Virus record (IMG/VR): IMGVR_UViG_3300025174_000013
Span: 1-64,000 of that record
Source: an uncultured virus (IMG/VR IMGVR_UViG_3300025174_000013)
Taxonomy: Duplodnaviria; Heunggongvirae; Uroviricota; Caudoviricetes
Direction: 5' to 3' (one strand)
DNA: 64,000 nt
Positions within the stretch are counted from its first letter, which is position 1. Each line of letters starts with the position of its first letter. The position numbers and the translations under genes are program-made. This document shows positions 1-64,000 of this stretch, piece after piece. The notes under the pieces were generated by a model, which did no database searches, was not told the origin of the DNA, and worked only from the letters and a program-made list of their open reading frames with translations.

Positions 1-79
1 AGTTTTTAGATTTTATGCTTATATAGGAAGTCTACCTACTCATTAGTATGGCAATACAATGCTTTAAAGGTGCAATACA

Positions 80-232
80 ATGCAAATCCCATATCAGAAA
101 GAAATTTTAGATCATAAGGAGAAAACGGGACATACAGGTTTCTTGATATATGGTAAAGAAGATTCTCTAGAAGGACTTTATTGTAAAAAATGCGAGCACT
201 TTATTACTAAAATTAAGGTGATAAATAAATGA
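80..232 (+). CDS. Small hypothetical protein (50 aa, CxxC), below ORF-track cutoff
   Basis: Hand-translated MQIPYQKEILDH...LYCKKCEH...; stop overlaps the next start (ATGA at 229-232). Confidence 0.5.
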   Translation: MQIPYQKEILDHKEKTGHTGFLIYGKEDSLEGLYCKKCEHFITKIKVINK

Positions 233-561
233 CTCTTTTAGATAGAATATCAAGAAGTCAATCGTTACCAGCTAGTGAAAGAGTAACAGGACATAGAATG
301 GAAAATGCATTCAAATTATACTGTCACGGTATTGTTACAAGAACACAGATAATTAACTTCTTCTCTATATCAGCTAGTATGGAAACAGATTTTGACAAGT
401 TTAAAACAAAATATGACAGTTTTCCAGCTACAACTGCAGGAAATCTAAATAGGGAAAAATGGTTGATGGATCTAGAAGCTTGCATAATAGCAATACAACT
501 CGGAGACATTACAAAGGCTACCTTTAACACATTTCTTGGATTGACCTTAGATGAGGGTTAG
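229..561 (+). CDS. Hypothetical protein, probably fibre-associated
   Basis: 110 aa ORF ending 2 nt before the giant fibre gene. Confidence 0.6.
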   Translation: MTLLDRISRSQSLPASERVTGHRMENAFKLYCHGIVTRTQIINFFSISASMETDFDKFKTKYDSFPATTAGNLNREKWLMDLEACIIAIQLGDITKATFNTFLGLTLDEG

Positions 562-563
562 TC

Positions 564-3500
564 ATGGTTTTAAGTGTCGAAGTAGGACAATTTACTAAGG
601 ATGCTACTAATGTAGATAATGCTACACAGAACGTATCAACTGGATTTGATCCAAAGGCAGTTATAGTTTGGGGAACTTTACTTCAAACTTCCAACGGATT
701 AGGAGATGGCGATGTATCTTATAGCCATGGATTTAGTGATGGTACAAACAATGTATGTAATGCAGGAGATGGAGACGATGGTGTCGGAACTGAGGCTTCT
801 CAATCAACTTTAAGAAGTGATAGTTGTATTTTCTTTGGTACAGTGGCAGGAGGTACAACTGAATCAATGGCAACAATATCATTTGGAACTAATCAATTTA
901 CTGTAACTTGGGTAGTTAATGATTCTGTAGCAACAGTAATAAATTACATGGTTTTAGGAGGATCTAATATAACTGGTGTACAGGCGGGAACTGTTCTCAA
1001 ATCAACTGCGGGAGCACCCGTAACTCAAAACATTACAATAGATTCCGATGTACAAGATATAAGTGCAAATAGAGGAATAGTTTTCTTTTTGTGTACAGAT
1101 CATACCAGCGTAAATACTATGACGGGAGATTATGATCAAGGAATTGGTGTTGCCGTACCATCTTCAAATGAAGGATTTTATCACTTTTCAAATGATAATG
1201 GTGTTGGAATAAGTGAAACATTTCAAACATATTCAGAATCAAAGTGTATGGTAATTACAGACTCTGATAGTGGAACTTTACAAGCAGAAGCTGATTTTGT
1301 CAGTGTTACTACAACATTAAACGTTACATGGACAACAAATGATGCTCAAGCATCTCCTATTGGTTTCTTAATAATCAAAGGTGGTAAATGGGAAACTGGT
1401 AATGAAACTGCATTAACGGCGGGAACTACAAAAGACACTACAACTTCATTCACACCAACAGGATTGATTACTATAGCAGGAAGAAGAACAACAACAGGTA
1501 CGTCATCTGCAACAGGTTCTTTAGTAATAGGTGCAAGAGATGGTTCAAATGAGATAGCAGGAGGATTTTCAGAATTAGATGCCAATGAAACAATGTTTTA
1601 TGGTAGAACCTTATCTAATACTAAAGCAATCCAGATATTAGATCAGGGTGCAGGAGCCCCAACAGTAGACGGTGAAGCCGATGCATCTTTTGGAACTAAT
1701 AAATTTACCATGGATTGGACTAATTTAGCCTCAAGTGCATGGAAGTTCTTATGGGTTGTTATGGCAACTTCATCAACCGATAAAACATTCACTTGTGACG
1801 CAATAGTAGTAAATAGGTTTGATGAAACATTCACCTGTGATGCTATATTAGTAAATAGATTTGACGAGACATTTACTGTAGACGCATTTTTAAGGGCAAC
1901 ACAAACATTCAATTTCTTAGTAGATGCACTTCTTGAACTAGAAACAAACAAATCATTTTTAGTAGATGGATTATTAGAAATGACATTTGATGAAACCTTT
2001 ACTATTGATGCTAGATTAGCACAAAGAGAAGAATTTACAATAGATGCTAGACTATCAGCATTAGAGGAATTTACAATAGATGCGAGATTATCGGCACTAG
2101 AAGAATTTACTGTAGATGCCAGATTAATACAAAGAAAAGAATTTACCTGTGATTCTATATTAATACAAACACAAACTGAGACATTTACTTGCGATGCTTT
2201 ACTAAGGACTACACAAATATTTAACTTCTTAATAGATTCATTACTTAAACAAGAAGGTACTGAATCATTTTTAATAGATTCATTATTAGAATTAAGGCAA
2301 GATGAAACATTTACCGTTGATGCAAGATTAAGAAAAGTTCAAAGCAATACTTTCACCTGTGATGTAAGGTTAAAGATAGTTCAAACAAGTGAATTTGATA
2401 TAGATGCAAGATTAGCACAGATAAAGACTTTCAAGATAGACGGAATAGTAATAAAAGCAATTCAATTTGCGGTAGATACATTTACACAAGCAACATTTGA
2501 TAATAACTTTACTGTAGATTCTATCATAATAGTATTTCCATCTAAAGTATTTACATGTGATTCTATCTTAGTAGCAAGATTTGATGAAACATTTACTGTA
2601 GATTCTATATTAAGAGCAACACAAAATGAAATTTTCTTAGTTGATTCATTATTAAAGAAAACACAGGATAAAACATTTTTAGTAGACGCAGAATTAGAAA
2701 CAACTAACACAGAAACATTTACATTAGATGCGAGATTAAGGGCAGTTTTTACTGAAACGTTTACAGTAGACGCCTTATTAAGAAAAACACAAGATGAGAC
2801 ATTTAATGTAGATGGATTGTTAGAGAATACTTTTGATAATACATTTACAATAGATGGATTACTTGAAGAGACTTTTGACGAAACATTAGATATAGACGCA
2901 GTATTAGTAAGTAGGTTTGATGTTAATTTCACTATAGATGCAATTTTAAGAGCAACACAAAACTTTAACTTTACTATAGACGGAATACCATTTGTAGTTC
3001 CATCTGCTTTATTTTTAATAGATGCTTCAATAATTATAAGTGGGATAGAATCATTTACTATAGATGCTAGAGTAAAATTAACATCATCATTAGTATCAAC
3101 AGTGGATGCCATATTAAAAGCAACTTTCGCGGAAACATTATCGATAGACGCTGTGCTATATCTGCCGATTTATAATACATTTAGTATAGATGCTTTATTA
3201 GAAAAAGAGAAGGTAAAAACATTCACAGTAGATGCAGTATTAGAACAAGCAAAAACTAAGATATTTACATTAGATTCAATATTAACACCAGCCGGAGCAA
3301 CAGTGGCGGTGTTTTTAGTAGATGCAAGATTAAGATTAACACAAACAGAAACATTTACGGTTCAAGCCAGACTAAGATATGTGCAAACTAAAACATATAC
3401 TATAGACGCAGTATTAAAAATGACTGGAGATACCTTATGTAGTGTTTTAACTCCAATATTTTCAGATAACTTTGATTCATCAACAGGATGGACAACATTT

Positions 3501-6500
3501 GGACTGATTACAGTAGATTCAATAGCAAACCCCAATGTGTTAAGATATAACTGTGTTAATTCACCTAATCCGGGTTCTCAAGCTATAAAAACACTACCAA
3601 TTCCAACAGGCGAAGAATTTAGAATAGAGTTTACACATAATAACGTTGGAGGATGTACAGGATTTGAATCATATGCTGTATTTGGACTTACTGATACGAC
3701 AACAAGAATAGGTCATCAATTTGCAATAGTACCGAAAATAGAATATAGAATTAATGCAGGAGATGGACCTGATGGTGAAGGAATAAGAATACTTTATAGA
3801 TCAACAATATCAGATCCAGTACTTTCTACTGCAACTGCAATTCCAATGAATAATAACACAACATATTATGTAAGGATAGATAAGAATCTAGCAAGTATAA
3901 TAACATTAAGTATGTTTTCAGATTCAGCAAGAACCATCCATGTAACAGGAAGTCCAGTTCAATTAGATGTATCATCACAGATTAAAGTTCCATTTTTATA
4001 TGTGCAAGCTTCAAACGTAGGTCCTGCAGGTCCGGGTAGTGCAAGAAAATATACTGGAGAAATAGAGGATTTAGTAATATATGCAGATAGATGTCCAAAT
4101 TTCCTTATTGACTCTTATTTACAGGATACATTTGATGAAAACTTTACAGTTGATGCAAAATTAGTATATAGAACTAGACCTACTATAGATGCATTATTAA
4201 GCAAAAGAAAAACAAAAACTTTCACAATAGATACTTTTACAGATATTGCAATTCAGGGCAACTTTACAATAGACGCATATCTTGTAAGATTACATATATT
4301 TAGTTTAGATGCTCTTATCAAGGCATTAGGAGATAACAGATGTCCATTTGAGAATATATTTGAAGAACACTTTACAACTACATCTAATTGGAGTATTGAA
4401 GTTAATAATACTGTAGTAGATGGTTGGGGAACACAAAAAATATTCATAGATGGAGAATCACTACTTTCACAAGAACCGTTAAATGGAATTGCATATATCC
4501 AGATGCCACCGGGCGGATACACTGGAGCAATGCAACCAATTCTAAAGTCAAAATATAGAAGAAAGAAACTGGATTCATATGGAGGAATAGGAAAAGTAAG
4601 AGGAAACAATATTAGAGTAGACTTTGAACTTACATACCTATCTGGAACAAAAGGAAGATTTATAGTGCTTAATAAATCAAGCTTACATCCAGATAATGAT
4701 CCTAATACATCATCTTTACATATTAATTCGGCTGGATTAGGAATAATATCTGCTACATTGGATGATGGGTTCGTTAATGTAAATACACCAACATTAAACG
4801 TGGGAACAGGAACAAAAAGATACATTGTAATGGAATCATTAGGAAACACATTAACATTAAATGCATATACAGATATAACACATACAACCCATATAGCAGG
4901 ATCTCCAGTTAATGTGGATACTTCTTCAGTAAATAAGGAACAGTTAGACCTTAGTTGGTTAATAATTGGCGCAAACGACAAAAGTGCTCCTACAGCAGAA
5001 CCAGATACTATAGGGAAAGTTGATAATATTAAGATATTTTCATCTCCATGTCCAGTAGCTTATGTAGATGCTCATCTTTCTGGATTCAGTGGAGAAACAT
5101 TTTCTATAAGTGCTAGATTAGTAAGAGAATCTAAATTTAGTATAGATGCTAGATTACGAGGAATAAAACTATTTAATATAGACGCATATATAGTTAGAAA
5201 CGTATATTCTAATGTAGATGCTGTTTTATTAGCTAGTCCATTAAAGACATTTACAGTAGATCCACTGTTAAAAGGAGCAGTAAACAAGATATTTACAATA
5301 GATGGTATTCCATTTGTTCCACCAGCAGAATTAATAACAATAGATGCAATAGTTAATTTACAAAACGTAGATAAAACATTTAGTATTGACGCTGTTTTAA
5401 TAGAGGGAGTTTTCTTTACATTTACAATAGATGCATTTTTAATACAATTTACTATAAATAAACAATTTACTGTAGATTCGAGAATAAGAGAAACTAATAT
5501 ACAGACATTTTATATAGATGCATTAATAAAGATGTTAGGAGTCAACGGAATATGTAATTTCTATCCTAATACAAACTTTGCAATAGATACGGGATTAGAA
5601 CAATTTATGGGACCAATTACTCCAGATCATGAAGAAAGTGTTGATATGTTAATAGGACAAGAGGTGGTTCTTAATAACCAACAGGTAAGACGTGTTACAT
5701 TTTTGTTAAGAGCAAGTGGTTTTCCTAATGAAATAACTGACACATCATTAATTACAGGAAAAATATGGAGTAATGTAGTTGTAGGAAACCTTGCTGGCGA
5801 AATTGTTGAGGCAACATCAGAAAACACTATAAATGCACAAAATATATCTGGAGATTTACCATCTGGAGTATGGAAAGAAATTATATTTACTTATGATAAT
5901 CTGACAACACCATTCTTAACTGGTAATTATGTAATAGGATTACAGCATTTTGTAGGTGTAAATACAAATGCTCCGAAGGGAGTAGGTATAGCAATTCCAG
6001 TTATATCAGATAGTAACGTAATTTCTGGAAGTGCGGTAATGAGAAGAGAATCAAATTCTATAATTGATCCATTAACATGGATGTACTTGACAACAATATC
6101 TAAAGACATAGTAATTAGAGTAGAAGTAATAAATGGCGATGATATCATAGAAGGAATAGGAAACCACTGTCCAAAATGCGATGCTGTATTACAATCTGCA
6201 TTTACAGAAGTATTATCAACAGATGCTGTATTATATCTGCCAATTTACGAAACATTTGAAATTGATGCGGAATTAGTGAATATAAAAATCAAGAACTTCT
6301 TAATAGATGCTATAGTAATAGGGGGAATAAAAAGATTTGAAGTCGATGCTATATTAATACCTTCACTAGTAATATTTAGTATAGATGGTTTATTATTGGT
6401 TGAACCCGGAAAATTATTTAGTGTTGATTCTATATTAAAGGGTACAATTAATGAAACATTTTTCATAGACGCGGATCTAAAGACAGAGGACATAAACAAA

Positions 6501-7484
6501 ATATTTAACTGTAATGCATTGATAGCAGAAATAAAAACAAAGATATTTACTATAGACGGAACAACAAAATACTTTAATAAAGTTGCTCCATTCATAGTAG
6601 ATGCATTTATAATTAATGAACCAAGTAAATTCTTCTTTGTAGATGCAATAGTAAAGAAATTTGGAGCAGAAAATACGATAAATATTAATGCATATTTAAA
6701 AATAATTGTTCCATTTATATTTACAGTTGATGTATTGTTAAAGAAAGAGAATGAAGTTAATGGATTTTTGACTGATACTATATTAATAGTAAAAGACAAA
6801 GAAATAACATTTGATATAACAGCTTCATTGGCAGTAACACAGCCTCCAGTATTATTTATTGTAGATGCAATTACATACTTTAGAAATGTTAGATGGCGTA
6901 TCGATGGATTACTGAGATTGAGAAAAGTGAAAACATTTACTTGTGATGCTTTATTGGCTGATAGAATAGAACTAACTAGTATAGTTGACGCATTGGTTAA
7001 GAAGTTAGGTGTATTACAAACTGTAATAGTAGACGCTTTAGTAAAAAAGATAGGAACATCTACATTTATAATTGATACGTTTGCAGAACAACCAAATACA
7101 AAGGTATTTACGATAGATGCCAAATTGGTTTTCCCATTCAAGATGACAACTATTGATTCAAAGATAGTGAATAGATATGATGAAATATTCATAATTGATA
7201 GTTTCATAGATCCACCACATACAGTAAAACCATTGGTAGATGCATTAATAAAATGTCTAGCTTGTAGTGGAAATCTATTCTGCACTAATACATTTACTAT
7301 AGATGCATTGGTTGGAGTTGGACAAGCTAAAGTAACAGTTGACGCAAAGCTAAATAAGACTAACGCCTTTACTATAAGTGCATTCATAGGAGAGTTGATA
7401 GACGTGGGAATTGAAGCAGAATCAGTAATTAATGATGGAAGTATGATTGGTATTGAATCTACATTCGGGATAGGTGGTACTTAA
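564..7484 (+). CDS. Giant virion fibre/adhesin with a repeat shaft and inserted globular domains
   Basis: 2306 aa; T/S/G-rich N-terminal domain, dozens of 12-15 aa F-x-(I/V)-D-(A/S/G)-x-L repeats and three non-repeat inserts of about 200-235 aa. Confidence 0.7.
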   Translation: MVLSVEVGQFTKDATNVDNATQNVSTGFDPKAVIVWGTLLQTSNGLGDGDVSYSHGFSDGTNNVCNAGDGDDGVGTEASQSTLRSDSCIFFGTVAGGTTESMATISFGTNQFTVTWVVNDSVATVINYMVLGGSNITGVQAGTVLKSTAGAPVTQNITIDSDVQDISANRGIVFFLCTDHTSVNTMTGDYDQGIGVAVPSSNEGFYHFSNDNGVGISETFQTYSESKCMVITDSDSGTLQAEADFVSVTTTLNVTWTTNDAQASPIGFLIIKGGKWETGNETALTAGTTKDTTTSFTPTGLITIAGRRTTTGTSSATGSLVIGARDGSNEIAGGFSELDANETMFYGRTLSNTKAIQILDQGAGAPTVDGEADASFGTNKFTMDWTNLASSAWKFLWVVMATSSTDKTFTCDAIVVNRFDETFTCDAILVNRFDETFTVDAFLRATQTFNFLVDALLELETNKSFLVDGLLEMTFDETFTIDARLAQREEFTIDARLSALEEFTIDARLSALEEFTVDARLIQRKEFTCDSILIQTQTETFTCDALLRTTQIFNFLIDSLLKQEGTESFLIDSLLELRQDETFTVDARLRKVQSNTFTCDVRLKIVQTSEFDIDARLAQIKTFKIDGIVIKAIQFAVDTFTQATFDNNFTVDSIIIVFPSKVFTCDSILVARFDETFTVDSILRATQNEIFLVDSLLKKTQDKTFLVDAELETTNTETFTLDARLRAVFTETFTVDALLRKTQDETFNVDGLLENTFDNTFTIDGLLEETFDETLDIDAVLVSRFDVNFTIDAILRATQNFNFTIDGIPFVVPSALFLIDASIIISGIESFTIDARVKLTSSLVSTVDAILKATFAETLSIDAVLYLPIYNTFSIDALLEKEKVKTFTVDAVLEQAKTKIFTLDSILTPAGATVAVFLVDARLRLTQTETFTVQARLRYVQTKTYTIDAVLKMTGDTLCSVLTPIFSDNFDSSTGWTTFGLITVDSIANPNVLRYNCVNSPNPGSQAIKTLPIPTGEEFRIEFTHNNVGGCTGFESYAVFGLTDTTTRIGHQFAIVPKIEYRINAGDGPDGEGIRILYRSTISDPVLSTATAIPMNNNTTYYVRIDKNLASIITLSMFSDSARTIHVTGSPVQLDVSSQIKVPFLYVQASNVGPAGPGSARKYTGEIEDLVIYADRCPNFLIDSYLQDTFDENFTVDAKLVYRTRPTIDALLSKRKTKTFTIDTFTDIAIQGNFTIDAYLVRLHIFSLDALIKALGDNRCPFENIFEEHFTTTSNWSIEVNNTVVDGWGTQKIFIDGESLLSQEPLNGIAYIQMPPGGYTGAMQPILKSKYRRKKLDSYGGIGKVRGNNIRVDFELTYLSGTKGRFIVLNKSSLHPDNDPNTSSLHINSAGLGIISATLDDGFVNVNTPTLNVGTGTKRYIVMESLGNTLTLNAYTDITHTTHIAGSPVNVDTSSVNKEQLDLSWLIIGANDKSAPTAEPDTIGKVDNIKIFSSPCPVAYVDAHLSGFSGETFSISARLVRESKFSIDARLRGIKLFNIDAYIVRNVYSNVDAVLLASPLKTFTVDPLLKGAVNKIFTIDGIPFVPPAELITIDAIVNLQNVDKTFSIDAVLIEGVFFTFTIDAFLIQFTINKQFTVDSRIRETNIQTFYIDALIKMLGVNGICNFYPNTNFAIDTGLEQFMGPITPDHEESVDMLIGQEVVLNNQQVRRVTFLLRASGFPNEITDTSLITGKIWSNVVVGNLAGEIVEATSENTINAQNISGDLPSGVWKEIIFTYDNLTTPFLTGNYVIGLQHFVGVNTNAPKGVGIAIPVISDSNVISGSAVMRRESNSIIDPLTWMYLTTISKDIVIRVEVINGDDIIEGIGNHCPKCDAVLQSAFTEVLSTDAVLYLPIYETFEIDAELVNIKIKNFLIDAIVIGGIKRFEVDAILIPSLVIFSIDGLLLVEPGKLFSVDSILKGTINETFFIDADLKTEDINKIFNCNALIAEIKTKIFTIDGTTKYFNKVAPFIVDAFIINEPSKFFFVDAIVKKFGAENTININAYLKIIVPFIFTVDVLLKKENEVNGFLTDTILIVKDKEITFDITASLAVTQPPVLFIVDAITYFRNVRWRIDGLLRLRKVKTFTCDALLADRIELTSIVDALVKKLGVLQTVIVDALVKKIGTSTFIIDTFAEQPNTKVFTIDAKLVFPFKMTTIDSKIVNRYDEIFIIDSFIDPPHTVKPLVDALIKCLACSGNLFCTNTFTIDALVGVGQAKVTVDAKLNKTNAFTISAFIGELIDVGIEAESVINDGSMIGIESTFGIGGT
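1998..2147 (+). repeat. 36-bp coding tandem repeat (about 4 copies)
   Basis: FTIDARLAQREE / FTIDARLSALEE / FTIDARLSALEE / FTVDARLIQRKE with near-identical DNA. Confidence 0.85.
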
Positions 7485-10400
7485 TGACAGCGTGGGATAT
7501 TTCTACATCGGTATTTTTAAACTCAAAATCGGTAGTAACTGCTTCAACCCATGCTACAACTGGATTATATATTAGAAGCGATGGATTGAAAATGTATGTT
7601 GTAAATAATTCAAGAATCAATGGTAGTGGTATAGGTAGTGAATCAAATGAAATTTATGAATTCAATCTTTCTATTGCGTGGGATATAACAACTGCCTCAT
7701 TTGTTCAACTTTTTGATGTAGATGCAAACACATCTTCACCAGTTGGGGTATTTTTTAGACCTGATGGAACTAGAATGTTTATAGTAAAAGGCGATGTTGG
7801 TAGTACAAGAATACATCAATATAATTTATCAACACCATGGAATATATCAACCGCATCATTTGATATAACTACTATTGATTTAAGTTCAATATTATCAACT
7901 CCTACAGATTTATTCTTTAGATCTGATGGATTGAAAGCGTATATATCTGATGCGGGTAATGATAGTATACATGAATTTAATTTATCATCTGCATGGAATA
8001 TAACAAATCCTTCACTTTCATTTGTTCAAAGCAAAAATATAAATGCTCAAGATACATTTTCAACTGGAGTATTTTTTAAACCTGATGGATTAAAAATGTT
8101 TGTAACAGGAGCAACAAATGATCGTGTATATGAATATAATCTTTCTACAGCATGGAATGTATCAACAGCAGTATTTTTTCAAAGTATTTTAGTGAGTGCT
8201 CAAGATACGGCTCCATCAAGTGTATTTTTTAAGCCAGATGGATTAAAATTATTTATTACTGGACAAACAAACGGTCGTGTTTATTCATATGATTTAATAG
8301 CACCACCTTCACCACCAACAGATGCATGGAATTTTAGAGAACATAAAACATCTACTGGCGTATTTAATCCAGTTTATACTTTTCAACGGGAGAGTACAGC
8401 ACCTAATAGATTTCAAATGATTAGTGGGAGTGTTAATAATTCTTTAGGACATGGGTATTTATTCAAAACATTTCCAATAGAAAGTATAATAGGAAGTGAC
8501 ATAGAATTGATTTGGTCAGAGATATCTGGATATGTATCAAGCATTGGACTTGCAGTATATGATGGTATCTATGATCCAGCTTCACAAGTTGATTTTCCTG
8601 ATGCTATTGCAGTATCGGCAAATATAATACCAAAAGGAGGAGGATTATTAGGATCTACAAGTGCAAGTGTAAGTTTCGGACCTCATTTTGGACAGAGTTT
8701 AATTTTACCAGCTTCAAGTATTAATTATGCTAATTCTGTAACAGGTTTTGTCACTGTATTTTTCATTAATGCTGATTCACAACAACTTCCTTACAACAAT
8801 ATACTTTTTGATAGTATAGATATATCAACAGTAGCAGAATATAATTTCAGTAATTCACAAGTAACAAATGTTTTAACAGGTACAATAAGAGATTGGGGTT
8901 TTGTTAATGGTGGTTCTATAATATTACACGCAGTAACTATTTGTGATGATATTTCAACGAGCATCGGATGGGTAAAAGTAGGAGTCAATGTTAATACTAG
9001 AATATTTATTGATGATCCATTATATCCAGATTTGATAAAATTAAACCTAGATGGTGGAGGAGGAAGTTTTCCTAGATATGCATATAAAGATATAGGTAGT
9101 GTTATTTCGGGTGATGTTAGACTTGATTTTAAACTTGATTATGATGCTATGGGGCAAATTGGCTTTCCAGCCGTAATTTCAATAGGGCTTTGTGCGACAA
9201 CATCTCATCCACAACAACAAGGTACAAATGGCACTATTAGAGTTGATCTTATTAATGTAATTGGTGATTCAATAGCAATGAATGGCATAGTAAACGATGC
9301 AACAACAACTAAAACCACATCTTCTGGAGCAAAAAACCAACATTCTTTATGGATATATCCAAATAGTAATCTTCCAGCTTCAGATGCTTCATTAAAAGGA
9401 CCTTATTACGTAAGAGTTGAATTAAAAAATAATAAATTAAGATTGAGTACATATAAAGATTCTGCTAGAACTCAACATATAAGAGGAAGTCCTATCACTG
9501 TTGATGCTATTGGAGTAAATCCAACAAATCTTAGATATATAATGGTTGGAAATAATGTTGCAAGTGGAGGTGGAAGAATATTTCAAGGATCTATAGATGA
9601 TATTTGTGTATCTCAATATGTAGGTAATTTACCAACAATTCCACAGAAATTTGTTCCAGCTACGGGTTCGTTTATAGAAACATGGGATGGTTATGCAACT
9701 GGAGACCAAAATCCAATTCCATGGATAAGTCAAAATGAAGTAACTGGTGGAACTTTTACACCATTAATTGATATACATGAGGTTTCGCCAGAGTCTCCTG
9801 TAGAAGGAACAAAAGCATTCAAAATAGATCAATTATATACAAGAACTGGATCTGGAAGTAGAACTGGAAGAGTTTCTGTTTCAAGATTCTTGCCAGCAAT
9901 AATTAGAACAGATGGATCAGGCTTGGATATTCCATTATCACTAAATGCAAAAATGAGAGCAGATATTTTAAGTTTACAATCAAATCCAGTTGGAGTAATG
10001 GTAGGATATGAATTAATATTAGGAACACCAAATATACCAACATCAACAAGAGGAATATTGTTTAAATTATATGGAACTTCTGGAAGTCAAGCTTACATAT
10101 GGAATGGAACAGAATGGATAATCAACAATTCATCAGATGTACCTATTTCGTTATCAAATCCCACTGGTTCAGTAGCTGAAATAGAAGGTGTTAACTTAAA
10201 AGATGCATTTGATAGTAGTGCTATATTAAGTGAAACAAATGCATGGGATTTCGAATCACATGTAACAGGAATGTGGATAGGCTATGTTGGATTAAACAAT
10301 ACATCTTCAAGTACGCCAACAGAGGTATTAATTCATGGAGACACCATATCTATGCTTAATGCAGGGATAGAAATAGAAACATTTTCTGTTGGTGTGATAA

Positions 10401-10801
10401 CTAAAGGTAAAAAAGAGATAGAGTTTAAAATGAATGCAATATTAATAGGAAGGAAAGAATTTACTATAAATGCACATCTTTCACCACTTCCAGCACAGGT
10501 AAGTGTAAATGCTAGAATAGTAAGAAGAACAGCAGTAAACAACGTTACTCCAAGTGTTATATTGGTTCTCGCATCGGCAGTTACCACGGATGAACCATTC
10601 TTTATTAATGCTCATATTTTCCAACCTTCTTATAAACCATTTACAATAAATGCAAAAATAATAAAAAGAAACCAATCAACATATTTAATAAATGCAAAAT
10701 TGGCAAAAATTAGATCATTTAGAATAGATGCATTTGTTGGGGTAGTAGGCGAGCCACAATCAATTTTGGATGTAGAATCGGTGATAGGTCATGAAGTTTA
10801 A
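7484..10801 (+). CDS. Second fibre/adhesin: beta-propeller, lectin-like domains and a short repeat shaft
   Basis: About five repeats of FF(K/R)(P/S)DG(L/T)(K/R)xF...NLSxAW(D/N)I(S/T)TA, then globular domains and C-terminal F-x-I-N-A repeats. Confidence 0.7.
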   Translation: MTAWDISTSVFLNSKSVVTASTHATTGLYIRSDGLKMYVVNNSRINGSGIGSESNEIYEFNLSIAWDITTASFVQLFDVDANTSSPVGVFFRPDGTRMFIVKGDVGSTRIHQYNLSTPWNISTASFDITTIDLSSILSTPTDLFFRSDGLKAYISDAGNDSIHEFNLSSAWNITNPSLSFVQSKNINAQDTFSTGVFFKPDGLKMFVTGATNDRVYEYNLSTAWNVSTAVFFQSILVSAQDTAPSSVFFKPDGLKLFITGQTNGRVYSYDLIAPPSPPTDAWNFREHKTSTGVFNPVYTFQRESTAPNRFQMISGSVNNSLGHGYLFKTFPIESIIGSDIELIWSEISGYVSSIGLAVYDGIYDPASQVDFPDAIAVSANIIPKGGGLLGSTSASVSFGPHFGQSLILPASSINYANSVTGFVTVFFINADSQQLPYNNILFDSIDISTVAEYNFSNSQVTNVLTGTIRDWGFVNGGSIILHAVTICDDISTSIGWVKVGVNVNTRIFIDDPLYPDLIKLNLDGGGGSFPRYAYKDIGSVISGDVRLDFKLDYDAMGQIGFPAVISIGLCATTSHPQQQGTNGTIRVDLINVIGDSIAMNGIVNDATTTKTTSSGAKNQHSLWIYPNSNLPASDASLKGPYYVRVELKNNKLRLSTYKDSARTQHIRGSPITVDAIGVNPTNLRYIMVGNNVASGGGRIFQGSIDDICVSQYVGNLPTIPQKFVPATGSFIETWDGYATGDQNPIPWISQNEVTGGTFTPLIDIHEVSPESPVEGTKAFKIDQLYTRTGSGSRTGRVSVSRFLPAIIRTDGSGLDIPLSLNAKMRADILSLQSNPVGVMVGYELILGTPNIPTSTRGILFKLYGTSGSQAYIWNGTEWIINNSSDVPISLSNPTGSVAEIEGVNLKDAFDSSAILSETNAWDFESHVTGMWIGYVGLNNTSSSTPTEVLIHGDTISMLNAGIEIETFSVGVITKGKKEIEFKMNAILIGRKEFTINAHLSPLPAQVSVNARIVRRTAVNNVTPSVILVLASAVTTDEPFFINAHIFQPSYKPFTINAKIIKRNQSTYLINAKLAKIRSFRIDAFVGVVGEPQSILDVESVIGHEV

Positions 10802-10861
10802 AGGCATATTAGGCTATCAATTTATAAACAAGTTAGCAATAAGTATATATAGGGTGGGTCA

Positions 10862-11218
10862 ATGGTAAACATAATTCCAGATATTAAGGTAGGTAACATA
10901 GGCACGCGATTACGTGTACGGATAACAAAAGTAAAAGATACTATTGCACCGGAAGACGTTAAAGGTTTAGAATCAGAAAGGGAACCAGTGAATCTAACAA
11001 CTGCTCAAACCGTATGGATAGAATTAGAGATTCCAAAAGGAAAAAGAAAGCCTTTGTTAGTAGCAACTATTATAGATGCTCAAAATGGTTTGATAGAAAA
11101 AATAGATTCAGCAGGGATTTTTGATGTTGACGGAAGATGGAAAATTAGAGGATTAGTTCAGTTTAATTCAGGTAATTTATTTAAAGGAACTTGGACTGGC
11201 TTCATGGTGGGTGATTAA
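10862..11218 (+). CDS. BppU N-terminal-like fibre attachment protein
   Basis: VGNIGTRLRVRIT...PVNLT...NGLIE...IFDVDGRWKIRGLVQF resembles BppU-like Ig-fold adaptors; follows the fibre genes. Confidence 0.5.
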   Translation: MVNIIPDIKVGNIGTRLRVRITKVKDTIAPEDVKGLESEREPVNLTTAQTVWIELEIPKGKRKPLLVATIIDAQNGLIEKIDSAGIFDVDGRWKIRGLVQFNSGNLFKGTWTGFMVGD

Positions 11219-11220
11219 AC

Positions 11221-14200
11221 ATGGCTTTTGGATTTAGACGAAAAGCGAGTGAAGCAGTACCAAAAGTATTTCAAACATTTAACTCACTTTTAGGTTCTAT
11301 TGTAAGAAAAAAGAATGCAACAGTGGTAGGTCCTTCTAAACAATTAGTTGGAGAATTTCCTCCAGTAACATTTGAACGATTATTTGAATTTTATCATCAT
11401 TGGGATCAAATTAAAAGATCCATGGATACTTCTCATCAAAAACTAATTGGTGCAGGAATAGAAATAAAATCTAACAATGAATATTTTAATGTTTTTATAG
11501 AAAAATGGTGGAAAACAACAAACGCAGGAAAAAAATTTAGTGAGTATTTCTTATCTGGATTAATTACAGGAAACGCAATAATGGAGATTCAATATACACC
11601 TGATGGAAGAATAGGAAACGTAGAACATATTCCTATGCAGACTATATTCAGGGTTTTCAGGGATCAGTTTGCTAATGAACTTAAACTAGTACAAGTTGTT
11701 GACGGTGTTTTCAAAGAACTCGATCCAGAATACTTTATGCATTGGATGATTAATAACCCTGATAGACAAGCATTTGGAAAATCTGAATTCTTTTCTGTTG
11801 CATCACCAAGACCCGTAACTACAAAAGTTGATAAATTCACAGGTCAGCCTATAAACCCCGATAGAAACTTACGTCCATTATTAGATGCTCAAGCAATTCT
11901 ACAAAATGCTGAAGTAGAAATTAAAGAGAAAATGGGTAAACCAAGACTCATTGTATCTGCTCCGGGAATGCCACAAGATCAAATGAAGCAAGTACAGTTA
12001 GAAATGGCAGATCCAAACAGTGATCAATACATATGGATTTTTGATAAACCGGTTGATTCAAAAGAACTACAAATACAGGCACAAACACGTTTTGATGATT
12101 ATGGAGATAACGTAGATTCACACATTGATATAGCTACGGGCTTTGCTTCAAAAGTTATATCCCATCCCGGCGGATTTAGTTATTCAAGTGCTCAAAGTCC
12201 ATTAGACGTTTTAGATCAAAGAATGGTGGACATGCAAAACGATGTTGCCGAACTCATTATTGACAAGCTATTAAAACCATTAGCAGAATCATGGGGATTT
12301 AAAGAATTTGAAGAAATGGAAGTGGAAGTATCATTTACTCCTAACGTTAAACGACTTACAATGGATGATATTAAACTACTCGATCCAGAATCAGTAGCAC
12401 CTAAAGAAAAGAGAGAAATGTATAAAAAATTAAACATTCCATTAGATGACCAACTTTATGATGAATTTCAAAACGAACTTAAACAAGACAAACAAGACCA
12501 AAAAGATACTGCTATGGTTCAGGCTCAAAACAATGGATTTGGAGGAGGAGAACCAACACCAATAGGAGATAAAGGAAAACCACCGTTTGGAGGAGATGAT
12601 AAAGGTGATACAAAACCAGCTCCAACGACACCTCCAAGACCTGATATTGAAAAAGATAGACCATCACCTACAAGAACAGACAAACAGGAACCATCTATAT
12701 TTAGAAAGAAAAAGGGAGAATCATTGACAGAAGACGATGTGGAAAAAATAGTTTTAAAGGCAGTAGAAGCAACTCTAAAAGCACAGGAAAGAATATCTTT
12801 ACCACCAAAGGCAGGAGCATTAAGCAATAGTTCATCTGATTTGTATGTTTCACAAGGATTAGATACGCCGGGTCGCCCAGATGTTACAGATCCAGAATTA
12901 AGAAAAGTGTATGGATTGGATAAAGATGAGTTTGAAGGTGAACTACCACCAAACGCACCACAAAGAAGAGCAGATTCTATGAATCCACCAATATTAGATC
13001 CACAAGAAGAAGCAAGAAGAAATATGTTGAATGCAAAAAGAGGAGATAGTCAAGGAATAGACTTTACAAATGCTGGAGGACAAGGAATTCCACAAGTAGA
13101 TGCTTCTGGAAATGTGGTTAATCAACCACCTCAGGTTAAATTAAGCGATTATGTTAATGAATTAGAAGGTAAGGTAAAGGGAGATCATACTAAAGGCGGA
13201 ACTGGAGACCAAAGAATAAACCAAGATTCTACTGGTGATATAAAAGATCCACATGATTTGGCAGATATACAAAATGAACCAGCAGAACCAGAAGAAGGAC
13301 AACCACAAACTACAAATATCGGACCTCGTGAGAGAGATAATTTAAGTAGAGGTTTAACAGGTGGATATGAACCTGAAAATCCAGATTTGAAGCAATTAGG
13401 TTCACTGAAAGGAGATGAACCACCATATGAAAAAGCGGAAGGATTTGGCAAAGATGAAGAAGATAAAAAGAGTGGAAAATTAAAGAAACTTGAGAATAGT
13501 CAGCAATTAAATGAAGCGGAAAAAATAAATAAAAAACCTGATCCACTTGAAGAACCACATAAAGACGCAAAGAAGCCAGAAGACTCAGATCCAAGTTTAC
13601 CTTTTGAAGATCCAAATCCACATCTAAATGAACCACAAAAAGGTCAAGCACAATTAGATGATACTCCATTACAAGAAACACCAGTAAACAACATATCTGG
13701 AATAAATCCAAGTAGACCACCAAAAGAAGGACAATCTACAAATCAAGCAACTAATTTAGATGATATTAAGAATGATATAAGTGAAGATGGAAATGCTGTT
13801 GAACCAGCAATAGGACAATCTGATCAATATAGATTAAAACAAGCTGAATTAACAGGAAATGATGATTATTCTACATTACCAACGCCGGGCGATCCACCAA
13901 TAGATCAAAGTGGATTAAATGTAAGACCTGATGAAACTAATAGCTTACAAAATCCAACTAGAGAAGATCCAATAGGAACTGTTCCTCATGATGATGGAAT
14001 GATCGTAAAGCCAGAAGACGTACAGCAAGTTCAACCAACACAGAAAGATATACCAGTGCCAAATGCAGACCCATCACAAGGACAAAATATTGATCAAGGA
14101 GTAGATCCAAATGAGATAGATCCAGACCAATTACATGTAGATCCAGAAACAGGAGTAAATTATACAGACTTAACTGATGAACAAGGTAATGAAGTTCCAG

Positions 14201-15408
14201 ATTTAAGATTTGATCAAACTCCAGATTCAGATGAAACTCAACCAAACGTTGAATTGGAAAATGAGATTGTAACTAAGGAGGAATATGAGGCAGAATTGGA
14301 AGGACAGCGACATCAAAATGAGCCTATAAATCAACCACCAATGGTATCAGAAGATCAATTTAATGCTGAATTAGACAAACAAAATCAAGATAATACCAAT
14401 GTTTTCGACAATACTACACCTGATGAACCACAAGGAAGGGTAGAAAAACTGTTTAATCCAGAAGAACCAAAAGAAGAAGGTTGGGAACCAGTATTAGGGG
14501 AAGACGAAGATAAAAAAGTATCTGAGGCTTTGACTTCTGATGGAATGAGGGTTCAGTCCGAACAAGTATTTGTAAATCCAGCAAAAAAAGTAATAGGAGC
14601 ACCAAGATTCAAAGATATGAGAAAAAAAAAAGATCAGTCGAAGGAAACAGGAACGCCAGAAGGAGCGAAGAAAGGATGGGATACAAGGGGAAGAGGAAGG
14701 AAGCCAGAAGAAAAAAAGGGAAAACCAACAAAGGTGAAGATAGATGATTCAAGACAAATTGAAAGAACAGATGCAATTAGGGATATTACGAACACATTTC
14801 CAGATAAATTTGATCATGAAACAGCAACCAAACAAGCGATCAAATCAGAAAAACTACAAGATAAACATCAAAAAAGAGTCAAAGAGGTTATTGACAGTTT
14901 GAAACAAGAATTTCCTAATGCAGATGTAACAGGAAGAGTGAAAACAACTTACAGTATGATAGAAAAATTAGCAAGAAGACCTAATTTGTATAAAGATGTA
15001 TCTGATTTAAATGATATATCAGCAGTTAGACTAGTATTAGAAAATCTAAATGATGTAAATAAAACAGTCAATCATATGAAAGAAAATTATAATATTGTAA
15101 ATGAAGAAAAATATTTAGAAAACTCAAAAGGAGGATATAGAAGCGTTCACTTATCAATTATTGATAAACAAGGATTAGTTTCTGAAGTTCAGGTAAGAAC
15201 GCCAAATCAGCAAAAATGGGCAGATTGGGCTCATGAATTTTATAAACCATTTGATAATGAAATGAAGGAATATTTAAAAGAAAATATGAACATTATAACA
15301 GATTATTCTTATAAGATGTCGGATTATTTCTATGATTTGGATAGTGGTAAAAAAGCAAATCCGCCAGAATGTCCACCAGAATTGGTTATAATAGGGTGCT
15401 TACAATGA
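11221..15408 (+). CDS. Portal protein with a long acidic linker and a C-terminal RelA/SpoT-like synthetase domain
   Basis: N-terminal about 420 aa is portal-like (LITGNAIMEI, HWMINN...FGKSEF) and precedes the protease and capsid genes. C-terminus has GRVK, DISAVR, GYRSVH and EVQVRTxxQxxWA. Confidence 0.8.
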   Translation: MAFGFRRKASEAVPKVFQTFNSLLGSIVRKKNATVVGPSKQLVGEFPPVTFERLFEFYHHWDQIKRSMDTSHQKLIGAGIEIKSNNEYFNVFIEKWWKTTNAGKKFSEYFLSGLITGNAIMEIQYTPDGRIGNVEHIPMQTIFRVFRDQFANELKLVQVVDGVFKELDPEYFMHWMINNPDRQAFGKSEFFSVASPRPVTTKVDKFTGQPINPDRNLRPLLDAQAILQNAEVEIKEKMGKPRLIVSAPGMPQDQMKQVQLEMADPNSDQYIWIFDKPVDSKELQIQAQTRFDDYGDNVDSHIDIATGFASKVISHPGGFSYSSAQSPLDVLDQRMVDMQNDVAELIIDKLLKPLAESWGFKEFEEMEVEVSFTPNVKRLTMDDIKLLDPESVAPKEKREMYKKLNIPLDDQLYDEFQNELKQDKQDQKDTAMVQAQNNGFGGGEPTPIGDKGKPPFGGDDKGDTKPAPTTPPRPDIEKDRPSPTRTDKQEPSIFRKKKGESLTEDDVEKIVLKAVEATLKAQERISLPPKAGALSNSSSDLYVSQGLDTPGRPDVTDPELRKVYGLDKDEFEGELPPNAPQRRADSMNPPILDPQEEARRNMLNAKRGDSQGIDFTNAGGQGIPQVDASGNVVNQPPQVKLSDYVNELEGKVKGDHTKGGTGDQRINQDSTGDIKDPHDLADIQNEPAEPEEGQPQTTNIGPRERDNLSRGLTGGYEPENPDLKQLGSLKGDEPPYEKAEGFGKDEEDKKSGKLKKLENSQQLNEAEKINKKPDPLEEPHKDAKKPEDSDPSLPFEDPNPHLNEPQKGQAQLDDTPLQETPVNNISGINPSRPPKEGQSTNQATNLDDIKNDISEDGNAVEPAIGQSDQYRLKQAELTGNDDYSTLPTPGDPPIDQSGLNVRPDETNSLQNPTREDPIGTVPHDDGMIVKPEDVQQVQPTQKDIPVPNADPSQGQNIDQGVDPNEIDPDQLHVDPETGVNYTDLTDEQGNEVPDLRFDQTPDSDETQPNVELENEIVTKEEYEAELEGQRHQNEPINQPPMVSEDQFNAELDKQNQDNTNVFDNTTPDEPQGRVEKLFNPEEPKEEGWEPVLGEDEDKKVSEALTSDGMRVQSEQVFVNPAKKVIGAPRFKDMRKKKDQSKETGTPEGAKKGWDTRGRGRKPEEKKGKPTKVKIDDSRQIERTDAIRDITNTFPDKFDHETATKQAIKSEKLQDKHQKRVKEVIDSLKQEFPNADVTGRVKTTYSMIEKLARRPNLYKDVSDLNDISAVRLVLENLNDVNKTVNHMKENYNIVNEEKYLENSKGGYRSVHLSIIDKQGLVSEVQVRTPNQQKWADWAHEFYKPFDNEMKEYLKENMNIITDYSYKMSDYFYDLDSGKKANPPECPPELVIIGCLQ

Positions 15409-15617
15409 CAGATGAAAGTTACATAGAATTAGTTATCAAGGAACAATTAAGAACAACACCAAAGAAAGGATTCAATGTTTGTACATATGATGAATATTCA
15501 GATATAGGAAATAGACTAACCGTTGTAAAACACACTAATACTGCGGAAGAAGCTAGAGAATTTGCAAAGAGTTTGAAAGGCGAAAAAGTGTATATTTATG
15601 GTGCTCAAAATGGTTAA
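15405..15617 (+). CDS. Small protein, candidate immunity protein for the synthetase domain
   Basis: ATG at 15405 overlaps the portal stop (ATGA); 70 aa; function inferred from position only. Confidence 0.5.
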   Translation: MTDESYIELVIKEQLRTTPKKGFNVCTYDEYSDIGNRLTVVKHTNTAEEAREFAKSLKGEKVYIYGAQNG

Positions 15618-15852
15618 AAAGGTAAAAGAGACAGAAAAATGGTGGAAAAGACCGCCTCGCTCATCTCGAACATGTTTTAGATGTAAACACAAGTATTCTA
15701 GCCACATAGACGTAAGATGCCTTAAAATAGTCAAAAGAAAGCCCGATAGAATAGAGTGTAATTGTAAGGGATTTGTATCAAATGAGGCTGAAATGGATAT
15801 GATTGAAGAAAGGAAAAAAAGAAAGCTTTTAAATGACGAAGAGGTAATTTAG
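15610..15852 (+). CDS. Small Cys/His zinc-binding protein
   Basis: CFRCKHKYSSH...C...CNCKGF. Confidence 0.6.
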   Translation: MVKKVKETEKWWKRPPRSSRTCFRCKHKYSSHIDVRCLKIVKRKPDRIECNCKGFVSNEAEMDMIEERKKRKLLNDEEVI

Positions 15853-15854
15853 AT

Positions 15855-17972
15855 ATGCCTATCAAGATGGGGGATCAAACTTATGATAAATTTGAGGACG
15901 CCTCAAAATCAGTTCAACAAAGTAAGGGATTGCCAAAAGAAAGGGCAGACGCTTATGTAGCAACTATTGATAGAAAACAAAATGAGGCAGAAGTTCCAGA
16001 ACAAACTCAATCTTTAACTTCACCAAATGCCGATGATGTAAAAACAGAAGATCCACAAGATTTAACATCTCCACAAGGTTCTTCAAGAGAAGCAGAAAAT
16101 CCATTTGCTTCTGGACAAGGTGAATTATCGCCAGCAAATCCAGCACAGGATAAGGCAGAACCATCAGCAAATCCACAAGATCAAGCAGAACCAGCAAATG
16201 TAGGACATCAAGGAAGTTCAGAAGTTAGTCAAGATTCAGATATTAAGAAAACCAATGCATATGGAAAACTAAATGGTTCAAAACATATAGAAAATGAAGA
16301 TGAAAATAAAGACAAAAGGAGAGAAGATCATCAAAGTCTTGAATATAATGGTGAATCATATAATAAAGTAGAATCAATAGAATATGATGGAAAAATTTAC
16401 ATTCCAAGGGCTGGAGAAGCAGAAGACAATGATTTGGAGTATGATAACAAATTTTGGAAAGAAGCAGACGAAGATGTATTAGAATTAGATGATGATTATT
16501 ATGTTAAAGATGCTGAGGAACAAGGTGATATAGTTCCAAACCCACAATCATCAATGCCACAACCAACAACTGCAACAAGTACACCTCAATTAAATCCAAC
16601 TAGTGAAAGTATTATAATAAAAGAATCAAATGGTAAATATAAAAAGTATAACATTTTTGAAGTACACGAAGAAGAACTGCCAGTTCAAAAACCAGCAGAA
16701 ACAACAGAAATTCCAACTATTAATACTCCACAAGGAAATATAACTCAAAACGTAGACAAACCAAAAGAGGAACCAATAGAACAAAAGGAACCAGTTGAAG
16801 AAGTTATTGCTGTTGAAAAAATAATTATGAAAGAGAAAGGAATATTAAAATTTAAAACTGTTTATACTGAAGTTAAAAAAAAAGCTTCAGAAAATGATAT
16901 AGGTAATTGTGATTTTTGTAAAGGTACTGGTAAAGTAACCGTTGAACATTTAGGTTTAAAAGATTGTCCACGTTGTGGAGGAGACGGCAATGTAGATGGT
17001 GTGCAACCAAATGAATCTGGATTACAACAAACACCAACCCAAATGCCAAATCAACCACCAAATCAAACACAGCAACCGCAGGGTTCAAGTCCACCATTAA
17101 ATCAACAACCACAACAATCAACTCAGCCTCAAGAACCAAAGAAAGAGAACCCATTTGAGAAAAAGGCAGATAATCCATTCGAAAAGAAAAAGGATTCCGA
17201 AAACCCATTTGAAAAAAAAAGCTTAGAGTGCCTAGTATGTCCTAAATCAGTGAAACAGTTTGAAGGTTGGGTTCAAAGAAAAATAAATATATTAAAATTA
17301 AAGAGACCTGCACATGAAGGAGTTGGTCTTTTATTTGGAATACCAACTATTGAACAAAAAGGAAAGAAAATAAAAGGTGTATTAGCATATGCTGGAGTTT
17401 CTTTAAATAATCGTATTTATCTCCCTGAAGAATTAGCAAAAGGTGACGGTAAAACATTGCCACTTTTATTAAATCATAGCAATGTAGCGGGAGCAGAAGA
17501 AGAATTAGATAGATTAGACGAAAAAATGAGAGGTTCTCTTGAAAAAAATGAAGATTACCAAATAGGATGGGTTAAACTAAAATGGGTAGCCGAAGAATTA
17601 ACACTTTATTATGAAGGAGTAATTATAGACAAATTCTTCCAAAGGGAAGTAGATGATGCACAAATGGCGGTATCATTAGGAATTTGGTATGATTCTGATT
17701 CTCCACAAGTTTGTGATCAAGAATGTTATACACTTATTAGAGGAGCAGAATTTAGAGAAGTTTCATTAGTATATCACCCCGGTTTTCCAATAGCAACTAT
17801 TGAAGCAGTAGAAGCAAACTTAAAGAAAAGGGCGAAACAAACAATAATAGCAGAATCATTAGCTATACCATATTTAACTTCATCGGAAACAGGCAATATT
17901 ACATTTACTACAACCGATGTAATGGCAACTACAACTTCAACACCATTTAATTATAATTCAACAACTGCATAA
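15855..17972 (+). CDS. Scaffold-like region plus prohead (maturation) protease
   Basis: Acidic low-complexity N-terminus with a DnaJ-like CxxCxGxG pair and 3x NPFEKK. C-terminus has GVSLNNRIY, PLLLNH, VSLG, FREVSLVxxPG typical of HK97-class proteases. Lies between portal and capsid. Confidence 0.75.
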   Translation: MPIKMGDQTYDKFEDASKSVQQSKGLPKERADAYVATIDRKQNEAEVPEQTQSLTSPNADDVKTEDPQDLTSPQGSSREAENPFASGQGELSPANPAQDKAEPSANPQDQAEPANVGHQGSSEVSQDSDIKKTNAYGKLNGSKHIENEDENKDKRREDHQSLEYNGESYNKVESIEYDGKIYIPRAGEAEDNDLEYDNKFWKEADEDVLELDDDYYVKDAEEQGDIVPNPQSSMPQPTTATSTPQLNPTSESIIIKESNGKYKKYNIFEVHEEELPVQKPAETTEIPTINTPQGNITQNVDKPKEEPIEQKEPVEEVIAVEKIIMKEKGILKFKTVYTEVKKKASENDIGNCDFCKGTGKVTVEHLGLKDCPRCGGDGNVDGVQPNESGLQQTPTQMPNQPPNQTQQPQGSSPPLNQQPQQSTQPQEPKKENPFEKKADNPFEKKKDSENPFEKKSLECLVCPKSVKQFEGWVQRKINILKLKRPAHEGVGLLFGIPTIEQKGKKIKGVLAYAGVSLNNRIYLPEELAKGDGKTLPLLLNHSNVAGAEEELDRLDEKMRGSLEKNEDYQIGWVKLKWVAEELTLYYEGVIIDKFFQREVDDAQMAVSLGIWYDSDSPQVCDQECYTLIRGAEFREVSLVYHPGFPIATIEAVEANLKKRAKQTIIAESLAIPYLTSSETGNITFTTTDVMATTTSTPFNYNSTTA

Positions 17973-18059
17973 AAATAGGCACGAAAAATTACACTAAAAA
18001 CACCCCTAATATATACTTATTAAATGCTTATAAAGGAATTATGCTTAAATTTAATTAGT

Positions 18060-19829
18060 ATGCCTACAAAGGTTAGAAAAGCAACAGAGGATGTTAGCGA
18101 TCAAATAGAGCCAACAGGAAAACTTCCAGCAAGCGGAGTACCAGATAATGGTGCAGACGGAACTGCTGGTGGTGCAAATTGTCCGGATGGTCAAATTTGG
18201 AACGCACATACTCGAAAATGTGAAAAATCTGACTTAGGTGACGCAAGTAAGCGTTCAATACCTGAACCAGTAGCAAAAGCTTCATCTGCAACTGGAGAGG
18301 CTGAAACAGTAGACGGGATCGATGTTGATCTTGTTGAAGGATCAGAACTTCCAGATGACAATGAGAAAGGTGTAATAACCGATTTGATTACAGGACAAGA
18401 CGGTAGCGAACCAGCAGTAGATCCAACTAAATTAACTGGATCAAATGCTGACAAAACTAGCGAGGCTCGAAGAAACGGAACTTATGCATATAAAATTGCA
18501 AAAGCCGAAGCTTTGAGAAAACTAGAACAAGCCGAAATGCGAGTACGTGCTAAAGAATTACTAGCTAAAGAAGCTGATTTGGATGCACGAATTAGACAAG
18601 CAAAAGAGTCTTCAAAACCAAGAGCATTAGTAAACACTCCACAAGGAGTCTATGCAAATGGTTCTAAGACCAGTGCTGTCGAGGCAGAAATATCAAAACC
18701 CTCTGCATGGTTCAGAGCGGTTCAAAGAGAAGAGAATGTAAGTCCAGCATTTATCTGGCACATTAACAAGGAGAAAATCTATGAGAATTACGGTAAGCAA
18801 TTCTACAAGAAATTTGATGCCAACGGCAATGAGTTAAAATTCCCAGTTCCAAAAACAGAAGTGGGTAAGACTTATGGCGGAGAAGCAGTAACAATTTCAG
18901 TAGCAGGACCAGCTGACGGAGACTTTATGAGAATCATGTCAGAACAAGTTCTAGTATTACCTAGTGGAAAAGTAGTAACTCCAATTCGTCAATTCACAGA
19001 GACAAAAGTTTTGCCTCCGGGAACACGAGAAGCATTCTTCTACGACTTTGGACCAGTAACTTTCAGCGATATCGTTGAAGGAGACACTGATCCGGCTGTA
19101 GCAGTTCCATTATCTTCACCAATCATAAGAAGTGCTGGAACAGAGACAGATCCAAGAGGTACAAGGATAGATATCGGTTATCAACAAACTGAGGAAAGTC
19201 CGATTGATATTATTGCTTCAGCAAACCGTTCATTTGCACTTGAGAGCATAAATGATGAATCAGTAGAAGTTTTGACTCGAGCTTACAACCTCGATGCAGG
19301 TTCTTCAGGTTCAGCAACTGTTCGAAAGGCAAAAGGTGGTGGTACAAAAGCTGGTAGATGGGTCGATGGTAATACAGGAACTCAAATAGTAGCTGATGCC
19401 GGTGGTTTAGGAGTTTTAACCTACAGAGGATTACTTTCTGCAAAGGGAGTAATTCAAGATGAAGGTTTAGACGATTCAAACTTAATCACATACACTAGCG
19501 GTAAAGGAATTCGTGACTTAACATTAGATCCAGATCTGGATTCATACATTGGATTCTCTAGACCTGCAATAATTACAGAAGCAACTGTAGAAAGAATCGC
19601 TGGAACAAATCTAGTGAGATCATCTGCAATAGCTCCAACAACTTTCGTTGGTGGAAAAAGATCTGTAATGTTTATTCCAAATGTAGCATTTGGTTTAGTT
19701 TCAGGAAGAGACTTAACAATGGAAGCTCAGCGAAGGAACGAGAGACAGTTGATTCATTTGACTGGAACTCAGAAAATCTCTGCAGTAGTTAAGAACGTAG
19801 AAGCAACAGTAAGATTGTCACACCTATAA
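18060..19829 (+). CDS. Major capsid protein (HK97-like) with N-terminal scaffold/propeptide
   Basis: Follows the protease; acidic and coiled-coil N-terminus; capsid-like C-terminus (IERIAG-type, AFGLVSGRDLTMEAQR). Start moved to ATG 18060, about 33 nt after TATA; strong oligo-T follows. Confidence 0.75.
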   Translation: MPTKVRKATEDVSDQIEPTGKLPASGVPDNGADGTAGGANCPDGQIWNAHTRKCEKSDLGDASKRSIPEPVAKASSATGEAETVDGIDVDLVEGSELPDDNEKGVITDLITGQDGSEPAVDPTKLTGSNADKTSEARRNGTYAYKIAKAEALRKLEQAEMRVRAKELLAKEADLDARIRQAKESSKPRALVNTPQGVYANGSKTSAVEAEISKPSAWFRAVQREENVSPAFIWHINKEKIYENYGKQFYKKFDANGNELKFPVPKTEVGKTYGGEAVTISVAGPADGDFMRIMSEQVLVLPSGKVVTPIRQFTETKVLPPGTREAFFYDFGPVTFSDIVEGDTDPAVAVPLSSPIIRSAGTETDPRGTRIDIGYQQTEESPIDIIASANRSFALESINDESVEVLTRAYNLDAGSSGSATVRKAKGGGTKAGRWVDGNTGTQIVADAGGLGVLTYRGLLSAKGVIQDEGLDDSNLITYTSGKGIRDLTLDPDLDSYIGFSRPAIITEATVERIAGTNLVRSSAIAPTTFVGGKRSVMFIPNVAFGLVSGRDLTMEAQRRNERQLIHLTGTQKISAVVKNVEATVRLSHL

Positions 19830-19838
19830 GAATCACAC

Positions 19839-19862
19839 TTATTTTTCTTTTTTTTTTATTTT
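19839..19862 (+). terminator. Oligo-T archaeal-type terminator after the capsid gene
   Basis: ttatttttcttttttttttatttt right after the stop. Confidence 0.65.
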
Positions 19863-19884
19863 AAAACAAAGGGGATTCTATAGA

Positions 19885-20271
19885 TTATCGCTCTATAGAA
19901 CTATTCATGGATCTTAAGAATGTTTTTAATTGGCTTGTAGGAAGCTTGACTATCTTATCAAGTGATTTTTCTTCCATTACTCTAATTGCATCACCATCTA
20001 ATGTTTCACAAGCTCCAGTAAAGTCTCCATATAATTCAGAGATTGCTTTGTGGTTATCTAAACATTCTTGGCAAGATCCCCTATAATAACCCTCATGCCA
20101 TACATGTTCGACTATAATGTTTGTAACTTTACCACAATCATTACATTCGGACTTTATAATGGTTCCTTCTTTAACATAGGATCTATCACAATTTACACAT
20201 TTGTTATCCTTGATAACACATTTGTAAAAATGCCTGTTATTACAGGTTTCTTCACTAAGTATTTGTTTCAT
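19885..20271 (-). CDS. Cys-rich zinc-finger protein
   Basis: Several CxxC pairs; own TATA (CTTATATAC) 29 nt upstream on the minus strand; the only convincing minus-strand gene. Confidence 0.65.
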   Translation of the reverse strand: MKQILSEETCNNRHFYKCVIKDNKCVNCDRSYVKEGTIIKSECNDCGKVTNIIVEHVWHEGYYRGSCQECLDNHKAISELYGDFTGACETLDGDAIRVMEEKSLDKIVKLPTSQLKTFLRSMNSSIER

Positions 20272-20280
20272 ACTATACCT

Positions 20281-20352
20281 TATCCCATATAGTATATAAG
20301 TGCTTGTGTCGCAGGGATTAAAAACAAACCTTTATATACCGTCTAGTATATA
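20281..20352. promoter_or_regulatory. Divergent pair of ACAA-N3-YTTATATAC promoters
   Basis: Plus strand ACAAACC-TTTATATAC-cgtcta-GTATATA, 30 nt before ATG 20361; minus strand ACAAGCA-CTTATATAC, 29 nt before ATG 20271. Confidence 0.75.
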
Positions 20353-20360
20353 GATATAGC

Positions 20361-21422
20361 ATGAACGTAGAAGCAATACAAGACGAAAAAAATTCAGTTG
20401 TTGACGTAATCAGAAAGAAAGATTACATGCCTTCTTTAGAGATGGTAAAAGTCAATCACTACGGAAAAATTATTGATGTACCGCAAATAGTTCTAAGTCC
20501 AAAAAACTCTGGAACAAAATACGTACTTCAAGGAAGACCATTCAGTAAATTCTTAACCTTCATTAAAGTTCGTAAATCCAAATTAGTACCACAAATTAGG
20601 GCTACTTTGAGAAAAGGTGAAGGAATAGAAACACATAACAAATACATCCAAAACAAATATCCAAAGTCACCAACAAAGAAATTCCAAATACTGCATAAAG
20701 GCGGAATAGTAACTAGATTTACTTCCAACAAATATATGTCAGTAGATCAAGAATTCATTCAAAAAACAATCGAAGATAGATTAACTGCTGAAGGAATCAG
20801 ATTTGAGAAAACTGTCAAATTTGAAGGCGTTAATGGCATCTATAAATTGTTAAATGCAGTGACTAAAGGTTCAGAAATAGCAAAAACTGTAAGCTACATC
20901 AATAAGAATAATGGTGATAAATCACTAAGATTCTATGGTGGAGCAGTAGTTATAATATGTGGTAATGGAATGATTTCTAACAATTCAACGTCAGAAATCA
21001 AACTAAGACATATGAAAACAAACACAGAAATTGCAAGAGAAATCAACAAACACATTGGAGCAATCCTAGAAAGCCTAGATGTTCTACCTGAGAAAGTCTT
21101 TAAACTCCGTGAAATCGAAGTAACTAAGAAACAAGCAAAAAAGAGAATCAACGCCTTGCCTATCCCACAATACATGCAAAAAGCAATCTGGAAACGATTG
21201 TTTACCAAGTCAGACAAAACTCTTAATGGTAAAATGGATTGGGATGGAACCCTTTATGGCATCTATATGGCATCCACTTACGTAGGAAGCAATATGGAAA
21301 CCATCAAAAAGAGCAAAAACAGAAAGGAAGAGATTAATGAATCACATGCAGAAATACTACAAAACTTCGAATTAATAACAACTGATTATACAGGTAAAGT
21401 ACCTATTCCAGTGGCTATTTAG
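20361..21422 (+). CDS. DUF932-like protein
   Basis: NNGDKSLRFYGGAVVIICGNGMI...IKLRH matches the DUF932-type signature. Confidence 0.65.
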   Translation: MNVEAIQDEKNSVVDVIRKKDYMPSLEMVKVNHYGKIIDVPQIVLSPKNSGTKYVLQGRPFSKFLTFIKVRKSKLVPQIRATLRKGEGIETHNKYIQNKYPKSPTKKFQILHKGGIVTRFTSNKYMSVDQEFIQKTIEDRLTAEGIRFEKTVKFEGVNGIYKLLNAVTKGSEIAKTVSYINKNNGDKSLRFYGGAVVIICGNGMISNNSTSEIKLRHMKTNTEIAREINKHIGAILESLDVLPEKVFKLREIEVTKKQAKKRINALPIPQYMQKAIWKRLFTKSDKTLNGKMDWDGTLYGIYMASTYVGSNMETIKKSKNRKEEINESHAEILQNFELITTDYTGKVPIPVAI

Positions 21423-21443
21423 CCACTTTCTTTTTATTTATAA

Positions 21444-21453
21444 TTAAATACTA
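21444..21453 (+). promoter_or_regulatory. TTAAATACTA promoter (copies at 61669 and 63070)
   Basis: Identical 10-mer 28-29 nt before starts 21472, 61698 and 63098. Confidence 0.6.
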
Positions 21454-21471
21454 GTAAGATGTATCTATAAT

Positions 21472-22095
21472 GTGGCACGTTTAATAGAGTGGGAAAGTGT
21501 AAAGGAAAAATTAAGATTAAATGATGATACTTTAAAAGACGAAATGTATCTCTATATACAGGAAGTAGACGATCTTGTAAATAATAGGATTAGGAATAAA
21601 TTAGGAACTACTGATTTCAACGGTAATGATATCATACTTCCTTTAACTGTTGACGGGGAACCATCAATAGATGAAGAACTTAAAGCAATAGCAACAGATT
21701 TGGTTATAGGTAAATTTAGATTACAAACTTCGGAAAAACCACTGGTTTGGGATACGGCAATAAAAAACTTAGATAATTATCTTGATAGACGATTTGGATA
21801 TACAAGAAATGTGCCATTTAGACAAATACCATTAATTGTATTAGATCCAGCTCTTGGTCCTCCAAGTCAGGTTGTAACAATAGAAGGAAGCAGATGGCTA
21901 CCCAATGCTTTGTTAAGAATTACTGTTGACGGGATACAAGTAACAACTATTCCAGCACAAGCATTAACAGATGAGAATGGAGCATTTTCAGGTATAACAT
22001 TTACAATACCAGCTTCATCAATAGTTAATGAACCGGCTATTATAATTATAACAGATAGAAAAAATTTCAAAGAGATTAACTTTACGGTGATTTAA
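21472..22095 (+). CDS. Head-tail adaptor with a C-terminal Ig-like domain
   Basis: ESVKEKLRL...DD-type helical N-terminus; LDPALGPPSQVVTIEG...TDENGAFS Ig-like C-terminus; position after capsid. Confidence 0.55.
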   Translation: MARLIEWESVKEKLRLNDDTLKDEMYLYIQEVDDLVNNRIRNKLGTTDFNGNDIILPLTVDGEPSIDEELKAIATDLVIGKFRLQTSEKPLVWDTAIKNLDNYLDRRFGYTRNVPFRQIPLIVLDPALGPPSQVVTIEGSRWLPNALLRITVDGIQVTTIPAQALTDENGAFSGITFTIPASSIVNEPAIIIITDRKNFKEINFTVI

Positions 22096-22097
22096 AC

Positions 22098-22919
22098 ATG
22101 AGTGCTTCAGGCAATTTTCAGGCGGATACACTTACTCAAGATCAGGTAGTAACTATATTAAAAACTGGAACATATCCATACAAGCTATTAAGGTTCTTCA
22201 CTCAAGAACAAAAGTTTCCAGATTATCCAAGCGTGGAAGTAAGAAGGGTTGGTTCGCCATCAACTACGTCAGATGTTCAAAAAACTACGGTAGATACAAC
22301 ATTTGAAATAAAACTGTTACTAAAGTATACAAGAGAAGAAGAATTTGAAGAAGCCGATAGATTAGTAACGGAAGATGAAATTTTAACGTTATTGGAAAAT
22401 GCTGATATACCACCACCGGGAAAAATATTTTTTGAACAAAAGAGTTGGAATACCTCAACTACTGATAGTGCAATTTATGGTAGTACAAGCACATTACGAT
22501 TTACTTTTAGACAGATTTTATCCACTACAGGGGATGGAATTGTTGGTGCATATAATTCATTTGAATTGGATAGTGATGGATCTGGTTCTCCACTTTCAGG
22601 ACCTCTTTCAATTCAACCTCTTTCAATAAGTGATGTATCAGGTGTAACTGTTGATCAACATAGTATAGATACAGGGCAAGTTCAATATGATCCAAGGGAA
22701 CTAAGGGAAGGAGATTTGAATATAACCTATGAATCTACTCCAGATATAGATGTTCTTGTAGATCAACTACATACAGCAAGGGAAGAATTTAAGGGAAAAC
22801 TAGTAAGAAACGGAGTGCCAAAAAATGTGCTATTTTTAGTAGGAACAAGCACAAGAACTAGTAGTTATGGTGAAGTTGAGAAGGTTACAACACAGTTTTT
22901 CGTGGTGGGAACATGGTAA
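22098..22919 (+). CDS. Tail completion/terminator-like structural protein
   Basis: Position in the morphogenesis operon; YPSVEV...FEIKLLLKY pattern. Confidence 0.4.
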   Translation: MSASGNFQADTLTQDQVVTILKTGTYPYKLLRFFTQEQKFPDYPSVEVRRVGSPSTTSDVQKTTVDTTFEIKLLLKYTREEEFEEADRLVTEDEILTLLENADIPPPGKIFFEQKSWNTSTTDSAIYGSTSTLRFTFRQILSTTGDGIVGAYNSFELDSDGSGSPLSGPLSIQPLSISDVSGVTVDQHSIDTGQVQYDPRELREGDLNITYESTPDIDVLVDQLHTAREEFKGKLVRNGVPKNVLFLVGTSTRTSSYGEVEKVTTQFFVVGTW

Positions 22920-22959
22920 AAAAATATATGTTTTTAAACGATAAAGAGGAATGTAGGTT

Positions 22960-23502
22960 ATGGCTATAATTGATTTTAACTTGCAGGGATTAAGAACTCG
23001 TGCATTTAAAGGGTTTATTCAATTTCAAGATCCAAATAATCCAGCTAATTACCTTAGATTAAAAGAAAGACAAACAGCCAGTGTTACATTTAATTGGTTA
23101 AGAGATCCACATTATGATGATGCCGGTATAAAAGTATTAGATCCAGCTGGACATGGTCATACATTTGATATGAATCTAAAACTTACTTCTGATTTAATAG
23201 ATGATGAATATAATAAAGCAAATCCAGACACATCTTCGGATAAAAAGACAGTTTCTTATTGGATGCTTAAAAACGAGTTATATGAGCCAATTCAAATAAT
23301 ATTTGTTACAACACTTGAAGCACAAAGCGGTCCCGCTGGAGATACAACAGAAAAATTCTTACATTTTAAATTTGTTTTAGATCCAAATAAGTTTGGTCCC
23401 GTTACTTTGGGAGCAAGTGGTGGTACTGTAAGTATACCGGTTTCCGGAGAAGTAATAAGTATATCTGAAGTAAGAAGAACAATAAATAGCGATGCACCTT
23501 GA
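22960..23502 (+). CDS. Probable tail tube protein
   Basis: 180 aa, beta-rich, own TATA (tttttaaa near 22932), position. Confidence 0.4.
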   Translation: MAIIDFNLQGLRTRAFKGFIQFQDPNNPANYLRLKERQTASVTFNWLRDPHYDDAGIKVLDPAGHGHTFDMNLKLTSDLIDDEYNKANPDTSSDKKTVSYWMLKNELYEPIQIIFVTTLEAQSGPAGDTTEKFLHFKFVLDPNKFGPVTLGASGGTVSIPVSGEVISISEVRRTINSDAP

Positions 23503-23987
23503 TACCATCAGTAGAAGATGCACAAAAGTATAAGAATAAAATATTTCATATAAGAGATAATATTGATTTTGTCTTACTAAGAAGTGCAGAAAGATGGGTT
23601 AATGAATTGATTATAGATGAAATTCAAAACAGAATGAGAAATGCTAACTTCTCTCAAAAGATATGGATGAACACCAAAATTATAACATCTAAAATTGAAA
23701 GAGATAAAGTAATAGTAACTTTACAGAATTATTATTTTTCAGAATCAGGTTTTGATGTGGCAATAGCACGGGAATACGGAACTAAAGATCACTGGATTAG
23801 ACCTAGATTTAAACAACTGTTAAGTTGGATTCAAGATGGAAGAAGATTATTCTCAAAAGGACATATAGTAAGTGGATTAAAATCACTTTACATTATAAAA
23901 AATGTTGTTAATGAAAAGATACCTGAAGTTCAACTGAAACTAAATGAAGACGTAGAAGAGTGGAAAGCCCATGTTTTTGCACAATAA
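23499..23987 (+). CDS. HK97 gp10-like neck/tail completion protein
   Basis: AIAREYGTKDHWIRPR...LSW motif. Confidence 0.6.
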   Translation: MIPSVEDAQKYKNKIFHIRDNIDFVLLRSAERWVNELIIDEIQNRMRNANFSQKIWMNTKIITSKIERDKVIVTLQNYYFSESGFDVAIAREYGTKDHWIRPRFKQLLSWIQDGRRLFSKGHIVSGLKSLYIIKNVVNEKIPEVQLKLNEDVEEWKAHVFAQ

Positions 23988-24023
23988 AATATGCTAATAT
24001 AGTCCAGAGCGGTTATATTAGTT

Positions 24024-24311
24024 ATGAAGAGTCTTAATGATGAATATGAAGTAAAGAATGTTATTTATGAAGGACAAAAGAGGTATAGAAAAACATCTGA
24101 AGGGAAAGAAGCTTTAGCAAGGGCAAATAGAAAATACAAGATAAAACAAAGAGTACAGCAACTTTATGATGCAAGTAAAACAAAAGCACCAAGCTGTCAT
24201 GATTGCGGTGAAACATATTTAGGATTTTTAACTGTTGATAATAGTAATGTAATTTGCTATAATTGCAAATTTGGAATAAATGAAGAAGAGATTGAGGAGA
24301 TATGCCAGTAG
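24024..24311 (+). CDS. Degenerate HNH-like zinc-binding protein
   Basis: CHDCGE...FLTVD...ICYNC scaffold with the catalytic His and loop missing. Confidence 0.45.
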   Translation: MKSLNDEYEVKNVIYEGQKRYRKTSEGKEALARANRKYKIKQRVQQLYDASKTKAPSCHDCGETYLGFLTVDNSNVICYNCKFGINEEEIEEICQ

Positions 24312-25228
24312 AAAAGGACATTAATTTAGATAAGCCACTTTCTGAAGCCGATATTAGGCAAATGGAAGAAGATGCTAGTAGATTGGAAGAGTTAGCTAAA
24401 AAGGCAGAAGCCAATTCTGAAAAAGCCTCAAGTTTACAAAGTAAAGAAGATCAATTATTAAATGACGCTGTTAAGAAAGTAGAACAAATAGAAAAAGAAG
24501 CAGAGAAGGCAGAAAAAGCAAGAACGCGAATTAAAAGAACAATCACAGAAGTAAATCAATTAGCAGAACACAGAACTGCATTAGGTAATATAGGCGGTGA
24601 AGAAGACTTTGAAGAATCAGAAGCGGGCGGATTTGAAGGAATGGGTGGAAGAGATCCATTTACTGGTAGATTAAAGACTGGAAGAACTGCATTTGGAACA
24701 GGACAAGAAAAATCTCCAATGGGAACTATTATAAGATTACAGGCACAATTAGAAGAAGCAGTAAAGCTAGCAGAACAACAAAAGAAAGAACAAAAGAAAA
24801 TAGAAAAAGAAATTAGAGATCAATTAGCAGAACAGAAGGCAATGTTAAGTAAAGTACAAAATGATTTTTCACAAGCTTTACAAATTAACGCAGATCCAGT
24901 TGGGTTTGGAATAGGAAAATTAAAAGGACTTATAGGAAAAGGCGGAATATATGGATTAATAGCACTTGCTGTTATTGAAATGGCAGACCAAATTTTTCAA
25001 GAAGTTGTTAAGCTATATGGAGATGGAGGACCTTACGATGTAAGAAAAACTGTAAAAGATCAAGTTAAAGAAATTGCAGAATTAGATCATATGTTAGATA
25101 GAAGAGCAGGAAGAGTGTTCTTTACTTCAGACGTTGAATTACAATCAGGACCCCCTGAAGTATCTAATACTACAAGACAAAGAGATAGAGTTGTTCAATT
25201 CCAGAATTGGAATGTTGGTGGTGCTTAA
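24302..25228 (+). CDS. Short tape-measure-like coiled-coil protein
   Basis: 308 aa with two coiled-coil stretches and a Gly-rich hydrophobic segment (GKGGIYGLIALAVI); precedes tail-tip genes. Confidence 0.45.
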   Translation: MPVEKDINLDKPLSEADIRQMEEDASRLEELAKKAEANSEKASSLQSKEDQLLNDAVKKVEQIEKEAEKAEKARTRIKRTITEVNQLAEHRTALGNIGGEEDFEESEAGGFEGMGGRDPFTGRLKTGRTAFGTGQEKSPMGTIIRLQAQLEEAVKLAEQQKKEQKKIEKEIRDQLAEQKAMLSKVQNDFSQALQINADPVGFGIGKLKGLIGKGGIYGLIALAVIEMADQIFQEVVKLYGDGGPYDVRKTVKDQVKEIAELDHMLDRRAGRVFFTSDVELQSGPPEVSNTTRQRDRVVQFQNWNVGGA

Positions 25229-25230
25229 AA

Positions 25231-25755
25231 ATGGCAGATGCATTACTTTTCTTTAGAACAGAGGCAACAAAAAAATGGAACGACATTAATCACACAGTTC
25301 CAAGCACATACTTTGATCCAAATAATCTACCTCCTAATCAAAAATTACAATTTACTTTGCCAGAAGAATTGTTGGAATCTGTTTCACTTGTATATGAAAA
25401 TAACATAAAAGATTCACCAGTGTCAAATCCAGCCGGAAAAAGAGTGGTTAATAAACAGGATAACGGGTTACAAGGTCTTACGCTTGTATTTAGAGGACGT
25501 TTTAGAGATGCCAGTTTTGATATATTAAAAATACAGGGTTTTGCAGAACTATTACAATTAGAAGGACAATATCATCAATATGGTAAATTTGGATTTAAAG
25601 CTTCCAACACTGTTTCAACACCATTTAATTATGATCCTACAGATGGATTTGGACTTACTATAAAAAAATTATCAATTTCAAGAGTAGGAGGTAAACCTAA
25701 AAACTTTGATTTTGAACTGGTTTTAACTTCTGGTGGAACCATAGGAGTGCAATGA
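25231..25755 (+). CDS. Distal tail/baseplate-like protein
   Basis: Position and beta-rich character; start moved to ATG 25231, 2 nt after the previous stop. Confidence 0.4.
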   Translation: MADALLFFRTEATKKWNDINHTVPSTYFDPNNLPPNQKLQFTLPEELLESVSLVYENNIKDSPVSNPAGKRVVNKQDNGLQGLTLVFRGRFRDASFDILKIQGFAELLQLEGQYHQYGKFGFKASNTVSTPFNYDPTDGFGLTIKKLSISRVGGKPKNFDFELVLTSGGTIGVQ

Positions 25756-25766
25756 GGTGATAAAAT

Positions 25767-28700
25767 ATGAGTTTTATAAGTACAAACGCGTTTTATCAAG
25801 AAGAAATAATCTTATTAGATAAAGACTTTGAAGCACCAACTCCAATTACTGAAGGTCAAGTGATTAATGGCAATTTACAACCATTTAGGGCTAGAATAGA
25901 GCTAACTAACACAGGTAATGAGTTACAAAATAGTGGGATTATTACTTTAAGAATTCCACCAGATGGAACATTTGTAAGAAAAGAACCAATATTAATAAAT
26001 GAAGGTGCAAAAGATAATTACATTATACAAGCAAGAATAAAACAAGATAGAGATAAGGATGGCGTATATGAAGAAGAAGGAAGACTGTTTAGATTTTTTA
26101 TAGGACAACCTACACTAATAGATGATGCATTAACGGGAGAAACACTTAAGATAACATTAATTTCTACTGAATATCATACAAGAGAAACTTTGGATTCAGA
26201 AAGAATAACTTTTCCATTTAAAACCCCACAAGAAGCATTTGTAAGAAGAATAACTGCCTATAATACAATAAAAGGTGAAACTAATACTCAATTAATACAT
26301 CCTGTTGGAATAAATGAAACTATAAAGTTACCTGATGCAGAATCATTAAGTCAAGAATGGCGACCATTAGCACCAACCTCAACACATGATTTATTTAGAA
26401 TTATAGCAAAATCACAGTCTTTACCAAGTATTGCAGGCGGTGTTTTTAGAGATTTCTTTTTTGATTATGAACCACTTGTTCTTTCAACAAAAGCAGTAAC
26501 AATAAAAGCAGAAGAAGAAGGAACTGTTGATAGAGGAGTAATAATAGATCCACTTCTTTTTGAATTTGTTTCGGGTACAGAAAAAGATAAAACAATCAAT
26601 GTCGATTTGATTAAGTTTAAAAACCATGTTGTGATGGAAGGTAATCCAGTTGGTGGAACACTACCTATGGAAAATGCAAAATTTTCTTCTTTATGGGAAC
26701 ATGCAAAAATAAGACCTGAATGGGATGCAACCACACAATATTATGATGGAACATTAGGAACAAATCAAAGTGAAGTACGAATTCTTGATCCGTTTTTAGA
26801 TGAAATAAGATTTTTTAAAGCAATACAAACAACAGGAAACATAAATAGAAATCCTACAACTGATCCTCTTAAAGAAGCATATTGGGAAGAAGATTTTGTA
26901 ACAATTCCAGATTATAATAAATATGCAAGTTATAAAAAAGACGATATAATAGTTCAACCAGATTCAGGTCCAAGTCCAGTCGATAGATTTTACAAAGCAA
27001 TTCAAGATGTACCAAATAATCCAACTAATCTATCAATATATAAACCAGCACCTTTTGGAACAAGTTATTGGGCTGACACAGGACAAACATTTTTGAGAGG
27101 ACTTAATCATCCGTTATTTGATTCTAATGCAATAACTATAGGAAGAGGTGGAAGAACACGATTCTTTAGTTATACTCCATGGACTGCTGATTTTGAAGCA
27201 ATGAGAGCAGGAACATTGTTTGGTATTGGTGATAATCAACAAGAAGATAATTTTGAAACAGCAGGATATCAAGGAGTTGTTCCAGATTGGAATTATGTAA
27301 GAGCAAACTTTGACAGAATAGAAGCTGATAATCAATATGAGCAAGTAGTAGGAAAAGACGTAATAAAAACTCTAGATGCACCACCACCAGACAAAGAATG
27401 TTATCTTGGTGCAAGATATTTGGTTTCAGAAAATCCTACAGGAATATTTAGTGGACAAGATAATAAAATAGCAGAATATGTCGGTCCAGATTTTAATCCA
27501 AATGATTCAGTTAGTGATTGGGAATTCAGCAAATCTCCAGAACATGGTGAGGTTATTTGTCATCAAGCAACTGGAGTTATGTTAGTATGGAAAAACGACA
27601 CAAATCAGTGGGAAAAGTTTTGGAATGTTTTGGATATTGCACCCGGCGGTGTAGATAATTCAATATGGCAACAAATAGTAAATGGACTAACAACAGTTGG
27701 GGTTTTTTTTATAGTCACTGCACTTGGACCCATTGTTGGTACAGCAATTTCATTTTTATTTGATATACAAACATTCGGTAGTGCAACAAGGCAATCTCCA
27801 TTACATATTTGTAAAGATATTAAATTAGTAGAAGGAGCATCTGGAATTCCGGGTCAAGCATTTGAGTTAAGATTTGATTGGAACCCATTTGAAAGTAATT
27901 TTCACTTCACCGGTGAAACAGGAGGAGATAAGAAAAATTATACTAGTTTAGGAGCATGGTGGTTTATGCAATTTCCATATATGAAAATACCTACATTTTC
28001 AAGAGATGTTGGTGATGTATATAAAAATCCTGTTATAGATACTAATAATTTAACATTAAACCATAAAGGAGAATATGGATGGAATAGAGGTCTTGATAGT
28101 GAAGACTTGGGTAGAATACAAACAATTCATTTTAAAGCAAGATTATCATTATATGGCTCAATTACTGGAGGTTTGGTTCTTGGTTATGCAGATATGCCTA
28201 TGGTTTGTTGGGCTGTAGATATTTTTGATAGAATTTGGTACACACCAATTAAGATATCAAGAAACGGACAATATGATGTATTTGATTTGTCATTTGGTGA
28301 AAATTCAGCAGGACAATTACATCATGGAAGGTATGACGAATATCTTAAATTATTTGGTATTGTTTTGGAAACAGATTGGTTGTTAAAAGAGAAAGAATGG
28401 TCAGGATTGGAATTTGACTGGAGGTTTGTAAAAGCTATTGGAATATTTTATGAAGCAGGGTACAATAACGAAGGACTATATGTTGCAAGTCAGTTTCCCG
28501 ATTATGTAAAAAGTATATCAGAACAAGTTGCAGGATCAATATTTCCTTTTATTATTTCTCAAGGATTGCCGGGCGAAGAACATCAACCAAATGATTTACT
28601 TATTAATAATGCTAGATTGGCAATAGATGAACTTCATTTTAAAAAACAACTATATACAACTTCAAACAATAAATCACTTCAAACATTAGGTTCTAATTCA

Positions 28701-28985
28701 AGAGCAATATTAGACCACGATGCATCTGAAGTTGATTACTTAAACTTAAAAATAAAATCACAAGCATCAAGGGAAAGAAAGAAATTTGTTGAACAAGTTT
28801 GGTTTATGCAAGGTCACGGAGATGTAAGATTAAGATTTGGTGAAAAGTTTGTTGCAAGTGGAAGTAGAGTTCCCGGCGGTACTCAAGACCTTATATGCAG
28901 TGAAGTAAAACATGTTATAGATAATGATGGATATATGGTACATATTACAGGCAAACGAAAGTTTGTTTTTGAAGAGGAGGTGTAA
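25767..28985 (+). CDS. Tail tip/baseplate hub protein with inserted domains
   Basis: Hub-like termini (GDVRLRFGE...SEVKHVI), CBM-like PEWDATTQY / YKKDDIIV segments, DUF2793-like RYLVSENPTGIFSGQDNKIAEY. Confidence 0.55.
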   Translation: MSFISTNAFYQEEIILLDKDFEAPTPITEGQVINGNLQPFRARIELTNTGNELQNSGIITLRIPPDGTFVRKEPILINEGAKDNYIIQARIKQDRDKDGVYEEEGRLFRFFIGQPTLIDDALTGETLKITLISTEYHTRETLDSERITFPFKTPQEAFVRRITAYNTIKGETNTQLIHPVGINETIKLPDAESLSQEWRPLAPTSTHDLFRIIAKSQSLPSIAGGVFRDFFFDYEPLVLSTKAVTIKAEEEGTVDRGVIIDPLLFEFVSGTEKDKTINVDLIKFKNHVVMEGNPVGGTLPMENAKFSSLWEHAKIRPEWDATTQYYDGTLGTNQSEVRILDPFLDEIRFFKAIQTTGNINRNPTTDPLKEAYWEEDFVTIPDYNKYASYKKDDIIVQPDSGPSPVDRFYKAIQDVPNNPTNLSIYKPAPFGTSYWADTGQTFLRGLNHPLFDSNAITIGRGGRTRFFSYTPWTADFEAMRAGTLFGIGDNQQEDNFETAGYQGVVPDWNYVRANFDRIEADNQYEQVVGKDVIKTLDAPPPDKECYLGARYLVSENPTGIFSGQDNKIAEYVGPDFNPNDSVSDWEFSKSPEHGEVICHQATGVMLVWKNDTNQWEKFWNVLDIAPGGVDNSIWQQIVNGLTTVGVFFIVTALGPIVGTAISFLFDIQTFGSATRQSPLHICKDIKLVEGASGIPGQAFELRFDWNPFESNFHFTGETGGDKKNYTSLGAWWFMQFPYMKIPTFSRDVGDVYKNPVIDTNNLTLNHKGEYGWNRGLDSEDLGRIQTIHFKARLSLYGSITGGLVLGYADMPMVCWAVDIFDRIWYTPIKISRNGQYDVFDLSFGENSAGQLHHGRYDEYLKLFGIVLETDWLLKEKEWSGLEFDWRFVKAIGIFYEAGYNNEGLYVASQFPDYVKSISEQVAGSIFPFIISQGLPGEEHQPNDLLINNARLAIDELHFKKQLYTTSNNKSLQTLGSNSRAILDHDASEVDYLNLKIKSQASRERKKFVEQVWFMQGHGDVRLRFGEKFVASGSRVPGGTQDLICSEVKHVIDNDGYMVHITGKRKFVFEEEV

Positions 28986-28988
28986 TAA

Positions 28989-31900
28989 ATGAGCTATGAT
29001 AATGATACAGCAGATCACGCAATAAGAGCGTTAAAGGAAGAAGTAGCAAAAATAAGAGAAGAGCAGTTTGCCAAAGCATTTCCACTAAATTCGGGAGGAA
29101 GAGGAGGTGGAAAATTAAGCTCTAGTATTGGTGGTTCGTTACCAACTACAGGAACTGCTACATTTATTCCTAATGTAATTAGATTAACCAAAGATACTGG
29201 TGTAATAAATAAGTTAAATTATAAAACGCTAGTACCAAACATGGAATTTGCGATAAATGAAACAATTACTGGTGGAACTTCTGGTGCGACAGCAATAATA
29301 GGAGATATAGATATACTTACTTCTACTACAGGTGTTTTAACACTTAAACCAAATTCGATAAGCGGAACATTTACTAATAACGAAAATTTAAACGGTAGCA
29401 TAAATGGAAACGCAAAAGTTGATGGAACGTTATATACACAAACTGGCAGAGGTCATTTAAACGCTGGTTCAGCTTCAATTATTGTAGAAGGTGTAGCAAC
29501 GCCATATGAAATTCATTTTATAGATAATGCAAAAAACAACGGACAAATAGTGTTATTAAGAGCACAGAATGGTCAAACAATAAGGCTTAGAAGAGCAATA
29601 ACAACCGATGCTAATACTGGAAATTTGGATTTAGATTCTTCTTTTAATATAATAGAAAATGCAATAGTAATTCTTCAATATCAAGGAGCAAGCAATGTAA
29701 CTTCTGATGGTGGATGGGTGCCAGTTTTATCAAGTGTTACAAGTGGTGGAGCTGGAAATGTTTTTGATTTTCCTATATTATATCCCAAAGAGGATTTAGG
29801 AGATCAGTCTGGAGCTGTTGGTTTATCATTAAATCAAGCAAACGGTCATTATAAGAGAATAAGAATGATAGGAAATATATCATTAACGTTTAGTAGTCCA
29901 CCACCTTCATCAAATGGATTTAAATTTTATGTGTTACTGGTTCAAGATGGAACAGGAAGTCGTACTTTGACTGCATTACCGGCTTCAGTTAAAAACGGTG
30001 CTTCAATATTAACACAAATAGATTCTGCTGTAAATTCACAAACTTTAATACAATTTGTTACGGCTGATGGAGGAGTAACTTATCATGCACAGATAATAGC
30101 ACCGGCTGGAGCTGGTCAAGATACTCCATGGCAAGTTGATCATGATGCTAATACATATGATCTTTTTAATTTAGATAAATTAAGATTTGCCCCAGCTGGA
30201 GGATTTAGTTTTCCTACTGATGCAACAGTAAAGGGACTTTCAACTTCTGGAACGGGAATAGAAGCAAATGTTCCACCATCACAACAATATAGATGGTATA
30301 TTGGTGGGTTTCCACACATGACATTAGATACTTTTGATTTACTCATGCATGACTTTAATATAAAAGATGTAAGATTTCTTGGGTTTACAGATAGCCCTTC
30401 ATTTACAGCTCACATAACAAGTGAAACATCGAATGCAAGATTATATTATTCTGTAACAGGTGCTGGTTCTCATCATGCATTTTACGTAGATAATGGAGTA
30501 AATGCAAACATGGAAATGAGGTTGAATGTTAATAAATCAAATGTAAATTTGGATATGGTTACAAATGATATTATTAATCTAGATCAAGCTCAATTTGACG
30601 CATTTGGTGGGTTTGTTTCATCTATTGATCATGGACAAAGAAGAATCAGTGGTGGTAATTCTGGAATCAATATTAATGTGCCAAAATTAAAAACTGTTAA
30701 ACTATGGTTTGAAAATACTGGACAAACTAATAGTGATCTAAAATATGAATTTAGACAAGATGGACTTGATATGTATACTAATAATATATTCAATGTTCAA
30801 GGAATATTTTTTCCAAATGCAGGAAGTATAATTGATTTAGCTGGATTTGGATTAGAATTTCTAGCTGGTGTAAATCCTCCTTTTGGAACTGGTAATCCGC
30901 AAACTATGAACTTTAGAGTAAGGGGACCTGCACCTTCATACACTCAATTAGATATGTTTGTATTGGATGGCTTAGGACATAATACAACAAACGGTGGTGG
31001 AATGAAAATGTCTACTGATCTTAATTTACAAACTCAGAATATACATAATGTTGATATGATTAATTTTAGTTCTAATAATGGCATAGTAGGAGGAAATCAA
31101 TTTGCAATAGCTGGCTCTACTGATGCAAATAGATTAGAGTTCAACGTTCCTTTTTTTAAGAGTTTTAGTTTCAGAGAAAACGATACAGAATTCATGAGTT
31201 TAGAAGAAGGATTATTAACAATGAATTTTGTATTCTCTGATCCAAGAATACGAGCAAATCAATTTGAATTACTAACTCATACATTAGGTACTAGTGGAAT
31301 GGTAGATGGAATGATAAGACAAGTAAATAATGGAGGTTCATTAGATATAATGGTAGGAACTGGTGGATTTATTAGAAACTTAACAAATGCATTTGGCACT
31401 TCTTTTATTGGATTTACTGCAGATGCAGATCTTAATATGGGTACATTTAATATCTTTAATTTGGATGTATTACGATATGCTGTAGATAGTGGTGTAATAG
31501 GATTTGGAGAATATGGTTCAGCTGTAAATGCAGGGAACACTAAATTACAATGGAGTGTTCCATTAGGTAAGTTTTATGATTGGCAAGTTAATCTTACTTC
31601 TATAGCAACTTTAAACACTGCATCATTTCATATGAAAACAAATACATTTATAACAAATCCAAGCATTATAGCAGACGGTGCATTTATTTTAGGTGCAAAT
31701 CACGCAAATGGAACAACAGGAATGCTTAATGGCGAAGACAGATTAGTGGGAAATGACGTAATATTTAGATCTGGAAATACAAATGTAAACTTAACAACAT
31801 TAAGTGCCGGTGGAGCAGATAACTTGGGTGATCACACTGCAACACAACCGCTTAATATGGCGTTTAATACAATAACTAATTATTTAGGATGGACTTCTAG

Positions 31901-33125
31901 TGGAGGACATGCATTTTTTGTAAATGCTGGACTACAAAATTTCCAGTTGGGTAGTTCAACCGATGCTTTTAGATGGATTATTAGTGGTAATCCTACTCCT
32001 CTTATGGAATTAGGAATAACTGATTTAAATGTACGTAATAAACAAATAACTAATGTTTCTAATCCTCTCAATAATTTAGATGCGGTAAACCTACAAACAT
32101 TAAATTCAGCAATAGCAGGAATAGACGTATCAACTTGGTCAACATTTCCAGCTACATCTATTGTAAATTTGGCAAGTAACTCATTACAGAATTTTACTTC
32201 ATGGACTAATGCTTTTGGTCAAAGTTGGATTGGAGGTCCTAGTGGTCAAAGTTTCAATATTGGTGCTGGTGATTCTTACGATTATAATGTGAACGCTGTT
32301 CCTAAATTTTCAATAGGAAGTGTAGAGAATGATTCGTTTGTAAATTTAAATATGAATGGATTTAAAGTGATAAACAGTGGAGCAACAGTAGGAGGAGATG
32401 CTTCAACAACTTTAACTACAAAAGGCTATGTTGATTCATTGGTTGGTGGTGGTATTGATACAACAGCTAACTTTACATGGACTGGTTCTCATACATTCAA
32501 CGGTGCATCTGTTAGTTTAATTGCACCAGCGATATTTATTGGAAATTCTATTGCTGATGGTATTTCTGTTGGCGGAAGATTTGTAACTGATCTTATTAGT
32601 TCTAATCTAAGTGATTTGGGAGAATTTGGTAATAGGTGGAATGTAATATATGGTAATAGTTTACAATTACAGTTTGGAGCACAAATAAATAACATTACTA
32701 CTAATTCTTCTACTAATAATAATACATCTGTGATGACATCGCAAGCAGTTCAAACATTAGTGGCAAGTGTAGGAGGAGTATCATTGAGCGGAACAAATAC
32801 ATGGACTGGTATAAACACATTTAATAATGGAGTATTATTCAACAGTGCTGTCGGATTTGTTGCTGGTTCTATACAACCTACAGCTATAACAGGAACAGCA
32901 GTAAACTTAAACAGTACACAAACTATAACTGGAACTAAAACATTTACACAAGCAACATTTAACATAAGTGGAAACTTGAATCAAGATGGTGGACAAATAG
33001 GATTTAGAGGTAGAACACCACAATCAATAACCACAATGCCAAGTGCTCCAGCTACTTTGGCTGGATTACAATCAACATTAAACTTGTTATCTTCTATATT
33101 AAGAGGGATGGGAATAGTAGGCTAA
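28989..33125 (+). CDS. Long tail fibre
   Basis: 1378 aa G/N/S/T-rich; recurrent L(N/D)MxxxxIxN repeats, LVQDGTGSRTL, DAVNL / TTKGYVD and NTWTGxNTF fibre motifs. Confidence 0.75.
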   Translation: MSYDNDTADHAIRALKEEVAKIREEQFAKAFPLNSGGRGGGKLSSSIGGSLPTTGTATFIPNVIRLTKDTGVINKLNYKTLVPNMEFAINETITGGTSGATAIIGDIDILTSTTGVLTLKPNSISGTFTNNENLNGSINGNAKVDGTLYTQTGRGHLNAGSASIIVEGVATPYEIHFIDNAKNNGQIVLLRAQNGQTIRLRRAITTDANTGNLDLDSSFNIIENAIVILQYQGASNVTSDGGWVPVLSSVTSGGAGNVFDFPILYPKEDLGDQSGAVGLSLNQANGHYKRIRMIGNISLTFSSPPPSSNGFKFYVLLVQDGTGSRTLTALPASVKNGASILTQIDSAVNSQTLIQFVTADGGVTYHAQIIAPAGAGQDTPWQVDHDANTYDLFNLDKLRFAPAGGFSFPTDATVKGLSTSGTGIEANVPPSQQYRWYIGGFPHMTLDTFDLLMHDFNIKDVRFLGFTDSPSFTAHITSETSNARLYYSVTGAGSHHAFYVDNGVNANMEMRLNVNKSNVNLDMVTNDIINLDQAQFDAFGGFVSSIDHGQRRISGGNSGININVPKLKTVKLWFENTGQTNSDLKYEFRQDGLDMYTNNIFNVQGIFFPNAGSIIDLAGFGLEFLAGVNPPFGTGNPQTMNFRVRGPAPSYTQLDMFVLDGLGHNTTNGGGMKMSTDLNLQTQNIHNVDMINFSSNNGIVGGNQFAIAGSTDANRLEFNVPFFKSFSFRENDTEFMSLEEGLLTMNFVFSDPRIRANQFELLTHTLGTSGMVDGMIRQVNNGGSLDIMVGTGGFIRNLTNAFGTSFIGFTADADLNMGTFNIFNLDVLRYAVDSGVIGFGEYGSAVNAGNTKLQWSVPLGKFYDWQVNLTSIATLNTASFHMKTNTFITNPSIIADGAFILGANHANGTTGMLNGEDRLVGNDVIFRSGNTNVNLTTLSAGGADNLGDHTATQPLNMAFNTITNYLGWTSSGGHAFFVNAGLQNFQLGSSTDAFRWIISGNPTPLMELGITDLNVRNKQITNVSNPLNNLDAVNLQTLNSAIAGIDVSTWSTFPATSIVNLASNSLQNFTSWTNAFGQSWIGGPSGQSFNIGAGDSYDYNVNAVPKFSIGSVENDSFVNLNMNGFKVINSGATVGGDASTTLTTKGYVDSLVGGGIDTTANFTWTGSHTFNGASVSLIAPAIFIGNSIADGISVGGRFVTDLISSNLSDLGEFGNRWNVIYGNSLQLQFGAQINNITTNSSTNNNTSVMTSQAVQTLVASVGGVSLSGTNTWTGINTFNNGVLFNSAVGFVAGSIQPTAITGTAVNLNSTQTITGTKTFTQATFNISGNLNQDGGQIGFRGRTPQSITTMPSAPATLAGLQSTLNLLSSILRGMGIVG

Positions 33126-33151
33126 TAGGTTATATAGAAGAATATGGTAAT

Positions 33152-33400
33152 GTGGCTATGGCAATAAGCGATGAAGTTCTTGAACAATTAATTGGTAAAT
33201 TGTATGTAAGTTTAAAGGAAAAAGTAGATGCTGAACAACAAATAAATCAATATATTAATGCTTTAATATCTATCAGAAAGAATGAAGATGGTTCTTTACC
33301 TATAGATATATTTACTGGAATTCCAATAACGGAAGAAAGAAGAAGTGAAATATTAGAAGCGACAATAGGAAACTCAGTTCAATTTGTCGGGGGTGAATAG
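33152..33400 (+). CDS. Hypothetical protein
   Basis: 82 aa ORF with upstream TATA (ggttatata near 33128). Confidence 0.55.
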   Translation: MAMAISDEVLEQLIGKLYVSLKEKVDAEQQINQYINALISIRKNEDGSLPIDIFTGIPITEERRSEILEATIGNSVQFVGGE

Positions 33401-33402
33401 TA

Positions 33403-33693
33403 ATGAGTAAGAATAAAGGTGCAAAATCGGTATCAATGCCTGAACCTAAAGGAACAGAACCAAAAACTCCACCACAGCCAGAGCAACAAATGACTGAAGA
33501 TCAAGCATTTATGGCATATATAAATAACTTAATGAGCAATGTTATCTTAGAACACGAAAATGCAAAAACAGGTTCTATTGAAGCAATCAAAAACATAGGT
33601 CAAAAGCTAAATCTTTACATGCGAGAGGTAAGTAGATTAACAAAGGAAAACGAAGCACTTAAAAAACAAGTAGATGAACTAAAGAAAAAGTAG
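33403..33693 (+). CDS. Coiled-coil hypothetical protein
   Basis: C-terminal heptads EVSRLTKENEALKKQVDELKK. Confidence 0.55.
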   Translation: MSKNKGAKSVSMPEPKGTEPKTPPQPEQQMTEDQAFMAYINNLMSNVILEHENAKTGSIEAIKNIGQKLNLYMREVSRLTKENEALKKQVDELKKK

Positions 33694-33712
33694 TTCATTT
33701 ATATTACCCTTT

Positions 33713-34144
33713 TTGGTAACTATGTGTAACATGACTGAGTTATCACAAGAAGAAAAAGATAAACAATGGCTTGACTTAAAGAAACAATGGAAGATAAAGA
33801 AAGGTCAAGAAGCAGGAGATCCAGAAAAGGCGAAGAAACAGATAAATAAGATACAGAAATTACTAGATTTAGACGTGACTGACTTTGATAAAGAAGTGCC
33901 AACTAAAGAAGTGAAAGAATATACTGATGCTGAGGCAGAATCATTATTTACAGAAGAACAAATGGAAAGAATGGAAAAAGGAGTTAAAAGAGCAATAGCA
34001 ATAAAACATTTGTTATCTGGAATGATAGTTAGTCATTTTCCAACATTGAAAGGAAACGCACCGGGAATTGGTCAAGTAGTAAATATAACATACGATTTAA
34101 TAAAAGAAGATTTGAGAAATTTAATAAAAGATGACACAAAATGA
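33713..34144 (+). CDS. Hypothetical protein
   Basis: ORF coupled to the next gene by ATGA; exact start uncertain. Confidence 0.55.
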   Translation: MVTMCNMTELSQEEKDKQWLDLKKQWKIKKGQEAGDPEKAKKQINKIQKLLDLDVTDFDKEVPTKEVKEYTDAEAESLFTEEQMERMEKGVKRAIAIKHLLSGMIVSHFPTLKGNAPGIGQVVNITYDLIKEDLRNLIKDDTK

Positions 34145-34401
34145 ATGTAAAAACAACAATAAAACTTGGTGACAAGATTGATACATTTGATGATGCCAAT
34201 TCTTCATTTGGATCAAATGAACGTAATCTAGAACAGTTAGCAAAGTTTAAAGCATACATGAATGTAATGATAATGGCAATAGAGGACAAAGACCCAGAAA
34301 TGAAAAACAAAAGAATAGAAGTGATTATGGAATTTGAAGATGATGGGTTTTATCTTGTATTAGGAAGAAAACCAAGAGAGGTAACTGAATTTGGCACCTA
34401 G
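34141..34401 (+). CDS. Hypothetical protein
   Basis: 86 aa, overlaps both neighbours. Confidence 0.55.
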   Translation: MNVKTTIKLGDKIDTFDDANSSFGSNERNLEQLAKFKAYMNVMIMAIEDKDPEMKNKRIEVIMEFEDDGFYLVLGRKPREVTEFGT

Positions 34402-35590
34402 AAAAAAAGAAGAAATAGAACAAAGCTTAAAGGAAGTTGATGAAGCACTTAGCTTTAATTTGGCAGATATAGAAGGAATTGGACCTGTTAAATTAAAGAA
34501 ATTACAAGAAGCAGGAATATTAGATGCAACTGATTTAATAATAAGAGGACCCAAAGAATTAGGCGTATTACTTGATATGGATTCTAGTGATACAACAAAA
34601 ATGATAGAAGATGCACGAACATACTTGCGTGATAAAGGAGTTGTAGCAAAAGCAGTATTTACAGGAAGAGAATTTTATAATTATATGACATCAACAAGAT
34701 ATACATTAAGTAGTGGAGTAAATGGATTTGATGAAATGATGAGTGGTGGATTTGAAAGTAGTGCTATAACTGAACTATATGGAGAGTTTGGAGCTGGAAA
34801 AACTCAGTTTTGCTTTATGGCAACCATTATGGCACAACTTCCTTACAAGAGAAAATGTTTTAAATGTCATGAGGTATTTGAGGATCAAAAAATAGAAAGA
34901 TGTCCAACATGTGATGTAAAAACATTAACAGTTGGCGGGTTATCTGAAATAGGAAAGCCTTGTCGTGTTATTTATGTTGATACTGAAGGCACGTTTAGAC
35001 CTGATAGGATAGAACAACTCATATATGAACGCGGTTTGGTTCAAACAAAAGAACAAACTAAAATGGAAGAAAAAAGAAAAGATCCAAAACAACCACTTAA
35101 TGACGAGGAACGCGAAAAAGCTATGAAGTTTTTTGATAATATAATATTGATTAAAGTTGCAAATGCTGGACATCAGCTTTTAGTTGGTCAAGAATTAGGT
35201 TCATATATAAATCAAGAAGGGCAACCTCCAGTAAGACTTTTGATAATAGATTCTATTACAGCAACATTTAGGCTTGATTATTTTGGAAGAGGAGAAATAG
35301 GTGAAAGACAAGAGAAACTAAAGAGACACATAAAGCATATATCACGACTTTGTGAAACATACAATATAGTTGGTATCGTAACAAACCAAGTATTACAATC
35401 ACCTACTGGTTTTGGCGATCCAATAAAGGCATCAGGTGGAACAGTATTATCACACACATCTACGCATAGGATATATCTAAAGAAAAGTGGTAAAAAGGTA
35501 GTAGCTATCATAATAGATTCACCAAATCACGCAAAATCTGAAGCCATATTAGAACTTACTAATAAAGGAGTCGAAGACGCGAGTGCATAA
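34391..35590 (+). CDS. radA: RadA recombinase with a zinc-ribbon insertion
   Basis: HhH (IEGIGP), TELYGEFGAGKTQ, YVDTEGTFRPDRI, LLIIDS, GRGEIGERQ, VTNQV, GGTVLSHTSTHRIYL, DSP. Confidence 0.92.
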   Translation: MAPRKKEEIEQSLKEVDEALSFNLADIEGIGPVKLKKLQEAGILDATDLIIRGPKELGVLLDMDSSDTTKMIEDARTYLRDKGVVAKAVFTGREFYNYMTSTRYTLSSGVNGFDEMMSGGFESSAITELYGEFGAGKTQFCFMATIMAQLPYKRKCFKCHEVFEDQKIERCPTCDVKTLTVGGLSEIGKPCRVIYVDTEGTFRPDRIEQLIYERGLVQTKEQTKMEEKRKDPKQPLNDEEREKAMKFFDNIILIKVANAGHQLLVGQELGSYINQEGQPPVRLLIIDSITATFRLDYFGRGEIGERQEKLKRHIKHISRLCETYNIVGIVTNQVLQSPTGFGDPIKASGGTVLSHTSTHRIYLKKSGKKVVAIIIDSPNHAKSEAILELTNKGVEDASA

Positions 35591-35619
35591 ACAAACGTTT
35601 ATATACACTAGGGTATATA
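35591..35619 (+). promoter_or_regulatory. ACAA-N3-TTTATATAC-N6-GTATATA promoter/operator
   Basis: acaaacg tttatatac actagg gtatata, 32 nt before ATG 35630. Confidence 0.75.
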
Positions 35620-35629
35620 GGACTTGTTA

Positions 35630-35782
35630 ATGAAGCGTATAGAATATTATTTAAAAAGTGCGGAAATATACTCTAATCTAGCAATATCAGAACAAAACTT
35701 TGACAGAAAAACAACATATCAAACTAAATCTGAAGCTGATTTAATAACGGCTAAGTATTATTTAGAGGATTTGGAGAAATAA
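35630..35782 (+). CDS. Small hypothetical protein (50 aa)
   Basis: Hand-translated MKRIEYYLKSAEIY...YLEDLEK, directly after the promoter. Confidence 0.55.
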   Translation: MKRIEYYLKSAEIYSNLAISEQNFDRKTTYQTKSEADLITAKYYLEDLEK

Positions 35783-35785
35783 ATC

Positions 35786-36220
35786 ATGACTTGTAAAGGC
35801 GTTTGTGTAAGACATAAAGCATCAAAACCAAGAGGCATAGGAAGATATGCTTCTGGACAAAGGCGATGTCAGATTTGTGAACTTTATATGAATTGGGAAG
35901 GATTATGGTGTCCATGTTGCGGATACAGATTAAGATCAAAACCAAGAAATGTTACATATAAGGAAAGACTAAAGGAAACAGTTTTTAAATCTGGGACCCA
36001 TGTAAAAATATTCAAAGATTGGAGAAACTGCAAAGGATTTGAATTCAATGCTATTCTAGTAAAACTAATAGAACCACAATGTGGGGAAGGTGGAGCAGAA
36101 TGGAGTATAAGAAAATTAGATGACTTTACAAAGAACCCCGAATGTCCAACTGAGAATCGAATCATTAATATAGAGAAGAAAGATAAAGATCAAAAGTACG
36201 TGGTATTAGATGAAGTATAG
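35786..36220 (+). CDS. Thaumarchaeal-type Cys-rich zinc-finger protein with a C-terminal extension
   Basis: MTCKGVCVRHKAxKPxGxGRYASGQRRCQICE...WEGLWCPCCGYRLRSKPRN, which I recall from Nitrosopumilus/Nitrososphaera proteins. Confidence 0.7.
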   Translation: MTCKGVCVRHKASKPRGIGRYASGQRRCQICELYMNWEGLWCPCCGYRLRSKPRNVTYKERLKETVFKSGTHVKIFKDWRNCKGFEFNAILVKLIEPQCGEGGAEWSIRKLDDFTKNPECPTENRIINIEKKDKDQKYVVLDEV

Positions 36221-36374
36221 TATAGATTTACGACAAAACAAAAATGGGGAATGGAAAGTACGTACTAAGGCAAATGTGCCATACTATGAACAAGTGGCAT
36301 TTGATAGGCGAGTGAAAGAAGCATTAGAAGAAAATGGTTTTACACTATTCAAATTAATAGGTGTTGACGAATGA
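36210..36374 (+). CDS. Small hypothetical protein (54 aa)
   Basis: Hand-translated MKYSIDLRQ...LIGVDE; fills the gap, ATGA overlap downstream. Confidence 0.5.
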   Translation: MKYSIDLRQNKNGEWKVRTKANVPYYEQVAFDRRVKEALEENGFTLFKLIGVDE

Positions 36375-36628
36375 GTGGAAATCAAACTCAACGTGGAGAA
36401 ATCCATAATTTTTTCAATGAGTATAGGATAAAGGTTGAACATCATCAAAATGCAACCGGAAGATGGCAATTAGGATTCAAATATCAATCTAATGACGAGG
36501 ATCTTGCAATAGAAATGGCAATAAAAAAAACACTACAATATGTCAATGGTATGAAAGAAGCAGGACTTCCGCCAGTTGAATTAAAAAACTTAAATTTCGT
36601 ACAAAAAGAAAAAAAGGAGGAGAAATAA
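36371..36628 (+). CDS. Hypothetical protein
   Basis: 85 aa in a tight operon. Confidence 0.55.
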   Translation: MSGNQTQRGEIHNFFNEYRIKVEHHQNATGRWQLGFKYQSNDEDLAIEMAIKKTLQYVNGMKEAGLPPVELKNLNFVQKEKKEEK

Positions 36629-36883
36629 ATGGGAGAAGGAGACGACGAAGTTCATGTTAATATAGAAAAAACCGATGACGAAGAAGAAATAAACGCAAGA
36701 AATGAAGTAAATATTTCTCTTAATGATAGTACAAGTGAATACAACAGAAACGCAAATGTGACAGTCAAAAGCAAGGACAAAGACGTTCCAGATTTGATGA
36801 AAATAGCACTTGAAGCGTTAGAAAAGATTAGAATTAGTAAACAAACTAATAAAAACGATAAAGCGGGTCAACACTTTGGTTAA
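36629..36883 (+). CDS. Hypothetical protein
   Basis: 84 aa, GGAGG upstream. Confidence 0.55.
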   Translation: MGEGDDEVHVNIEKTDDEEEINARNEVNISLNDSTSEYNRNANVTVKSKDKDVPDLMKIALEALEKIRISKQTNKNDKAGQHFG

Positions 36884-37130
36884 AATATTCGGCAAAAAGA
36901 AGAAAGAAGTAATAACAAATACTTCTGGTTCTGTTTCAATAGACGCTTCAGTATATTTTGGCGGTTCCAAGATAGGAGATATTATGTATGTAAGGGCAAA
37001 AGAAATTAAAGGACAAGACTACATGGAAATGTTGATAAGATTGGAAGTAGGTTCAGGTATAGAACCACAAATTGTTCAAGTATTAGCTAAACAAGGACTA
37101 CATATAGGAAGACCAGCAAATGACTATTAA
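36876..37130 (+). CDS. Hypothetical protein
   Basis: 84 aa, overlapping neighbours. Confidence 0.5.
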   Translation: MVKIFGKKKKEVITNTSGSVSIDASVYFGGSKIGDIMYVRAKEIKGQDYMEMLIRLEVGSGIEPQIVQVLAKQGLHIGRPANDY

Positions 37131-38502
37131 TGATATACGTTTTAATCCATTGGTATTAACTGACTGTTATAATCTTAGTCACTGGTATCTCAAAGAAAAT
37201 CAAGATTATGAAATATCACATATTTACAACAGATCAAGACCAATGATACTATATGGATTTAACGAAATTGTTATAAATCTGTTAAATCAAAAGATTCAAG
37301 AGTCGATGGTTATGGAAGCAGACGAATGTGCTAGAAAAATGGGTATGAAGTTCCCTGTTGATATGTGGATGAATGTTATAGATAAACTTCATGGTTGGAT
37401 ACCACTTCAAGTAGAAGCAGTTCCAGATGGTACATGGGTTCCACAAGGAACGCCATTCGCTCAAATAACCAATACAGATGAAGGTTTTGGTGAACTAGTA
37501 ACATGGTGGGAAGGAATATTTTTACATTCATATTTTCCTAGTGCATGTGCAACGAGAGCACTTGAAATGAAGAATTATTTGGTAGAAAATAAATTGCCAT
37601 TACATAGATTTCATAGCTTTGGATTTAGAGGGCATCGTTCATTGGAAGACGCATATTGGGCTACTACAGCATGGAATATGTTCTTAACAGGAACAGATGA
37701 TTTTCATGGTCAATATCATTGTCCTACGGCAAAATTAGGAAGCATTCCAGCAACAGCACATAAAACTATACAACAGTTTGATAGTGAAAAACAAGGATTT
37801 ATTCATGCTATTGATCAAGTAAAAGAAAAAGGTCACAATATAGTGGCACTTGTAATTGATACATATGATCCAAGTCGTTTCATTCATGAAATGATGCGAG
37901 ATGTATTAGAACACGCAGAAAAACAAGGAGTCCATGTTGTATTAAGACCTGATTCAGGTGATGTATTAAGCCAAACTATACAGATTTATGGATTAGTGAA
38001 GTTTTGGGAGTTCAAAAATGTATCAATGATAATAGGAGAAGGAATGTCATTTGAAAAGGTAAAAGAATATGATAAGATATTAAAGGAAAAAGGAATACCA
38101 CTTGAATTTATGAGTTATGGAATAGGAGCTGGTTATTATAATGATTTAGATAGAGATTATCTAGGTCATGCCATGAAAACTGCATATTCAAACGGAAAAG
38201 ACAGAATGAAGCTAACAATATCAAATCCGTTTAAGAGATCAATTCCCGGCTGTGTTAATATTATAAAAGAGAATGGTAATTTAGTTGTAGATTATTCTAG
38301 TAAAGGACTTTATCAAACAGTTTATGAAATGGATGAGCATTCAACGCGTCCTAAATTATTAAGACAAAAATGGAGTGATATTAGAGAATTAGCACTTGAA
38401 CAAAATACATCACAAGAAAAAATAATATTATCAGAACTAGTAAAAGCAAATATAAAGAATTTTGAGGGGAAATATTTACATGAAAAGATGCCCACAGTGT
38501 AA
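37120..38502 (+). CDS. Nicotinamide/nicotinate phosphoribosyltransferase (NAMPT/NadV-like)
   Basis: LTDCYxxSH, HSFGFRG, GTD, SIPATAH, VIDTYD, LRPDSGD, AMK. Confidence 0.85.
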   Translation: MTINDIRFNPLVLTDCYNLSHWYLKENQDYEISHIYNRSRPMILYGFNEIVINLLNQKIQESMVMEADECARKMGMKFPVDMWMNVIDKLHGWIPLQVEAVPDGTWVPQGTPFAQITNTDEGFGELVTWWEGIFLHSYFPSACATRALEMKNYLVENKLPLHRFHSFGFRGHRSLEDAYWATTAWNMFLTGTDDFHGQYHCPTAKLGSIPATAHKTIQQFDSEKQGFIHAIDQVKEKGHNIVALVIDTYDPSRFIHEMMRDVLEHAEKQGVHVVLRPDSGDVLSQTIQIYGLVKFWEFKNVSMIIGEGMSFEKVKEYDKILKEKGIPLEFMSYGIGAGYYNDLDRDYLGHAMKTAYSNGKDRMKLTISNPFKRSIPGCVNIIKENGNLVVDYSSKGLYQTVYEMDEHSTRPKLLRQKWSDIRELALEQNTSQEKIILSELVKANIKNFEGKYLHEKMPTV

Positions 38503-38575
38503 TACAGAGTGGAAAGACGAAGTGCTTCATTGTTTGAAGTGCTCTGGATATGTGGAAGTACACAAAATTGACTAA
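38480..38575 (+). CDS. Zinc-finger microprotein (31 aa)
   Basis: Hand-translated MKRCPQCNTEWKDEVLHCLKCSGYVEVHKID. Confidence 0.5.
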   Translation: MKRCPQCNTEWKDEVLHCLKCSGYVEVHKID

Positions 38576-39215
38576 GATAGTTTGTTTATCTGATACACAT
38601 GGGTTTCATCATCATGTAAACGTTCCAGATGGTGATATATTATTACATGCGGGGGATTTAACAATGTCGGGAGAAATAGACGTATTAATGGATCTTAATG
38701 ATTGGTTTGGAAAACAACCACATCCATATAAGATAGTAATAGCTGGTAATCATGATATATCATTAGGAAAGGATAAAGCACTTGGATATAAGATATTTAC
38801 TAATGCCTATTATCTGTTAAATAATACTGTAGAAGTAGAAGGAATAAAAATTTGGGGTTCGCCTTATACGCCATGGAATAGTGAAGTTTATAACTATTTT
38901 GCATTTGGTAAGCCTAGATATGACATGAAGGGAGCATGGAAAGGGATGCCAAGAAATGCAGATATATTGTTAACTCATTGTCCACCAAAAGGCATATTGG
39001 ATAAAGTGGCAGAAACAGGATTTAATCCCAACGAACATGTAGGCGATGAGTTATTACTAGTAAAAATTGAAAGAAACAAGCCAAAATATAACATATTTGG
39101 ACACATCCATGAAGGATATGGAATTCTCAAGAAAAAGGATACTACATTTATAAACTGTTCTGTAGTGAATGAAAATTACAATTTGGTTAACGAACCAGTA
39201 GTCATAAAATGCTAA
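38550..39215 (+). CDS. Calcineurin-like metallophosphoesterase
   Basis: SDTH, HAGD, AGNHD, LTHCPP, FGHIHEG; real start may be TTG 38568. Confidence 0.9.
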   Translation: MWKYTKLTKIVCLSDTHGFHHHVNVPDGDILLHAGDLTMSGEIDVLMDLNDWFGKQPHPYKIVIAGNHDISLGKDKALGYKIFTNAYYLLNNTVEVEGIKIWGSPYTPWNSEVYNYFAFGKPRYDMKGAWKGMPRNADILLTHCPPKGILDKVAETGFNPNEHVGDELLLVKIERNKPKYNIFGHIHEGYGILKKKDTTFINCSVVNENYNLVNEPVVIKC

Positions 39216-39256
39216 GTGGCTATAAGTATATATTCAGTAAAGTATATACAACTTTC

Positions 39257-39460
39257 ATGGGGAGCAAGTTTAATTACCTACAAACGCCAAAACGTTCTTG
39301 CAGAACCTGTAACTATGAGTGGTTTTTAAGAGCGGTTGTAGAGAGAAATAATGTAGGAAAGATTATTGGTGTTGAAACAGTTGAGCCTAAAAATTGCCCT
39401 AACCCAAGGTGTAAATCGCCATATTGGAACAAACCATATGTGTTGGGGGTAAAGGCTTAA
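39257..39460 (+). CDS. Small zinc-ribbon protein
   Basis: CRTCNYEW...PKNCPNPRCKSPYWN; start moved to ATG 39257 after TATA-like elements. Confidence 0.65.
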   Translation: MGSKFNYLQTPKRSCRTCNYEWFLRAVVERNNVGKIIGVETVEPKNCPNPRCKSPYWNKPYVLGVKA

Positions 39461-39486
39461 ATTTATTTTTTACTTATGGTGATAAA

Positions 39487-39933
39487 ATGGGAAACAGTAA
39501 CTGGATATTAAGAAACATGGGCGAACAGGGAAATACTGAATATCGCCGAGAACAAGTTAGATGTGCTAGGATTTTGAGAGATAGATTGGGAGTGGCTTTA
39601 GTTAAACAAGAATATGTAGTAAAGAATTTAAAGATTGATGGTGCAAGTGCTCCAAATTGTGTTTTGGATATTGCTATTCCATCTGAGAAGATCGCCATTA
39701 GATTAATGGGTGCTATACATCAAGCTTCCAAAAAAAGAGGTATAAAGGATTGGTATCAAAAAGAAGCCCTTGGTCAGGCAAAGTGGGCAGTTTATGATTT
39801 TTATGCAGATAAATTTCCAAATTTGTGGAACCCTAAAAGAAGTCATGAAATAGATATGGCATCAAAGGAGGAAGTACTCAAAGCATTAGGTTTATGGGAT
39901 GATCCAAGTGAAGCGAGAGCCTCCAAAGTGTAG
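39487..39933 (+). CDS. DUF559/Vsr-like PD-(D/E)xK endonuclease
   Basis: QEYVV...LDIAIPSEKIAIRLMGAIH...KD..Q...L....WAV. Confidence 0.55.
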   Translation: MGNSNWILRNMGEQGNTEYRREQVRCARILRDRLGVALVKQEYVVKNLKIDGASAPNCVLDIAIPSEKIAIRLMGAIHQASKKRGIKDWYQKEALGQAKWAVYDFYADKFPNLWNPKRSHEIDMASKEEVLKALGLWDDPSEARASKV

Positions 39934-40159
39934 AAATTGTGATAAGACCTTGGCATGGAAGCCATGGACAGGTATACCACAACCACCAATAGATCCAGCA
40001 ACTGGTGAACCATGTAATTGTTGGAGAGACAAAGACAAACAACGATTTTTAGGAAAAGACGCATATGCAAAATGTCTTTATTGTGAAGGTTACTATCAAA
40101 AAGATAAGGGAAATAAAGAACATGAAAGACTTTATCATTCAGAACAAATTGCAAGTTAA
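39899..40159 (+). CDS. Zinc-finger protein
   Basis: CRNC...CNC and CLYC...HERLYH. Confidence 0.6.
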   Translation: MIQVKREPPKCRNCDKTLAWKPWTGIPQPPIDPATGEPCNCWRDKDKQRFLGKDAYAKCLYCEGYYQKDKGNKEHERLYHSEQIAS

Positions 40160-40219
40160 ATTTTTATTTAACTTTAAATTTACTTAATTCACAAACGTTT
40201 ATAATACAGTTAAATACAA

Positions 40220-42196
40220 GTGACTATAATGACAGTTTTAACGCTAGAAAAAGAATTATCTGAATATTTTCTTTCAACGAGATTAGAAGATATAGAATCG
40301 TTAACTCCTACAACAGTTTTCAAGATATCATTAAAGGACAATGAATTTTTAAATAATGTACTTGGCGAAACAAAAGGTAATTTTAGAAATGTGATTAGAA
40401 AAGCACTGATAAAGGCATATATTAAATGTAATTTTAATGATGAACAATTAAGTGAAATATCAAAAACCGTAAAGGAATATCAACGAATAGATTTATTTAT
40501 AGAAATACCAGTGGATATTACTATCCAAAACATCAGTGCAGAAGAACATGAAAGAAAAATTATTACTTTTGATTGTCAAGTTTCTTCAGTTGGACAAGAA
40601 TATGCTGAAGCAATTCAAGCACTTTTTATATGTAAAGGTTGTAGAGATGGACAAGAATATTCATTTGATATTTATGAAGAAAGACCGGAATGCCCTATAT
40701 GTGAAGAACGTTTAACAAGGATAGGAAATTCAGAATCAGAAACAATAAAAAGCATTTATGTAAAAGATGGAAAAGATATAACACTTGATATAGACGATAG
40801 AACATTTACAGTAAAGCTTCATCGTGAACAAACAAAACAATTTAAAATGAATGAATACATAAGAGTTACAGGAATGTTTAAATCAATACCAATGAAGAAT
40901 ACTGAAGTAAGTAAAATAATAATAGATGCAGTAAGCGTAACAAGCATAGAAAAACCAAAGGATAAATTACCAACACCCGAAAAAATAGAAGAATATAAAA
41001 AATTGGCTAAGGAAGGAAAATTAAGAGATTTACTGGTTAGAAGTTTTGCTTACTACATTACTGGCAATAGTGATCAAAAAATGGCTCTTTTATTGGCATT
41101 AGTTGGTGGAAATAAAACAGAAAATAAGCGTGGAAGAATTCATGTACTTATAGTCGGTCCGCCGGGTTCAGCCAAGTCTTCTACTTCAAAATTCATTAAA
41201 GCTGTATCTCGTAAAGGATGTTTAACAAGTATTCCATCTGCTAGTAAGTTTGGATTATTTTTTGGTGTTGTTGATACGCCAGATGGTAAAAAGGCATTAG
41301 GAGCAGGAGTTTTGGTAAAATATAATGGAGGACACGTATTTCTTGATGAATTTGAAAAAGGAGATAAAGTGATTTATGATATGATATTAACTGCAATGGA
41401 AAACGAAGAATATTCAAGACCGATCACAGGATATGGAAATCCAACCTTTCCATGTAGTACAACCATAATAGCTTGTACCAACCCTGTATTCGCAGAATGG
41501 AACGATAGATTATCTATACTGGAAAATCTAGGATTAACAGATAGGGTTGTTTCAAGATTTGACATAGTAATAAGATTATATGATATACCTGACGCACAAA
41601 AGGATTTTGAACTTGCCAAGTTTATATTAAACGATGCCAATGAAAAAAGACCTGAAAATACATTAAGCGAAGAAGAATTAAACGAGTTTTTAAATTATGC
41701 TCGATTATTAGAACCAACAATGTCAGAAAAAGCTATATATAAATTATCATTAGCATTTTCAGAGAGAGGCAAATATAAGAAAAATTCATTGATAGATAAT
41801 AGACGAATTGTTGTATCAAAAAGAAAGGCTGAGGCGTTTGCAAAACTGGATCTTCAAGAAGAGGTAACGGAAGAATATGCTGATATGGCTGTTGAATTCT
41901 ATAAAAAGGAATTAGCAACTTTTGGTCTTACGCTTGCAGAAGCAGATAAACTTAGTCAAACAGGTTTATTAAAAGATATGGGTAGAACATCAAAAGACGT
42001 AGCATTTAGAGTATTATATCATGAAATGAAGAAAATTGTTGAGGAAGGTTGTGTATTTGTAGATGATATAGTAACACAAATGGTATCTAGTGGCAAATGG
42101 AAATCGGCTGAAGAAGCAAGAATATATATTAGCCAACTAACCAAAAATGGAGTAATATCAGTACAACAACCAAGTAATGAGGTTACATTGGTTTAG
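40220..42196 (+). CDS. mcm: MCM replicative helicase
   Basis: Zn site CKGC/CPIC, IHVLIVGPPGSAKS, VFLDEFEK, AME, IIACTNP, SRFD; upstream ACAAACG-TTTATAA promoter. Confidence 0.9.
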   Translation: MTIMTVLTLEKELSEYFLSTRLEDIESLTPTTVFKISLKDNEFLNNVLGETKGNFRNVIRKALIKAYIKCNFNDEQLSEISKTVKEYQRIDLFIEIPVDITIQNISAEEHERKIITFDCQVSSVGQEYAEAIQALFICKGCRDGQEYSFDIYEERPECPICEERLTRIGNSESETIKSIYVKDGKDITLDIDDRTFTVKLHREQTKQFKMNEYIRVTGMFKSIPMKNTEVSKIIIDAVSVTSIEKPKDKLPTPEKIEEYKKLAKEGKLRDLLVRSFAYYITGNSDQKMALLLALVGGNKTENKRGRIHVLIVGPPGSAKSSTSKFIKAVSRKGCLTSIPSASKFGLFFGVVDTPDGKKALGAGVLVKYNGGHVFLDEFEKGDKVIYDMILTAMENEEYSRPITGYGNPTFPCSTTIIACTNPVFAEWNDRLSILENLGLTDRVVSRFDIVIRLYDIPDAQKDFELAKFILNDANEKRPENTLSEEELNEFLNYARLLEPTMSEKAIYKLSLAFSERGKYKKNSLIDNRRIVVSKRKAEAFAKLDLQEEVTEEYADMAVEFYKKELATFGLTLAEADKLSQTGLLKDMGRTSKDVAFRVLYHEMKKIVEEGCVFVDDIVTQMVSSGKWKSAEEARIYISQLTKNGVISVQQPSNEVTLV

Positions 42197-42227
42197 TTAA
42201 TATAAGGGATAGGATGTTAGATATACA

Positions 42228-42503
42228 ATGTTTGGAAGATTAAAGTGTTTATTAGACCACGATTGGAGTCCAGAAGATTATAATGAAGAGGTAAAGGAAA
42301 ATGGACATGAAGTGGGAGAAGAGATTTTTATTAGATGTCATAGGTGTAAAAAAGTAATGGCTGGAATTGAAAAATTACACAAAGGTGCAATAAAATGGAC
42401 GGCATATGATAAAGGAGCAATAATGTATGATGTTAACCCTGAATATCTTAAAAAAGAGGGATTAAAACATAAGATTGAAAAATTTAGAGAGGATAACAAA
42501 TGA
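42228..42503 (+). CDS. Small zinc-binding protein
   Basis: KCLLDHDW...CHRCKK. Confidence 0.55.
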   Translation: MFGRLKCLLDHDWSPEDYNEEVKENGHEVGEEIFIRCHRCKKVMAGIEKLHKGAIKWTAYDKGAIMYDVNPEYLKKEGLKHKIEKFREDNK

Positions 42504-43114
42504 GAAAGAGATTGACCAAGAAAGAAAGAGCAGAATACATTAAAAAAAGATATACGGCTAAAACACCTACAATATGTGTAAATTTGTTTGCAGGAGCAGG
42601 AGCTGGAAAAAGCACATGTGCAACTGGAGTGTTTACTTTATTGAAACACCATAATATTAATGCTGAATATGTATCAGAATATGCAAAGGATTTGGTATGG
42701 GAGGAAAGGCTTCACATTCAAAGAAATGATTTGGATATCTTTACTGAACAGGCAAAAAGACAATTTAGACTTAATGGTAAAGTAGATGTAATGGTTACTG
42801 ATTCTCCAATTTTATTAAGCAGTGTATATCAAGATCCACTTGATGAGTTATATCATGCCATGGTAATGAGGGAGTTCAAAAAATATAATAATTTGAATTT
42901 TTACATAAAGAGGGTAAAACCATATCTGAAAATAGGAAGACAAGAAAGCTTTAATGGAGCAAAACTAATAGATAATAAGGTTAAGGAATTCTTAAAGAGA
43001 GAGCAAGTGCAATATGAAGAAAGACTTGGCAATAATGAAACTGTTAACTATATTACAGGGCTTGTATTGAATCTATTAGGAAAGAAGCAGGAGTACTTCA
43101 TTACGAGGAAATAA
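42500..43114 (+). CDS. P-loop kinase, NadR/AAA_28-like
   Basis: NLFAGAGAGKST, VSEYAKDLVWE, VTDSPIL. Confidence 0.75.
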   Translation: MRKRLTKKERAEYIKKRYTAKTPTICVNLFAGAGAGKSTCATGVFTLLKHHNINAEYVSEYAKDLVWEERLHIQRNDLDIFTEQAKRQFRLNGKVDVMVTDSPILLSSVYQDPLDELYHAMVMREFKKYNNLNFYIKRVKPYLKIGRQESFNGAKLIDNKVKEFLKREQVQYEERLGNNETVNYITGLVLNLLGKKQEYFITRK

Positions 43115-43115
43115 T

Positions 43116-43364
43116 ATGGTTTGTGAAGGAGAATTTAATGTTCATGTGTATGACGGTTCAGTTCATTTTGGTCGTAATAGATTAATAGATTTTATTCCAG
43201 AAGTACAAGAAATTTTAAAGAAAGGAGGAACAGTTACTGAAGATACTGGTTTACATATTTGGTGGGATTGTGAAACAGAAATGCCAGAAAGATGGAATAA
43301 AGATCCAGTATCATATAGTTTATTGGATAATAGATATGATAAATATAAATCGGGGTTATGGTAA
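43116..43364 (+). CDS. Hypothetical protein
   Basis: 82 aa in operon. Confidence 0.5.
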   Translation: MVCEGEFNVHVYDGSVHFGRNRLIDFIPEVQEILKKGGTVTEDTGLHIWWDCETEMPERWNKDPVSYSLLDNRYDKYKSGLW

Positions 43365-43499
43365 ATGACAGTTGAAATATACATAGATGAAGATAAAGAA
43401 GTATTGATTGTAGGTAAACCTAGTTTTGAGTATGAAGTAACGCATACTGAATATAACCAAGAAAGAGACATAAAAAAGATATGGGTGAAAAGAAAATGA
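43365..43499 (+). CDS. Small hypothetical protein (44 aa)
   Basis: Hand-translated MTVEIYIDED...IWVKRK; abuts both neighbours. Confidence 0.45.
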   Translation: MTVEIYIDEDKEVLIVGKPSFEYEVTHTEYNQERDIKKIWVKRK

Positions 43500-43780
43500 A
43501 AGAAGAACACGCATTTAGTGAATCATGGATTCATATAGATATTGACAAAGATTCAGAAGAATCAAAACATTGGGCTTCACTTTTTCCACAAACAATGTAT
43601 TGGGGCGACATAAAAAAAGGGAAGCGATTTACAATATCTTATTCATATAATACAAATGAAGAATCATTAGATAAAACCACAAAAATGCATTCTGTTATAA
43701 CAAAAACATTTCCAGTTAAAATAATAAAGATTAAGCGAAATAAACCAAGATTGGATGTTTATGTTGAGAGGGTGGAATAA
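43496..43780 (+). CDS. Hypothetical protein
   Basis: ATGA-coupled start at 43496. Confidence 0.5.
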   Translation: MKEEHAFSESWIHIDIDKDSEESKHWASLFPQTMYWGDIKKGKRFTISYSYNTNEESLDKTTKMHSVITKTFPVKIIKIKRNKPRLDVYVERVE

Positions 43781-44538
43781 TGGATTCATTAGAAGATAAA
43801 CGACTTGGTGAAGAAGTAATAAGAAGATTTAAAGAAGCACAGAAACAGTTAGTAGTTGGCGGTGAAAAACGTAGCAGAACAGTTCATGCATCACATATTA
43901 CGGGAGCATGTATGAGAAAGAGCTGGTATGAATTTAGGGAAAAGCCAGAGCCACTTAGTGCAGAATCTATTGCCAACTTCTATGTTGGACAGCTTTTACA
44001 TCAATTAACACCATTGGCAAAGAAAAATGAGATTAAATTTAGTGCTAATATAAGAACTATGAAGCCGATAGATGTAAAGGATATTAATGATTATAATCTA
44101 TTTGATTGTGTTACAGGCACATCTGATGATTTAATCGAATGGGAAGGGGATTTGGTAATAGCAGACAAGAAAACATGGTCATCATTGAAGATAAATTACA
44201 AAAATGGAGGTACTTATGAAAAGAAAGAATTGACAGAGCCAGACGAAAGTTATGTTAATCAGCTTAACATCTATAAGTTATTGAATTATATTTGTGATGG
44301 TGTACAGGCAAAGAAAGGCGTTCTTCTTTATTTAGACAAAGCCACTTCATTTAAAGATCCTTTACCTTTTGTGTTTGACTTGAAACCAGTAGATGAAATT
44401 AGATCATGGGTAATAGATAGGTTAGATAAGATAAAACAATTAGTGGAGCCAGATAGGGTTATCACTAAATATTGTAGATATTGTCCATTCAGAACAATCT
44501 GTAACCCTCCAAAGGAGTTGATACCACCATGGTCTTAG
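43780..44538 (+). CDS. Cas4-like PD-(D/E)xK exonuclease with Fe-S staple cysteines
   Basis: ACMRKSWY, GQLLH, GTSDD, IADKKT, QLNIY, CRYCPFRTIC. Confidence 0.8.
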   Translation: MDSLEDKRLGEEVIRRFKEAQKQLVVGGEKRSRTVHASHITGACMRKSWYEFREKPEPLSAESIANFYVGQLLHQLTPLAKKNEIKFSANIRTMKPIDVKDINDYNLFDCVTGTSDDLIEWEGDLVIADKKTWSSLKINYKNGGTYEKKELTEPDESYVNQLNIYKLLNYICDGVQAKKGVLLYLDKATSFKDPLPFVFDLKPVDEIRSWVIDRLDKIKQLVEPDRVITKYCRYCPFRTICNPPKELIPPWS

Positions 44539-44948
44539 GATTTGGTAAAAAAGATATATTTTATGCTGGAGGCAAATTAAGACCGGGCGAAACTAGGATT
44601 CAAAAGAATTTTAGACTTGGTTGGAAACCAAAAGGATTTCTTATTGATGAAAACACCGCAATGTCTGATGAAGATATTGAATTGTTTCCACAATATAAAA
44701 TAATGAATAGTAAAAAGAAGTTCAAACGTGGAACAGATGATAGGTTGCTTATTCAATGGGTAAAAGAAAGCGGATGGGTTTTAGTTACCAAAGACATTAG
44801 AATGGCTATTAGAGCACTTATGGAAGGTGCTCCAGTATTGATGATTAATGAGGATTATAAGATTATTTCATTAATGGAAACTAAGGTACATCCAATAAAA
44901 GAATACAAGGAGTTGTTTGATTATTTTGTCAATCGATATGAGTTTTAA
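44529..44948 (+). CDS. PIN-like protein (Mut7-C/DUF5615 type)
   Basis: FLIDEN...GTDDxxLIQWVKESGWVLVTKD. Confidence 0.65.
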   Translation: MVLGFGKKDIFYAGGKLRPGETRIQKNFRLGWKPKGFLIDENTAMSDEDIELFPQYKIMNSKKKFKRGTDDRLLIQWVKESGWVLVTKDIRMAIRALMEGAPVLMINEDYKIISLMETKVHPIKEYKELFDYFVNRYEF

Positions 44949-45528
44949 AAAGTATAATTTTCAGAACAAGGAGTTCAATATCATAGCCGATATATGGTTA
45001 TGTGGTAGTGCTGAAAAAGATAGTGAAGGAAATAAATTTTCTGGAGCTTACCCTGCAGGATTTTTAAAACGATTAAAATCAGCTTTTCAAGATTTTTATC
45101 CTACTAATCCAGTTGATATTCTTCATGTCTGTAGTGGTAGAATTTCTTGTAAAGAAGGAATGAGATTGGACATTGATCCAAAATACAAGCCAGATTTTCT
45201 TTGTAATGCCGAGAATATGACAGAAATAAAAGATGAAGAATTTTTATGGGTTCAATCTGATACTCCTTATAATAAAGAAGCAAGTTTAAAATATTATGAT
45301 AAGCCAATGGTAAATAGAAGTAAAGTAATTAAAGAAATGACAAGGGTTTGTAAAATAGGAGGATTTATCGCCATGTTAGATCAAATAAGCCCTAATAATG
45401 TACCAAGATGTTTAAAGAGATTCGCACTTATTGGAGTGACATCCATTCCCAACCAAGATATGAGAATATTTTCAGTATTTCAAAAGGTGAAAAAATATGA
45501 GTCAACTGCATCAAAGAAAAAGAAGTAA
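44938..45528 (+). CDS. SAM-dependent (DNA amino-) methyltransferase-like protein
   Basis: GAYPAGF, ILHVCSG, LDIDP, SDTPY (DPPY-like). Confidence 0.6.
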   Translation: MSFKKYNFQNKEFNIIADIWLCGSAEKDSEGNKFSGAYPAGFLKRLKSAFQDFYPTNPVDILHVCSGRISCKEGMRLDIDPKYKPDFLCNAENMTEIKDEEFLWVQSDTPYNKEASLKYYDKPMVNRSKVIKEMTRVCKIGGFIAMLDQISPNNVPRCLKRFALIGVTSIPNQDMRIFSVFQKVKKYESTASKKKK

Positions 45529-46000
45529 AAAAAGTAAATCAGACGAATGGTGGACTCCAGACTGGTTTATTCCATCAGTAGAAAAAGAATACAGAATGAA
45601 GTTTGAAGTGGATGTGGCATGTACTCATAGAAACTGTAAATGTATGACTGGAATTACAAATGCTTTAAAAGATGATTGGAACATCAAATCTGTACATGGT
45701 AAAAGAAAATGGGGAGATGTTTGGTGTAATCCTCCTAATTCTAAGTTACAACTTTTCCTTCCAAGGGCGTACCAACAATGGACTAAATATGGTATGAGAA
45801 TATTTATGATTGTGCCTGCTAATGTAATGTCTTCTAAAGGATTTTGGAATGGTGTAGAAATTCCACGAAGGAAGGGAGAACGAATAACATATGAACCAGT
45901 GTTTAAAAGAATTGCATTCCTAGATAACGGTAAAAAACCAAAGTTTTCAGCCAGAAATGCTTATATTGTAATAATTTGGGGAAAGAAATCAAGATTTTAG
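45497..46000 (+). CDS. Phage Dam-type N6-adenine methyltransferase
   Basis: SDEWWTP, DVAC, NAL..DW, VWCNPPNS, IVPA, RIAF. Confidence 0.75.
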   Translation: MSQLHQRKRSKKSKSDEWWTPDWFIPSVEKEYRMKFEVDVACTHRNCKCMTGITNALKDDWNIKSVHGKRKWGDVWCNPPNSKLQLFLPRAYQQWTKYGMRIFMIVPANVMSSKGFWNGVEIPRRKGERITYEPVFKRIAFLDNGKKPKFSARNAYIVIIWGKKSRF

Positions 46001-46035
46001 TATATGCTTATAAACAAGAAAAACTAATTATTTCT

Positions 46036-47658
46036 ATGCCTGACCTTTCATCTAGAGATATCAGCAATGATATGTCCTTAGCGACAGCAAGTGAAAGTGA
46101 AATTTGGAACAGTTTAAGTCCAGAAACAAGAGCTATAATTCTAGGTCGGGATATAGCAAATGAGGCAAACATTTCTAATAACACAAAAAATGTATACCAA
46201 GGAGATTTGAAAAGTAACTCATACGAAACTATGAGTTATTATTCACTTCCTCCCTCAGCACAATTCTATGTTTCTAATAGATTGCATGAAATGGGATACT
46301 TTAGTGATTCTTATGGAGCAAATGTATATGAAGTAGAGGGTGACAGTAGATACAAATGTAAAGATTGTGAAGAAACATTTACTGCAGAAGAAGATTTTAG
46401 AGTTCACAGAAAAGTGAATCATGACAATGAAGAAAGCGAAACAGAAAGTCGAGAGGCTTATTCTCGATCACTTTATATTGATCCAGACTTGACAAAAGAT
46501 AATTTAAAGTGGGCAAGACAAATATTAAGAGGAGAATCTGCAAGACAAACATTTCCACAAAATGATGCACCAACAGTAACAGAACCAAAACTTCCAAAAG
46601 GAAAGAAAGGATATGATGATAATCCAAATCATTACTTTTATGATAATAAATTATTTAAGAGAGGAACAAGAACACCATATGAACAGGAAGGAAGACCAGC
46701 TTCAGAAGCAAGTCTTTTAATTGAGTTAGAATCAGAAATTCTAGACAAATATGGATGGGAATCTACCAAGGATGTAGAAAAAGATCCTGCTAACAGAGAA
46801 ATATATACATCAGAAGTGGCACAAAAAGTTACTGCAAATGAATTACATCCAAGAACATTAAGAATTTTAGATCATGTTAATAAACCACTTTTATTTAAGA
46901 CATTGTTAAGACTTGGTGCAGTAGAAACACAGCCAGAAGAATGGAAAGAACAAGTAATAGATGAAAAACCAATACATCAAGATTATGATCCAGAACATCC
47001 ACATGAACACAATGACTTTGATACATATTTTAGTGACAAAGTAGCAGAAGAAGATATTTCAGAAGAAGAACACACAGGCAAACACACAGAGATGGCAGAT
47101 GCAATACAAAGAGAGAATCCAGATTATTCAAGGGATAGAGCAATGAAAATAGCAAATGCACAAATTAACAAATATGGATTAGAATCACATTCAAACAAGA
47201 AAGTGCCAGATTTACTTAAGGAGGTAGATATAAGTGTAATGGAAGTGGAAGCAGAAGAATATAATGCTGATGAGAAAGAAGATGTAAAAGCAACCGAAGC
47301 AAGAATATTATCATCTTATGTAGGAAGTAAAACTAAAGGCGGGGAATCACTCGCGGATATTATGGAAGGTGCATTAGATGTACCCGTAGAAAAAGAAACT
47401 GTTAATGAAGTAATTTATGACAGAAAACTTGATGGTTATCATGAGGATAAAATAGCAAGAGAACTATTTATTAATCACGGATTAGAATATGAAGACGCTA
47501 TAAGACAAATAAGAAGCGTTGAAGTTTCAGATGACGATAGAGTAGCAAAGACTTTATTTGGAAAAAGGTTATCTGAATGTAATAAAGCCGAGGTTGGTGA
47601 AATGAGACTGTACGCTGGTGAAGCCAAAAAGAATACTACGGGTGTAAGATATGATTGA
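46036..47658 (+). CDS. Acidic modular protein 1 (putative processed head cargo)
   Basis: Start moved to ATG 46036, 29 nt after CTTATAAA; C2H2 finger (CKDC...HRKVNH); many [AGS]-x-E borders. Confidence 0.65.
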   Translation: MPDLSSRDISNDMSLATASESEIWNSLSPETRAIILGRDIANEANISNNTKNVYQGDLKSNSYETMSYYSLPPSAQFYVSNRLHEMGYFSDSYGANVYEVEGDSRYKCKDCEETFTAEEDFRVHRKVNHDNEESETESREAYSRSLYIDPDLTKDNLKWARQILRGESARQTFPQNDAPTVTEPKLPKGKKGYDDNPNHYFYDNKLFKRGTRTPYEQEGRPASEASLLIELESEILDKYGWESTKDVEKDPANREIYTSEVAQKVTANELHPRTLRILDHVNKPLLFKTLLRLGAVETQPEEWKEQVIDEKPIHQDYDPEHPHEHNDFDTYFSDKVAEEDISEEEHTGKHTEMADAIQRENPDYSRDRAMKIANAQINKYGLESHSNKKVPDLLKEVDISVMEVEAEEYNADEKEDVKATEARILSSYVGSKTKGGESLADIMEGALDVPVEKETVNEVIYDRKLDGYHEDKIARELFINHGLEYEDAIRQIRSVEVSDDDRVAKTLFGKRLSECNKAEVGEMRLYAGEAKKNTTGVRYD

Positions 47659-50600
47659 TTGTGGAGTTTGTGGAAAAGGGTTTAATACTAACGAAGAATA
47701 TAAAAATCATGTAGAACAGGCTCATGAAGCAATGAATGATACTTATTCAGAAGCATTTTGTAAAGCAAATGAAGAAACCACAGCATGGGATTTACAAGTT
47801 TGTCGTAAATGTGGAAATTCAAGAGTTCTTCAAGAGGATACAGGTTATTGTGCCCAATGTTCAAAGAAATTAGAATCAAGGGAAGTCAACTGGAGAGATA
47901 TAGGAGATAAAAAAGTTATAGATAAGGGATCACATTATGAAACTGAAGATGGTACATTAGTTGATTGGTCATCATATGATGCAACAGACGCACAAAAATA
48001 CTTAAGTAAAAAAGTTAATGAATCAAAAGCAAATGAAGATGATATGGATGATTTGCAATATAAACAACAGTTTGGACATGATTGGCGTGATGATAAAGCA
48101 AAATCAAAGAAAAAAGAAAAAGAAGGCGATGAAGGAGGGGCAAGAGGATTATCAAGTCAAGAACAACCATTAAAAAAAGTAGATTCATTATCAGAATCAT
48201 GGGGAGTATTAGAAAAAGAAAAGAAAGCACAATTATTTGAATCATTAGGAATTAATCAAGGTAGTGCATATACATTAGCAGATTTAGATTGGTTTAACTT
48301 ATCTCCACAACTTAAAGCCGATGCTTCAGAAGCATATGCAAAAGAAGAAGATGAGTTAGTAATAGATAATGATGAAGATTTGTTTGCTTTACATAAAGGA
48401 CTTATGGATAAACCAATAAAAGATGATAAGGAAAAAGAGGTTAATGAAGCCTATGCAGATATTTATAACATAGAGAAAAATCATTTATCGCCTGATTATA
48501 AAAAAAAAGCTATAGAATGTAGTAGATGTAACGAGAAGTTTTATAATAGTAAAGAAAGAGACGTTCATTTTAATGAATTCCATGCAACTGAACAAGAATA
48601 TAATTTACCTGAAGAATGTCCTTTTTGTAAGGAATTAATTAAGGAGCCAGAAACATTGGATTATCACATGCAACAAGAGCACGGAGCCCATGTACCAAGT
48701 CAATATACTCAAACAGGAATTCAAGGAGCAATGGCAGATACAGATTTTGATTCTTTAGGTTCTGATTTTTATTCAGAAGCATTTGATAGTGATTGGGCTT
48801 GTCCTAGATGTGGTAATAAAAAAGTAACTATAAAGAAAGATGAAAATGGAAATCCTATTGGTAGAGCATGTCCTAAATGTGGTTTGGGAAATGAAGTAAA
48901 AGCAACTGAATCAAAGTGGAGAGTTAATACAATTACACATGGTAAGGTTAACGTTAATTTGGGTAAAGATGCAAATGAAGAAGATGCATTAAACGCAGTT
49001 AAAAGAATGTATTTTGATGATGGATATATAGATGATAGTGATATTTTATCTGCAAACAAACTTAGTGATGAAGCAATTAATTTTGGTAAACATCAAACAT
49101 GTTCGATATGTGGACAAGATTTTGAATTGAGTGGTGTAAGTGCTGATAGTGGATGGGGTTCACATGACACAGAAGGAAACAGAATAGTGCGTAATGACAG
49201 ATTAAATCAAATTGCACATTATGACTGCGTAGAAGCAAGTGGTGAAGATATGAGTCCTTTAGGTGAATCTTATGCAAATGAAGAACATACACATAATTGG
49301 GAACAAGTAGGAGATGCTGATGGAGACAGAACATTTGAATGTACTGGATGTCCAGCGAAATTATGGGCTCATCCCGGTCAAAGTAAAGAAGAAGGAGATA
49401 TTTATTATGGATATCTTGGTCAAGAATCAAAAACAAATGAAGCAAATTGGACAGATTTCGGACATGTAAGTGATCCTAATTTTAGAACTAATTGTACTGA
49501 TGGAGAACCACACGTTCCAAAAGAAGACAAACAAAATGATATATGTATTAAATGTGGTAAAAATATACGAGAAACAGGAGAAGGTTCAGGTTATTGGTTT
49601 ACAGATGAAGATAACAGAAATTGGAATAGAACATATAATGAATCAAAAGCAACAGAATGGAGTACTGGAATATCAAGTAAAGATCCAACTGCAATAACAC
49701 AATTAGAAGCAAAATTAGCAAGACTTGAAGAAGAAAAAACAGAGATAAAAGCAAGACCAATAGTACCACGAGATTGGAGTTTTTCGCCAGAAGATAGTAG
49801 GGGATTTGAATTAACAAATATAAATGCAAACATTAGAAGTGTAAAACAAAGAATAGAAGATTTAAAAAACAGAGCAGGAGAAGCAAAAATTCCAAGCGGT
49901 GATCTTTATCAACATGGGCAAAAAGTTGGAACTATTACAGATTATAATCCAAAAAAACATGAAGGGTATGTAACACTTGATGGTATTGGTATAAAAGAAT
50001 TTGGAGCAATGACATCAGATTATGAAGTAAGAGTTAATGGTGAAAGAATTCCTAACAAATGGGATGGTAAACACGATTATAATTTAGATTTGTTTGGAGA
50101 AGCATATAACGATGATATGGTATTACGAGCACTTGATACTCCAGACGCAAATAATGAAGGTTTACCAATACATGCACAAGGAGTATATTGGAGATGTGAT
50201 TTGTGTGATTATAAAACATATTTCATGGGAACTTTTGATAATGCAGATCCAATAAAACCACATTTAAAAGAAGAACATGGTATAGGTGAATCATATGCAA
50301 AAGAAGACGGAGGTTATGCAAATTTTGGTGATAAACCAAAAGAAGAATCATGGTCAGTATTAACAGTAGGATCAGATTTATGGTATTTTAATTCAGAACA
50401 AGAAGCAAGAGATTATGTCAAAAACTTTCCAAAAGGAACATATCAAATTAACCGTCCACGAGAAGGAAGAGAATCATATGCGAAAGAAATAAGCGGACAG
50501 TTTACGAGACAATGCCCTCATTGTGAAAAATTAATTAATGTTGATAAATTAAATGATCATATCAAAAAAGAACATAATGAAATAACTGAGGGTTTAGAAG

Positions 50601-50824
50601 ATCCAGAATATAGAGTAAAATTATTTAAAGATATTGAGAAAAAACAAAAAGAAGATAAAGAAGAATCAAACGAAGACGATGATCATCCAAAAGGATGGGA
50701 TAAAAGAAAGCCTGATATAGGTGGATATGATCCAGAATTAGATGTTGATGATCCTCCAAGAAGACGGGATAAAAGACAACCTGAAATTGGAGGTTATGAT
50801 CCAGAATTAGATTATGATGGTTGA
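47651..50824 (+). CDS. Acidic modular polyprotein 2: mini-domains joined by ESxAxE linkers
   Basis: 1057 aa; about ten Cys/His zinc-finger-like modules; linkers ESKANE, EAYAKE, EVKATE, ESYANE, ESKTNE, ESKATE and 2x ESYAKE. Confidence 0.75.
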   Translation: MIDCGVCGKGFNTNEEYKNHVEQAHEAMNDTYSEAFCKANEETTAWDLQVCRKCGNSRVLQEDTGYCAQCSKKLESREVNWRDIGDKKVIDKGSHYETEDGTLVDWSSYDATDAQKYLSKKVNESKANEDDMDDLQYKQQFGHDWRDDKAKSKKKEKEGDEGGARGLSSQEQPLKKVDSLSESWGVLEKEKKAQLFESLGINQGSAYTLADLDWFNLSPQLKADASEAYAKEEDELVIDNDEDLFALHKGLMDKPIKDDKEKEVNEAYADIYNIEKNHLSPDYKKKAIECSRCNEKFYNSKERDVHFNEFHATEQEYNLPEECPFCKELIKEPETLDYHMQQEHGAHVPSQYTQTGIQGAMADTDFDSLGSDFYSEAFDSDWACPRCGNKKVTIKKDENGNPIGRACPKCGLGNEVKATESKWRVNTITHGKVNVNLGKDANEEDALNAVKRMYFDDGYIDDSDILSANKLSDEAINFGKHQTCSICGQDFELSGVSADSGWGSHDTEGNRIVRNDRLNQIAHYDCVEASGEDMSPLGESYANEEHTHNWEQVGDADGDRTFECTGCPAKLWAHPGQSKEEGDIYYGYLGQESKTNEANWTDFGHVSDPNFRTNCTDGEPHVPKEDKQNDICIKCGKNIRETGEGSGYWFTDEDNRNWNRTYNESKATEWSTGISSKDPTAITQLEAKLARLEEEKTEIKARPIVPRDWSFSPEDSRGFELTNINANIRSVKQRIEDLKNRAGEAKIPSGDLYQHGQKVGTITDYNPKKHEGYVTLDGIGIKEFGAMTSDYEVRVNGERIPNKWDGKHDYNLDLFGEAYNDDMVLRALDTPDANNEGLPIHAQGVYWRCDLCDYKTYFMGTFDNADPIKPHLKEEHGIGESYAKEDGGYANFGDKPKEESWSVLTVGSDLWYFNSEQEARDYVKNFPKGTYQINRPREGRESYAKEISGQFTRQCPHCEKLINVDKLNDHIKKEHNEITEGLEDPEYRVKLFKDIEKKQKEDKEESNEDDDHPKGWDKRKPDIGGYDPELDVDDPPRRRDKRQPEIGGYDPELDYDG
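50699..50821 (+). repeat. 69-bp coding direct repeat (2 copies)
   Basis: DKRKPDIGGYDPELDVDD / DKRQPEIGGYDPELDYDG. Confidence 0.8.
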
Positions 50825-50827
50825 TTA

Positions 50828-53800
50828 ATGATGAAAGAATATGAATCAGACGAAGGAAGATGGGATTATACGGAAGGCGACAAGCCTGAATCACAAACAA
50901 CTGATTATGATCCAGAAGAATTAGAAAGAGCAAGAATAAGAATGAAAGCAGAAAAGAAAAGAATAGAAGATCCAGAAATAGGTGTATTCGATTGGGAACT
51001 TGAAAAATCTGGAGAACCATTTCAAAAGGGACAAGAAATGGATATAAGCCACAAAAAATGTCCACATTGTAATTTTGAAACTTCATTTAAACCTGATGAC
51101 CTTTGGCAAGAAACAGATGCTGATACTGAATTAGATACACATATTAGAAATAAACATGGAATTAATGAGTCAACATCAACAGAAAGTGTAACAAGTTGGT
51201 GGGGTAGTGCAAGTCCAAAGAACTTAGAGTTCAGAAGCAAGGCATTAGATAAAATTAATGCAAATACAGATTTACAAGATAAAGAGTTTTGGGAATTACC
51301 TGAAGATATACAAGATAATATTTATGAACTTTATACAAGTGGATATAGTAATGAAGCAACTGAGGAACGAATTAATACAGATACATACCACTATGATTAT
51401 AGTGATTATTGGAAAAAAGGAGATTCTTATGTAAGAGCAGGATTAGCAATGGGATCTGGACTTTCAACAGATACAGCTAATAAAGAATGGGATGAACTTA
51501 CGAAAGAAGAACAAATAAAGATTTTAGAATCGGGTTATGTAACGTCTTATGAATCAGTGGCAGAAGAAGATGGACAATGGGTAGACTTTGATGATAATCA
51601 CAGAGTAAGACAACCAACAATTAGTGATATTCCAGATATAGCAAAAAGCATGTTTCAAGGTTATAGTCAAAAATTAAAGAAAAAATTTGGTGATGAAGAT
51701 ATAGACGGTCATACTCCAGAGGAAATGATAAAAAGAGAACATGAATTAATGGGAGAACAACCAAAGGAAGAAGAAAAGAAAATACATCAACAACTTGAGA
51801 AAGAATTTGGTGATGAAGAATCAACTGTAAGTGTATCAGGCCCTCCCGCGGGAACACAACCCCCAGCAAATATATGGGATGATTTAGATAAAGCAGAAGA
51901 AGACTTTGTAGAACAAGAACATCCACGGGAACAAACAGGAAAATTTACAACTAAAGGTGGAGGAAGTTCAAAAGCAGGACAACCAAAAGAAAAAAGCAAG
52001 AAAGAATTTACACTTAAAGATTATGAAAGAAATGAAGGTAGAAATGCTCATACATTAAATGCATTAAACTTGGTAAAAAAATATGGTACGCCAGAAGAAA
52101 TTAAAGAAATGGAAGAAATAAAAGATAGACATGATAAAAGTGAACACGGTATCAATCATGATGATTATAAAAGAAGATATGATATATCACAAAAATATTA
52201 TGATAAATTAGTTGAAGATGAAACAGGGGAAAAACCATTTTGGGCTAAAGATGAACCAAAAACAGAAAAACCAAAAGAAGAAAAGAGGTTTACACTTAAA
52301 CAATATGAAAGAAACGAAGATGTAAATAACCATGGTAAAAATGCACAGTTATTGGTAAAACAATATGGTACTCCAGAAGAACTTGAAGAAATAAATGCTA
52401 TATTAAAAAGAAATCCAAATGGATATAGTGGTGTTGATGGACATGCTGATTATCAAAGAAGACATGAAATATCAAACAAATATTATGATAAGTTAGTGGA
52501 AGATGAAACTAAATCTAATGAATCAAATGCAAATGAATTTGAGCCAGAAAGACAAGGAAGAAAAGTTAAGATTAACAAGGGAACTTATGCGGGACAAACA
52601 GGGAGAGTAGGAGCAATACCATTAATAGATGATAGTTCATTTTTTGTAAGAGTAGATGGAGTTCACAATGAATATGAAGATGGGATACAAGTAAATGTAA
52701 ACGATGTCACATTCTTGGGGGGAGAAGTAAAATATGATTTGTATGAAAAAGTTGAAGAGGTCAAAATACCAAATCAAGATATAGAACTTCATAAATATGT
52801 ATGGGAATCAATGTACGGATATGGTAGTGCAACAGGAAGAATGTCACCAGTTGAAGATTGGAACCAAGGAGGAAGTTTTGAACATCCATACAGTGAAATA
52901 TTTCGTGAATTTAGAGGATTAAAATGGAGTGAATTACCCAAAGATATACAAGATGCATGGAAAGCAGAAAGGGATTATGCACCATATGATAGTGAATCAC
53001 ATGTAAAATCTGATATAAAAGGTTGGTTAGATAAAACTTTTCCTACAGAATATGAAGAACCACAAAAAGGACTTGATTCAGAAACAAAAGCCGATGAAGA
53101 TTGGTATGATACAGATGATTCAAATTACAAGCCAGAAGTATTAAAATATAAAATAGTAACGTCATTAGGAAATGACTGGGGACTTCAAACTAATAGTAAA
53201 GCAGAAGCACAAAGAGCAGTTGATGAATGGAATAATGATTATGAGAAATCAGTTAGTGGATCATTACCATATACATTAAAAATAGTTGATAATGAATCAG
53301 TAGATGATCCAAAAGATATTAAACTTTTAGATAGATTATTGGATAATGAATTAGAAGAGGAAAAAGAAGGTGAAGATGAAGAAGAAGATATTGCAATATT
53401 ACTACAATTATTAGCCCCTGATGAAAAAGCCAATGAAGTAGATCCAAATTGTCCAGAATGTGGAGGAGATGGATATATAGACGTACCAAGTAGATGGTCT
53501 TCTGATGGTTTAAGACAAGAACCATGTCCTAGATGTGGGGGAGAAGATGATTATCATGATACATATGATGAATCATACAAAAAAAAAGCTACTGAATTAG
53601 ATTCTATTTATAAACAATTCACAGGTCAAATAAATGCACCAACAGGTAAAGGTATAATGGATAGTGTGAGGGGATATAGTGAACCTGAAGCAGATGGACA
53701 AGATTTGACTGGTACTACAGCAAATGAGGAAATAATAGAAAAAACTCCACCTAAAATTAATTATCAATATTATAAACAATATCCATTTGGTAGAATACAA

Positions 53801-54595
53801 AAAGGATTTTTTGGGGAAGTAGATAGAAAATGGTGGGAAACTGCATCATATGAAGAGAAAGCAAAAGAATTAAGTGATATAGGATTTGGAATGGGTGCTG
53901 ATATAGGCGAGAAAGGAAATCCATTAGCAAGAAGAAGTTGGGACGACCTACCAAATGAAGCAAGACAACAATGGGGTTATTTTGGTAATGAAGTGGAGCT
54001 GTCAACAATGTACCAAGCAAGAGATTGGTGGGACAAAAAATATCCAGATAGACTATGGAAGGATATGCATATAGACGGAAGACAAAGAGCAATCATGGCA
54101 TTTTTAAGAGATCCAGACACTGAGTTAAAATCAGAGGAAGGAGGTCAAGGTAGTGGAAGAAAACCATATGCAAGTAAAGACCCAGCAAGAAAAGACAGAG
54201 CACATGTAGGTTGGAAGAATCAAGGAATAGATAAATATACAGATTTGGCAATGAAAGATTATTTAACGGGAAAAAAATCAACTCCAGAAGAATATGAATA
54301 TGCTGGATATCATGCCTCAAAAGAAGTAGAGGATCAAAAATGTGAAGGTTGTGGTAGAGAAGAAGATTATTTAAATGATGATAATTTATGCGAAGATTGC
54401 GAAAGAGAAGCAGGGATAGATCGCGAAGAATCAAAACGTGATGCTTATGAAGGTGGAAAAGGAAGTGGTAAAAAAGGACATCAACAATGGATGAGATCAT
54501 TGGAAGAAGATCCATCTTATGGTGAATGTAAAAATTGTAAAGTTATTACCGAAAAAGTTAATAATAAATGCCAAATGTGTGGTAGAAAGTACTAA
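50828..54595 (+). CDS. Acidic modular polyprotein 3
   Basis: 1255 aa; zinc fingers, a KOW motif (GRKVKINKGTYAGQTGRV), a duplicated 75 aa domain, HPRxxxGKF and GGxGSG motifs, ESNANE / ETKADE / EKANE / KKATE linkers. Confidence 0.75.
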   Translation: MMKEYESDEGRWDYTEGDKPESQTTDYDPEELERARIRMKAEKKRIEDPEIGVFDWELEKSGEPFQKGQEMDISHKKCPHCNFETSFKPDDLWQETDADTELDTHIRNKHGINESTSTESVTSWWGSASPKNLEFRSKALDKINANTDLQDKEFWELPEDIQDNIYELYTSGYSNEATEERINTDTYHYDYSDYWKKGDSYVRAGLAMGSGLSTDTANKEWDELTKEEQIKILESGYVTSYESVAEEDGQWVDFDDNHRVRQPTISDIPDIAKSMFQGYSQKLKKKFGDEDIDGHTPEEMIKREHELMGEQPKEEEKKIHQQLEKEFGDEESTVSVSGPPAGTQPPANIWDDLDKAEEDFVEQEHPREQTGKFTTKGGGSSKAGQPKEKSKKEFTLKDYERNEGRNAHTLNALNLVKKYGTPEEIKEMEEIKDRHDKSEHGINHDDYKRRYDISQKYYDKLVEDETGEKPFWAKDEPKTEKPKEEKRFTLKQYERNEDVNNHGKNAQLLVKQYGTPEELEEINAILKRNPNGYSGVDGHADYQRRHEISNKYYDKLVEDETKSNESNANEFEPERQGRKVKINKGTYAGQTGRVGAIPLIDDSSFFVRVDGVHNEYEDGIQVNVNDVTFLGGEVKYDLYEKVEEVKIPNQDIELHKYVWESMYGYGSATGRMSPVEDWNQGGSFEHPYSEIFREFRGLKWSELPKDIQDAWKAERDYAPYDSESHVKSDIKGWLDKTFPTEYEEPQKGLDSETKADEDWYDTDDSNYKPEVLKYKIVTSLGNDWGLQTNSKAEAQRAVDEWNNDYEKSVSGSLPYTLKIVDNESVDDPKDIKLLDRLLDNELEEEKEGEDEEEDIAILLQLLAPDEKANEVDPNCPECGGDGYIDVPSRWSSDGLRQEPCPRCGGEDDYHDTYDESYKKKATELDSIYKQFTGQINAPTGKGIMDSVRGYSEPEADGQDLTGTTANEEIIEKTPPKINYQYYKQYPFGRIQKGFFGEVDRKWWETASYEEKAKELSDIGFGMGADIGEKGNPLARRSWDDLPNEARQQWGYFGNEVELSTMYQARDWWDKKYPDRLWKDMHIDGRQRAIMAFLRDPDTELKSEEGGQGSGRKPYASKDPARKDRAHVGWKNQGIDKYTDLAMKDYLTGKKSTPEEYEYAGYHASKEVEDQKCEGCGREEDYLNDDNLCEDCEREAGIDREESKRDAYEGGKGSGKKGHQQWMRSLEEDPSYGECKNCKVITEKVNNKCQMCGRKY

Positions 54596-54627
54596 TCATT
54601 TAAATTAGACTGTAATGTGAATATAAC

Positions 54628-55062
54628 ATGGGTAAAAATTGGCAATATAAGAAAGGTGCTTCTTTTGAATATGAATGGTTATATTATTGTCTTTACCATC
54701 ATTTTGATAATGTAAGATCATATGCATCTAAAGGAGTTGCTGACGTTAGATCAATTCCTCCACGATGGGCAAATAATTCAATAGCCCTTTATGCCCAATG
54801 TAAAAATACGGCAAAAGAAGATTATGTTCCTCCAGATGAAAGAAACGAATTGGAAGAATGTAGTAAAAAGTTTTTTTGTTTGGTTATAGAACCATTTAAG
54901 AAGGATAGAACATGTTTGGTTAAAATTGAACCATGGAAGTTAAATGGGGAAATAATGACTCCAGAAGCGTTTATGGCTAAGTATTATGGGTTACAGGCAT
55001 CGACATGGGCGGAATGGCGAAAAGACTGGTATACGAACAAAATAAAAAGAAAACCTTTATAA
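54628..55062 (+). CDS. Hjc-like Holliday junction resolvase
   Basis: YKKGASFE, RSYASKGVADV, AQCK. Confidence 0.7.
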   Translation: MGKNWQYKKGASFEYEWLYYCLYHHFDNVRSYASKGVADVRSIPPRWANNSIALYAQCKNTAKEDYVPPDERNELEECSKKFFCLVIEPFKKDRTCLVKIEPWKLNGEIMTPEAFMAKYYGLQASTWAEWRKDWYTNKIKRKPL

Positions 55063-55172
55063 GTAGTATATATATAGAAATAATGACGGTTGAAAAGCCA
55101 TTCGGACATTCTAGATACGGTCTGATAAAATACCTTTTATCTATTAATATATGAGAAAAGGTTATACAAATT

Positions 55173-56003
55173 ATGCAAAAACTGGCATCACTATTAGCGA
55201 TTTTGTTAATCGTGGGATTATTAGGTACAAATTTCGCATATGGGGATTATACAGAATACATGAAAATAAGAATAGAATCTGATAAACCAAATGTTTGTGT
55301 ATTTGAAGCCGAAAACCCACAAGTAGATTTTGCAAAAAGAGGACTTTATAAAAAAACCGTAAAATGGATAAGTGAATGGTCTAAACAACTGGAAAAAGAA
55401 GCCAATGGAGGTAATTGGGATTTTACATATGAATTCATACATAATTCTACTCACTTTGATAAAAAACCAACAGATTTCCCTCAATGTAATGTATTGATAG
55501 TATTTGATGCCGAGAATTTAAATCCAATAGAAAGTGATTTAGGTATGGCACAAGGATACACATCTTTTGATTATAGAAGTTCAACTCATAAATTTTCATT
55601 TATAGATATTTTCACATTTGCACCAACAAATGAAATAAATTTAGGTCAATTAGATTTTACCAATATGACAAAAAATGCAGATGGCTCATATGAAGTAAAA
55701 TTAGGTAAAGAAATGTTTACATCAGAACCAATTTCTGATGAAGCAATTAGAATAGTTATTCAACATGAATTTGCTCATGCAATGGGATTAGGTCATTGGA
55801 GTGATACAACCAAAAATGATTTTAAATCGATCATGGTTCCACAATTTGATGTACGAGCAAAAGGATTAGAAAATATAAAAATAACACTTGATGATATCAA
55901 GGCATTAATAGAACTTTATGGTGAAGATGGATTTAGTAAATATTATCAAGTTCTAATTCCAGATTTAGCATATGGATGGGAAAAATCAGTAATGAAAAAT
56001 TAG
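55173..56003 (+). CDS. Secreted or membrane-anchored matrixin (M10-like) metalloprotease
   Basis: Hydrophobic signal peptide; HEFAHAMGLGH; Met-turn SIM; DIKALIELYG. Confidence 0.85.
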   Translation: MQKLASLLAILLIVGLLGTNFAYGDYTEYMKIRIESDKPNVCVFEAENPQVDFAKRGLYKKTVKWISEWSKQLEKEANGGNWDFTYEFIHNSTHFDKKPTDFPQCNVLIVFDAENLNPIESDLGMAQGYTSFDYRSSTHKFSFIDIFTFAPTNEINLGQLDFTNMTKNADGSYEVKLGKEMFTSEPISDEAIRIVIQHEFAHAMGLGHWSDTTKNDFKSIMVPQFDVRAKGLENIKITLDDIKALIELYGEDGFSKYYQVLIPDLAYGWEKSVMKN

Positions 56004-56024
56004 ATTTCTGTACGTTTATATTGG

Positions 56025-56234
56025 GTGATCTGGCTTTATATACAGGGCATGACGCGTTGTAGACTTTGTGAGAGTGTTCACCGTAAGGGAAGAGGGGAAT
56101 CTTGGGATAATATGATGTGTAAAACATGCTACATACTTTTGGATAATTTTACATGGAGTAATAGATGGGGTATAGTAAAAACATATCTATCAACAAAAGA
56201 TTTCTTAATAGACGCACAACTGATTGAAAAATAA
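56025..56234 (+). CDS. Small zinc-finger protein
   Basis: CRLC...CKTC. Confidence 0.5.
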   Translation: MIWLYIQGMTRCRLCESVHRKGRGESWDNMMCKTCYILLDNFTWSNRWGIVKTYLSTKDFLIDAQLIEK

Positions 56235-57304
56235 TGGAAATTATATTTAATGAAAAAGAATGGAAGGAAGCTAACGAAAAATACATAGAAGAATCAATAA
56301 AAGATGAAATTTTAAAAAGAATAAGAAAAAGAAAAATGGAGTTACCATATCCTAAAGTAACGTTGGATGAGGCAAAAGAAGATTTTAAAAAATTACAGGG
56401 ATTAAACACTGAAGAATTATGGAAAAATGGTGATTTTTATTTCAAATATGATTACGAATTACCTCATGGAGATACATATATTGAATTATCCACAATAGGA
56501 AATAAGTCGTCAAATTACTTTCATCAAGAAAACAGAATGAAATGTGACTCGTTAAATTCACCTAGTCCTTATAGGGTATGGAATTCTGATAAGTTTATGA
56601 AGACATTATTTGGTTCGTTATGGACAATGAATGTAAAAGAAGTAAACAGTAAGACTTTATGGAGTTCAATAGTTTTAAGAAAATATGTAGCATCACAATT
56701 TAAACCATCAGTGGCAAAAGCAATTTATAATAAATATAATTCTAAAAACGTTCTTGATTTGTCAATGGGATGGGGTGATAGATTAGCTGGTTTTCATGCA
56801 TCTAACGCGGAAAGATATATTGGTATAGACCCCAACGAGAAATTGTTTAGTGGATATGGAGATCAATATCTGACATATAGGACTGGAAAAGAGTCATTAT
56901 TTATAATAAAGCCTGCAGAAGAAGTAGAGTATAAAGGAGAAGAATTTGATACAATATTTACTTCTCCACCATATTTTGATACTGAAAGATATTCCATTGC
57001 AAATACTCAGTCATGGATAAGATATAAAACATTGGATGATTGGCTTACTAAGTTTTTGTTTACTTCAATAGAAAAGGCGTGGGGTGCGTTAAAAAGAGAT
57101 GGAATTCTTTTAATTAATGTTTCTGATGCATATGGTCATCATAAGGTACAAAAAATATGTGACCCCATGAATGAGTTTATAACTACTTTAAAGGGTGCTG
57201 AATATGAGGATGCCATAGGAATGAGAATGGCTAAAAGACCAAATCAGAATACTCATAAAGAAGGAATATTTTGTGAACCAATATGGGTATTTCGTAAAAA
57301 GTAA
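56234..57304 (+). CDS. DNA amino-methyltransferase (SPPY type)
   Basis: QFKP, VLDLSMGWGDRL, YIGIDPN, FTSPPYF. Confidence 0.85.
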   Translation: MEIIFNEKEWKEANEKYIEESIKDEILKRIRKRKMELPYPKVTLDEAKEDFKKLQGLNTEELWKNGDFYFKYDYELPHGDTYIELSTIGNKSSNYFHQENRMKCDSLNSPSPYRVWNSDKFMKTLFGSLWTMNVKEVNSKTLWSSIVLRKYVASQFKPSVAKAIYNKYNSKNVLDLSMGWGDRLAGFHASNAERYIGIDPNEKLFSGYGDQYLTYRTGKESLFIIKPAEEVEYKGEEFDTIFTSPPYFDTERYSIANTQSWIRYKTLDDWLTKFLFTSIEKAWGALKRDGILLINVSDAYGHHKVQKICDPMNEFITTLKGAEYEDAIGMRMAKRPNQNTHKEGIFCEPIWVFRKK

Positions 57305-57356
57305 ATGAGGCTATTTTTTGGTGGCTGAATCCTGCCTCAAGGCTTCAATGCATTTC

Positions 57357-57375
57357 AGTTTTTTCCTTTTTTTAT
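57357..57375 (+). terminator. Oligo-T terminator
   Basis: T-run downstream of the methyltransferase. Confidence 0.5.
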
Positions 57376-57466
57376 ACTTGTTAGGAGTCTCAATGACTGC
57401 GTGACTTTCAAGCACTTTTAATAAGAACAATAGGAAATATAAACTTTATTTTGTACAACTTTACAC

Positions 57467-57495
57467 ACAAGGGTTTATATACCCCTTAGTACATA
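57467..57495 (+). promoter_or_regulatory. ACAA-N3-TTTATATAC-N6-GTAYATA promoter/operator
   Basis: acaaggg tttatatac ccctta gtacata, 30 nt before ATG 57504. Confidence 0.7.
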
Positions 57496-57503
57496 CCCAT
57501 GAT

Positions 57504-58019
57504 ATGAAACAAACATTAACAACAGAAGACGTAGACTCAATTATTGGTGCTATTGAAATTGCTGAAGATGAAAGCGGTGGAGATTATTCCGACTTAAAAA
57601 CAAAACTTTTAACCATTTATCCAGAAACAAAAGACTTGATTGATGAACGTAATAGAAAATGGCAAGAAGAAAGTGATACACAAAGACTTGCAAGAGAGAG
57701 AATAACAAGAATTATATTTCATGCACTTAAAAAAGGTGAACCAATTATATCTCAATTACAGTACATGATTGGTGGTACAAAAACCTATAATATGATTAGA
57801 AAAAACTATAGTGATGAAATATGTTTATCTGCCGATTTATTCAAGTACCACTTAGAAGATTTAATAGAATTGGGATTAATAGCAGAACTTAGAGATTACA
57901 TTAAACAGGAATCTAAAGAAGATGGCAATGAATGGATGAAAGATCATTATAAAGATAAAGCAGATGACCAATTATGGCATGTATTGGTAAAAATCTTAGA
58001 CAGAGTAAAAAGATCCTAA
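57504..58019 (+). CDS. Hypothetical protein
   Basis: 171 aa, helical, own promoter. Confidence 0.65.
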   Translation: MKQTLTTEDVDSIIGAIEIAEDESGGDYSDLKTKLLTIYPETKDLIDERNRKWQEESDTQRLARERITRIIFHALKKGEPIISQLQYMIGGTKTYNMIRKNYSDEICLSADLFKYHLEDLIELGLIAELRDYIKQESKEDGNEWMKDHYKDKADDQLWHVLVKILDRVKRS

Positions 58020-58052
58020 TCATTTATATTATGTAATTAGTAACTACTTATG

Positions 58053-58189
58053 ATACATATTCCCAAGACAAGCGACCATCATATCGTTTTGTAACTTGGG
58101 GTAATATGTATTTGACCACGGACAACGGTTTAGGGAATTTTTCCGTGATTTCATTGTCAGATAGGTGCCTCTGTCCGTGGAGCCCTATC
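58053..58189 (+). ncRNA. Candidate structured RNA or origin element
   Basis: Long hairpin 58053-58111 and a 9-bp GC stem 58116-58124/58172-58180; TATA at 58023. Confidence 0.4.
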
Positions 58190-58223
58190 AATTTATATTA
58201 AGGCTTAACATAAATGTGGTAAT

Positions 58224-59207
58224 ATGATTCAAGGATTTGTAAAGCTTTACAGGGAAAAAGGACTAAATGTAATACCACTTAAACCAAAGTCTAAATTTCC
58301 AGATGAAACAAACATGCCAATAAATCCACAAACTGGTAAGCGTGGTTGGAAAATATATCAAACTGAAAAGTGTAATATAGAAATTAAAGAAGGGCAAAAT
58401 GGAGCAGTGCTTTGTGGTGAATCATCGGGTAATTTAGTGGTTATAGACCTTGATGATCGTGAGTTATCAAAAGTTTTTGATGACTGGGAAAAAAGAAAAA
58501 ATGAAACATTAATAGTTGAAACTGGAAAAGGATATCACGTATGTGTTAAACCAAAAGGAAAGTTGCCAGAAAAAAGCTTAAGATTAATAAATGATAAAGG
58601 TCAACGTATAGACATTCAATCACAAGGAACTTACGTATTAATTCCGGGTTCAATTAATCCAGAGACTGGTAAAGAATATAAAATAATTTCAAGTACATTG
58701 GATATACAGGATATAGACTTGGATGGTTTCATTAATAGTTTATCGAATCATGGGTTCAATCCAGAACGTATAAAGAAAGGAGTTGTTGAAATTTTAAAAG
58801 GTGTAAAAGAAGGAGAAAGAGATTATAGTGTATACACGCTTGGGGTAGCGATGAGACATAGTTTTGGTTTAAAAGATGCTGGATTATTATCATATCTAAA
58901 TCATTTTAATCAAACATCGGTATTTCCCCCACTGCCAGATGTAGTGATAAAACAAAAAGTTCAAAGTGTGATGAACGCCGATGTTGAGAAAATTAGATTT
59001 AAAGAATTTTTAGAGAAATTTGATTTAAAAGAAGTAAAATTGAAATATGACGATAATTTTTGGAAAGATGTAGAAGATTTACGTATACACAATAAACTTC
59101 AATCTAAAGATTTAAAACTTGAATGTGTAATTTGTAAAAAATTGGTAGCATATAATCCACAAGATACTACACATAGGGGGCACATCATTACAATTATATA
59201 CAAGTAA
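58224..59207 (+). CDS. Bifunctional primase-polymerase with PriCT-like domain
   Basis: GLNVIPL, NGAVLCG, LVVIDLD, VETGKGYH, IDIQ...YVLIPGS, GVKEGERD...PPL. Confidence 0.88.
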   Translation: MIQGFVKLYREKGLNVIPLKPKSKFPDETNMPINPQTGKRGWKIYQTEKCNIEIKEGQNGAVLCGESSGNLVVIDLDDRELSKVFDDWEKRKNETLIVETGKGYHVCVKPKGKLPEKSLRLINDKGQRIDIQSQGTYVLIPGSINPETGKEYKIISSTLDIQDIDLDGFINSLSNHGFNPERIKKGVVEILKGVKEGERDYSVYTLGVAMRHSFGLKDAGLLSYLNHFNQTSVFPPLPDVVIKQKVQSVMNADVEKIRFKEFLEKFDLKEVKLKYDDNFWKDVEDLRIHNKLQSKDLKLECVICKKLVAYNPQDTTHRGHIITIIYK

Positions 59208-59220
59208 TACATTATACTAT

Positions 59221-59360
59221 GTAGGACTTTCAAGGGGTTTCAATATGAGGGCTAATAACCCAATGACCTGATAAAGCTGAAGTCGTGGTGGCTTTATCAA
59301 ACGTGTAGTGGTGATGAAGGTATTAGATTGTTCGATAAACTGAGCCACTTTAAGAACACG
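59221..59360 (+). ncRNA. Candidate structured RNA with box C/D-like elements
   Basis: 9-bp stem TGATAAAGC/GCTTTATCA; GTGATGA...CTGA enclosed by AGTGG/CCACT and CGTGT/ACACG. Confidence 0.35.
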
Positions 59361-59415
59361 CAATTTAAATAGAACCACTGTATAGTAATTATGTGAAAAG
59401 TATGAGTCATACATA

Positions 59416-59598
59416 ATGCCTTATACAAGAGTACCATATACCGACACTCGTAAAAAGCGACAAATTTTACGATATCGCCGATATGTGCGAAGAAAAGCAC
59501 GAGGACATAGCCACCAAATATATGAAATAAAGAACACAAAAGGGCTAATCGTGAGCAGATGTAGAATCTGCAAATTTCATTTTTTTAAATTTATATAA
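59416..59598 (+). CDS. Small Arg-rich His/Cys protein
   Basis: 60 aa; HSH...CRIC; TATA-like tttaaata upstream. Confidence 0.45.
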   Translation: MPYTRVPYTDTRKKRQILRYRRYVRRKARGHSHQIYEIKNTKGLIVSRCRICKFHFFKFI

Positions 59599-59620
59599 GG
59601 ATGATATGTTATAGGATAGT

Positions 59621-59869
59621 ATGGCAAATAGAGGAACCAAAAAGAGCAAACTATCTGAAAACCCTGAAAATTGGACTGGTAAGGAATTTAGAAAGTTCTT
59701 AGATAAATCACTTGATAAATTAGATGACGAAGCGTCAGTATCAGTAAATAGAGGAACAGGGCAAATAAAAGTAAAAGACTTGAAAAAGAAAAAAGGCACT
59801 GACAGAAAGAAAGCCTCAAAAGGCAGATATGTTTCTACTGGAAGAGGAACTGGGCGAAGAAAGCTTTAA
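59621..59869 (+). CDS. Small very basic protein, possibly nucleic-acid binding
   Basis: K/R-rich with a repeated RGTG; TATA (tttatataa) about 30 nt upstream. Confidence 0.6.
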   Translation: MANRGTKKSKLSENPENWTGKEFRKFLDKSLDKLDDEASVSVNRGTGQIKVKDLKKKKGTDRKKASKGRYVSTGRGTGRRKL

Positions 59870-59902
59870 AAAGTTATATACTAATTACATCCATTAATTA
59901 TT

Positions 59903-60157
59903 ATGGCATTTCACTCAGAAAGAGCAAAAGCAGGAACTCGAAAGCAAATAGACTTACAGATTAAGACTATTAAGGCTAATATAGCAAGTTTAGAGAAAGA
60001 ACATGTAAAAACTGAAAAATATTTAGGAAAAGGTCTTAATGATGCATTCATTAACAAAGCATTAAAAAACATTAATGCTACTATTGCACTAAAAGAGAAA
60101 CAACTTGCAGATTACGAAGCAACACGAGCAAAATACGAAAAAGACGGACTAATTTAA
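59903..60157 (+). CDS. Coiled-coil hypothetical protein
   Basis: Helical hairpin pattern; TATA upstream, oligo-T downstream. Confidence 0.6.
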   Translation: MAFHSERAKAGTRKQIDLQIKTIKANIASLEKEHVKTEKYLGKGLNDAFINKALKNINATIALKEKQLADYEATRAKYEKDGLI

Positions 60158-60388
60158 GTCTTCTTTTTATTTTTATTTTTATAAGCAACCTCATGTAATG
60201 TAAATTGTGAGAGAGTCAGAGAACGACTGCGTGTCAAATGCGGTGTCCTTATCCGAAGAAAATTTATTAGGCTCTGCAACATTATATAATAGATGTGGTA
60301 GTGTGAATTTGCATACTTGGATGACAAATAAAACCTTAACATAGACAAGAGGACTGGAGTAATTACCCAGCCACATCTATCATATCAA

Positions 60389-60417
60389 ACAAGCATTTAT
60401 ATACCCCATAGTATATA
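60389..60417 (+). promoter_or_regulatory. ACAA-N3-TTTATATAC-N6-GTATATA promoter/operator
   Basis: acaagca tttatatac cccata gtatata, 30 nt before ATG 60426. Confidence 0.75.
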
Positions 60418-60425
60418 AGATAATT

Positions 60426-60890
60426 ATGAAAACAAAAAGTAATCGACCTGAAGTTCAAAAAGGTTTACAAATTTGTTTTAAAATCACCAATATGGTAAAA
60501 GAACAATTTCCTAACGAAGTATTTGCAATCAAACAAAATTCTATTGTACCTTTTACTTCCAATAAAAGACTTTGTAATAATACTTCTTTGGGTGGTTCAT
60601 TTGCTCATTTTCACAATACTAAACCTCACAGAGTTTGTTGTAAACAAAACTTTCTTATTAATGGTAGAAATTGGCATAGTGAATACGAATTTGGTAGGCA
60701 AAAAAGAGGAACTGGATATTATGTAAATGGAACACTTGGCTACGTGTTGTTAATAGTTCATGAATTAGCACATCATAGAACAAAGGGACATGGGAAGAAA
60801 TGGGTTATTAAATGTAAGAAATTTCAAAACTTTATGATAAATCAATTAATCAGTGGTGAATATTATAAGTATATATTACCTATTCATTAA
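60426..60890 (+). CDS. SprT/zincin-like metallopeptidase
   Basis: LIVHELAHH...GHGKKW. Confidence 0.65.
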   Translation: MKTKSNRPEVQKGLQICFKITNMVKEQFPNEVFAIKQNSIVPFTSNKRLCNNTSLGGSFAHFHNTKPHRVCCKQNFLINGRNWHSEYEFGRQKRGTGYYVNGTLGYVLLIVHELAHHRTKGHGKKWVIKCKKFQNFMINQLISGEYYKYILPIH

Positions 60891-60899
60891 CTTATTATA

Positions 60900-61022
60900 A
60901 TGAATGGAAAGCCGAAGGAAGAAAAAATCGACTTAAAGGTTACACTTTTATTGGGTATTATACTAGGAGCGGTAGTATATGGAAGTATCAAAGTCGTCCA
61001 AATGGGAGGTCTTCATCCATGA
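60900..61022 (+). CDS. Small membrane protein (40 aa)
   Basis: Hand-translated; one hydrophobic helix (VTLLLGIILGAVVYGSI); ATGA overlap. Confidence 0.5.
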   Translation: MNGKPKEEKIDLKVTLLLGIILGAVVYGSIKVVQMGGLHP

Positions 61023-61333
61023 CTGAAACATTATATAAAGGATTGGTTGGAAATGCCAAATCGATAATGGCTCATTTACCAAAAGAGAATTGGTTTCATA
61101 CATATGCATTGTGGTTAGCAAATGAAACTAAACCATTTACAAAAGAAGAATGCAAAAAAGCACAAAAAATAGCAGATGAAATGTCTCATTGGGTTAATTG
61201 TCAACATCATTCAGGTGGTTCTCATATGGTTTTACTTCAATATACTTTGGATTATCTTGGTGCTCGTACTATGTCTGAAGTAGAATTGGCTTATATGAGA
61301 GAAAACAAGGAGTTTGGTAAAAAAGATGATTGA
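61019..61333 (+). CDS. Hypothetical protein
   Basis: 104 aa. Confidence 0.55.
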   Translation: MTETLYKGLVGNAKSIMAHLPKENWFHTYALWLANETKPFTKEECKKAQKIADEMSHWVNCQHHSGGSHMVLLQYTLDYLGARTMSEVELAYMRENKEFGKKDD

Positions 61334-61640
61334 TTTTAACACAATAATAAGAAACCCAACACCTGACAACGCATTTAGTTTATGGAATTTTATGGTTCCT
61401 AATGAAGTTAAAGGCATTATGCCAGATGTATTAAGTGGAATAAATTCTGGAGAAGATACCACACAGTTAGCAAATCAAACAGTTTTCAAAATAATAGATG
61501 TGGTAGAAGAAAGAGTATTAAAAGAAGGAGTGGATCATGTATTTCAAAACGGAATAGCAGATAGAATAATGGACATGATGACTGGGCAATATATGGTTAG
61601 TATATTCGAAAGAGTCGCAAATATGCTTGTTGGAGCATAA
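61326..61640 (+). CDS. Hypothetical protein
   Basis: Likely start ATG 61326, overlapping the previous gene. Confidence 0.55.
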   Translation: MIDFNTIIRNPTPDNAFSLWNFMVPNEVKGIMPDVLSGINSGEDTTQLANQTVFKIIDVVEERVLKEGVDHVFQNGIADRIMDMMTGQYMVSIFERVANMLVGA

Positions 61641-61697
61641 TCAGGCACGGCTAAGCGTGAGTTTAAGTTTAAATACTACATTCAAGAAGTCAAGTCT

Positions 61698-61877
61698 ATG
61701 GTAAGCAAATCATGGTTAGTCACCGTAACACCATTAGTCATAGCTGTAGTAACATTCCTAAAATCGTTTGTCTATGGTACAGATCTGACTGAATCAGAAC
61801 TTGAATTAATCAAGCTAGCTGTTGGTGCATTTGTAGGTTCAGGTGCAATAGGAGCCTATTTGTCTGCAAGGGCATAA
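61698..61877 (+). CDS. Two-helix membrane protein, holin-like (59 aa)
   Basis: Hand-translated MVSKSWLVTVTPLVIAVVTFLK...LAVGAFVGSGAIGAYLSARA; own TTAAATACTA promoter and oligo-T terminator. Confidence 0.6.
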   Translation: MVSKSWLVTVTPLVIAVVTFLKSFVYGTDLTESELELIKLAVGAFVGSGAIGAYLSARA

Positions 61878-61956
61878 GTAAAGAGTAGGTAATACTCTAA
61901 TTTTTTCTTTTTTTTATTATCATTATGTTTATAAAGGAGTAAATATAATTTATTTT

Positions 61957-62022
61957 TGGTGATAAGGTAGGATATTCGCTGATAGGGCGTAAGTACCATC
62001 CGTCTATTCTACTATATCACCA
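61957..62022 (+). ncRNA. Candidate small structured RNA
   Basis: Nested stems TGGTGATA/TATCACCA, GTAGGA/TTCTAC, ATAGG..CG/CGTCTAT; TTTATAAA 29 nt upstream. Confidence 0.4.
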
Positions 62023-62058
62023 TATAAGTTAATATTATTGATTAGGCTAAACTAAGCA

Positions 62059-62181
62059 TTGGAAGATAGTGGCAAAAGAACAGATTATGATTTACCATGT
62101 AGGCTATGTAGAAAAGAAAAGGCATCAGCTCTTGGAGTAATTTGTGTTGATTGTTTAAAGAGATATGGTTTTATAAAGTGA
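62059..62181 (+). CDS. Zinc-finger microprotein (40 aa, TTG start)
   Basis: Hand-translated ...CRLCRKEKASALGVICVDCLKRYGFIK. Confidence 0.45.
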   Translation: MEDSGKRTDYDLPCRLCRKEKASALGVICVDCLKRYGFIK

Positions 62182-62217
62182 CAATACGGTTATATAGAGA
62201 TTAATGGCAGATAAGGT

Positions 62218-62676
62218 ATGCCAGCTAATCAGATAATTCATGATATATGGATAGGTGATTTAGAGGACGCTCTAGTATGGGATGGTAACTTATTATGTGT
62301 TTTAGAAACTAGACCTGAAAGACTACCAGTAGATGCATTACATATTCCTATTCTGGCATTAAGATTTGAAAAAACATTCATGAAAGATAAAGATGGAAAT
62401 GATACCAATTACCAAATATCTGGATTTGTTGATAGAGCATTACCAGTACAATTAGACGCAGTTGCACATGTTATTCAAAACCATATAGACGCAAAAGAAA
62501 GGCTAATGGTTCATTGTGGGGCTGGGATGGAACGAAGTCCGTTAGCATTAACATGGTACTTACACACTAGAATGGGTCTTACATTAGAAGATGCATTTGC
62601 GTTAGTAAAGACAAAAAGACCACAAGCACAGAACAGATTAGAATGGTTAAATATCAGCAATCCATTAAACAAGTAA
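62218..62676 (+). CDS. Dual-specificity protein phosphatase
   Basis: IWIGD, MVHCGAGMERS (HCx5R), AFALVKTKRP. Confidence 0.88.
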   Translation: MPANQIIHDIWIGDLEDALVWDGNLLCVLETRPERLPVDALHIPILALRFEKTFMKDKDGNDTNYQISGFVDRALPVQLDAVAHVIQNHIDAKERLMVHCGAGMERSPLALTWYLHTRMGLTLEDAFALVKTKRPQAQNRLEWLNISNPLNK

Positions 62677-62951
62677 TGGGTAGTGAAGACTGGCGGGATT
62701 GGGAAATAGATGAATGGAACATTAGACCAAGATTCAAAGGAGAAGATTTAACTAAAAAACGACAACTAAAGAAAGCCGAAGAACTAACAAGGGACGATGT
62801 ATTAGGAGCAAGACATCATATAAAAGAAGTCTATTGTAAAGTTTGTGAAAAAGAATGGAATCGTGGAGCAATAAATGTTTGTAATGAATGTATCGAATAT
62901 TATTGCGATGAACACATAACTAGACATCCAAATTGTACTAATGGTCGATAA
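62676..62951 (+). CDS. Zinc-finger protein
   Basis: CKVC...CNEC...YCDEH..RH; likely start ATG 62676. Confidence 0.55.
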   Translation: MGSEDWRDWEIDEWNIRPRFKGEDLTKKRQLKKAEELTRDDVLGARHHIKEVYCKVCEKEWNRGAINVCNECIEYYCDEHITRHPNCTNGR

Positions 62952-62954
62952 AAA

Positions 62955-63065
62955 TTGAAATGTTGTAATAGATTTTGCAATGAAAAAGCAACCAATAGGG
63001 TTGGTTTAGGTGGTTTGTTTCATTATGTATGTTTTGATCATGCCATGGATTCTACATTTGACTAA
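62955..63065 (+). CDS. Zinc-finger microprotein (36 aa, TTG start)
   Basis: Hand-translated MKCCNRFCNEKAT...YVCFDHA... Confidence 0.4.
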   Translation: MKCCNRFCNEKATNRVGLGGLFHYVCFDHAMDSTFD

Positions 63066-63097
63066 TTAGTTAAATACTACTTCATTATAACTACTTT

Positions 63098-63322
63098 ATG
63101 GCAACTGTATTTATAATTGATGGAAAACCACAAATGAAACAGCGATTACCATATATTCCACGAGAAGGTGAAGTAGTAGAAATTGTTTCACCCAATGAAA
63201 TTGGTGTTTATGTGGTTGATTTGATTCAACATAGAATTGATCTGAAAAGTACTATAGGCGTTGTAGATACGATGGTTCACATTACTAAAACTGAAAAAAA
63301 GAAAACAAAAAAGAGTGATTAA
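63098..63322 (+). CDS. Hypothetical protein
   Basis: IPREGEVVEI...YVVDLIQH small beta domain; own promoter. Confidence 0.6.
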   Translation: MATVFIIDGKPQMKQRLPYIPREGEVVEIVSPNEIGVYVVDLIQHRIDLKSTIGVVDTMVHITKTEKKKTKKSD

Positions 63323-63679
63323 ATGGTTGGTTCCATTATTGGAAACATAAAAAACTCTGTTTGTGGTTGGGATGGCAAAATTTTAGGTAAGGGTTCATCT
63401 AAACAAGGACATTCTCACAAAGAACTTATGAAGTGTTTATACAAAAGTAATATGGAACTAAGTAAATCTATGCAAATATCTAGAAAGTTAGAAGAAGAGG
63501 TAAAAGCACTTCAAGAACAACTTGCCCATTATATTATCAAAGAACAAAAGGAAAAAGAAAATACAGGATTAATGGATGTAAAAGAAGTAATAAATGTAGA
63601 TGATAGTAAAACTGAGGCAAAAGACCTTTTAGAAGCAGAATCAATAATAGATGAATCACTTGGAAACAATACCGCATAA
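63323..63679 (+). CDS. Hypothetical coiled-coil protein
   Basis: CGWDG...HSHKELMKC plus heptads. Confidence 0.55.
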   Translation: MVGSIIGNIKNSVCGWDGKILGKGSSKQGHSHKELMKCLYKSNMELSKSMQISRKLEEEVKALQEQLAHYIIKEQKEKENTGLMDVKEVINVDDSKTEAKDLLEAESIIDESLGNNTA

Positions 63680-63899
63680 GTATTTGATATCGAAAGGAAT
63701 ATCTTTTCCTATTTTAGAGGAAGGAGATCCAGTACCAGTAATACAATTAGAATGTTATGAATACATAATAAAAGAAGGTGAAGATGGATGGTACTCAGCA
63801 GAATGTGAAGAATTACATGCCATAACTCAAGGAAAAACATGGGACGAAATAAAGAATAATATACTAGAAGTTCATTCCTTAATGTTAGAGGCACAATGA
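63651..63899 (+). CDS. HicB-like (UPF0150) domain protein
   Basis: EGEDGWYSAECEELHAITQGKTWDEIKNNILE. Confidence 0.7.
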   Translation: MNHLETIPHKYLISKGISFPILEEGDPVPVIQLECYEYIIKEGEDGWYSAECEELHAITQGKTWDEIKNNILEVHSLMLEAQ

Positions 63900-64000
63900 T
63901 ATTAAACCACGAAAAAAATACAGATCCCACTCTTTATGAAGCAAGAGTAGGTTGTATGAATTGTGATGCAGTTAAAGTAATGGGAATAAAAAAAGGTAAG
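63896..64000 (+). CDS. Partial ORF running off the window
   Basis: ATGA-coupled; MILNHEK...GCMNCD... Confidence 0.45.
   Translation, partial: MILNHEKNTDPTLYEARVGCMNCDAVKVMGIKKGK

Follow-up and report, generated by a model that had tools for sequence, protein, structure and literature searches.

A conserved hexapeptide punctuates candidate polyproteins of a tailed virus with archaeal-type replication genes

The window analysed here comprises the first 64,000 nucleotides of the uncultured virus record IMGVR_UViG_3300025174_000013, and belongs to a tailed virus with archaeal-type replication genes. Three consecutive genes, referred to as ORFs A, B and C, lie among genes for methyltransferase, nuclease and primase functions, with the head genes some 28 kb away, and a short hexapeptide (the mark) recurs in their products. 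The ORFs and the copies of the mark are as follows, with residue numbers referring to the ORF named.

46036–47658, plus strand: ORF A, 540 aa from the ATG at 46036; acidic, multi-module, with one variant mark (DVKATE, 47281–47298)
47651–50824, plus strand: ORF B, 1057 aa; the main punctuated candidate polyprotein
50828–54595, plus strand: ORF C, 1255 aa; sparsely punctuated
48020–48037, plus strand: ESKANE mark, B residue 124; falls where the model has low confidence
48329–48346, plus strand: EAYAKE mark, B residue 227; at the C-terminus of a helix predicted with confidence
48575–48592, plus strand: EFHATE variant, B residue 309; overlaps the last His (zinc ligand) of a C2H2-type finger
48893–48910, plus strand: EVKATE mark, B residue 415; pLDDT falls from 88–89 to below 50 exactly there
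49265–49282, plus strand: ESYANE mark, B residue 539
49424–49441, plus strand: ESKTNE mark, B residue 592; module 598–664 comes next
49640–49657, plus strand: ESKATE mark, B residue 664; in a short low-confidence segment (662–673)
50288–50305, plus strand: ESYAKE mark, B residue 880
50471–50488, plus strand: ESYAKE mark, B residue 941; in a short low-confidence segment (937–949) between two confident blocks
51551–51568, plus strand: ESVAEE variant, C residue 242
52520–52537, plus strand: ESNANE mark, C residue 565
53081–53098, plus strand: ETKADE variant, C residue 752

The longest form of ORF A starts at a TTG at 45976, and the alignment with its homologues P0022 and P0026 begins at residue 21. 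ORFs B and C share a reading frame and are separated by just a TGA and one codon. All three products are acidic (pI 4.7–4.8; D+E 20.5–22.4%), and profile searches yield weak zinc-finger matches as their only domain assignments. The C2H2 label proposed in the initial annotation is backed in the family, being significant in homologues (P0009, for example, at E 3e-11) while remaining weak in the window's own proteins (E 0.0024–0.04); the KOW label is not backed, its profile match in the window proteins (E 0.43) falling below significance. Peptidase families give no match in A, B or C at E values up to 5, and Foldseek, run with the full model of B, returns no meaningful match (best E 0.31).

The initial annotation had described three ORFs as strings of modules joined by one linker, and had proposed testing its enrichment against composition-matched shuffles. 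Its 11 hexapeptides are all present where it placed them, and correspond to the copies above other than EFHATE (48575) and ESVAEE (51551), the two variants added here. We searched the 59 plus-strand ORFs of at least 80 aa in the window with the strict pattern E[SATV][KYN][AT][NKTD]E, which occurs eight times in B, twice in C and zero times in the other window ORFs. Composition-matched shuffles of B average 0.009 copies and those of C 0.019, and 0 of 5000 shuffles reach the observed count in either case (eight in B and two in C, which has two to three copies in all). ORF A holds no strict copy, having DVKATE only, although the minimal A-x-E is in excess there (12 copies against a shuffle mean of 4.5, reached in 1 of 5000 shuffles). 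The punctuation is strong in B, sparse in C and hardly present in A, so that the single-linker description and the enrichment stand for B and C and hardly apply to A.

The mark is also conserved beyond this virus. Among 29 metagenomic homologues, 27 carry E[SAV]xAxE; the copies number 128, where shuffles average 4.3 and reach 11 at most (200 shuffles). A logo of 155 sites, gathered with E[SAVT]x[AT]xE so that the final Glu is fixed by the pattern itself, has four positions that are fixed or nearly so, with no conservation on either side, the shape expected of a short linear motif. Ala occupies position 3 in 141 of the 155 sites, which as a sequence pattern matches the small residue preferred at P3; positions 1, 2 and 4 are free to change (S/A/V; K/Y/H/R; K/T/N/S), in contrast to the constant E, A and E. 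With its flanks, the consensus reads [G/N/T]-E-[S/A/V]-[K/Y]-A-[K/T/N]-E-[D/E]. Self-cleavage at an Asn or Gly preceding the mark was considered and rejected, as the −1 position is unconserved (G 35, N 20, T 17 of 155). A search of viral_contigs for loci related to ORF B retrieved the same virus only, and found none related to the distant polyproteins P0032 and P0286. Scanning the same collection for ESKANE-coding DNA gave 110 stretches; in 4 of the 80 loci examined (L030, L046, L055, L076) a second mark lies in the same ORF, and because many of the matches fall outside any long ORF, most of them are probably due to chance.

The segments between the marks behave as units. Comparison with related proteins, proposed in the initial annotation, reveals that module order differs from protein to protein among the 29 homologues, and of 2079 BLAST alignment ends, 407 fall no more than 8 residues from a mark, where randomly placed marks give 202 ± 20 (maximum 267 in 1000 trials). 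In P0279, compared with B, a 29-aa cassette has been added directly after ESKANE and itself terminates in EEKANE. Segments homologous to residues 356–455 of A are present in the protease-bearing proteins P0206 and P0230, and residues 800–888 of B and 57–120, 353–470 and 487–571 of C likewise have homologues within protease-bearing proteins. By sequence comparison, single modules also occur as separate small ORFs without the mark: B module 598–664 recurs as the stand-alone ORFs P0319, P0323, P0331 and P0340, and short representatives (≤150 aa, n = 21) contain one copy of the mark in 1,834 aa, against 107 copies in 35,977 aa for long ones (>300 aa, n = 49). The modules are heterogeneous, and cutting B after every mark would give 10 pieces of 53–216 aa, rather than tandem homologous fingers at a fixed short spacing. 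Together, these comparisons support the hexapeptide as a real, conserved short linear motif that bounds independently evolving modules.

Since module shuffling breaks at the mark, the 18-nt DNA itself (GAA TCA AAA GCA AAT GAA and close variants) could be the primary element, a homology joint for cassette exchange of which the peptide is a by-product, as the cassette inserted in P0279 would suggest. Codon use within the mark is more uniform than the background, with TCA at 45 of 52 Ser codons (42% in the background) and GCA at 62 of 67 Ala codons (78%), near-duplicate loci included in both counts, which leaves room for a role at the DNA level. We nevertheless regard the joint as primary element as very improbable. 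A pattern in which positions 1, 2 and 4 are free while E, A and E are fixed is one of protein rather than DNA; AGT Ser codons are present in the mark (2/52); and within the window its Ala and Glu codons are used as in the background. Moreover, the TCA bias can come from descent combined with interchange of S, A, V and T through xCA and GTA codons.

If the mark is instead read as protein, a candidate enzyme is encoded upstream.

15855–17972, plus strand: protease-bearing protein P0035, 705 aa
17262–17972, plus strand: prohead protease domain, P0035 residues 470–705; candidate enzyme for the marks

The long N-terminal part of P0035, acidic and of low complexity, contains a zinc ribbon as well as three copies of the repeat ENPFEKK, and the protease domain follows. 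Taken alone, this domain has no match among Pfam or PDB sequences, and its identity is drawn from its fold, its ESM Atlas neighbours and an alignment with Pro-Nvie1. Herpesvirus proteases are the top Foldseek entries (best E 7e-3), VIA-align places T4 gp21 first (5jbl, Z 6.9) and the VZV protease next (Z 5.9), with the model being moderate (pLDDT 65.8) and both fold scores modest. Among the ESM Atlas neighbours are clusters of Peptidase_S78 and Peptidase_S77, and the domain aligns at 30% identity (E 2e-21) with the Pro-Nvie1 protein annotated as 'protease/major capsid protein', at the N-terminus of the latter. An invariant His, Ser and His are found across 35 aligned sequences. The prohead protease that the initial annotation had assigned to this ORF is thereby upheld, as a domain of assemblin/T4 gp21-like fold. 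P0035 itself has no canonical mark, holding EVIAVE only, and a predicted complex of its protease domain with residues 922–962 of B scores 0.29 (0.32 for the mark), values that speak neither for nor against recognition.

The relatives of P0035 place mark and protease in one polypeptide. Across 120 proteins bearing the protease domain, strict marks are located N-terminal of the domain (52), C-terminal of it (10) and never inside it (0). In at least 9 of the 120, ESKA[SN]E or a variant (ESYTKE, EVKAME) lies right before the start of the conserved domain, which is the classic place for a self-processing site. The distribution across 79 metagenome loci is similarly skewed, with 52 canonical marks in protease ORFs (57,442 aa), 4 in unclassified ORFs (104,193 aa) and 0 in the structural proteins, among them the capsid protein (25,352 aa) and the head protein that bears RelA/SpoT (34,943 aa).

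The initial annotation further asked whether the linkers are disordered and fall between folded units, and here the structure model of B (mean pLDDT 53.6; 58% of residues below 50) gives a divided answer. Eight of the nine marks of B lie in segments with pLDDT below 50, a marginal result given the 58% of residues in that range, and three are in, or start, low-confidence segments adjoining confident domains. Two marks are outside obvious free linkers and abut folds, with EAYAKE 227 ending a confident helix and EFHATE 309, whose homologue counterpart is EVHATE, overlapping a zinc ligand. Such abutment would suit a mark that is never cut, and acts as a docking or spacer motif (a capsid-targeting or partner-binding peptide repeated in multiple copies) or as a structural cap between modules resembling TGEKP, the linker of eukaryotic zinc-finger arrays. 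Strictly conserved short linkers between zinc fingers are indeed known to exist without cleavage, and the full motif is missing from the capsid protein, as described below. These points are countered by the unrelated kinds of module that the mark separates at spacings of 53–216 aa, by the stand-alone modules that do without it, and by its position exactly before the protease domain in several relatives, where self-processing is classically found. We consider an uncut mark quite unlikely.

Two further genes bear on which enzyme would cut the mark, and where.

18024–19829, plus strand: scaffold (delta)–major capsid protein fusion P0036; tblastn match to the Pro-Nvie1 capsid protein, E 5e-40
55173–56003, plus strand: matrixin-like HExxH protein P0033, whose N-terminus bears a signal or membrane segment; besides P0035, the sole candidate protease

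The capsid protein family is the one substrate expected of a prohead protease. In the alignment of 116 P0036 family sequences, an invariant A-x-E is located near the junction of delta and body (residues 181–183, 193–195 and 218–220), and the best match to the motif matrix outside the polyproteins is AKELLAKEAD at P0036 residue 176. The full motif occurs in 0 of the 116 sequences, however, so that the minimal A-x-E alone is held in common, and A-x-E is common in coiled coils. Depletion of the motif in capsid proteins (0 against 9.9 expected; 1 against 3.9 in a second test) is suggestive and was not counted, because the sequences are closely related. The absence of the full motif from this family and of a canonical mark from the virus's own protease protein both argue against the mark as a site for the prohead protease.

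The lack of the full motif in the capsid protein would be accommodated if the mark were cut in the cytoplasm by another protease, whether a host enzyme, the HExxH protein or a free protease precursor, releasing early or middle proteins that are not packaged. The position of A, B and C in a DNA-metabolism block, the ordinary small ORFs that encode stand-alone homologues of the modules and the HExxH gene two genes downstream of the polyprotein genes all favour such an arrangement. So does the search for a capsid-targeting signal, in which none was recognised and the only candidates are two conserved elements, a C2H2 module at the N-terminus and a tail at the C-terminus, ...IGGYDPELDYDG. The HExxH protein, however, has a hydrophobic N-terminus (signal or membrane segment), is probably located outside the cytoplasm and is an unlikely processor, and Pfam detects no further protease family in the genome. 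In addition, the presence of mark and modules within the protease polypeptides of relatives ties both to the procapsid, and the A-x-E ending of the mark suits prohead proteases. Cytoplasmic cutting appears unlikely on this evidence.

We lean, with modest confidence, towards the reading that B and C, and marginally A, are protease-processed polyproteins that probably serve as capsid cargo. Each would be a chain of small modules that fold independently (zinc fingers, zinc ribbons, helical units, an SH3-like unit), with a mark at every junction that may be recognised by the prohead protease which the virus itself encodes, the assemblin/gp21-fold domain at the C-terminus of ORF 15855–17972. Following the A-x-E rule, the cut would most likely fall after the final Glu, and B would be processed into about 10 mini-proteins, C into several. 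The procapsid is the most likely place, since the protease polypeptide of relatives carries modules and marks and must be inside the procapsid to act; the products would then be delivered with the DNA. Such was the interpretation first put forward, and it keeps its footing in the motif, the modules, the protease fold and the marks within relatives' protease polypeptides. It is weakened as to cargo by the location of the genes in the DNA-metabolism block, outside the head block, and by the lack of an identified capsid-targeting peptide; as to the protease site by the capsid protein; and as to ORF A by a linker that is barely there. A broader proposal is that the 18-nt punctuation unit is doubly used, as a prohead protease site and as a cassette-swap joint among polyprotein genes, the protease gene and free-standing ORFs, that it is widespread in marine archaeal-type tailed viruses, and that the virion carries a rapidly reshuffled library of zinc-finger effectors. 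This extension we hold as tentative and rather doubtful.

Polyprotein strategies of this general kind exist elsewhere. The pp220 and pp62 polyproteins of African swine fever virus are cut at G-G-X by a viral protease, and the arrangement proposed here would resemble such eukaryotic-virus systems in its one ORF with many products, its repeated junction consensus and its virus-encoded protease. The protease class and the consensus are different, however, and the products in those systems are structural core proteins in a fixed order, whereas the modules here are exchanged between genes and between genomes, and are found as genes of their own as well. Closer in enzyme are the prohead proteases of T4, phiKZ, 201phi2-1 and SPN3US, with which the present virus shares the fold class of the protease, a Glu-ending motif and a small P3 residue, and would share cleavage (PMC5694885). 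The S/A/G-x-E rule invoked in the initial annotation for phiKZ-like proteases is confirmed in that source, in which the site is A-X-E for SPN3US and S/A/G-X-E for phiKZ, with T4 cleaving after a Glu, and the mark ends in A-x-E as in SPN3US (PMC5694885). Proteins in these phages receive multiple cuts, and substrates are packaged and ejected; within the excerpted text, they lose a propeptide or are trimmed, and strings of unrelated mini-proteins with a six-residue consensus are not described (PMC5694885). The extended consensus here is also stricter (E and S/A/V at P6 and P5), and the capsid protein is without the full motif.

The polyvalent proteins of phages and conjugative elements offer a second comparison, being very large, multi-module and extensively mosaic, with proposed co-delivery with DNA and sometimes proteolytic release (Iyer, Burroughs, Anand, de Souza, Aravind 2017, PMC5512222). 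As excerpted, they are defined by 2–15 distinct domains in mosaic arrangement, and B, with 10 marked pieces and modules rearranged among 29 homologues, falls within that definition (PMC5512222). Their domains can be recognised as conflict effectors, namely nucleases, methylases, peptidases, ADP-ribosyltransferases and LPD domains, with an embedded MPTase in many members (PMC5512222); the LPD29 profile is matched by three homologues of B (E 9.4e-6 to 5.4e-4), all under the Pfam cut-off (26.7 bits vs 27). In contrast to the excerpted account, the modules here are mostly tiny (~40–120 aa), zinc-binding or helical, with no enzymes, and neither an embedded MPTase nor another peptidase is detected in A, B or C (PMC5512222). 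One strict hexapeptide is repeated at the junctions here, while the word 'linker' occurs 0 times in PMC5512222, and the polyvalent proteins presented there belong to phages and conjugative elements rather than to a virus with archaeal-type replication genes. The punctuated polyproteins described here are a variation on polyvalent and prohead-processed proteins.

A literature search of titles and abstract openings returned no description of such punctuated polyproteins, and no tailed virus of bacteria or archaea is known to make numerous small proteins from a single punctuated polyprotein. Should the proposed reading be true, it would constitute a new strategy of gene expression and delivery in this virus realm. 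The E-S-x-A-x-E rule would then predict where dozens of uncharacterised mini-proteins of uncultivated marine archaeal viruses begin and end once mature, and the system would provide a natural, modular means of loading foreign proteins into capsids.

The proteins of three consecutive ORFs in the window are acidic (pI 4.7-4.8) and built of many modules; between modules, chiefly in B and C, lies the hexapeptide E-S-x-A-x-E, here called the mark and proposed as a cleavage site:

46036..47658, plus strand: ORF A
47651..50824, plus strand: ORF B, 1057 aa
50828..54595, plus strand: ORF C, 1255 aa

The initial annotation listed 11 such hexapeptides, all 11 of which are in place, and described all three ORFs as built on this linker, which holds for B and C, with 8 and 2 matches to the strict pattern E[SATV][KYN][AT][NKTD]E, and hardly for A, with none. 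The pattern has no match elsewhere among the 59 plus-strand ORFs of the window, and the counts of B and C were each reached in 0 of 5000 composition-matched shuffles, confirming the enrichment. ORF A carries DVKATE as its sole mark variant, and the minimal A-x-E is over-represented in it (12 observed vs 4.5 expected; 1 of 5000 shuffles). When a position matrix made only from homologues was scanned across the whole 75-kb proteome, the 11 top-ranked sites all fell within B and C, and EFHATE at B residue 309 and ESVAEE at C residue 242 came in as additional variants. Beyond the polyproteins, the best match is AKELLAKEAD, which belongs to the scaffold portion of the capsid protein P0036. ORFs B and C share a frame, with TGA and one codon between them (50822-50830; GGT TGA TTA ATG ATG), and readthrough of this single stop would yield a polyprotein of ~2,300 aa. 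In C, a module of ~100 aa is tandemly duplicated (51820-52540, residues 331-566; FTLK[DQ]YERNE...YYDKLVEDET); residues 12-151 of the homologue P0009 align to both copies, and a mark (ESNANE) follows only the second.

A search of 5.8 billion proteins yielded 29 homologues of B, each partial and mosaic in coverage. A loose mark pattern matches 1 to 11 times in every one of the 29, and E[SAV]xAxE occurs in 27 of them, totalling 128 copies where shuffles average 4.3. Because the mark is conserved, while its flanks are unconserved in the logo of 155 sites ([G/I/A/S]-[G/N/T]-E-S(100)/V/A-K(56)/Y(51)-A(141)-K/T/N-E-[D/A/E]-[D/E]), it appears to be a short linear motif, not a folded repeat. All-against-all BLAST revealed the same modules in different order from protein to protein, in keeping with the modular construction first described. 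A mark is found no more than 8 residues away from 407 of 2079 distinct alignment ends, against 202 ± 20 (maximum 267, 1000 trials) for random marks, an excess that is partly due to alignment of the mark itself; in these alignments the marks delimit units of evolution. In one homologue, P0279 (95% identity to B residues 1-131), ESKANE is immediately followed by an extra 29-aa cassette whose own last residues are EEKANE.

Exhaustive searching of 1.84 billion representatives with phmmer returned 107 hits, including stand-alone single-module ORFs that start with Met:

P0338: matches B 376-415
P0366: matches B 477-528
P0319, P0323, P0331, P0340: match B 598-664
P0330, P0352, P0353: match B 672-745
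P0292, P0299, P0310, P0311: match B 741-820
P0359: matches B 900-935

New representatives of at most 150 aa (n = 21) hold 1 mark in 1,834 aa, and those above 300 aa (n = 49) hold 107 in 35,977 aa. Given these counts and the existence of stand-alone ORFs, the modules would seem to function alone, with the mark present only where they are fused.

The structure model of B is poor (mean pLDDT 53.6), and the expectation of disordered linkers between folded units was borne out only in part: 8 of 9 marks sit in segments below 50 pLDDT, yet so do 58% of all residues. Low-confidence segments adjoining confident domains contain, or begin at, the marks at B 415, 664 and 941. EAYAKE (B residue 227) closes a helix predicted with confidence, and EFHATE (309) overlaps with a zinc ligand; these two point against every mark being a free linker. 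At the DNA level, the Ala and Glu codons of the window's marks match background usage, and their Ser codons are TCA in 7 of 8, TCT in 1 and AGY in 0 (background AGY 42%). In the protease-gene extensions of metagenome loci, TCA accounts for 45 of 52 (background 42%) and AGT for 2 of 52, counts that include four near-duplicate locus pairs. This bias can be explained by common descent together with interchange of S, A, T and V via xCA and GTA codons, which leaves room for the mark DNA to double as a recombination joint.

The genome is a single contig of 75,144 bp, the window covering its first 64 kb, where GC is ~33% and almost all genes lie on the plus strand. Annotation by Pfam and PHROGs identified an archaeal-type replication gene set, and further genes encode a Cas4-like nuclease, methyltransferases and NAMPT; A, B and C are located in the DNA-metabolism block.

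564-33125: head-tail module
15855-17972: P0035 (705 aa), with a putative prohead protease domain at residues 470-705
18024-19829: P0036, scaffold(delta)-major capsid protein fusion
34391-35590: Rad51/RadA (Pfam/PHROGs)
40220-42196: MCM helicase (Pfam/PHROGs)
55173-56003: P0033, matrixin-like HExxH metalloprotease (PF00413, E 4e-7)
58224-59207: PrimPol (Pfam/PHROGs)

The Nitrososphaera provirus Pro-Nvie1 has a match to P0036 in its 'protease/major capsid protein' (E 5e-40), and its gene order is the same: portal, Rel/Spo-like protein, protease/capsid. Shortly before the protease and capsid genes, 11221-15408 encodes a protein of 1395 aa whose C-terminal domain is RelA/SpoT (PF04607, E 1.3e-18); relatives of this protein at loci L171 and L200 share a segment homologous to C residues 300-420. 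A 152-aa ORF with a dual-specificity phosphatase domain (PF00782, E 4e-11) lies at 62218-62676.

Sequence searches with P0035 residues 470-705 gave no Pfam family and no PDB relative. The domain's ESM Atlas neighbours include Peptidase_S78, Peptidase_S77 and Peptidase_S78_2 clusters. Its model, built on 35 sequences (pLDDT 65.8), has herpesvirus proteases as leading Foldseek matches (best E 7e-3), while a Foldseek-independent scan placed T4 gp21 at the top (5jbl, Z 6.9 over 112 aligned residues), with the VZV (Z 5.9) and HCMV proteases next. It is 30% identical to the N-terminal 149 residues of the Pro-Nvie1 protein (pairwise E 2e-21), with conserved ...NH... and ...SLG... stretches matched, and His72, Ser138 and His172 (domain numbering) are invariant in the domain alignment. 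On these grounds we accept, with moderate confidence, the earlier assignment of a protease to the ORF at 15855. Pfam finds just one other protease family in the genome, the matrixin-like P0033, two genes downstream of the polyproteins; this protein has a hydrophobic N-terminus, either a signal or a membrane segment.

Proteins homologous to the protease domain bear variable extensions, so that their lengths run from 395 to 1226 aa. Across 120 proteins, query included, 52 strict marks lie N-terminal to the domain (48,933 aa), 0 inside it (24,583 aa) and 10 C-terminal (17,516 aa). At least nine distinct sequences have ESKA[SN]E or a variant (e.g. ESYTKE, EVKAME) directly before the conserved domain start, a 'SCGCK' stretch in most of them, and many other protease proteins have degenerate versions at this place, which is a typical position for a self-processing site. 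In P0035, three ENPFEKK repeats stand directly upstream of the domain (17190-17260, residues about 445-468), and after the last of them comes K-K-S-L-E-C, at a place occupied in relatives by ESKASE-SCGCK. Within protease-bearing proteins, BLAST detects homologues of the modules A 356-455, B 800-888 and C 57-120, 353-470 and 487-571. Among 79 metagenome loci that surround the protease gene (L123, near-identical to the window's locus, left out), protease ORFs contain 52 canonical marks and unclassified ORFs 4; there is none in any structural protein, capsid protein and RelA/SpoT-bearing head protein included.

The full mark is likewise absent from 116 aligned capsid proteins, in which three nearly invariant A-x-E sites lie close to the delta/body junction:

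A181-x-E183
A193-[R/K]-E195, then S/T-A/S-K-P
S217-A218-V-E220-A-E222, then V/I-S-K-P

These sites are consistent with a protease that requires A-x-E, but count as weak evidence, since A, E and K abound in this coiled-coil region. E[SAV]xAxE occurs 0 times in P0036 and 119 homologues, where shuffles predict 9.9. The mark may be avoided in a capsid protein that meets the protease, but the close relatedness of these sequences makes the test weak. In the part of the literature consulted, the cleavage rules are A-X-E for SPN3US, S/A/G-X-E for phiKZ and after Glu for T4, often at several sites of one protein (PMC5694885).

The simplest account is a polyprotein whose module junctions would be sites for the viral prohead protease. 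That the mark is a proteolytic site we consider quite probable; that the viral prohead protease is what cuts it seems somewhat better than an even bet. The closest concepts are polyvalent proteins (Iyer et al., 2017; PMC5512222) and the prohead-processed ejection proteins of giant phages (PMC5694885), and strings of mini-proteins with one strict hexapeptide between them, as here, feature in neither account as far as the portions consulted go. Titles and abstract openings yielded no description of punctuated mini-protein polyproteins in archaeal or bacterial tailed viruses.

For A, B and C, which are encoded apart from the protease, the position in the DNA-metabolism block speaks against packaging. 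No targeting signal was recognised in them, and the only candidates are an N-terminal C2H2 module conserved in B-type proteins and the likewise conserved C-terminal tail R-[K/Q]-P-x-I-G-G-Y-D-P-E-L-D-Y-D-G. This tail terminates five proteins, with ...IGGYDPELDYDG as the exact C-terminus of B, P0011, P0014, P0334 and P0365, and could be a docking peptide. Its motif R-[K/Q]-P-x-I-G-G-Y-D-P-E-L-D is repeated within 50723-50821 (B residues 1025-1057) and is internal in homologues P0010, P0016 and P0019. Prohead proteases of this fold work within the procapsid (HK97, T4, herpesviruses), and in relatives the same cassettes form part of the protease polypeptide; the released modules would therefore most likely become capsid cargo, although their actual packaging and delivery is a tentative proposal, at slightly less than even odds.
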